From Lingula anatina (lineage: Eukaryota > Animalia > Brachiopoda), in contig CM120642.1 of NCBI GenBank assembly GCA_051362555.1, positions 33,294,001-33,358,000 on the forward strand: a stretch of 64,000 bases of DNA, written 5' to 3'. The notes below the pieces were generated by a model that saw nothing but the letters and a program-made list of their open reading frames with translations, ran no database searches and was not told the DNA's origin. Both the position numbers and the translations under genes were made by a program. Each line of letters begins with the position of its first letter. Position 1 is the first letter of the stretch. Of this stretch, positions 1 to 64,000 are shown one piece after another.

Positions 1-334
1 ATTTTGCTGTGGTTGTTATAAATCCAGATTGTAATAAGCGAGTCCAGAGTTCTTTATCTGTTTCCCATAGATCTGCATGGTTGTAATGCTTCATGGCTCT
101 GGGTATTTCACCGCTCTGGCACACTTTGGGGCCTCTAAAAAAAAATAAAAATCAAGATTTTAGTTTGGTTTTAACTTGTTAAATTATTTGTGACTGCTGG
201 GATGACTTTTATAGACCTCGTTGAAGAAATTAAACTATTTTTCATCATGCAAACATTGTTTAAATTAGAACTATAAATGAAATCAAGTTTAATTAGGTTA
301 AAACATGAATGCAAAGGTATCACTTACTGTGCGG

Positions 335-487
335 CTAATCCAAAATAATTGGATTGTGTTCCGATCCAAGCGGAACTTCCATTTCAGCTAAAAATAGCAT
401 TAGCAGATGTATTATGATATCATCTGTATAGATCAAAAAGGAAAACTGTCTTCCGTCTTCAAGTTCAATGACAATTCTGGAAATCAT
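335..487 (-). CDS. 50-aa hypothetical protein ending in a SIM-like motif
   Basis: Hand translation MISRIVIELEDGRQFSFLIYTDDIIIHLLMLFLAEMEVPLGSEHNPIILD*; below the ORF-track cut-off; packed downstream of the 612-1115 ORF. Confidence 0.3.
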   Translation of the reverse strand: MISRIVIELEDGRQFSFLIYTDDIIIHLLMLFLAEMEVPLGSEHNPIILD

Positions 488-611
488 TTTTCTGTGGTGG
501 GTAGCTCAGCTAACAAATGCCTAACTGTTATTTAGACGCTGTGTACAAGTTATAATCCCAGTAGAAAGCATTAAACGACGCGGTTCCAAGGCAACGATGC
601 GCTAAAACTGT

Positions 612-1115
612 TTATACTGCAATTTTATTACACAATTTTATTTGCCTTAAATGGGTTCTTTTGTGCCGGTGCTTCTGCTGTCCACATATACTACTAGCGG
701 ATGGGATAATTACTACCCTCAGGCGCTGAAAGTGATTTGGCGGAGCCATAGTTTTAATTAGGGTAAAGAGGAGAGCAACAAGCTCTCCCACCGAATTGAG
801 GTTGCCTTGAGTAGGACACCACCCCATTAAAATTATTAGATGAGGAAAACCCATCAATATAGAGGCCAACATATCCTTCAGCGCCTCATTAGTTAATTCT
901 TGAGGCGCTGCCAAGTATCTAATTGCGTAAGCCCCTTCGAGTTCTGGCACTTGGCCTTCCTCGTTGGCTTTGATCACCTCTCGTAATGAGGAATTGCGCA
1001 CAACGTAGGTATCCATAGTCGTGACTGACTCTATGAGTGCAGAACAATTAGTGTCAGAAAACACTGTGTAAGATGTTAATAACAGTGGGGGTTGATGTCT
1101 GATAAAGATCATCAT
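612..1115 (-). CDS. Hypothetical protein with possible degenerate SGNH/GDSL-like fold (family of 4 copies)
   Basis: 167-aa ORF with paralogs at 3267-3500, 5162-5467 and 7616-7849 that keep the frame through many substitutions. VFSDT, RNSSL..V, YLAAPQEL and VVIIPS..IKLCN are spaced like SGNH blocks, but catalytic residues are not canonical. Confidence 0.4.
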   Translation of the reverse strand: MMIFIRHQPPLLLTSYTVFSDTNCSALIESVTTMDTYVVRNSSLREVIKANEEGQVPELEGAYAIRYLAAPQELTNEALKDMLASILMGFPHLIILMGWCPTQGNLNSVGELVALLFTLIKTMAPPNHFQRLRVVIIPSASSICGQQKHRHKRTHLRQIKLCNKIAV

Positions 1116-2034
1116 GAAGTGGCTTACACCTGTCTGTGTAAGGGATGTTGAAATGAAAAAGTCCCGGGTTTGCCCAGTGACCTTTATTATGGTTTACAGA
1201 GTTCCTTGGTTAAAAAGAAGATGAACTACGGACACGGATTCAAATCTAGTTTGATAAAAGTTTTATTTTTTCACAATGATTACTACTTCATTGAATTTTG
1301 CTGTAATTTGTAATCTACAGGTAAATCCAAATTGTAATAAATTATAATAAGCGAGTCCAGAGTTCTTCGTAACCCAACCGGTTTCACCATAGATCTCATT
1401 GTAATACTTCATGGCTCTGGGTTGATTTGGGCATTTCACCGCTCTGGCACACTTTGTGAAGCTGGAGCCTCTAGAAAAATCAAGATTTTTGGTTTGGTTT
1501 TAACAAAAGGTTTAATTTTTTGTATTTTCTATATAACTACATATAAAAATCGAAGAAGACTATGGCATGGTCAGATGCAATGGGCAATCTTCTTGGTCTT
1601 AATCGTCAGGCCTGTAATTAAAAAAAGAAAAGAAAAATCTATTATATAACGCACACATATAATGAAAGGATTTTCATATCAACAAAAATTCATGTGTACA
1701 CATTTTATTTCCTTTACCTATTTTTCTAATTATAGTCCAGTATTCCCCTCAATCAAGTACATTTTTTTGGTGCTTACCAGTTTTAACCCTACTGATCCGG
1801 TTCTTCCCCTTGCTCATCTTCTTCTTCCTATTGGGGAGGACCTGTTTAACGTTCCAGCTTTTAGAAAAAAAAAAAGGAAAACATTTAATTACGCATTACA
1901 TTCCACCTTATTACAGCATATAATGTTTACATTTTTTAGCGCTGTACTTCTCTTAACATTTAGTGATATAGTAATGTTGACATTATTAATTTACATATGT
2001 ATATATACATATATAGGAATAGTTAAATTAATAG

Positions 2035-2316
2035 TTAACTTACCTCTTCATGCAGATCACAAATGGTGTATGGAAACTGGTCCATGACCAGCTTGCACAG
2101 CATTGGGTCCCTTAATAGTGTTTTCAATGCTTCAATGCTGATGCGTGCGTAATTCTGCACGCAAAAGTTTATGCAGCACGCCCTAAGGGACGTGCATCCC
2201 ATCCTATCTGCCATTGACATTAAGTCAATGACATTTTCCGTATTTATACTTGTGTAAATTTGCTCCTCGCACAACTCCTCAAGCGTTGCTGCATTTTCCT
2301 CCCAAATAGCCTCCAT
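2035..2316 (-). CDS. Small BACK/BPM_C-like helical domain protein, copy 1
   Basis: LEELCEEQIYTSINTENVIDLMSMADRMGCTSLRACCINFCVQNY matches the L..LCE..L...L..ENV...L..AD.....L...CI.F...N pattern found after BTB domains. Kozak ACACCATGG at 2316, TATA upstream, and a GAG|GTAAGT donor near the ORF end. Confidence 0.6.
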   Translation of the reverse strand: MEAIWEENAATLEELCEEQIYTSINTENVIDLMSMADRMGCTSLRACCINFCVQNYARISIEALKTLLRDPMLCKLVMDQFPYTICDLHEEVS

Positions 2317-2357
2317 GGTGTATTTGGAAGTATACCAGGACATTGTTTGAAACGTGG

Positions 2358-2393
2358 TATTTATACGCCCCTCTTCCCCTAGTCTCAGCCAAT
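2358..2393 (-). promoter_or_regulatory. Compact Pol II promoter (TATAAATA plus CCAAT) of the BACK-like ORF
   Basis: TATAAATA on minus at 2358-2365, ~42 nt upstream of ATG 2316; CCAAT at 2389-2393; conserved upstream of copy 2 (~6707-6742). Confidence 0.5.
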
Positions 2394-2766
2394 CTGTATT
2401 ATCAACGTGATTATGAAATGATTGACAGTTGACAATCTCATACTACCACACTCATGTTGCAGCCAGTCTACCACCCCTCCCCACCCCCAAAAAAGTGTCT
2501 ATCTGACATGTTCAAAAAAGAGTCACAATTCAGTCTCCCTTGTTGCTTCTTCTCCTGTAACTCTGTTTTCGCCTAAGGTAAAATCTTCCAAGTGGAGTGC
2601 ATAGGCTAACACTAAACTAGTAATACTAGCAAGTCCCGAGGATAATCCAGCTGAAACAAAATGAAGCATAATAACTATGCATTCTACAAAGAAGCTACTG
2701 AATCATAAATTCTGTCTTCTAATTCTATTGGCGTTAAATAACTGATTACTTAAACAAACTATTCAG

Positions 2767-3102
2767 CTACTCTGGCTCTACGCGTAATTGTGGGCGAAAA
2801 ATTAATTTTACCAGGCATCCTATGATTGCAATTACAAAAAATAAAGTTGCAGTGGTCAGACTAAAGGAAATAAAGTCAAATGTAGCCCAGTTGCACGTAC
2901 AGATGGTACTTGAACAGTCAATCATTTCATCTACTGTATTCTCAATGGGCTTTGTAAGTGGTGGGAAAGTAGTACTATTAGAGGCTGCAACCGTTGTTTC
3001 TGTCGTCATATTCATCTGATTACAAAGGACATCCATATCAGTAGACTGGTCAGAAGGGCAATATCCATTAAAGACAATCACTACCTCCCCATCGGGAAAC
3101 AT
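2767..3102 (-). CDS. Putative single-pass membrane glycoprotein (Thr-rich stalk, Cys cluster, TM helix), copy 1
   Basis: NMT and NST sequons, Thr-rich stretch, hydrophobic FISFSLTTATLFFVIAIIGCLV followed by basic residues. Frame stays open up to a TTAG acceptor at 3161; identical copy at 7116-7451. Confidence 0.45.
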   Translation of the reverse strand: MFPDGEVVIVFNGYCPSDQSTDMDVLCNQMNMTTETTVAASNSTTFPPLTKPIENTVDEMIDCSSTICTCNWATFDFISFSLTTATLFFVIAIIGCLVKLIFRPQLRVEPE

Positions 3103-3266
3103 GTTGTCCAGGTTAACATGTTTTACATGGTCGCCATCATCAAGAATTATTACTCTCGTACCTAATAATATAAAAGAAACGACGCGCTATTTACATCAAT
3201 AGATTGGATTGATACAATTACATTTTCCCAATGCTCTATATGTTTAGGTAAAAATGAATGTGTATT

Positions 3267-3500
3267 TCATAGGAAATTTATTTTACTCACCCGAATAGAC
3301 TTCGCCATGTCCTTTAGCGCTTCATTATTTAATTCTTGGGGTGTTGCCAAGTATCTGATTGTGGCAGCCCCTTCGAATTCTGGCACTTGGCCTTCCTCGT
3401 TGGCTTTGATCACCTCTAGTAATGAGGAATTGCCCACAACATAGGTATCCATAGTTGTGACTGACTCAACGAGTGCAGAACAATTTGTGTCAGAAAACAC
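3267..3500 (-). CDS. Truncated paralog of the 612-1115 ORF family
   Basis: Aligns with the N-terminal half of the 612-1115 protein, then diverges at a GTGAGT donor-like site. Confidence 0.35.
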   Translation of the reverse strand: MFSDTNCSALVESVTTMDTYVVGNSSLLEVIKANEEGQVPEFEGAATIRYLATPQELNNEALKDMAKSIRVSKINFL

Positions 3501-3776
3501 TATGTAAGGTGTTGGTAACGGTTGGGGTCGAACATTTTACATACTCATTGTTCTGCACCCCAAACATTTTATCATCATTCATTTAAGACTCAGCAATGGT
3601 CGTTATAAAGAGATGTCGCACAGTGCCTCCCATGTACTTTTATCAAGTGTTACATCGTAAATATCGAAGCATAAGCTTGACTTACTGGTCGATAAACAAT
3701 CTTCACCAGCGATTCCTCCTTGTTGATGTCCTACAGCACACGAATGCCATGGTTTCCTCCCAGCTGCTGGTCCATT

Positions 3777-4990
3777 TCAGAGTAGGTGTCTACGACTTTG
3801 TTCCATCCAGTAACATCCCCTCTTTGTAGGGTTTCTGAACTTGGCACAAAGTTTTATACAAAGTCCCTCCACAATTCTGTTTATGGCAGGAGAAGCCACA
3901 GGTACCCCTGTACCCAGAAAACTTCTGAAATTTAATAAAACTTGTCCATCGCATTTTTGAAGATGGCCATGCAAGATGTTCAGAAAGCTTCTGTGACCTT
4001 ATTCACAGATGGTGAAGCAGCAGGCAATGCTGGTGCAATAGGAGTCCATTTTCAGTTGTCTGTGCCCCGTCTCTTTCCTTTTAAACAAAAGGTTTTATTT
4101 TCTATTTAACTACATATAGAAATCAAAAAAGACTATGGCATGGTCAGATGTAATGGTCAATCTTCTTCGTTGCTAATCGTCAGCCCACTAATTAAAAAAA
4201 AAAAAAAATCAATTATATAACGCACGCATATAATGATAGGAAATCCTTACTGACAACAAAAGAACAAGTGTACACATTTTATTTCCTTTATTTATTTTTT
4301 TAATTATACTCCAGTGTTCCCCTCACTCAAGTACATTTTATAGAGCTGACCTATTTTAATCTTTATTGAACCTGTTCTTCTCCTTCTTTGACTGTTTCAG
4401 CCATGGGTGCTCCTTCTTTGACCGTTTCTTCCATGGGTTCAGTATGGCACTTCATCTTTAAAAAAAGCGTTAAATGCATAACATTTCAATGTAGTATGGC
4501 ATATACATGTAACCATAACTAAATCAGTTATATTCTTATTGCTGTACTCCCCCAATCTCCTTTCGCCGTGGTTGGCCACAGGAACTGCAGGCAAAAAATC
4601 TTTTTTCATTTTATATCTGCCCACAGTTCCCTCCTCCTCTTGTGCTTTTCTTTTTTTTTGTGGTACCAGGAGGTAGACTTAGGCATGGCAAAAGATGGTT
4701 GAGTACTGAGGGGCATGGCACTCCCTTTTTTTAAAAGCACTATTTGATTTCATTTTTTTTCTTTTTTTTTCTTTAATTTTTTCAAGAGTCATTTTCCTCC
4801 AATCTTCGTATGTCAAAGCACTGTTAGGGCAGTGCCAATACCCCTTTAGTTGCCTGTGCCCAACCTCCTTGCGCCGTGGTTGGCCACAGGAACTGCAGGC
4901 AAAAAACTTTTATCATATTATACCTGCCTACAGTTCCCTCTTCCTTTTCTTCTTAGGCCTTAGGCTTCTAGGGTGCCATACGGGTGTCGT
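3777..4990 (-). pseudogene. Shuffled, frameshifted fragments of a large protein with a C-terminal CxxC..H..C zinc knuckle
   Basis: ACSSCGQPRRKEVGHRQLKGYWHCPNSALTYEDWRK (starting 4900); MPKSTSWYHKKK..EEEGTVGRYKMKKDF..ACSSCGQPRRKEIG (starting 4686, two frameshifts in homopolymers); RKETGHRQLK (~4082-4053); RSFLGTGVPVASPAINRIVEGLCIKLCAKF (ORF 3777-3974). Confidence 0.5.
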
Positions 4991-5161
4991 CCGCAGTCCT
5001 CTCAACCACAATATCCATATTAGATCGTCTTATGTTTCAAAATCACAGTCAGCGGATGGGATAATTACTACCCTCAGGCGCTGAAAGTGATTTGGCGGAG
5101 CCATAGTTTTAATTAGGGTAAAGAGGAGAGCAACGAAATCTCCCACCGAATTTAGGTTGCC

Positions 5162-5467
5162 TCATGTAGGACACCACCCCATTAAAATTATTAGATGGGG
5201 AAAACCTATCAATATATTTGTCAACATATCCTTCAGGGCCTCATTAGTTAATTCTCGAGGCGCCAAGTATCTAATAACATAAGCCCCTTCCAGTTCTGGC
5301 ACTTGGCCTTCCTCGTTGGCTTTGATCACCTCTCGTAATGAGGAATTGCGCACAACGTAGGTATCCATAGTCGTGACTGACTCTATGAGTGCAGAACAAT
5401 TAGTGTCAGAAAACACTGTGTAAGATGTTAATAACAGTGGGGGTTGATGTCTGATAAAGATCATCAT
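5162..5467 (-). CDS. Copy of the SGNH-like ORF with a premature stop
   Basis: Same N-terminus as 612-1115; TGA after GWCPT although DNA similarity continues to 5051. Confidence 0.35.
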   Translation of the reverse strand: MMIFIRHQPPLLLTSYTVFSDTNCSALIESVTTMDTYVVRNSSLREVIKANEEGQVPELEGAYVIRYLAPRELTNEALKDMLTNILIGFPHLIILMGWCPT

Positions 5468-6383
5468 GAAGTGGCTTACACCTGTCTGTGTAAGGGATGT
5501 TGAAATGAAAAAGTCCCGGGTTTGCCCAGTGACCTTTATTATGGTTTACCGAGTTCCTTGGTTAAAAAGAAGATGAACTACGGACACGGATTCAAATCTA
5601 GTTTGATAAAAGTTTTATTTTTTCACAATGATTACTACTTTCATTGAATTTTGCTGTAATTTGTAATCTACAGGTAAATCCAAATTGTAATAAATTATAA
5701 TAAGCGAGTCCAGAGTTCTTCGTAACCCAACCGGTTTCACCATAGATCTCATTGTAATACTTCATGGCTCTGGGTTGATTTGGGCATTTCACCGCTCTGG
5801 CACACTTTGTGAAGCTGGAGCCTCTAGAAAAATCAAGATTTTTGGTTTGGTTTTAACAAAAGGTTTAATTTTTTGTTTTTTCTATATAACTACATATAAA
5901 AATCGAAGAAGACTATGGCATGGTCAGATGCAATGGGCAATCTTCTTGGTCTTAATCGTCAGGCCTGTAATTAAAAAGAGAAAAGAAAAATCTATTATAT
6001 AACGCACACATATAATGAAAGGATTTTCATATCAACAAAAATTCAAGTGTACACATTTTATTTCCTTTACCTATTTTTCTAATTATAGTCCAGTATTCCC
6101 CTCAATCAAGTACATTTTTTAGTGCTTACCAGTTTTAATCCTACTGGTCCGGTTCTTCCCCTTCCTCATCTTCTTCTTCCTATTGGGGAGGACCTGTTTA
6201 ACGTTCCAGCTTTTAGAAAAAAAAGGAATACATTTAATTACGCATTACATTTCACCTTATTACAGCATATAATGTTTACATTTTTTAGCGCTGTACTTCT
6301 CTTAACATTTAGTGATATAGTAATGTTTACATTATTTATTTACATATTTATATATACATATATAGGAATAGTTAAATTAATAG

Positions 6384-6665
6384 TTAACTTACCTCTTCAT
6401 GCAGATCACAAATGGTGTATGCAAACTGGTCCATGACTAGCTTGCTCAACACTGGGTCCCTATGTAACATAGCCATGGACCCAATGCTGATATGTGTGTA
6501 GTTCTGCACGCAAAAGTTTATGCAGCACGCCCTAAGGGACGTGCATCCCATTCTATCTGCCATTGACATTAAGTCAATGACATTTTCCGTATTTATACTT
6601 GTGTAAATTTGCTCCTCGCACAACTCCTCAAGCGTTGCTGCATTTTCCTCCCAAATAGCCTCCAT
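6384..6665 (-). CDS. Small BACK/BPM_C-like domain protein, copy 2
   Basis: Identical to copy 1 except for a divergent C-terminal patch (YTHISIGSMAMLHRDPVLSK). Confidence 0.6.
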   Translation of the reverse strand: MEAIWEENAATLEELCEEQIYTSINTENVIDLMSMADRMGCTSLRACCINFCVQNYTHISIGSMAMLHRDPVLSKLVMDQFAYTICDLHEEVS

Positions 6666-7115
6666 GGTGTATTTGGAAGTATACCAGGACGTTGTTTGAA
6701 ACGTGGTATTTATACGCCCCTCTTCCCCTAGTCTCAGCCAATCTGTATTATCAACGTGATTATGAAATGATTGACAGTTGACAATCTCATACCACCACAC
6801 TCATGTTGCAGCCAGTCTACCACCCCTCCCCACCCCCAAAAAAGTGTCTATCTGAAATGTTCAAAAAAGAGTCACAATTCAGTCTCCCTTGTTGCTTCTT
6901 CTCCTGTAACTCTGTCTTCGCCTAAGGTAAAATCTTCCAAGTGGAGTGCATAGGCTAACACTAAACTAGTAATACTAGCAAGTCCCGAGGATAATCCAGC
7001 TGAAACAAAAGGAAGCATAATAACTATGCATTCTACAAAGAAGCTACTGAATCATAAATTCTGTCTTCTAATTCTATTGGCGTTAAATAACTGATTACTT
7101 AAACAAACTATTCAG

Positions 7116-7451
7116 CTACTCTGGCTCTACGCGTAATTGTGGGCGAAAAATTAATTTTACCAGGCATCCTATGATTGCAATTACAAAAAATAAAGTTGCA
7201 GTGGTCAGACTAAAGGAAATAAAGTCAAATGTAGCCCAGTTGCACGTACAGATGGTACTTGAACAGTCAATCATTTCATCTACTGTATTCTCAATGGGCT
7301 TTGTAAGTGGTGGGAAAGTAGTACTATTAGAGGCTGCAACCGTTGTTTCTGTCGTCATATTCATCTGATTACAAAGGACATCCATATCAGTAGACTGGTC
7401 AGAAGGGCAATATCCATTAAAGACAATCACTACCTCCCCATCGGGAAACAT
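7116..7451 (-). CDS. Putative membrane glycoprotein, copy 2
   Basis: Identical translation to 2767-3102. Confidence 0.45.
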   Translation of the reverse strand: MFPDGEVVIVFNGYCPSDQSTDMDVLCNQMNMTTETTVAASNSTTFPPLTKPIENTVDEMIDCSSTICTCNWATFDFISFSLTTATLFFVIAIIGCLVKLIFRPQLRVEPE

Positions 7452-7615
7452 GTTGTCCAGGTTAACATGTTTTACCTGGTCGCCATCATCAAGAATTATT
7501 ACTCTCGTACCTAATAATATAAAAGAAACGACGCGCTATTTACATCAATAGATTGGATTGATACAATTATATTTTCCCAATGCTCTATATGTTTAGGTAA
7601 AAATGAATGTGTATT

Positions 7616-7849
7616 TCATAGGAAATTTATTTTACTTATCCGAATAGACTTCGCCATGTCCTTTAGCGCTTCATTATTTAATTCTTGGGGTGTTGCCAAG
7701 TATCTGATTGTGGCAGCCCCTTCGAATTCTGGCACTTGGCCTTCCTCGTTGGCTTTGATCACCTCTAGTAATGAGGAATTGCCCACAACATAGGTATCCA
7801 TAGTTGTGACTGACTCAACGAGTGCAGAACAATTTGTGTCAGAAAACAC
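7616..7849 (-). CDS. Truncated SGNH-like paralog, copy 2
   Basis: Near-identical to 3267-3500. Confidence 0.35.
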   Translation of the reverse strand: MFSDTNCSALVESVTTMDTYVVGNSSLLEVIKANEEGQVPEFEGAATIRYLATPQELNNEALKDMAKSIRISKINFL

Positions 7850-8193
7850 TATGTAAGGTGTTAGTAACGGTTGGGGTCGAACATTTTACATACTCATTGT
7901 TCTGCACCCCAAGCACTGGTCTCTGCATGCTCTTGAAAGCAGTCATTAAAAAACTGCAGCAGCTTCCCCTGATGATTTAGCTTCTTTTGGTTGTAGCTTG
8001 TATACGTCGTTAAGGGATGACAAGGTCCTGTTGCTTCTAGAAGCAATGTTCTTTACAATGTACGCATCGAATGCCATCATATGAGTACAACTACAATATT
8101 AACATTCTTAACACGGTATACAAACTTTTCTAATCATTAGGTAATATAGTAATGTTCACATTATTTATATATGTAAGAATAGTTAAATTAATA

Positions 8194-8455
8194 TTTAACT
8201 TACCTCTTCGTGCAGATCACTGCATGTGTATGCAAACTGGTCCATGACCATTTTGCTCATCACTGGATCCTTATATAACATAGGCATGGATCAAGCCTGG
8301 ATCCATGGCTTAGTTATGCACACAAAACGTTACGCAGCACGCCCTAAGGGACATGCACCCTATCCTATGAGCTAATGTCATTAGCTCTATGACATTATCA
8401 GCGTCTATATTATCTTTAATTTTGGTTGAACAGTTTTCCTCCAAATAGACTCCAT
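8194..8455 (-). pseudogene. Degenerate third copy of the BACK-like gene
   Basis: ATG context (CCATGG at 8452-8457), SLRACCV and MVMDQFAYT..DLHEE|GTAAGT still recognisable, with indels and a mutated TATA. Confidence 0.6.
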
Positions 8456-9831
8456 GGTGAGTTGAGAAGTATATGAGACCGTAGTTTGAAACATTGTATT
8501 TCTACCCCTCTTTCCCTAGTCTCCGCCAATCTGTATTATGAACAGAAATGATTGACAGCTGATAATCCCCTACCCCCACACCCATGTTCAAGTCAGCTTA
8601 TCACACCCCTTTTGGCGCTACACCCCCACCCCCCTAGTTAAATTCACGTAATGATATGTTATTTCTTAATTTGTGACTGTTACTGTAATCATTGCAGTTG
8701 CTGCGACGAGTGCTCTGCAATGTTATCCCATTCCAACTGTTGTAGTAACAGTTGTAGCAATAAATCAAAATAAAGGTAGGGATGCAGACTACAGCTGAAC
8801 TATTGAGACTGGTCAATTCCAGAGATAATTGGGCTGGAAAAAGAAGTTAACTACGAGTTCTTTGGTTAAAGCTGGGGAATCGCTTGAAATAATTATGTTC
8901 CGTTCTTTATACGTCCTTTGACACAACAGCTACCCATTGAGCAGTTTTCTTCTAAAATTCATACATGTCTGATGTACCAAATTTTAATATTCTCGTTTCC
9001 ATTTGGTTGCCACTAGTTTTACCAGAAATTCCAGTGAGACATCATACCTGCACAGTGCACTAGCTGAACATCCCGCTATATCCATACGTAGTCGATTCAC
9101 CTTGTGAGTGACTTGGCAATCACCAGCAAGATCACCATTTTCAAGATATAAATCTCATTATTATTATTGATAGAACTGCAAACTTTTTTGCTCGTGTATA
9201 GTAGATTTATAGGTTTAAGTAGTGTTGCTTTCAGTGTCTAACACATGTTGTTGAAGAAGAATTGGAAAAGTTATACAATTTTATATATATATATTTGTAT
9301 GTTATCTCAGTGTCAGAATTTTCAGAACTTGGAAGAGTTCCTATTTTTTTCACTTGATTGAACATAAGTGCCATTTGATCATTTTCAAAAGACAATCTAG
9401 AATTGGTATTTGTTCTTTGCCATCTACTAGGATCCTTGCATTAAGAAAATAACTTTTGCGGGTTAATTTTGTAAGTGAATGCACTATGAACTTCTATTAT
9501 AAATTGTAAAAATCCAGGCCCCTGGCCATATATTGTCACATAATGAGAAATTTCAGACCAGTGCGATTTACATAAGCAACCTATAGTGATCTTGGTGGTG
9601 CCGGGTCAAAGGAAATTTCCAAGAGAATTGTATGGTTTTATAAGAAAATCGAATGGATAAAACTTGTTCTCTATTATTGATAATATTAAATTTTGTCTTG
9701 TAGCAGGGAGGTAAGCAATGAGATTGTTATTCAAAGTACGTATTGTTTTCTTTGTACTACTGGTTTGATAGGGTTCAGAGTGTACAAAAAAAGAAAAGTG
9801 ACCAGTGAGGGGAAATAGGACCCTCATCAAA

Positions 9832-10054
9832 GGGACAGTTACCAGACCCTAACTTTGGACCGATCCATCTCCAAGGGGATTCCTGCTAAATTGTAATCAA
9901 CTTTAGCGGCTTAGATGTCTGTCACGCCTTGTGAAGCTGCTAATTAACTGTTGTTTAGTGGCTTCAGTAGGCATGCCAAACATCTAAGCTTAAAGCAATT
10001 TAGCAAAAAACCCATTGAAGATAGATCGATCTAGGTATAGGAACTCATTTTCTC
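9832..10054. mobile_element. ~250-bp MITE-like family A (GATCGATC-containing imperfect terminal inverted repeats)
   Basis: Shared blocks (gatccatctcc, gctaaattg, cttagatgtctgtca, cttcagtaggc, atagatcgatcta) with copies at 32263-32514, 33404-33606, 45726-45979 and a fragment at ~21593-21655. Confidence 0.7.
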
Positions 10055-10739
10055 TCACTAGGCACTGTTCTTTTGTATTACTCCTATCTGTTCTGTTTTG
10101 TAGAAAAATGTTAAAAGAAAAAGCACATTTTAAAGAAGCAGTTAAAAAATTAAGGTTATGATGAATAAAGTGTTTGTAAAGAATTCCGATAAATGGCATG
10201 TTTTGTGAATGATTTTCTGTAAATTTATTCTGAAATGCTTTCTGTACAATAATAAATATATTTTTTTCAAATATTTCTGACTTGTTGTCAGTATCTAGTG
10301 TACCTTAGAACTTGATAAAAAATGGGTTAATATCAATTACAGTAATACAAAGTAGTATATTAGTTTATGAAGCCCATTTCTACACAAAGAGACCAAATGT
10401 AAGTGATTTGTCTTTATTTTTCTCGCTCCTACAAAATTACAAAAGGCAAAATAAAACACATTCCTCTTCATCAGGAATAAATTGTAACTGCAGTGATAAT
10501 TTGACAGTCAGATTGTTCTCCAAGGCTCTGGCTCCCATTTCACTAATCAGATGAGAAAGAAAGAAATAATACAAACGTGATGACTTTTTTTTCAAAGAGG
10601 ATCACAAATTTCTATGATGATAGCAGATTTCTTTGCCACAATATAATCAAAACTTACACATACACGAAATATAAATCGATATCACAGACTTTTCTTTTGG
10701 AACAGTAACATAAAACTATATGGAAAAACATCTTGAAAG

Positions 10740-26673
<15,934 letters not shown>

Positions 26674-29552
26674 CTCTTACAATTTCACTATTGACGGTGG
26701 AATGAAACACATCTTTTTAAATAGTCACCTATGAGTATGAGACAGGACACCTGCCCGCCCGGGCAGAGCATATCACAGTTAGGCACCTTTTGAACGACCT
26801 TGACCTTTTATGAGGTAGTTCGGCATTATACTCGATGCATGCGCAGTTGATATCTCCCCAATTGGGGGAAGGGGGGGGGGGGGGGGGTGACATAAAGGCC
26901 ATACTACATTGAAAAAGGAACATTATGCACTTTTTATTCCGCCTTAAATTCAAAATAAATTAACAAATCTTCGCACAATAGAAAAATACAAAGGAAAAGG
27001 TCGGTCAGTAATAGCAGTAAGTTTTAATTCAGAACTTTAATCTCACATAATATCCTGCAAAACAAACATCAACAAACTACAATAATAACTTCATAATTAT
27101 TACTGACACAGATACCAGATATATTTTGCTACTTCTTACACATACAAATACTTGAGTAAGACTGCCGAAACCATCACAAAGAATAGCAAGCTTGGAGACG
27201 ACAGGCAACTATCTGTCACATTCATTCTTTGGCATTCTAATAGTTGTAAGGACTTTGATGGTAATAATACATATTATATTCTAACACTACCATGTGAAGT
27301 TGTTTTTTTTTAGCAGAGGGTGTTTACCATCAATGATAGAAATCTTAACACTTTCTGCTATGTACTGAAATTTATTTCTTGTCTAACCAATTTTTTATTG
27401 ATGTGACATACCAAAATTCCCCCAATCTATCAATCTGAAAGAAATTCAGCCTTACAGAAAACAGAATATCACTACTAAACAGCTGGTTACCTAACTGGAG
27501 ATTCATCTCTGACACGCTACCTTTAATACATTAAAAACATATTGCAAAATAAATAAATAAACTGCCAAAATTGATGTATAACAGTGGTTGGTACACATTA
27601 AACGGAAATGGTCTACAATCTCAAAACTAGAGATCCATTTGCACAATTTATACTTTATACAATGTCTTTCAGCAACATCCTTGAATTTGCTTGTAAGTTC
27701 CCACAATGACACCATATAGTCATGAATCTACAAAGCTACAGCACCAAGTTTTAAATAAATGTCATGGTAAACTAATAATATACACAATAGTGGCTTGAAC
27801 TCCCGACAAAATGGTTTAGGTTTGAACCTAAAATAAGGCACACATCCATCAATAGAATAAATCAGTTTACAATCTAAATACATAAAAACTTGACATATCA
27901 GGTTTTTACAGTGAGGACCTACCATCCTAAATGTTTTGGAGCATTTTTTCTGTGCAGCATTTTAAGGAAAAATATTTTCCACTCTTGAAATCTCTGTGCC
28001 ATTTCAACAATTAAGAAAGTAATACAAACAGAATGTACATAAATATATATACATATAACATTTATACAAAAGGATAAATATGCTTTGAATGTGAAAAACT
28101 GTATACTGCATTTTTACATGTGGGGAGAAAAAAAGAACAATGACTCTAAGATAGTGTTCAGATAAACCAATTGTACTAGCTGTATCGATCCAACTCTAGA
28201 GGAGATTTTCCCTTAGTGCAATCACTGTAATTGGCTTAAATGTCTAACACGCCTCCTCAATTTGCTAGGAGGTAATAACCTTATTAACTAGCTACTCAAG
28301 GAGGTGTGACAGGCAATCAAGCTGATTACACTGAATGCACTTTAGTGTACTGGCAATAAAGTAATGTTCATCAGAGGCAGGTACAAACAATTTTTCGAAC
28401 CAATGAACCTTGGGCGCCCCCTATATATATATCAGCAAGGATATGGAGTTGTCAATTTCTCAAAGTGGACCAGGCCAGTTTCAAGTACATTCACTGCTTT
28501 GTAGTTCTATATAATTGTGCACTGTAAACTGAAATTATAACATAAACAATCCACTTGGGTAAACTATGCAATGTTCTTTACAATAAACTGCAGACAACAA
28601 TAATTCTTTACATGTCCAACTTCACATCAAGAGATATACTCTAGTGATACAGACTGTACCGATACGCTCTGACATTAAGTTCTAACATGGTATCACACCA
28701 CAAGGATGTTTACTCCCATTCACAGGTTCTCCATACTAATAAATTGCCCATCTTTCCAAGTGTGCTGGTACAGACTATTGCTAAAATATACTGCCCCATG
28801 TGACAGTGGCTCTGGACGCAACAGTTGCCATGACAACCTTGCAATATACTCTTCAATTCATATATGGTTTACATTTATGTTCTGTACCCAGTGAAGTGAT
28901 TGGACAAATACCAACTCATCACATGGATTATTGTTCTGCACAGAAAGCAGTCTGGAGTAAACTCACACCAGGCATCATACATCTAAACTCCTGGTATTTG
29001 GTGGTTTGTTGGTGTGGATATCATCCCTTCTGGATGAAGTCAACGTCTGTGCAAATATACGGGGAACGGCTTTACAATAAAAGCAAGTTTACCTTATTGA
29101 TTTTGGCCTGTTTTTATTCATTCCAAAAACACACTGCCTTTCTCATGATGTTCACTCTGTATTTGAACAAACTTGGAGGTGCAAATCAACATTCCATGCA
29201 AGACAATTTATCATTGATTTAGCCCCAAACAGCTACTTTTGTCCTCAACAGGAAATTTGTCTGGTTTCTGAGGGCTCTACCTAAAACCCATTTCTTTTTT
29301 CTTTCTATTTTCACTTATTTTTACACTGGGAGTCTTAAAAATACGAGGACCCCAACAAAATTAATAATTAGCATCCTAAAATTCACATTTTGCAGATCTC
29401 TGTGTTGAGTTAGAATAACCTGGCATATAGTCTGTGCCGCCCCCCCCCTTTCCCCGACAGAGTCAGACAGTGCAGGTCTTATATATAATGTATCATGAGC
29501 ATTTTGTGACTGCTTTTCTCTCCATGTTTTAACCAAAGGCAATTCTTTTGTC

Positions 29553-29872
29553 CAAGGTTGTCAACTCCAGACATTTCCACGCATATCACGCATTTGAACT
29601 ATTGATTTTTGTTGTGTAAGCCATCACTCCATCACCAAGGACACGAGTCAATGACATATAAACCAGATATGGTTACAACTCTTTAAATCAAGACAGACTT
29701 GGTTTTGAAGTAAAATGTCAAAAATATCAGTTGTAAGTGTCAAGAAAGAAGTCTGGGATCATATGTTATTGTGTCTGACTAATACTGAGAAAATTTTGAA
29801 AAAATGGTAAGACGGTGTTTGAAATATTTCGGTAAATTTTAAAATTTCTCGCTTACAATGTTGACAACCCTG
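29553..29872. mobile_element. Possible MITE downstream of the HAD gene stop codon
   Basis: Inverted termini caaggttgtcaac / gttgacaaccctg; no clear target-site duplication. Confidence 0.4.
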
Positions 29873-29935
29873 AACTTCTCAAATTTTACCAAAAAAGTGG
29901 CTCAACCTTAAAATATAAACAGTAAATATATTCAG

Positions 29936-32900
29936 TTAGCAGTTTTTAGCGTAACGTAGAAGACTATCTAGGGAAACATCTTCTTTAATTTCAAATCCTT
30001 TGTGTCCAAACTCCACAGCAATCTTGACATTCTCTAAGTCATCGTCAAAGAGCAGAATTTCCCCTGGTTTTACCATTAGGTGGTATCTGTTATAGAGCTC
30101 AGTCACCACTGATGCTATATGCTGCTCCTTGCCTGAAAAAACAGAAAATAACCACCAGGATTAGATAGGAGTCTCAATGAGAACAGAACAAATGCTATTT
30201 ATAGGACAAAATTGAAGGATTCCTGTAGCTTTACACCGTAAAAATGACCAGAGAATTTGCACTTGCAGTCAGATAGAAAATTATTCTGTGCTGGTGTTAA
30301 GTACAACCATTCAGTGCCTTTATGATGAAAATAAAAAAATTCATCAGTTAACCTGGTGGAGCACTAGCAGAAAGCTTAATTTAACACAGATCTTTCTTTA
30401 CCAGAAAACCTTCCTTTGCCTTCCTACTTCTTTCATACCCAGTAGAATTCTATGTGATTAATAATATCATTCCCAAAGTAAAAGGATGTGCATTTTAGGA
30501 TAAATATGTGGAGATTTGGCATGCAAAAATAAGCAAATAAATAAATAAATAAAATATTTTAAACCTTCCAATTAATTCCATATTGTTACTGGCTAAATTT
30601 TATCTGATTCCAAACTCAGAAATATTCTTTAAAATATCTTATGCCTCGTCTTTTTTTAATTCACTTGGTTTAAACTAAGACAGTGGTTACATACTTTCCT
30701 TGTATTCTCACTTTGTGTTAAATGAAACAATCTCTTGCAGCACTATCAATTTCATTTTTTAAAGGGAGATATATATGTCTTCAGGACAAAAACAGGTACT
30801 TAGTGATGTTAATTAGTTGAGAAGAGAAAATGCCACGAGTATATTTTTGGATTGATCTTTCTGCTAACAAATTATACTTGATCAATCATTCAAATATTCA
30901 TGCAGGGTTACAAATCTGATAAACCCAAAATATGATAGAATCAGACAAGAAGCCCCGCAAATTATGAAATCCCATGGAAAATCAGATGTTAGGATGTTTT
31001 TGTGTCTGGGCAAAATCCCCGAAATCAGCAAATCCCCTGAATAATCACATTCCTAGAAATGCATTATGAGTGGCTTAGATTCATTTTAAAGAATAACAAG
31101 GTTTATAATGTATTCAATAATTTGACATTTGTGATTTATCCCTGACACCAAACTGATAGTAATTACCAGGAGACACTACAAGGAAGATTCTCCAAGTGTT
31201 GGCTCATTCAAAATATATAAACAGTTACAGGAATGCAAATCTATCCCATTATATAACCAGACCTTGCTTTTTTACTAATGGAAAACATGGTCAACAACAA
31301 TGATAGGGAAAGAGATTAAATAAAACAAGTGTAAATGGCACTTTTCGGGATTTATTTCTATTTTCAGACAGTCTGAGCATGTTTATATTTTGTCTATTAC
31401 CATCATTACTGTACAACTACTGTGCTCACTCCAACATACAGAATTCTAAATACACTCTATTGTGGCTAAAAGAAAGCAAAAATCTATTCTAGAATGTGTC
31501 CAATTTCTCTGTACTTCAAGCCAGAGTTATGATGTGATGGACATTTTGGAGCTATTTGGAAATAATATGAAATATACAGAGAGAACAAACCTACACCCTC
31601 CCCCTCCCCTTGCATCCACCAACCCAAACACCCCTCCCCCCTCACACCCATCCCTCTCCCTCACAATCACACACACCCAGCTACCCATGCACCCTTCCTA
31701 TATACGCACACACATACGTACACACGTGTACACACTCACACACACTCATGACTCAAGCAAACACACACACACACTCATACACACACACATGCACTCATAC
31801 ACATGCACACACACACCTCAACCCACACATGCAGACATACTGTAAGGAAAAATAGCATATATAAATATTACCTAGATTAGTCAAGCCTGCGACGGGGGGT
31901 AGCTCTTTCACCCAGTCCCTGGTGCTGGCTCTAATCATCACTTTACTTATATCACTGGAAAAAAAAGAAAATATATCCACATTATCGCCTGGAGGTGTGA
32001 GGTGCAGATTACAGAGAGAAAAAACTACAGAAAGACAAGATTAAAAAGTGGACAAATATGAGCTTTTCCCAGATGGAATTAGAGAGACAGAGACAGAGGC
32101 CGAAAGAGATTAAAACCGCACATCAAAAGTGTCCGAGGTTATCTGACGCTTGCACCTGTAAGTGGCATATCTTAGCACTGCTGTAAACCAGACCATATGC
32201 TGGGTAGAATCAAAATCACTCCTTTCAAACTCTGGTTGTGACACAGGGAAGATGAGTCAGACTGGGTTCCCATATTTAGATCGATCCATCTGGATCGATC
32301 TCAACTCCCTGGGGGTTCACGCTAAATTGCTATCAGCTCAAGAGGCTTAAATGTCTGTCATGCCTACCGAATCAGCTACTAGTAGGGGTAAAGATAATTA
32401 CCCCCTAACAGTTTTACTAGGCGTGACAAATGTTTAAGCCAGCCAGTTTGATGGCAATTAAGTGAGACTCCCCAGGGAGATAGATCGATCCAAATATCTG
32501 TGGGAATGGTCCCTATATGGTGGATATAGGAAAAACACCATAACTGGGGTTGCACTAACACTCGCCAATTTAGCCAAATGCTAAAACTGACTTAAGTTGG
32601 CTAAACAAACAAAAGGTTGATTTGACTTGTTTTAGTCAAATTTCAACGATTTGGAGAAAAAAATGATGAAAAAGTAGTGATTTGGCTAAGAGAAAAAAAC
32701 TGCCAGTGCCACCCCAGCATAAGAACTCTGAAATTCAGGGCATGATACAATTTGGGCATTTTATGAAGCAAGCAAAAGAGAGAGACCTTCAGGTCATTAC
32801 AACTCTGCCATTAGCTACTACACTTATCTCTGCCAGTGTGGAATTCCAGGCTTCACACTAATCTAAATACCCTTTCAAAATGTACAGTACATTTATTCTT

Positions 32901-35900
32901 AACTAATTCAAGCCTAAAAGCATCTAGCCTAATTGAAAAGTTCAACCTGTGCGTTTACACTCTGTGAAATGTAGATTGCAATGCCCCTGAAAAATAGGCA
33001 AAGAGTACACCAAGGCCCTATTCAGAATAGGGGACTAACTAGTCCGAGGGTCAAAAATGGCCGACCCACATGAATACTTCCCCAAGGGATATCTATTCAG
33101 TGCCTATTAGTGGATTTGATAGCAAGTTTTGTAGTGGGTGGCCATATTTGACCCCCGGACTACTTAGTCCCCTATTCTGAATGGGACCTATAACTAGTCA
33201 TAAATGGACATCAAAATACTGCAAATAACAAACTACACACAATAAGATTAAGGATCCAGTAAAATAGCAATGATCCAGAAACCCTACTTATTCTTCAGAA
33301 TATTTAGTGCATAACAAGCTGGTCATAAAACAGATGCACAGAGATTCAAGTGCAATCAGGCTTATCTATGTTTTTTGATGTGTACAACACACACTTACAC
33401 CCCATTCTCATAGATTAGATCGACCTACATTGGATCGACCTAACTCCCCGGGGGTTCACGCTAAATAGCTGTCAGCCGGACGGACACGAAAGTTAATTAC
33501 CCCTTATAGCTTGTAGTAGGCGGGGACGGACACTTAAGGCGGATTATCTGACAGTAATCTAGTGAGACTCCCCGCGGTGATAGATCGATCTAAAAGTTGT
33601 GAGAACAGAGCCTTAGTGTGAGCACATGTTGTAGGCATAAGAAAACCTAGGGCTGCAACACGAGAGGGAGTGAGAAGGGGAGAGAGAACAAGGAAGAAAA
33701 CAATGACTGGGGGGGGGGGGGGGGGCAAGAGGACAGGCAGAGAGGAGGAAATTAGTGAAAGCCACTTCTTATATATTGTCCTTAAAAAAAACATTCCTTG
33801 ATCTTATTGGCTGTGTGTGCTACGCACTCTTTTTGACTAAAACAAATTCACCCCCCCACCGCCATCCTCCCCCCCCCCCCCTTTCAAACATCACTATTTT
33901 GGTCTATATTCTTTATGTCCTGTGTTCCTTAAATAGTTTCTGAACCCAACAGGAAAACAGACAAATATCTTTCATGATATCTTTTCATGATATCTAAAAA
34001 TATGCCTTGCTACCCGTACTGTTAGCCGGGATAAATCAGAGAGTTCTGGTATTATTGCAAATGGAAAATCTTTAAAATTTTAATCTTTGATAAAAAAATT
34101 TTGACAATTCCTCAGTTATAGAACATTATTCAAAAGGTTTCTAGTGTGTGACTAAAGCCACGTCCATGGACCATTTCATGTTTATAATTTTCCTCCTGTA
34201 TTTTTATGACTTTAAAGAACCAGACTATTTGAACACAAGCCAAGCTTAGAATTTCACTGCTACCAAAATTAGCATCAGGATTAGACCAGTGGATAAGCAA
34301 TCAGCACTCAGGGATAATAAAGTGTTACTCATTCTCTTTAAATATTCATAATTGCTTCCTATTTTTTGTCTATAGTGGGAAGTACTTGCAGCATCAATAT
34401 TGTGAATGTGCAAGGGCCACTATTTTGAGGAAGTTACCTTGCAATTTTTAAAATTTCTAGAAAATCCAAAACACTAAGAATATAGTTCTAAAAATTTTAA
34501 TGCACTGTAACTTAACATGAATGCCCTTGCTCTTGAACTTCTACACAGCATAAAAAGGAAACCTCCGACTAGTAATCAACAACTACCCTGTTACAGGGAT
34601 CTCAAACTATAATGAAGATAGATGAGCCGACTTTCTAAGTAATAGGTGGTGAACAAGGCACCACCTTCAGTGACATAATAACAAGAAATAAACTTTCCAG
34701 CATACACCTTGTTCAACAACCACAAAACAAATTTGACTTATTGCCCCAGAGAATGAGACTTCATAATTTTTTTTTTTTCGCCAAAGCATTGGGAACATGG
34801 TATAACTTTTGCTTATTTTTACAGAACAAAAGCAATTTCAGCAATTTCAACACAGCTCAAGAAATAAAACCTCTACCAACTATAGCACAACCTGTAAGGT
34901 GGACCATTACAACTGAACCATATCTCCTACGTGAGCACTAAATCATGTCTTCTCACTCTAAACATAAAGGACTGGGCTGAACTTAAATTATTTCTATTAT
35001 ACAAACAGGTTATGTCAAAAAGAAAACTATGCCGACACACAAGTCCAACAAGGAGCAATATTCACTTTAAATTTTAAATCAAAACATTTTATAGTTTTCT
35101 ATACATTAAAAAACCTTAAACTGGTTATGGTGGAAAAGTATACTTGCAAATTTATAGTATTAAAATGCTAAAACTGTAAACAGACAACTGTTTAACTTTA
35201 ATGAAACCTGCTAACACAGTCATACCTACACTTAAAGGCAACTCGACCTACATGTATCAGACCTGTTATTCTTACAAGATGCTATTCTGAGGGGCAAGAA
35301 ATATACCATAAAAATACTCTGCTTTATCTAGGAACAGTCACAGCAAATCAAGTGGCTGATACATCAATGCAGCCACCTGGATATATCACTTCAGAAACAG
35401 TTTTGAATAAAATAAATAAAAGAAACACAGAATTCACCATGCATTGCTCATGGGGTGATGAATATAAAAACATTCCATCAACAATTATTATTAGAAATTA
35501 CAACTAACTGTATATGCAGTTTACAAACCTCCTGGAACATTTAATGGTTTGTTCCCAATGACACATTTCTTGTAGAATTATCCTGTACTGCAGCAACTTT
35601 TGCTGAATGTAATCAGATTAACACGCCTTCTCCTGGCAATGAGGAGTAGACAGAAAGCTGGTGATTATGAGTATGTTTGTCATTGGAAACAAGAGGAGGC
35701 ATGTTAATCTGATTGCATTCAGCAAAAGTCCCCATGGAGTTGGCTCAATCTATGTAGAACGATATTTGCACTGGGAATGGACCCTTAGCTTATTACTTGA
35801 TGTTTACTGTTTGCATTTCATCTATCTAGTCTCCTTGTATGCCAGAAATAGTGTGTACTAGTATACTCATACCCAGTACTAACATCACTTACCAAACTGT

Positions 35901-36333
35901 GACAGAGAAGAGCTGGGGTTGAGAGGATCTAGATTTATTCAAAATTATCAAAAGTAAATGTGTTGATATTCACCATGTACAGCATTGGTGAAATATATCA
36001 TGAATCCACATCTATGAAATAAAATTACCTATGTGGCAAGGCATGTTTGAGCACTTCCCTGATCAATTCAGGCTGCTGGGAGTAGGTAACCACACAGACG
36101 TGGATTAAAGTCTCAGCTAAGGCTGCTTTAAGTGCTGCTTTGAAGCAGGGACGCACGTACTCGGCCAAAGTCTCGGCTCCTCTCCGCCATGCTCCCGCCG
36201 TGTGCACCGACACTATCGTACGGTCAAAATCAATAGCAAGTAATGTTATACCCTTCTCCTTTAGTGTATTGACGAGAATCTTTGCTTTGGCCATTTCATC
36301 CTCTTGGACTGTCTTTGGTGTTGTCCCTGGCAT
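29936..36333 (-). CDS. Uncharacterised HAD-superfamily phosphatase-like protein (~194 aa, 3 coding exons)
   Basis: Exons 36029-36333, 31872-31954 and 29936-30132 splice in frame at GT-AG sites. Motif I LLAIDFDRTIV, motif II VVTYS, motif III GKEQHI, motif IV LLFDDDLENV. Confidence 0.88.
32263..32514. mobile_element. MITE-like family A copy
   Basis: ttcccata..tagatcgatc / gatcgatc..tgtgggaa termini; internal similarity to 9832-10054 and 45726-45979. Confidence 0.7.
32544..32717. mobile_element. MITE family C (TIR CTGGGG / CCCCAG, 5-bp TSD)
   Basis: CATAA duplicated at 32539-32543 and 32718-32722; homologous copy at 43235-43406. Confidence 0.85.
33014..33188. mobile_element. MITE family B copy
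   Basis: Long inverted arms attcagaataggggactaa / ttagtcccctattctgaat. Confidence 0.85.
33404..33606. mobile_element. MITE-like family A copy
   Basis: ttctca..ttagatcga / tcgatctaa..tgagaa termini; internal aactcccc..ggggttcacgctaaat shared with the 32263 copy. Confidence 0.7.
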
Positions 36334-37359
36334 TGTGATTGATTTGGAGAAAACAGCTACTTATAAGGAAAGAGATCGTCGTCTTCAGCGGGACTCCATG
36401 TTTGTTTTGACAAATGAAGGGTGCATCAGATGTTGCCGAACTGTGAGACGACCATTGCGGTAGAGAAGATGAAAGCATTGAAAATGCGTTGTTCTTGGTT
36501 GAATTCAAATAATATTTTAATTCTAAAAAGTGCAATTATCGACTGAATATGAATAACTTCTTCCCCCGCTTGCTTCTCTATCTTATGCTTTGGGATGTGC
36601 CAATAATTTTATGACACTTTAACTTTGGAAGCAAGTGCACTTTAGTTTTTAGCTTCATGACTTTTTGAGCTTTTCAAGCATGTACTGTAAAACTGAACAT
36701 TCACAAGAAATGAGAATAATTACTGAAACAGACTAAAAGGTTATACTGCCTAACTTCACTGGCAATCACTTACCTACACTGACATCAGCAATCTTTACCA
36801 ATAAAAAAAAATTGTAAACGGATATTAAATTCATAAAAAAAGTCAGCCATGTGCCTCATTTAGTGAAATACTGGTAGAATTTTGACTTCCCTCCATTATT
36901 TTCATTGCAATAACAGTAATTGAAGTGCCAAATCAATTATGCAAATATTACACAAAACATATGTCACTGAGGTAACTCAAACGTTTACTTTTGTGTGGAC
37001 TATCCCATACTGTATATCAAGTATATATAGAAGAAAACACCAGTCACCAGTACCCTAGGTTCTAGATTCCGGTATTGCCAGCTCGATCTTGATTTCATAT
37101 ATAACCCATATCAACAATACCGGCTCTAGTGACCAGCGGCCATGTTACACTTCCATCAATCAAATAGAACTGCTCCGCAGTGAATCTGCAGTTGAATGTC
37201 ATCAGACCAAAATGAAACGTAAAACAGATTTAATTCTGCTTTATTTAATTTTATTTGCTGTATTTAAGATGTAAAGTGAAAAAATAAATAATATTCTTCG
37301 AACAGAAAAGATATATCCAATGTTTTTGCTTATCAAAGAACATTTAGTCCTGAGATGTA

Positions 37360-37687
37360 CACGTGCGCAATACACGTGCTTGCCGTGTGCCAAATTTGAC
37401 AGCTACACTGTATGCCCGATACCACTATAAGGGCTGCGCAATGGCTACACCAAAATCAGTTTTTAAAGCAGAATAGTGCTTCTATTGTGGCACTGACCTT
37501 CGACTGCAAGATATTTTCAATTCAAACTTCGTCAGGCACTTTGCTTCTTGTCTCGTCTGCACGAGATAACTTCAGCGCGAGGCGGGAAAGGCAGCTCCAG
37601 GCGGCCAAACCTGTGACGTACGAGACTTATGACTTCCAAATATGGATCCAGGCGGACACAGCTGTGATGTGTGACTTCCAAATATGG
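37360..37687. promoter_or_regulatory. Motif-dense upstream region of the HAD gene (tandem E-boxes, CRE-like site, two CArG boxes)
   Basis: CACGTG at 37360 and 37373; TGACGTA at 37614; CCAAATATGG at 37636 and 37678; locally CpG-rich. Confidence 0.55.
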
Positions 37688-38231
37688 AAGCGCCCCAGGC
37701 AAAATTTTGAAGAAGAACGCCCTCAGATTGTCGCTGTTCGTCAGAGCTAGTAAAAGCGACTCCATCACAAGGTATATATTTAACAAGCTAGCTTTTACGT
37801 TGCTCCGACACTCAGGGTAGTCACCAGTTTCTAACTTGAAAAATATTTACAAGTTTATTCAATTCAATCTTGTATTAAAAACAAACTGTAAAATTTATTC
37901 CAGAAAAAAATGTACATTTGATATCACTACATGATATTTAAAATAAATTCTCTATGTACAGTAACATAAAAAATTACAAGAATGCCACTTGTTTGGACCA
38001 GATAAATTATAAGAGTTAAAACTTCTACAACCTAAGTCTCCTTTCACAAGCATCTCGCAGCAGCAAAAATATCTCAAACATGCAGACATTTTGCCTCTTG
38101 AAGTTGCTGAGATGCAAAATAAAGTCAATGATTTGTGTGGGAGTATCCAAAATATCGACATTATTTGAAATAAGATCCATCTAAAATAATATACAACCCT
38201 CTCCAAAAAGAGCAGTGGTGCAAATGTTCAT

Positions 38232-38500
38232 TCAGCTTATATCAGTCCTTCCTCGGATCCTGCGCGCTAAGTGAATGTCTTTTGGCATAACAGTTACTCT
38301 TCCCGCGTGTATGGTGCACAGGTTTGCGTCCTCAAACAGGTGAACTAAATAAGCCTCCGCGGCCTGAAAACAGAAAGGAAGTTCATGTTGTAGAATACAA
38401 TGTACACATATCATACATAAATGAAAGACACTTTATCAATGAAATAAAAGCAAGGTGATTACTTTGAGTTCATGGGCAACCGTACTCAGAACACTACCCA

Positions 38501-38546
<46 letters not shown>

Positions 38547-39879
38547 CCCATTTCAAGTTTAAAAAATGTTCAGTGATGTAAGCATGTGGTAAAAATCCTT
38601 TTAGCTTTAACACAGCTTACCTCTTGAAGAGCCATGATAGCCATTGACTGCCATCTTAGCAAATCTTCTGAGTACATTTCTAATGCAATTTCCCTGACCT
38701 AGAAAATTAAGAAGACTCCTACACATCCTAGATAAATGCCAGGATACATATAAAAAAATCTAGCAAAAAAATTAAGGATATTATTTACAAAATAATAAAC
38801 AAATTTTTAAATAAATAAAGTATTTTTCTGAGGCATTTAATAACACATCAATAGGTCTCTCCATGTCAAATTTATTTAAGCAATTCCCACTCCAGGAACT
38901 GTGTTTGATAAATTTCTGTGATGGCCTTTCTTTAACTCTTACCACTCGAGAAAATGGCAGTTTTCTTATCAACAGATCTGTAGATTTTTGATACTTTCTG
39001 ATCTCCATCAATGCCCTGGTACCAGGGCGGTATCTTCTACGTTGAGGTACTGAAACGTCAAATAACCCCAATAAGTACTAGAACTTAGAAGTATCAAATA
39101 ATCCCCTCTCCCATAAAAATAAAAAAAATAAGATAATAAAGAATTTTTTCTTTAATGTTAATCATTCTACATTATTCTAATTTTAACTTCTGCTATATAG
39201 CTTTTGTTTGAAACAGTTATTTATTATTACTACATTAACCAGTACCAGTATATATTACAGATATAGGAACTCGGGGGCGAACTGGAGCCGTCTTCTAAGT
39301 CTTACAGAAAATGGTCTGAATTTTTAAAGCCAACATTGACAAATACCTAACTTTTTTTCTTTCACAAGAAGGTCATAAATGGAAGATGGATTAACAAAAA
39401 TAATTCGGAAGACTGTCAGAAAATATCTCTGGATCCACCCCTGGGATCTCCATTTTTCTTTTACAAACATTTAAAAAAATGTTATGCAAATACATGAACA
39501 TAGCCATATTTGAAATTGTTAATCTGAGCCTGCATTCCATAGATGAAAGTGGACCTTAAGAAAAAAAAAACGTGAAATGCAGGGGGCGGAGGAGCACAGC
39601 TCGGAACACACACGATCCTAATCATTCAGTGGTGGGGGTAGACAAACGTTGAACACATGAGATGACATTGATTAAGATGCCAAGTTCTACACTGTGACAC
39701 ATACCTGGCTCCTGAACACGCCTTCCACTGCCGGCAGGGGCTCTTTCCTGAGATCTTCGTCTTGGACTTGAAGTTGACGGCGCGGCTTCTCCGCGACGGC
39801 GAGGTGAACTTGGCGGGGTCCTCCTTGAGCTAGGACCAGCTTTTCTACGACTGCTACCCGACTGAGTTGGGCGAACCAT
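38232..39879 (-). CDS. CENPA: Centromeric histone H3 variant CENP-A (cenH3), 4 coding exons
   Basis: Exons 39705-39879, 38943-39049, 38621-38698 and 38232-38363. Histone fold [74 protein letters not shown]. CenH3 diagnostics: no Q68, F84 to W, T107 to A, longer loop 1, and an unrelated Arg/Ser-rich N-tail. Confidence 0.93.
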
Positions 39880-40350
39880 GTCAGTTTCGGTTTGTTGGTA
39901 AATGCCTTGAATCTCTCATTTCAACAATAAATCGATTTAATTGTAAAGTTTTGGAAGTTTGGCTGTCAGAAAATTAAAATATCCGCTTTCATTTTGCGCA
40001 TGCGTCAAAGTAAATTTTATTACCTTCAAACAAAGAAGAGGTATACTTGCGGTAAAATTAGATTTGTGTATCAACATAACAGTTTTACTCAAAAATGGTT
40101 TCGTTGTCATGGTTATTCAACAAGCCGTAGAAAATGCTTCTATTCTGTCGTCGAATTCTTTAATAAACCTGTCTGTACTGTTCGTTTGCGAGCACTTGTC
40201 AACCAGATGTAACCAGTTATATCCAGCCCACACAAACAACAACACGGGGCATGCGACCTATTCCTGACCTGTAGATTTCAGCTAAAACTGGGTGATTACA
40301 ACTCGAGGCCTTGCAGCTGGTAAACTGCTCTAACCAAGTTTGGATAATTT
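39880..40350. promoter_or_regulatory. Putative bidirectional promoter between CENPA and SARDH
   Basis: Head-to-head genes; CpG-richer; NRF1-like TGCGCATGCG at 39995-40004; CHR-variant CTTGAA at 39906-39911. Confidence 0.45.
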
Positions 40351-41294
40351 GCTTGACTCTATGGTGAGACTGCTTTTGATATCTGAAAAATATTATGATT
40401 AAGTTTCTTATGAATATTCAAACTTTAAACGACTCTTCGAATGACGAGACTGAAACACAAGCTGTGTATTGTACAGTGTAGCGGTGTTTTGAAGTGGACC
40501 TTCTGGTTATGTAATGCACTCACTGCTCTTTGCGGACACGCAGTGATGTGAAATAAGTCCACATTCTTTTTAATTTGTGTATAGATATTTCAAGGCTTGT
40601 GTTTCTTTTGTATTAACAGTTTAACAAGTATGAAATATTGCACATAAATTATACATAGTTGATGATGAAACAAAGTGCATTTCAGTTCCACAGATAAAAT
40701 GTTTACATTTGACTGGGGTTAAGACAACATTATACAGGAAGGTCATATGTCACAGTAAAATGATGATATTTTCATGTATGTGTTTTAGCTTATACTTGGA
40801 TTTTGTTCTAGTGAATTTTACATGTTATAATTTAGCATTTGGAAAATTTATTGTTGTCTTTCACGACAATTAAATGATCTTTATTAGGGATGGAAAAAAG
40901 CAAGATTCAGATAAACATTCTGGCCCAATCCAGTTTATTTCAAGTATGAGTGTCTTGTCCTTGGAGTTGCATAATATATAGAATCTCTACATATAAATTT
41001 AAAAGCTACACTTATTTCCTATTTGTCAAAATAGCTGAATTCAGCTCTCATAGGTTGATATGCCATATTTCCACGTTCCAGCTGTAGCAGTATATAGAAA
41101 TCCATCTTCAGATCAGACATAATGTTGTTTAAATCCCTTAAGTATAAATTTGAAATTAAACACATTTCCTATTTGTTACAATCATCATGTTGAATACTGT
41201 AAAAGTTCTCATTCACCTGTAGATTGACATGCTATATACACTTCCATATTCCAGCAGTAGCAGTAAATAGATATCCACCTCCAGACCAGCCATT

Positions 41295-42243
41295 ATGTTG
41301 CGTGCGGGGAGAATACTGCTGTGTGGGCAGAACGCGGCCAGGAGGCGCTGGACCCCCGTGCTCAGCAGATTCTGTACTCAGAGCGTGCAGAGTGGAGTGC
41401 CTTATGAGTAAATCAACTTTTTATTAAGATATATCTCTGCTTTTAGTCTGGTTTTCAATTACAACAATTCTGGGTATAAAAAAATTCACTTGCCAACCAG
41501 CATCATTCAACAGGAAGTTATTATATTGCCTGCTAGCAGAAATGTAAATATTTCATGCTTTGTAGCCAGAATATGCTGGTGTCATTATTTCTTTATTTGA
41601 ATTAAAATTTGTCACAGTGGATCTGCTTTTTTGGCATGCTTGATGCAGCATTCAAGAGCTGTTCGTAGGGGGGCAATTTGAATTTTAATTAAAAAAATTA
41701 ATCTCATTATGTACAAAGGTTAGATTAAACAAGATGCATATATCGTAAATAACTGATCATCTTCCAAAAGCTCAAAAACACTTTAAATTTGCCCACTTGT
41801 TCTTCTCAACAGTATTGACAATAATGTAGTATTTATATATTACTGTAAAACGTGTGTGTACCCCACTTTGTTTACCATAATTTTGTTTACTCTTGTTTCA
41901 TTAGACATCAGCTGAAAGATCACACAAAAGATGCGCCCACAGAGGTCCCGGCGTCGGCAGATGTGGTGATTGTAGGGGGAGGTGTTATAGGGTGCGCCAC
42001 CATGTATTACCTCACCAAGATGGGCCAAACTAATGTTGTATTACTGGAGAAAGATGATCTAACAGCTGGGACAACTTGGCACACTGCTGGTAAGCTTACA
42101 AATGATCTAGTGAAATATTAGAATTATATCAATAACCAGACATGAGTTATTTCTGCGGAAACACAGAATTCCACGTTTTTTAATTCACTTCTAAGGCGGC
42201 ACTTGGCCCGCTGGCAGGTTAGGTGTCCATGATAAATGTTCAG

Positions 42244-42286
<43 letters not shown>

Positions 42287-45200
42287 CTAGGCTCATATCT
42301 GATAACCCTGTGTTATAATTTTATTTTAAATCAACCCATTGAAAAATGAAAATACTCTGCTTTCTAAACGGTATTATTAGCAGTCACAGAAATCTGATAA
42401 GTAAATAAATCCCCTTTTTGTTCACTTGTACCCTTTACTCCTACACACACATGGTGAATATAGTTCATCTCTTATTGTAAACCAACTCTTCACTTTGGAA
42501 TCATGAAGGTTACTTCATTGAATATTCATCTCAGATGTTGCTGTTGGTGATGTGTAGCATAAAATACCAGAACAGAAGTCAGAATAGATATAATATATGT
42601 CCTTTCAGGCTTAGTGTGGCGTCTTCGGCCCAATGATGTTGACATCCAGCTCCTGAACCGTAGTCGTGACCTGATGCAGGAGTTAGAAGAGGAGACAGGG
42701 GTCAACCCTGGCTGGATTAACAACGGGGGGCTCTTTATCGCCTCCAGGAAGGAAAGACTGGATGAGTACAAGAGACTACACACAGTGAGTACTTCAACCC
42801 ACTGATAGTTATAATAATGATAATATTTATTGCTTAGAACCCTGCTACACTCATGCAAGCATGCTAAAACTATGGGTCCTACTGGCCATGACGGATAAAA
42901 TTTCCAAGAACTGCTAAAAGTTACTAGGTTTGTTTAGGGGCATTTGAAATTTATGGTCAGTTGTCAAAAAGTCTTTTAGTTTTAATTTTCAAAAGTACCA
43001 GGTGTTTTTAAAGGTCTTTAATATGTCTGCACATGTTTAGGTACTGAAATTTTAAAAGCAGTATTTAAGTCACAGCAAGTACCAGATATTGACTCAGTTT
43101 ACTGCTATTTCCAGCTTGGCAAAGTATTTGGTATAGTGAACCAGGTGTTTTTAAAGGTCTTTAATATGTCTGCACATGTTTGGGTACTGAAATTTTAAAA
43201 GCAGTAATTAAGTCACAGCAAGTACCAGATATTGCTGGGATAGTGCTAACACTCGCCAATTTAGCCAAATGCTAAAACTGACTGAAATTGGCAAAACAAA
43301 TTGGAGTTGATTTGACTCATTTTAGTCAAATTTAAACCATTTGGAGAAAAAAGCAATGAAAAAGTAATTTGGCTAAACGAAAAAAATTGCAATAGCGCCA
43401 CCCCAGTATTGACTCAGTTTACTGCTATTTCCAGCTTGGCAAAGTATTTGGTATTGAGTCCCACGTGTTGGGCCCCTCCGAGACCAAAAAGCTGTACCCT
43501 CTGCTTAATGTGGACGACGTCTACGGCACTGTGTACAGTCCAGGAGATGGAACCATAGACCCCGCGGGCTACTGCACGGCGCTCACACGTGCTGCTACAC
43601 GACTGGGAGGGAAGGTGAGAATGGCCCCATTCAGAATAGGGGAATTACTAGTCCGAGGGTCAAATATGGCCGATCCTCTTGAATACTTCCCCACGGGATA
43701 TCTATTCAGTTTCTATTAGCGGATTAGACAGCAAGCTTTGTAGTGGGCTGCCATATTTGATCCTCTGACAAGTTAGTCCCCTATTCTGAATGGGGCCAAT
43801 ATTGTAGAGTGTTGCAGTATTCAGCAGTGTTACAGGGCTGACAGCTCTATACTTTACCACGGATCATTTCAAGGTTGAGAAGATTGCTTTTCTTGCCTTG
43901 AATATAAACAGCGATGACAAAATTTTACCATGTACGTACATTGGTTTTGCACTGTGTCTCTGCACAGCTTATTCCCTGAAGTTACAAACACTGTTCCGTG
44001 TCAATATTATTGGCAATTAATGCCTTATTTTATTCAAATTCTGTGGCTATTATTTCTGCACTATGTTTGCTTCACATTTTCTTGCTGTCAGGTGCTGACC
44101 AAGTGTGCAGTGACCGGTATAGATGTCCAGACTGATGACTTTGGCACCAGGAGGGTCCAGGCTGTCCAGACGTCCAGTGGGACCATCAAAACTAACTGTG
44201 TGGTCAATTGTACAGGTATATCACATATATTTATGAGAGGATAAAAGTCAATAAACACATGCACACATACACATGTTTGCGCTCTTTCACTTGCTCTCTC
44301 TCATCATGCATATAAAGCTTATTAGAATCCCACACTTTATGTCAAAGACCTTGAAATGTGACGAGTATACTAATAAATGTACGGTTTCTGCAGGATCAAC
44401 TCTGCTTAAAGCATCTATACAAAAAAGCTTTATTGCTCCTTTAAATTTAAGCTAAATTAAGTAAAATCTCTATGTCATTAATATCTAGGTGTCTGGGCAC
44501 CCAAGATTGGTAAAATGGCAGGTGTAAAGACCCCATTGGTTGCTATGCGCCATGCGTACGTGGTGACGGAGAGGATCGAGGGGATTCAGAACATGCCCAA
44601 TGTACGAGACCATGATGCCTCAGTCTACCTCAAACTGCAGGGCGATGCCTTGCAAGTCGGTGGCTATGAACCTAACCCCATATTTTGGGAAGATGTAAGT
44701 AATAAGATGTTAGAAAGCAGAGCCTGAAATAAAGTTTTCTGTTAGATGAAACATATTTACCAATTTAGAGAACTTGAGATTAAAAAAGTAATGAAATGAG
44801 GGTGAATGTGAGTAATTGGATTTGAGGTTTAAGGGGAAAAAGTAAATTTGTATAGTCAGCCTGCAGGAGTGATTCTTAAAAATTTTTGCTTAATTTTGTT
44901 AGAAAATAAAACAACAAACAAAACATCCATTTGATGTTTGGCCTATGTGATAATGTTTGTATAATGTGTACAATAAATGTTATAAAATATACTATCTTTA
45001 AGATGTTATTTCTATACTTAGGTTAAGGATGACTTTGCATTCAGCCTGTTTGACCTGGACTGGGATGTGTTCAGTGTTCATATAGAGGGCGCAGTGAACA
45101 GAGTTCCCAAGATAGGAGACACCGGAATCAAGTCTACAGTCTGTGGGCCAGGTAAAAACAGGGACAGCCGACCATAAGTTCATTTGTTCTTTTAGTCTTA

Positions 45201-48200
45201 TCACCTCAGTTATTTTAGTTTGTACGTAGAACTTGGATTTCCCTATCAACAAAGGTGTAAGTGATGTAACATGCAAATTTTTCTGTCATATTTATCTTTT
45301 ATTATCTATTATCTATCATGTTTTTCTTCAATAAGAAAATTATTGAATTATAGTGAATAATTTTTGCATACATTAACTTAAAGAATTAGATCAAAAATAT
45401 AAGAAGTAAATGCATGCATGTGTTTTGTATTGTTTTATATTTCAGAGTCGTTCACCCCTGATCACAAAGCTCTCCTTGGAGAGGCGCCAGAAGTGAGGGG
45501 ATTTTTTCACGGTTGTGGGTTTAACAGCTTAGGAATGAACTTAAGTAAGTCCTGAAATTTCTTCTCAGAAATTCGTTATCAATTTTAACCAATCACCACT
45601 TTCAGAGGCATTTACTCCTGATCACCAGCCGTTGCTAGGGGAGGCGGTGGAGGTTCGAGGTTTCTACCACGCCTGTGGTTTTAACAGTTTTGGGATGAAC
45701 AAGAGTGAGTTAACAGTCTAAGACTGAGTTCCCATACCTAGATCGATCTAACAGGATCGATCCATCTCCAAGGTTTTTCTCACTAAAATTGCTTTCAGCT
45801 TGAGCGCGTAGTTGTCTGGCACACCTACTGAAGCTGCTAAACGATAATTAATTACTCCATAGCAGCTTCAGTAGGCTTGACAGACATCTAAGCTGCTTAA
45901 GTTGATTGCAATTTAACAAAAAACCTCTGGAAGATATATCGATCCATATGTAGTACGATAGGGTCTGGGAATGGTCCCTAAAGCCAGTGCATGCTTCTCA
46001 TCATGTCTTCTCCCAGCTGGCTGGATGATTTAGTGTAATAGGCCAGATTTTCTAGAACCATCTTTGCTATATACGTATGCTGGTGGCAGGCTTGATGTTG
46101 GTCCCAGTGTCATGTGACAGAAGTTGTCTTGTTGGTCTTGGCAGTCTGTCCAGTGATGTGTTATTACCCTCGTTTGATTTTCCAGGTAGCTTCATCAGTG
46201 TTGACATGTGATTGTTTGATTGGTGGTATGAAGACTTGGTGTGTGTTGTTTGAAAATGATGAAAATCAGTGAACTTTTTATATTTGAAATACACAGCTAT
46301 TATTATCTGCATGTGTGTACAACCACATGTATATACACCTCTCCATGGTAATCTTTCTTGAATTTTTGATAAGCTCAATGCGATAACATTTATAAAATTT
46401 TGTTTAAAATTCTACATATAGCACCTGGAGTGAACCAGTTTGATTTGATTAAAAATTTTGTTTGTGCACGCATGCATGGATCTAAACTTATAGTTTTGAA
46501 TATTATAGTGTGTAGGAAGTAGAAACTAGTAATTATTATTACCTTGCTAGTCATCTGCTTGACATATGTGTATGAATTAAGTTATAACAAAGATGTATGA
46601 AAAGAAAAAAAACCTGACCATACTTTCCCTGTTTAGGTGCAGGCTGTGCCAAGCAGCTAGCTGACTGGATCATACAGGGACGACCAACACTGGACATGTA
46701 CGGCTATGATATCAGGTGAGCAAACGCATGGACCTTGATTTATTTTTGGTCACAAAGTTGAGCTAAGAAATTAAGGTCTTATTAAATGTTAGATAAGAGA
46801 TTGGAGCAATTTGAGTAGATAGTTTGTCAAAATTAAAATGGCAATTTGGTGTAGTTGAAAAAGTACTTTTAGTGCTTATTCTTTCTATTTGTAAGTTTGT
46901 GTACTGCTGCTTTAGAAAAAAAAAACTACTTAAATAGTCATGCAGTAAGAAACGCTGTATATTTATTTTTTTCATTTTTATACTTCAGACGTTTCACAGA
47001 AAAGCTAACAGACAACTACAAGTGGATCGTAGAGAGGAGCCATGAGGCATATGCCAAAAACTACTCCATAGTTTACCCTCATGATGAGCCCCTGGCCTGT
47101 AGAAATATGAGGAAAGATGCCCTCACTGATGTAAGACCGCGGAAAGGTTTTCACATTTAAAACATTCATTTTCTTAAAATATATAGTGCATGTTTAAATG
47201 ATCAATAATGTTTAGTTCAGAATACTTGGATATTATAAACAAAAGAATGGTATTTTCATTGACTAAAAGATGAAGAGAAAGTGTTCTGTTCCATGTATAT
47301 CTTTTTGTCTATTTAGGATACTTGAAGTTTGTAAAGCTTATGTGCAATCAAAGACAAAGAATGTAAGGAACAAAAGAAGCTAAATTTTTATATTTAACCC
47401 TGTCTGTTTTAACAGAAATAGGAATTGCTAATCATTTTTCTTTTTCTCTGCCATGTTTAGACACTGGAGGAAGCTGGATGTGTGTTTGAAGAGAGACAAG
47501 GCTGGGAAAGACCTGGGTGGTATTCCCCCCAGGGTCCTGCTAAGGTAATAGTTTATATACATATAGATATTATAGATATAGATGTGGGTGGTATTCCCCC
47601 CAGGGTCCTGCTAAGGTAATAATTTATATACATATAGATAAGATAGATATAGATGTGGTTGGTATTCCCCCCAGGGTCCTGCTAAGGTAATAGTTTATAT
47701 ACATATAGATAAGATAGATATAGATGTGGGTGGTATTCCCCCCAGGGTCCTGCTAAGGTAATAGTTTATATACATATAGATATGATAGATATAGATATTA
47801 TAGATATAGATGTGGGTGGTATTCCCCCCAGGGTCCTGCTAAGGTAATAGTTTATATACATATAGATAAGATAGATATAGATGTGGTTGGTATTCCCCCC
47901 AGGGTCCTGCTAAGGTAATAATTTATATACATATAGATAAGATAGATATAGATGTGGGTGGTATTCCCCCCAGGGTCCTGCTAAGGTAATAGTTTATATA
48001 CATATAGATATTTTAGTATCCCAACAACTGTATAATCGTAAACATTGCATGAAATGTGCTCAATTTGTTAATTCATTTGTAATGAATTTAAGATGTGCAT
48101 ATTGATGATTTTGAAGCAATATCTATTACTCCGAGTAAAGTGACTCTGTTGTGCACTGTTAGCTTTTAATTAAATTTTAAATGAGTATTTTTATTTCCTC

Positions 48201-51200
48201 AGCGGCTGAGCTATGATTACTATGGTTCCTATGACTACCAACTCCATGATCCTAATACTTACTATGAGCGACTGCAGAATGACTATACCTTTGACTTCCC
48301 TGTGCAGCATGATATTGTTAGTACAGAAATTACTTGTCATTTTCATTGGGGAAAAATAGTGGATTTTACAGATACTGTATTTTTTAGATCATAATTTCTT
48401 TAAATTAGAATGTATCTATTGAATGCCACTCTGTAATTCTATTCTTTGTAGTAAAAGCACCACAAATGCTTTTTTCAAGATTAAAAATCTGTCAAGTGAT
48501 TCAGAGAAAAATTTCATCAGCTGTGTTGTGTTTTAAGAATAAAGTTGTAATTTTTCCTTCAGTCAGTAGCCGATATTGAAATTGCTTTTTGCAATATATG
48601 AATGTCTGTCCAGAGAATCTTTACAGTGAATTAGGCTATTCAGGTGAATAGCCTCTGTCCATCCCCTTTGAGTAATATATATTGTAGGCTGGCGTCCTTT
48701 TTCAAGTTGATCTTGATATGAACATGCCTTGAAAAAGATTATTTTATTACTTAATTTGTGCTGTATGCATGAATCTTCTTCCAAATTTTCACAGCAGTTT
48801 TTGCTCTTTTAGGTATTCAATCATACATGTGAAAATCTGAAAGCATTCTGAGATATATATTTTAGTAAATTTTCCATTGGCAGATTGGCAAGGAGTGTCT
48901 TACGTGCAGAGAGTCAGTGGCCATCTTCAACATGTCGTACTTTGGCAAGTATTACTTAGTGGGGCCTGACGCACAGAAAGCTGCAGACTGGATCTTCAGT
49001 AATGATATGCAGAAACCTGAAGGTAAGTTTAATAAAATAATTCTAATCAACTGTTTATCAAAACAATTGTTGAAAAGACACAATATTCAATATTTGTGGA
49101 AATAGGACTTTTTCTCTTTCTAAATACAATAAACATACATACTCTCATCTGTTTTGCTTTAGTAAATATAAATAAATTTTGATTAGAACTAAGTTTATAT
49201 TATATGATAGTCTCTCTGGGCTCTGACAGCCCAGTTTAAGGGGTCAATCCCCCCCCCCCCTCTGGACTTGCCTTGGCCAAACTTATTTCAGCAGTTTTCT
49301 AAAATGTCTTGACATTTTTGTTAAACATGCGCTCTTGATCTTTGAAAAAAAATTGAAAACTTATAATGGTAATAGTTATGTAATGAATAGAAAATTTTCT
49401 TTCTATGTAGGTCACACTGTATATACTTGTATGCTAAACCAGGCAGGAGGTGTGGAGGCAGATTTAACTGTCAGTGCTATTGAACCAGGCTCGGGAGGAC
49501 CTCATGCACCCAAGTTTGAAGGTAATGGGTGACACAGATTTAAACAATCTTCCCTGATTTTTAAACAGTGGACATTCAATAAATACATGTATTTTATCTT
49601 TTACCTTATCTTTGACAACACAAACATACTCTATCCTTCTCTTGTTTTCCTTCATGTTTGTCAGTTTCTATCTTAAGTGGTTCTGATCCACATGTAAACT
49701 TTGCAAAGCTGCTTCTGTATTTTGAAGTTATTTTACTTTGTACAATTGTTCTGTTTTCAGGGAAAACATGTTTTCACAATAAGCCCATCTAACAAAAATA
49801 TTTAAGTCGGAAATTGTTGAAATTGTTTTGAAAATTTTAAAACCCCCTTCATTCTTCATGCCCGTCCCTGATTTCTGATGGTTACGTAATTGTTGCTATT
49901 CCAGGTCGAGGTTTCTACCTGGCGGCAGGGGGCGGGGCGGCCCAGCAGAACTACTCACACATCCAGACGGTGATCCAGGACCAGAAGTTTAACTGTCATC
50001 TCATTGACCACTCCGACGACATGGCACTCATGAGTATTCAGGGACCCAAAAGGTGAGATTGTGAGACGAGTTGAAAACCAGACAAACTGAGGCAACAAAA
50101 AAAGGCCTAGAAATGTTTATCTTAGTTAATGCTGTTTTCAAGTGATTCTAAGTCCAATTTCTTTCATTCTTTTACAAAGTCAGTCTCAGTCTGTGCATAA
50201 TTTCTTTGCCAATTACACGTTTCTAAGATAATAAGCCTCTTGCAACAAGATGACTACATGTTGACTTGTAAGGTTTACTGAATAGCTTGCCCTCCATAAG
50301 CTAAAGATTGCTGCAGATTAAGCTTTCAGACCTATTGAATTTTAACTTTTACCAATGAAATGATTTGAATATGATTTTCATGTAAAATAAGTCACGTTCT
50401 AGTAATCTTAAAGAATAGGGAGTTGCTAGTCAAGGTCTGGTTGTCCCAAGTAATTGTGTTAGGAGAGATGGACTGATTGTGTTTTGTACTGGAATTGCTA
50501 CCCTCAGAAACATGCTGCCTTTAGAAATTTTGCCAATGGCTAAAGATTTTGTATTTTGGCAAAGAAGCAAGAAGTAAAATTGGTTTAATCTGCTCATTTG
50601 CCATTGATTTGGTTAAGAATTGTTTTGATTGTATTATTTAAAGTACTTGTTTAAAACGAAAATACCTCTGCAGTGCTGTCATAGCCCAGTGGCTGTTTAG
50701 TTTTCAAATTCTCGTTTACCACCAGGCATCCTAACTTGGAACATGATTGCAAAAATGAGTCAGAAAAGATTATTTTAAAGAAACTGAGTGTATACTTACA
50801 GTAAAATTTTAAACCAAATTTTTATATAGCTTTTATACAACTACTTAATTATTAAAGTTTTATGTGAAAAGTGTTTGTCTTTAATAGGCAGTGGCAGAAA
50901 CGGGTTAATTGATTTCTGCTATAGATTTTTATAACTTGATTGAAGAAATTAAATCATGTTTTCTGGATATCTTCTAAAAGATGAATATAAAAAGTTGCCC
51001 ATATCATTATTGCTTAAAGTCTTTTTTTTTTTTGGTGGGGGGAGTATTAAGTCATGTCCAGGTATCTTTTTGCAAGGTGTAAGAATCCCTTACACCTAAG
51101 TTAATTAAACATGGAAAATGCTTTATGTTACATAGTACTAATAATGATTTTCCCAAACATTTCTCCCATGAATATGTACTGCCTGGAGTGAGATCAGGCC

Positions 51201-54200
51201 TTTGTCCTCCTCCGTAGCCCTTACATTGTCTCCGCCGTCAGCCATATTGACACACAGCGCGGGGGGAGAGATGGGGGTATTATGAGGCCCGGGAGCGTAC
51301 GGTGTGCTTAGTGTCACGTTCTGTTGACTTTATAACCGGGATTAACTGTGTTCAAGATCAGGTGTTAAGTAGCTACAAACATTTGGGGGCGTGTTCACAC
51401 TTCTGCAAATCTGATTCAGTCTTTTACAAATTCAGCGGTTATGATTGCAACCAAGTTGATGTCTGCACAGCATAAGTCCTTTGCTCCTTGAAAGATGCAG
51501 GGATGGGCTGAATGAGTGATATAAGTTATATGGAAAGTTATGCTGGGCAGGTAGAGGCTTGATTGCAATCCACTTGCTGTAATTATTCAGAATAAAACGG
51601 GCATTTTTGTCAGCTCCTGCTGTGGACATGGTCATGGCAGCCGGATTGTGTTAACAGTGTGAAGATACTTAACTGGTTACTGCATATAGTCCTAGCAGAG
51701 CTGTGTAGTGAAGGAAATGGAAAGTAAACTGTTTATATAAAAGAGCAATGAAACATGGCTGAGAGACCGGAGAATGGAGCTTTGTGTGTCATTTAGGTCT
51801 GAACCATTTCTTGGTCAAATATGTGCCTTTCACTTACTTCACCAAGTCACGTTTAGATCTTAGATGTTAAATAAAAACTTTTCATTTCCTGTCTGTAAGT
51901 AGCCCTTGAGATTTACGCTAAGACTTGACATTAGTTACTTGAAAACTGCTAAAAGCTAATAGCTACAAGGACAATATGTCACCTCGCTTGAATACTCTGC
52001 TTGTCTTGCAGTTCCATAAATTCATAGTATTTTTTTTTCAAATTTATTTTATTTTAGATGAATGTAAAAAATGTTAATATTTTCTCAAAGAACTGAGCAA
52101 ACAAACATTTTTAACCAGAATACTGGAATTAGAGGACATTGCATATTACTTAAAATGCTGTACTTTTCTATGAAAACTAGTCAAAGTAGCCACATTTTCT
52201 GCACATTTATTCAGTCCTCTGCATTTCATCTTCTGAATGATAGTTTTTAAAGTCTGTACATCTATTGTTAGTCATTCTAATAACAATGAAAACATTCCTC
52301 AAAATTTATAGAATAGATTGCTCTTACTAGTTTTAACAAGTTCTATGTGAAATAGGTGTAAAAGCTTTAAATAACGTGTCGAATATGCCAAATAAAAGAC
52401 CTGCTAGATGAATCCCTGTATTATGATTTCTAAAATGATGAACTTTTTATGAAACTATAGCAGGTGTTGGTGGATGTCAAACAGTAAGATATCCCACACA
52501 ATAGCGTGGAACTCTCCACTCAAGTCATGCTAGTCTGCTACATGATTTATTAAAAAACTAGTTCCATCCTTTGAAATGAAAATACATAAAACATGTTTAG
52601 TAAGTCACTCATAATCAGTCCGCAACTTCTTTATTAAAGATTAAGATTTTCTTGAAATTTAAGTGTATTTTAACCCAGAAGTTCTATTAGCGTGTGCCCG
52701 TTTAACCTAGTAAACCTTGGTAATTTTCTCACTGGGTTATAAGCAAGCAGTCTGGCCTGAAATTGACCACTGTTGACCTGTAGTTGACCTTTAGTACACT
52801 GACCTCATGAAACCAGTGAGGTTTTCTTTCCAAGGGACATGAGAAATCAGCTGGATTAAATACTTCTAATCCGGAATAACCTGTTCAGTCATTGGGATCG
52901 ACACGGGCAGATCCCAGAGATCTTAATAGGAGTAAAAAAATGAAGTGATCAGAATGATATTTTTTGGAATCTACCTTATGATATGTGGGTCCCCAACCAA
53001 AAGTAGAAAAGATACGGAAATTTGCATCTCCTCCCCTATGTCTTTTTTTGAGATTTACTACATGTTCAGTTTAATATGGTAGAGTAAAATAAATTGTCAG
53101 GGATGGGTATGATAAGAGTTAATACAGCAAAAATGACACTTTAAAAAAAAATGTATAATTCCTAGCTCTGACACATGGATGGTCATGAAGAGTTGATGAG
53201 GGGGAGGGGGATAGAAGGAAAGATATTCAAATCTGATTGATGATACCTTACATTTAACACACACAGAAATGTTATATATGTTTCTAGTGAATAAAGCCAG
53301 AGAAAATTTATGTATGTTAGGATAAAACTAAGAATTTTTTAGTTTTGATATGAACAGGGAAAGCTGCCCCAGAACTTTCTTGTCCTTAGTTGAGAATAAA
53401 AAGTGGAAATTCAGTATATTTTGGCATTGAGAAGATAACAGAAAAGTTGGTGATTATATGTCGAGTATGTTGGAAACAAATGGGAAGAATGTAAATCTGT
53501 TCAACTGATTGCTGATTGGATTCAGCGAAAGTCACCTTACAAAACTGAAACAATTCACGTCGTAGTTAGACCACACGTGAGATATAGGCAGCTTACTACT
53601 GCCACTGGGAGTTAATGCCAGCTCCGCGGGAACCTCACATTAACACCTGAAAATTGGCAGGGAAGTGACCAAGCACCTGAGCTTAATTACCTGGTCAATG
53701 TTATGTCATACCTGCTCACTTCCTGTACACAGGGACGTAAATGTTTTGTGTACCAGTGAGGCTGAGAAGTGACAAGTTAATTATGGCTGATTACACTTGT
53801 AGAGTCTGAAATATGGACTGCTGATAAGAGTTTGACGGGTTGATAAGAGATCTTCTGTCCAAATTCAGCTCTTTTGGTGTCTGAAAAAATTTGTTGCTGT
53901 ATTAATTTCATGAGATTGTGTGAAGACATGATGAATATCAAATTGGTGTATTTGTTCTTCGAACGTTTTTTTGCAACTCATATTTGGGCTGTGCACTTAG
54001 TTTTGTTATGGGAGGTTTTAAATTTTCTCCCATCTATTTACCAACTTTGTGAAGAAACGTGTCTAATAGATACATGGGGAGGATTTTCTAATCTGGTTGA
54101 CTTTGGGCTAATCAGACTTTACAGCAGATAATCCCAGATCTGATGGCGTGGAATAGTGTTAACATTCCCACAGTTTGTCATCTCCGGCAGTAGAATCACT

Positions 54201-57200
54201 TACCATGTCGGCACTTAAACACACCTTTGCTTGGCGGAGATTTTAATCTTCGTGCCGGGTTACCACGAGAACACCTCCACTATTATTGGTGAAGGGAAAT
54301 GAGGGACAGGCTTGTATTTAGTTGTCATATGAGGCTGTCTGGGGCCAACTTCAGCTGTGGAATGGTATTTGGGCTGACCAAGGACATGTATAAGTTTTTG
54401 GGTTGACCAGATTTGTTATATTTTCCCGATTTTTCTTTCTGAAACAAAAACTGAATTTTTTTCTACCCCTACAAAGTTTATTGAAAGAAAACAATGTAGA
54501 TTGTCAAATTTATGAATAAAAATCATACTTTTATATGAAAAACTTATATTTTGCACTTGACTGAAGATATTGCCTTTCACGGTTATTCTTCTCAAAATTC
54601 TTGCACCTCATTCATTTTGTACATAATTTTTATAATGAATTATCTTTTCAATTCATAGATTCCATAGTTGATGAAACTTTTTAACCCTGTTTGCCCCCTC
54701 CTCTTCCCCCTCCTCTTCCCCCTCCCCCCCCCCCCCCCAAAAAAAAAAAATCCTTTAAGGAAGCATGTAATATATGTATGTAAAATGTTTGTTCTTTTTC
54801 ATTGTTCAAAAAAAATTGTATCTGATATGAAGCAGCTTGCTAAATTTTAGTGAGAGAAAATGATAAACTGAACAAAATTTCAGCATAATTCCACTGCTGA
54901 ATTTTGGGCATAAAAAATGGTAAAATAGAAGAAGGAAACTTGTACAATCTTTATGAAATTTTAGATATTTTAAAAAGAAAAATAACAAAGTGAAATAAAA
55001 TAACCAAACAAGCATTACATTTTTTAATAAAAATGAGTCCAAGGCCAGTTGCTGCCTGAGAGATTGGTGAAGGTGTCATTCTCACATAGATTACATCTGA
55101 CCATGCTAACACATTACTTCCCCTGTAAGTACTATGATTAGGGTCAGGTTGATGGACTAATACTAGCCCTGGACTGAGGAGGGGAGAGATAAAATCAGCG
55201 TAGTCTCCATGACATCTTTACAATATATGTAGTAATCATAGTAGTAGACTGAATTATAGGATCAGCTTCCTTTACAAATATTCTTACTGTAATTTCTCAT
55301 AATACTACATTGTTGTTTTTTCCTGTTATTATCATTCATAGGTGATGTTCCTTCATTATTTTTTGTTGTGTGTAAATTTGATGATTGTTTTCTTTAGAAA
55401 TATCTTCTTGGATTCTTTCAACTATTTTGAAAATGAATATATTGTAATATATTTTCATTAGAAAACCAATGAAATTTTGATTTTTTAAATATTAAATAAG
55501 AATTTTCAAAATTGAGACACATCACTTCACATAAATGAAATCAATTTGTAGCATTAATTTTTGAACATCGAAATGCCCTCCAACAATTTTTAAATATTTT
55601 TTTTCTTTTTTTCTTCTCAGACAAACTTGAACTTGTTTAGTTTTCCCTAGGGAGGGGTAAGGGTGGCGTGTACCTGACATTTCAGGGGTAGAAAAGCAAC
55701 CTTTCATAATAAAAACATTCCTCTTCCACTAAATTAAACTTTGTTGCCTCACTGGAACACAAAGTCAATAATTACCATTACACTGTACACAATCAGTGTT
55801 ATTACTCAGTGAATGTAGTTGGAAACTTTTTCCACTCATCAAGTATTAGGTCATAACTGGTGTGACCTAGAAAAATGTAAATTTAAGCTCATTTTTTTCT
55901 CTTTGTGTATAGGTTATTTTGTCTTATGAAGCGATACATGTTATTAATAGTCATAAGTGTCTTACAAGAGCGTAGCCTTTGACTTTCCTGACCTAATGAT
56001 AAGACCTCTTTCATCTATTTACCATGTAGAATGTTTCAAGATTTAAACAAAGTTCACCTTCAGTAAGTACACTTGAATTGTTATTTATGACTGCCCTTGT
56101 TCTCAGCTTCTTACACATGCCACCTCCTGTATTTACTCAACTTGCTCATATTTGAAAACTACAGGTGCCCTTTTCAAACCCATTAATTGAGCTCATGTTA
56201 GTTTTGAACTCCAGTTTATTTTGTATTTGAAAAATGTATTTATTTTACTTTTTTGCAGGTTTATTTATTATTTTATATCGAAACATTTACATTTGATCAA
56301 AATTGCAAAGTAAAAAAATGCACCTGGAAGTCAAAGTAAAATTAAGAAGTTGGATGCACTGGAAGTAATCATCATCAAAGCAAAAAATATCAAAGTGATA
56401 ACAGTCATTAGCTGTGAAAAGTGTTAAAAGGATTTTTTTCGCACATTTTGAAATGCTGGTTCTTATGAGAATGACACTGTTTCAAAACAGACGTGTTTTG
56501 GGAATAAATAGGAGAAGAGCGATCTTTTCATCACACTTTGTATGCATATGTTTAGAGAACCGATATCTTTACAGTCGTTAATTTATATATCCATAGTTAG
56601 GAACATTCTTAAGTGTGTGGGAATGTTTTGCGAACAAGAGTAACTGTCTCAATATCTGGGATAATATTTACTGGGCAGCATTCCAGCTTCCAGAACTTTT
56701 GTTCCCGTACCAAAACACTGCCATCCCATCTTACAAGTAGAAGCCACTACCAACACAAATGCTTTCATAAATTCCGCATTGCTTTCCCTGTCCCCTTATT
56801 AAGAAGGTAATAGAAATCGGTGTGCTGTCATAGACCTCGTATATAAATATCCCTACTTAGAACGGAAAATGTTAAACAGGATCGCCTTCTTAGTTGTGTA
56901 ATGATTATATTGTAAGGGAACACTATTTATACAAATGCTGCAGTTTACAGGTAGATTACGACCAGAGAACCCTGATTAGGAGATTTAGGCTATGTGAAAT
57001 GACCGGAGCTTACATGGTCAGTGTTTTGACAGTAAACTGCTGGACATAGTGGGCATACAGGCCAGGTGATTAAATATGTTGATATGGACCACCGAACTTC
57101 TGGGTGGGAAAAATGTCCACTTTCCTCCTCTGTGTGCTTTATTTATGCAGGTAGCACTCCTTTTTGGCCATCAATTTACTCAAAGTCTATTTTGGGGAAT

Positions 57201-58163
57201 TGTTCTAGTGTTGAGGACATAACCAAGGATACATTTTATCCCACTTGAAAACTTATTTCATGCTGAGATTCTGTTATAAAAAATAATAGAAAAAAATCAT
57301 AAAAAAGCAAAATGTCATGTTCTTTGACAAATCCGAGATTGACTAGTGCTGTATACTGGCCAGAAATTTTGATCAATGAAAAATTTAAAGATAATTTTTT
57401 AAAATCCAATTGTGAAAGAAGTCTCCTGTAGCATATTTACATTTAGTGAAGGCCCAAAACAACAAGTAACAAGTGTTCAAAGCAGTGTCAAGACTCACAA
57501 CTGATGGCCTTCCTCTTCTCTTAATTTACAAACCAGCTTGCTAAAATTCTCTGGTAAATGTGCATTTATGACTAATTTTTATTTAATTTCCAGCCGAGAG
57601 CTGCTCCAGACTCTTACTGATGCAGATCTTAGCAATGAAGCTTTTCCGTTCTCCACTAACAAGGTAATGTCATGATTATCAGTGTCAGTTATGGGAAACA
57701 TAATTTTCACAATGTGCAGACCTTTGCTAATATTAAGAGGAATTTGTTTTTAGCTCATGAGTTGCAATGATTAATAAAATGAAATTTAAGTATACTCAGT
57801 ACAAAAATGGTAAAAAAGAAAAATTGAGACCTAACTTTGATCAAACATCACATTAATTAACAATCGTTGTGAAAAAAATACAGTTTCTGTTAATGTTTAA
57901 CTTGGCAAAATTTACTGATTTTTCTTATTTCATCAAAAGTGACCATTTGCAAAATCTGAGATTTGTGTCCTTTCAGGTGGTCACTGTTGCTGGACATGAA
58001 GTGCGTGCGCTGCGTCTCTCCTTCGTAGGAGAGATGGGCTGGGAGTTGCACGTTCCCAACGTGTCGTGCCTTGCCGTGTACCATGCCGTGATGGATGCGG
58101 GTGCTAAGTATGGCATCACTAATGCTGGCTACAGAGCCATTGACTCACTAAGTCTAGAGAAAG
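41295..58163 (+). CDS. SARDH: Mitochondrial sarcosine dehydrogenase (FAD domain plus GcvT/folate domain); 3' exons lie beyond the window
   Basis: Arg-rich transit peptide [19 protein letters not shown]; [91 protein letters not shown]. Exons: 41295-41407, 41905-42089, 42609-42784, 43435-43614, 44092-44215, 44489-44694, 45022-45151, [45446-45544 or 45606-45704], 46637-46715, 46989-47130, 47461-47544, 48203-48316, 48884-49022, 49411-49521, 49905-50052, 57594-57663, 57977-58163. Confidence 0.95.
43235..43406. mobile_element. MITE family C copy
   Basis: TATTG duplicated at 43230-43234 and 43407-43411; the empty site is visible in the adjacent duplicate (agatattgactcag at ~43084). Confidence 0.88.
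43623..43797. mobile_element. MITE family B (PIF/Harbinger-like)
   Basis: TIR ggccccattcagaatagggga / tcccctattctgaatggggcc with a 3-bp AAT duplication (43620-43622 and 43798-43800). Confidence 0.88.
45446..45544 (+). CDS. SARDH: SARDH alternative exon 8a
   Basis: ttcag| ... |gtaagt, 99 nt, phase 1-1, [33 protein letters not shown]. Confidence 0.9.
45606..45704 (+). CDS. SARDH: SARDH alternative exon 8b
   Basis: ttcag| ... |gtgagt, 99 nt, phase 1-1, [33 protein letters not shown]. Confidence 0.85.
45726..45979. mobile_element. MITE-like family A copy just downstream of exon 8b
   Basis: gagttcccatacctagatcgatc ... gggtctgggaatggtccct; reverse-orientation match to 9832-10054. Confidence 0.7.
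47514..48010 (+). repeat. ~71-bp minisatellite (7 copies) containing the 3' end and donor site of SARDH exon 11
   Basis: Unit tgggtggtattccccccagggtcctgctaag|gtaatagtttatatacatatagat... repeated seven times. Confidence 0.95.
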
Positions 58164-58556
58164 GTAAGAAGACCCATTAGTATTGTCACTTAGCTCAGCA
58201 CAGAGACCATTCATCTCTGATTTATGTGCCATTGTTTTTCTGTTTGTACAGTGAAAGTTATTTCAAGGTTTGTGGGATTTTCTGTAAAAAAATTCTTTAT
58301 TGTGTAAATTTGGGTATGTCCTTGAAGCTGTGGTAAAAGTTGGGTTGATTAGAAAAAAAAGAAAGGTTGTTTGTTAGTCATAATAGCTTGATGGCCACAA
58401 TTGAATTTTAATGAATGTGTGACTTTTTTATGGTATAGGAATATTTCTCACACAGTCTGCACAGACTAGCTATATGGTGACAACACAATGCAAGCAAATA
58501 ACACTCTGTCCTCTCAGCAAAAATCTCTGGCCATTTTCATGCAAAATCTGCTTTTA

Positions 58557-58598
<42 letters not shown>

Positions 58599-61500
58599 AA
58601 ATTTAGCTTTAACTAAGACAAAACTTTACATCCACTTTCAACTTGAGACTTTTGTGATATTTATGCCAGAACTGGAGATCACTTATTAATTAGTAGTAGT
58701 CCAAGAACTAGTAGCTATTTTTTTTATAATTACCGTCCTTTTTTTGTTTTAGTTAAGTAGCCAATATTTTCATTGAGAAACCCTTATCTATCTTTGTTCA
58801 TATAAAACTAAAATATTTCCGTTAGAGGTCCAAATATTCAGGAACATGCTGCTAGTTCTTTATAGAGGTAGTCAGGATCACACAACAGCAGAAGAGCCTT
58901 TCAAAGAGAAAAAAATACAAAATTTAAGTTTTTTCCCTTCAGTAAATTGATGGGCAGTTATTGTTGGAGCTCTGTGAATCCACTAGTTTATGTGTGGAAA
59001 AATAAAATATGTGTAGTTTTCTGAATGCTTTCTTCTTGTCCTTGACTCTCTCTCCCAGAGTCTCACCATCTCAGAGTTAGTCACAGCTTAGTTGTGCGAC
59101 CATATTTTGCTTGTGTCACTTTGATGATGACAAAGCACGGGACCATTTGTTAGTCTCTCACCTTGGTTTGTAGATGATGTGAGTGGCAGAAATTACTTCC
59201 CTCTTTGCTGCTGTGGGCTGGGGGTCAAAGTGGTTGACAGTAATACTCATATTTAACCTCTGAATTGCTGTTTTTTTTTCCACTAATTTCTCCAAAAATT
59301 GCGATAAAGGGGAGTGGTTTTTAAGATCTTTTTGATTTTGTGATTGTTTCATTACGTTTTTTTTTTTTTTAAGATGCCAAAGCAAATAAAAGTATCAAAG
59401 TAGTTGACAGTAACAGCCAAATTTGACCCCCAAAATTGTCCTTTTCCTGTGTAACTTCTTGTGATATTTTCTCAAAAAAAAAATTTTTTTTTTTTTTTTT
59501 TTAGGGGGGGGGGGAATAATTAACAAACAGCACTTCTGTGATATTTTTTATTACATAATAAAATGACTGTCATTGCAGGCAAACAAAGTTCCCTTAACAA
59601 TGGTTTCAGTTATATCACCACATCTTAATCAAATTATTAACAGGAAAATTGAAAACCACCAGTTTTTCCAGCACTTTTTCTTCTTTGACTGATTTCTGGT
59701 TAGATCAGTAAACCCCAGTTCCGCATGAAGTAAACCCTGCTCCCCTCCAGGTATTTCATGGTTGTCAGGTTCTATGTGAAGACTTCCTGTGAGAGAGTGA
59801 GAGTGCATGTCTCAAGGCCATCTTCATGGCTCATTACACTGCACAGACATAAGTGAAACATTAGTGATGCCTTCATCTTTTCTTTTTTAAAAAATATTAT
59901 TTATTTATGTGTTTATTTGTTTATTTAATGCCTACAAATATTTCATGTAATTTTTCCTTTCAAGAACCACCTGTTTTTCTTTGTACAGAAATTAATGCAA
60001 TAATTACTATGAAATTGTATCTAATACTTATATACTTTCACAAAAAAAAAAAAAATAATAATAAATAAATAAATAGTAATAAAATAAATAAATGAATAAA
60101 TCATTACATTTGAAAAAAAATCAAGGCTTCACATCAACTAGCTTGACAAAATCATTCCTCTTACTTTAACTCAAAGGTCATTTCATTTTACTGAGACATC
60201 CTTAACTGTCAATCTATTCTCTTCCCACATAAATCTACTGTACATCGGGGCTAAGGAGAACAGAAAGCCCTACCTGAACATGATACTGTGGTGCATTACT
60301 CCATGCTGAGAGGAGAAAAGAAATAAGATGTGCTAATGAACAGGATGACTGCACTGCATAACTTAGTATTTTTTATTTATTTGTTTTTATAAAAATTCTT
60401 TTATATTTTCAAGAAAAATAGACAATTTCAGGGCTTTTTTTTTTCATTTACAAGATATAAAGGTAATAGACAAGATAAATTGGAGTTATAAAATCTCAGT
60501 TCTAAATCCCCCCCCCCCCCCCCCCCTCAATTACTGTGGGTGAAAACAACCAGGTACAAGTATAACGTGTGATGTGGTGTAAGGGGAGAAGACAAGAGAG
60601 ACGTCCTGATGTAGCAAAGAAAGAAGAGCACATTTAGTGGTTTACTGCAGGGAGAAAGTTGTGGTCTGAAAGGTGGAATTAAAAGCTGTGGTTACCAAAG
60701 TTTTCTGTTTGTGGCCTGCCTGAGGGGTAGAGGTGTCATGCTTGAAATATTGTAGCTGAAGAAAATATCATTTTATCAAGAAAAATTATCCTTCACTTAA
60801 CTTGGCTAAAAGTATATATTTAATGCTAGTTAAATTGAATATAAGCAGTCCTTTTTTTATGACATTAGAATTATTTTGATGAATGTGTCATACACAAAGG
60901 ATAACTGTTATCTCACCTGTTAATTCATAAACTTAGATGAGGTACATTTTGGGTAAAAATATTTAAATATAGTTGATTTAGATATAATAATAAAGGAGTG
61001 ATAATTTTGTTACTACTCTGATAAATAAATCATTATAATTCCTGACTACAGTAAAAGCCATAGCAGTGGGTATGCTCTCTGTGAGGACAGTTCCCACAGC
61101 CGTATGTGTAATATCAGCCGATATAAAAACAACAAGTCATTTGTCATGTGTCATTTCCCTTTGTCAGCTTATTCAGTGTGGGATAGTATTGTAATTATCA
61201 GATCAACTTCCGGGTTTAATGGGGAGGCCTGCTGATGGTGGGAATATTGCTCATATTTTGGCCATGCTAATTGATACATTACAGGGTGGGAAGTTAATTG
61301 GAGGTGTATTAAAAACCAAACAGGTGTGCTCTTGGACGATTTTTTTTTCCTTTATCCTGAAATTGAAAATTATTATTTGACAGTTATTTTATAATTTGAT
61401 AGTTATCTATTAAGAAATAAGCTCAAGTATGGTATAAATGTTTTTAAGAAAGAGGAATATCGTTGCATGTTCTTCTCACTTTACCGTGATATAATTTGAT

Positions 61501-63502
61501 GAACTTGAGCTGCCTGTCAATCACCTAAAGCACTGACGCCAGGAGACAGAGTAGTTTGTCAGGATGATTTGTAGGTGTGAGAAATAGACATGTTTCCTTT
61601 TGATGACCATTAACGTAATTGACAGGAGTAATTGGCCAGACTCTTATCACTCCTGAGTTGCAGTGGATTTCTTGGTCATAATCGACTATCAAGATTATGA
61701 TGATGATGATGTCTTCATGGAGTCAGAGAAGCTTCTGATAAATTTAATCTCCTAAGGACATGGCACTGTAGTTCAAGACTAGTTTTTGAGTATTTCTTTC
61801 TTGTTCATTTCACAATTTTATGCTATTATATTTTATTTTATTTAAATTTCTTTCAAAGTATCCCAGAAACCAAGACTAATATAAAGAAGCAAAAGTGCAC
61901 TTGATTTTTTTTAAATAAATAGCAAAGAATGTAATATTATGTAGTTATGAAAAATCAAGTCAGCAAATGTAATTTCCAAACTTAACCTCCTTAATATTTG
62001 ATGAATGGACAGATAAATCATTATTTGCCGCATTTGAATATTGAAACTGAATCACTAAATTAATACACGAAGAGCAATTTAGATAATGTTGAATGAAACA
62101 CATAAAGCTTGTTGTTAATGTCGTAGCCTGTCAGACCCCTCGTAATTAATGTATTAATGAAATACCATTTATTGGCCTGAGTCAAAGTGCTGTGCATATA
62201 GCAGCATGTATAGAATTGTCATTAAAATCCTCTGATTATCACTGGGAGTGTGGCTTATTCGAGGTGTCACATGGGAAAGCTGGAATTCTCGTAGCGTTGA
62301 GTGTGGGAGAGGCGGCCATTGCTGGGAAACAGGAAAGAGACGGCTGCTGCTACTTGTTGTGTATTTGATAGTTCTGTGTACAGTGTGCAGTGAATTGTGG
62401 ACAGTTGTTGCTATGCTTTTGTAAGTGGTCTCTGTGATTGCTGTTTTTAGTGAGTGTGTTGCCAAATAAAATGCTTGGTTATCTTGGAAATTGAAATGTG
62501 TCCATCTGTCTTTTTGTTCCTTGAATGCACTGATTTATCATTTTCATTACAAAAATCAGTTTGTGGTTTAAAGCCATTATTGTCATAAATTGATCTGTGT
62601 TGAGTATTCATGTCTAAGTTGGAAAAAAATACAATATGAAAATAATCTGAAGTTTTCACTTATAACAGTGTAATATGTTCAGAATCATTCAAACTGAAGA
62701 AAAAATTGAATAAAATGATACAAGTTGCAAGTTCTACATATGACCGTACAAGTTTGGACTACAGCTCAGTCCATTAAAGTCTTTGTCTGAACATGGCTGT
62801 GATGACAGTACAAGTTTGGACCATGGCTCAGTCTTTTGCAATCTTTGTCTGAACATTGCTGTGCCACGATTGCGAGCAGAATACCAACCAGTCCAATTGT
62901 CACGTGGGAAAGTCCCTCAGTTGACACTGTGGGAGAGTGTCTTGACAGCACTAGAATAATGTTATCATGGATTACCTGTAAACTCCTGTAGAATAGAAAC
63001 AAAGCATTCCTATGTGACGGAGAGCCCTAGTCTGTTTAAACTTTATACATAGACTTTGGTGGTCTTCTGTTTATCTGATATTGATATCTGGTGGCGTTGA
63101 AAACATTTATGTTTGAGATAAAAAAAATCTATTTCTCATTACCATTGTAGACAGAAGAGTCAGCTTTATTGTATATGTTTTCACATATTTGTAAGCCATT
63201 TATTGTTTGTCACTATCCAATCAAATATGCATGTCTGTTTAACTTATTTACTACAAAACTTAGTATTTTGAATGAAAAAAAAGGCCATCTTTGGTATATA
63301 GCCAAAGCAGTAGAGTGCAATGGAAGTGAAACTGTGCCTGGAGTAGAAGCAATGATGAAGTTGAGAAATAAGATTTTATTTGGTGAGACCAGAATAGAAT
63401 TGATTTTTCCAGGAAGTCATTACTTGTAGGGCATGGGAAAGTTTGGATTCATCAGTCAGAGGAAGCACACACTGGAATAATGCTTCAACATTGATGTGAG
63501 AA
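54165..63502. promoter_or_regulatory. Cluster of Su(H)/RBPJ (CSL) consensus sites in SARDH introns
   Basis: YGTGRGAA on either strand at 54165, 55079, 56616, 58445, 60222, 61091, 61576, 62903 and 63495. Confidence 0.5.
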
Positions 63503-64000
63503 TGTTAGATCTGTATTCTCAAGGGAACCGTGAATATTGTGGGAAATTAATGCCAAAATCTGTTTTTTCTCAGTATAACAGTTTATTCACATGTTCATTT
63601 TATGCAGTGCATATGCATATTTATATAGTGCCTTTGATATTTATGTACTTTTTATTTTTACTTGAAGTGCATCACTTTCCAAGACTTAAAAATGGCTCCA
63701 GATGTTAGTGTGGCAGACCTGTGACATACTGAAAATTGTCTGCATGATTATATTATGATATGAAAAGATTTTTTTTCTTGTTATGCTGTTAACATGTTTT
63801 ACCTGGTGGCGGGACGTGCCAAGGAAAAGGGAATTGAGATTTGTTTTGTTGATGCCTAAGTCTGACTAAACTTCTGATAAATTCAAATACTGCAAGTTGT
63901 ATGTGAAATTTTCATTTACAACAAATTATTCTGTTAATAGTTTGTCTGTAATTTTTGTCTGAGTAATTTTTGTCTGTAATTTTTTAGAGAAATTCTGAAA

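Follow-up and report, generated by a model that had tools for sequence, protein, structure and literature searches.

A tandem pair of alternatively spliced homologous exons in the sarcosine dehydrogenase gene of Lingula anatina

Swaps between tandem homologous exons are already known in enzymes. For OGDH exons 4a and 4b, and for alpha-tropomyosin exons 2 and 3, PMC7969005 ascribes exclusion to a branch point that lies less than about 50 nt from the upstream donor, and a steric threshold of about 50 nt between donor and branch point is given both there and in PMC5740500. In coq-2, exons 6a and 6e are mutually exclusive, and according to PMC8659336 the resulting substrate switch was proven genetically and involves two residues that are the same across lineages. 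A tandem exon pair in ACOX1 is catalogued in PMC8373072 and PMC5740500, the former of which describes three separate origins of that pair, in chordates, in echinoderms, and in molluscs.

The case of SARDH is apparently new. Word searches of the supplements of two catalogues of such exons, both of human genes only, returned no entry for SARDH or DMGDH, and no paper on mutually exclusive exons or exon duplication in SARDH was found in the literature searched, which consisted mostly of sources other than subscription journals. The pair of exons in the SARDH gene of Lingula anatina that we describe is real, expressed, old, unannotated, and recurrent in a second lineage.

The gene was identified from the exon just upstream of the duplicated pair, which is 100% identical to Lingula anatina RefSeq XP_013401693.1 (P0003 hereafter), a protein named sarcosine dehydrogenase. 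A 17-exon model in the window, by which we mean the whole 64-kb stretch of DNA analysed, reproduces residues 1–762 of P0003 except for seven residues (Table 1). These seven, among the 37 residues of exon 1 (41295–41407), all fall within residues 14–28; residues 38–762 are identical, and residues 763–916 have no match within the 64-kb window. The window allele of SARDH differs from the RefSeq allele. P0003 contains the Pfam domains DAO, FAO_M, GCV_T, and GCV_T_C, and these four domains and the fold are common to the Lingula protein and the animal SARDH/DMGDH/DMGO family (PDB 5l46, 4pab, and 1pj5). A quick tree of 34 rows placed P0003 among animal SARDH proteins, and its identity to named animal SARDH is 61–69% (51% for the midge protein) versus about 30% to DMGDH, which was absent from the trees. 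By domains, fold, and similarity we class the Lingula protein as an animal sarcosine dehydrogenase, the name itself coming from database annotation. The RefSeq protein uses the first exon of the pair, exon A, and the cluster of XP_013401693.1 has a single member.

Table 1. Positions of the SARDH features in the window
Feature	Position	Strand	Basis
SARDH coding exons 1–17 (residues 1–762)	41295..58163	+	gene model against P0003; Pfam domains
Exon 7, upstream constitutive, residues 329–371, ends in phase 1	45022..45151	+	P0003 model; reads join it to A and B
Exon 8A (exon A), major alternative, 99 nt, phase 1-1, residues 372–404, RefSeq form	45446..45544	+	model and junction reads
GT-AG intron between A and B, 61 nt	45545..45605	+	YTRAY adenine at 45588 (intron position 44)
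Exon 8B (exon B), minor alternative, 99 nt, phase 1-1, absent from RefSeq protein	45606..45704	+	reads; depth in 4 of 8 runs
Palindromic repeat element, MITE-like (our own label)	45716..45985	.	inverted arms; second copy at 9831–10031
Exon 9, downstream constitutive, residues 405–430, completes helix begun in exon 8	46637..46715	+	P0003 model; reads join it to A and B

The surroundings of the pair hold further repeated segments. The intron that precedes exon 4 of SARDH contains a 68-nt, 91% identical copy of the exon 4 acceptor and first bases (43082–43149), which is a possible decoy acceptor for that exon. At 47514–48016, about seven tandem units of about 71 nt each repeat the last ~30 nt of exon 11 together with its GT donor and form a row of possible alternative donors for exon 11. 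Three of the open frames in a 2.9-kb tandem segmental duplication (696–3566 and 5051–7915, 97.4% identity) have no Pfam match; the arrangement may reflect a genuine duplication or two haplotypes placed one after the other in the assembly. A gene for a histone H3-like protein, whose N-terminal tail is unusual and which we infer to be CENP-A-like, lies on the minus strand (38784–39915) in head-to-head orientation with SARDH.

Exons A and B are adjacent, homologous, equal in length, and identical in phase, with no stops and with intact AG/GT splice ends (tttcag/AGTCGT to ACTTAA/gtaagt for A and tttcag/AGGCAT to ACAAGA/gtgagt for B). The two agree at 67 of 99 nt; at the protein level, 24 of the 32 whole codons together with the split Glu codon give 25 identical residues of 33. 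The differences are distributed 7/4/21 over codon positions 1/2/3, with a saturated pS of about 1.0 and a pN of 0.15 (Fisher p about 2e-13). Because exon B has remained intact while synonymous sites have become saturated and replacement divergence has stayed low, these sequences support an old tandem duplication under purifying selection. Exon B matches P0003 residues 372–405 at E 1e-11, so the likeness of A and B is not due to chance. No third copy of exon 8 is present within the 64-kb window, and reading from exon A into the 61-nt intron meets a stop. The sequence-only reading had described two homologous 99-nt, phase 1-1, stop-free exons with intact splice sites and 25 of 33 residues in common, an old duplication kept by selection, and a 61-nt intron with a branch-like TTTTAAC motif; the present analysis bears out this description in each respect.

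In protein databases, the exon B form was not encountered: a search yielded nine hits among 13 candidates, all of them single-copy, which is weak evidence, and no exon-swapped isoform pair occurs among 262 long homologues, in which nine near-pairs differ by two residues and look like cross-species differences. The predicted Acipenser sinensis protein P0078 contains the 29-residue vertebrate counterpart of the exon twice in a row with one residue different, which is either a recent duplicate or an assembly artefact. The palindromic repeat begins 11 nt past the exon B donor, and a fragment of it is also found at 21590–21655. In each run, hundreds of RNA reads match it in part, which indicates that the repeat family is widespread in transcripts. 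Judged from its position beside the B donor, the repeat may affect the use of B.

Splicing of both exons was observed in RNA reads. Of nine runs matched by species label, eight were mapped (X2 was left out), with 6–30% of each sampled, in two passes at 88% and 93% likeness. Exon 7 is joined to exon A by 31 reads in six of the eight runs (X6 15, X5 4, X8 4, X4 3, X9 3, X3 2, X1 0, X7 0), and exon A is joined to exon 9 by 40 reads, again in six (X6 23, X5 7, X9 4, X4 3, X3 2, X7 1, X1 0, X8 0), where a SNP shifts the listed junction of the X9 reads by one base. With A skipped, exon 7 is joined to exon B by three reads with three starts in run X4 (0 in X1, X7, and X8); this row carries the flag "between: not known" and has no counterpart in the 93% likeness pass. 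Two reads in run X3 join exon B to exon 9; their listed junction runs from 45705 to 46642 and has four letters in between, which we interpret as the first bases of exon 9 carrying two synonymous changes. Both exons of the pair are spliced to exons 7 and 9, with a thin five reads in two runs at the junctions of B. All four alternative junctions that had been named from the sequence (45151>45446, 45151>45606, 45544>46637, and 45704>46637) are seen in these reads.

Neither a joint of A to B nor a double skip from exon 7 to exon 9 appears as a row in either mapping pass of the eight sampled runs, where a row requires at least 3 reads and depth is too low to rule on rare joints. In X4, the bin that covers the entry into exon B (45566–45625) holds 69 bases, or 3 x 23, which places the origin of all three B-entering reads in exon 7. 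The 23 bases in the same bin of X5 fit one read from exon 7 to B, and the 96 unassigned bases of X6 possibly leave room for a few A-to-B or intron-retaining reads. The share of B in exon depth is 0.39 in X4, 0.57 in X3, 0.06 in X5, 0.08 in X6, and 0 in X7, X8, and X9, with no depth on either exon in X1; overall, B contributes about 14% of the summed depth of the bins. The share of B varies between runs with marginal significance (Fisher p 0.04–0.12), and regulation of B use between runs is suggested. B is a real, minor, spliced alternative exon. The earlier claim of mutual exclusion stands insofar as both exons are spliced as alternatives, whereas its strictness goes further than rows of at least 3 reads can carry it. 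RefSeq records one protein for the gene, so that an expressed form of SARDH is missing from annotation.

SARDH has no solved structure of its own, and its nearest PDB match is DMGDH. The A form was modelled with AlphaFold from a 93-sequence alignment (mean pLDDT 90.6; a single-sequence fold, at 31.6, was useless), and the model compares with human DMGDH at a TM of 0.83. In this A-form model residues 372–404 run from strand 364–374 into helix 398–418; the ends of the exon lie inside these secondary-structure elements, and the segment is the same for both exons. The start of helix 398–418 is taken by us to contact the flavin ring. Model and alignment support an exon that encodes a strand, a loop, and the start of a helix, which align with the end of the DAO fold where substrate and flavin are bound. 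A profile of the segment matches monomeric sarcosine oxidase over ranges of equal length (7–64 versus 317–374) and maps residue 403 to Lys348 of that enzyme, a residue that anchors the substrate carboxylate according to PMC12582975. Residue 400, three residues from the Lys348-equivalent position, aligns with the His of GFSGHGF, a motif that appears in the profile output. Asn403 is common to A and B, the nearest changes from A to B are Leu400Phe and Leu404Lys, and in the profile alignment the A/B changes flank the Lys348-equivalent position and do not replace it. An assignment of Lys404 of B as the replacement of sarcosine oxidase Lys348 was dropped, as Lys404 maps one residue later. The sequence-only reading had placed the segment at the flavin and substrate site, which agrees with this alignment, whereas its two "different active sites" reach beyond a comparison in which Asn403 is unchanged. 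No residues in this segment are named in the available part of PMC5082570, which deals with DMGDH contacts.

Residue usage was compared across 167 eukaryote-type homologous segments, a redundant and fish-heavy set. Gln379, Val386, Phe400, and Lys404 of exon B each occur in 0 of the 167, and Ala380 and Leu400 of exon A occur 5 and 15 times, respectively. At position 380, B keeps the commoner Pro where A has the rare Ala. Residue 400 is variable across the family (A, S, L, M, or G). Asn403, present in both Lingula exons, contrasts with Met in most homologues and is otherwise seen in chelicerates. With a branch length of 1.14 versus 0.18 for A, B is by these comparisons the more derived copy, for which a new function and relaxed constraint are equally good fits. 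Chelicerate SARDH proteins (P0135, P0138, P0142–P0144, P0148, P0465–P0473, P0475, and P0476) have Leu400 and Asn403 as in exon A and do not group with Lingula in the trees, and the correspondence is probably convergence at the same pocket. The notion that chelicerates hold both exon types was discarded, as all chelicerate proteins with the segment have one motif.

Tandem copies of this exon also occur outside Lingula. Of 36 loci obtained by scanning metagenome contigs, seven carry the segment as an isolated 99-nt exon; the other 29 are transcript-like, have the segment fused to its neighbours or split differently, or are distant. In three of the seven (L005, L008, and L009) the exon is present twice in tandem, at 99 nt and phase 1-1 each and with boundaries and phases exactly as in Lingula. 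The introns between the copies measure 74, 81, and 73 nt, respectively, and the copies are intact (pS 0.98–1.13, pN 0.06–0.11). A single copy is seen in L026 and, lying between flanking exons that could be mapped, in L024 and L025. L017 (positions 1–304) is a close relative of L009 with a Gly-type exon; the 204 nt upstream of this exon contain a (GA)n run and no first copy, which points either to loss of that copy or to expansion of the intron.

Residue 400 is Ser in the first copy and Gly in the second copy of all three tandem loci, and the first 12 nt of the between-copy intron are identical in L005 and L009; this common pattern and intron start suggest one duplication in the L005/L008/L009 lineage. 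On the contigs of L005 and L008 there are just the two exons, and only these residues and the intron start link them to L009. L009 has the same intron positions as Lingula across residues 99–478, and its best match is P0003 (73%). In a careful tree (23 rows, LG+G4, with long-branch midge and oomycete rows left out and no mollusc included), L009 groups with L017 (100/98), these with the annelid Owenia (90/60), and with Lingula at 83/93, and L009 and L017 are likely spiralians, possibly annelids, the support being moderate. What is new here, and goes beyond the sequence-only reading, is the presence of the same SARDH exon in tandem in other, likely worm-related, animals. Only at residue 400 do the two copies differ in every one of the four pairs (Lingula, L005, L008, and L009); this overlap is not significant, as 8 of 33 positions differ in Lingula, the pairs amount effectively to two independent lineages, and the site is variable, and we treat its recurrence as a lead.

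The relationship of the copies points to two origins. In a tree of the 99-nt exons, A and B group together (96/95), and forced order-matched clades give p-AU values of 0.05 and 0.07, with 0.13 for the reversed pairing. Asn403 is found in both Lingula copies, and Asp385 in all copies of the L005/L008/L009 lineage. We favour, with fair confidence, an independent duplication in the second, spiralian-like lineage. A single ancient duplication shared by Lingula and the L005/L008/L009 lineage is disfavoured by the same tree values, though not firmly, and exon homogenisation after one old event could mimic the grouping of A with B. A second, probably independent duplication would make the exon a testable case of convergent splice-switch evolution.

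On balance, we lean towards a reading in which the tandem exons are spliced in each other's place, their joining is likely blocked by the 61-nt intron, and a kinetic difference between the products is predicted at the flavin/substrate pocket. One SARDH gene would then give two enzyme forms that differ beside the flavin cofactor, a major A form and a minor B form with residues 400 and 404 swapped at the start of helix 398–418. We propose tentatively that Leu400Phe and Leu404Lys at the helix start retune substrate affinity or flavin reactivity and do not create a new reaction; from the residues involved, a different substrate preference of the two forms is plausible. Should the forms differ in activity, the pair would constitute a natural residue swap in an enzyme that lacks its own structure, with residue 400 as a specificity site.

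Exon B could instead be an old duplicate under relaxed selection that is spliced at a low rate and yields an enzyme of little or no activity, leaving the function to A. The low overall share of B and its lack of depth in three runs of study P3 are what such a duplicate would show, as are its long branch, its four residues unseen among the 167 homologues, a lysine at helix position 404 that is otherwise L, A, M, F, S, Y, or G, the repeat just past its donor, and the annotation of A only in RefSeq; yet B has stayed free of stops and indels and has its splice sites intact although synonymous sites are saturated, keeps the commoner Pro380, is spliced on an allele unlike that of the window, and reaches about 40–57% of exon depth in X4 and X3. 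We regard a relaxed, largely idle B as unlikely, and retain two working enzyme forms as the preferred reading. Of comparably low probability is a broader extension of that reading, by which spiralians would repeatedly have made a SARDH exon splice switch at residue 400, tuning the breakdown of N-methyl amino acids. Such a switch would act on sarcosine and betaine-derived osmolytes by tissue or by oxygen or salinity state and, if true, would give burrowing marine invertebrates a second switch of the coq-2 kind in their mitochondrial metabolism.

The intron between A and B is exceptional in length, at 61 nt versus 208–7541 nt for 30 control introns (the 16 remaining ones of SARDH and 14 of a neighbouring helicase gene in the window), and is under a third of the next shortest. 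The joined exons of the helicase gene, which we label CHD1L-like, gave one open frame. TTTTAAC is the sole YTRAY match in the A–B intron, and its A stands at position 44, which is 18 nt short of the 3′ end. As a predictor the motif performs weakly in this window, occurring at −18 to −40 in only 13 of the 30 control introns. Exclusion is probably steric, with a candidate branch point 44 nt from the A donor that would keep A from being joined to B: at this distance U1 and U2 would be too close to assemble together, and the clash would prevent the joining of the two exons. The steric enforcement suggested previously is upheld in the extreme shortness of the intron and in a branch-like A under ~50 nt from the donor, whereas the branch point itself is a motif prediction. 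Enforcement through a frame shift and nonsense-mediated decay is ruled out, since both exons are 99 nt, a multiple of three, and double inclusion stays in frame and escapes decay. A product with both exons would contain 33 additional residues between the strand and the helix of the FAD domain.

It is also conceivable, though improbable, that the exons are alternative and yet are kept apart by splicing regulators or RNA structure, or are kept apart leakily, with misfolded A+B protein removed. A mechanism of this kind would sit well with a branch point predicted from a motif, with the extra bases of X6 in the intron bin, and with a steric rule that, according to PMC5740500, fits only 9% of human clusters. 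The related loci may be read in either direction, as YTRAY lies at 51 and 56 nt in the between-copy introns of L005 and L008, at or over the threshold, and is absent from that of L009 (which also has an ordinary intron of 83 nt), but the between-copy intron is short in all four tandem loci. The size of the Lingula intron relative to the 30 others argues against regulators or leakage, as does the lack of strong competing RNA pairing (folding z-score −1.54) and of any long inverted repeat linking the exon flanks apart from the palindromic element itself; steric exclusion is retained as the preferred mechanism. That the pair is an assembly artefact, or that the B reads derive from a paralogous gene or another haplotype, is scarcely credible, for although the paralogue comparison was confined to the 64-kb window and the window differs from RefSeq at seven N-terminal residues, 32 of 99 nt differ, mostly at third positions, unlike collapsed alleles, reads join the locus's own flanking exons to B, and the layout recurs in three unrelated contigs.

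The arrangement in SARDH is reminiscent of OGDH and alpha-tropomyosin, which likewise have tandem homologous exons with a branch point in the intervening intron below the steric threshold, a candidate one in SARDH, and OGDH is, as SARDH, a mitochondrial dehydrogenase. In OGDH and alpha-tropomyosin the branch points, which have been mapped, are distant from the 3′ splice site, whereas in SARDH the whole intron spans 61 nt and the branch point is predicted by motif. ACOX1, an FAD-dependent oxidase, also swaps an internal homologous exon and offers a precedent for repeated duplication of one exon; its exons, at 161 nt as compared with 99 nt in SARDH, have a length not divisible by three, and it belongs to another fold and enzyme family. 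As in coq-2, a case that includes annelids and molluscs, the exons of the SARDH pair exchange a small number of core residues in an invertebrate metabolic enzyme. The coq-2 residues are constant across lineages, whereas residue 400 of SARDH is lineage-specific (Leu/Phe versus Ser/Gly) and its effect is a prediction. Taken together, these comparisons suggest that the SARDH pair is like OGDH and alpha-tropomyosin in its likely exclusion and like coq-2 in its possible outcome.
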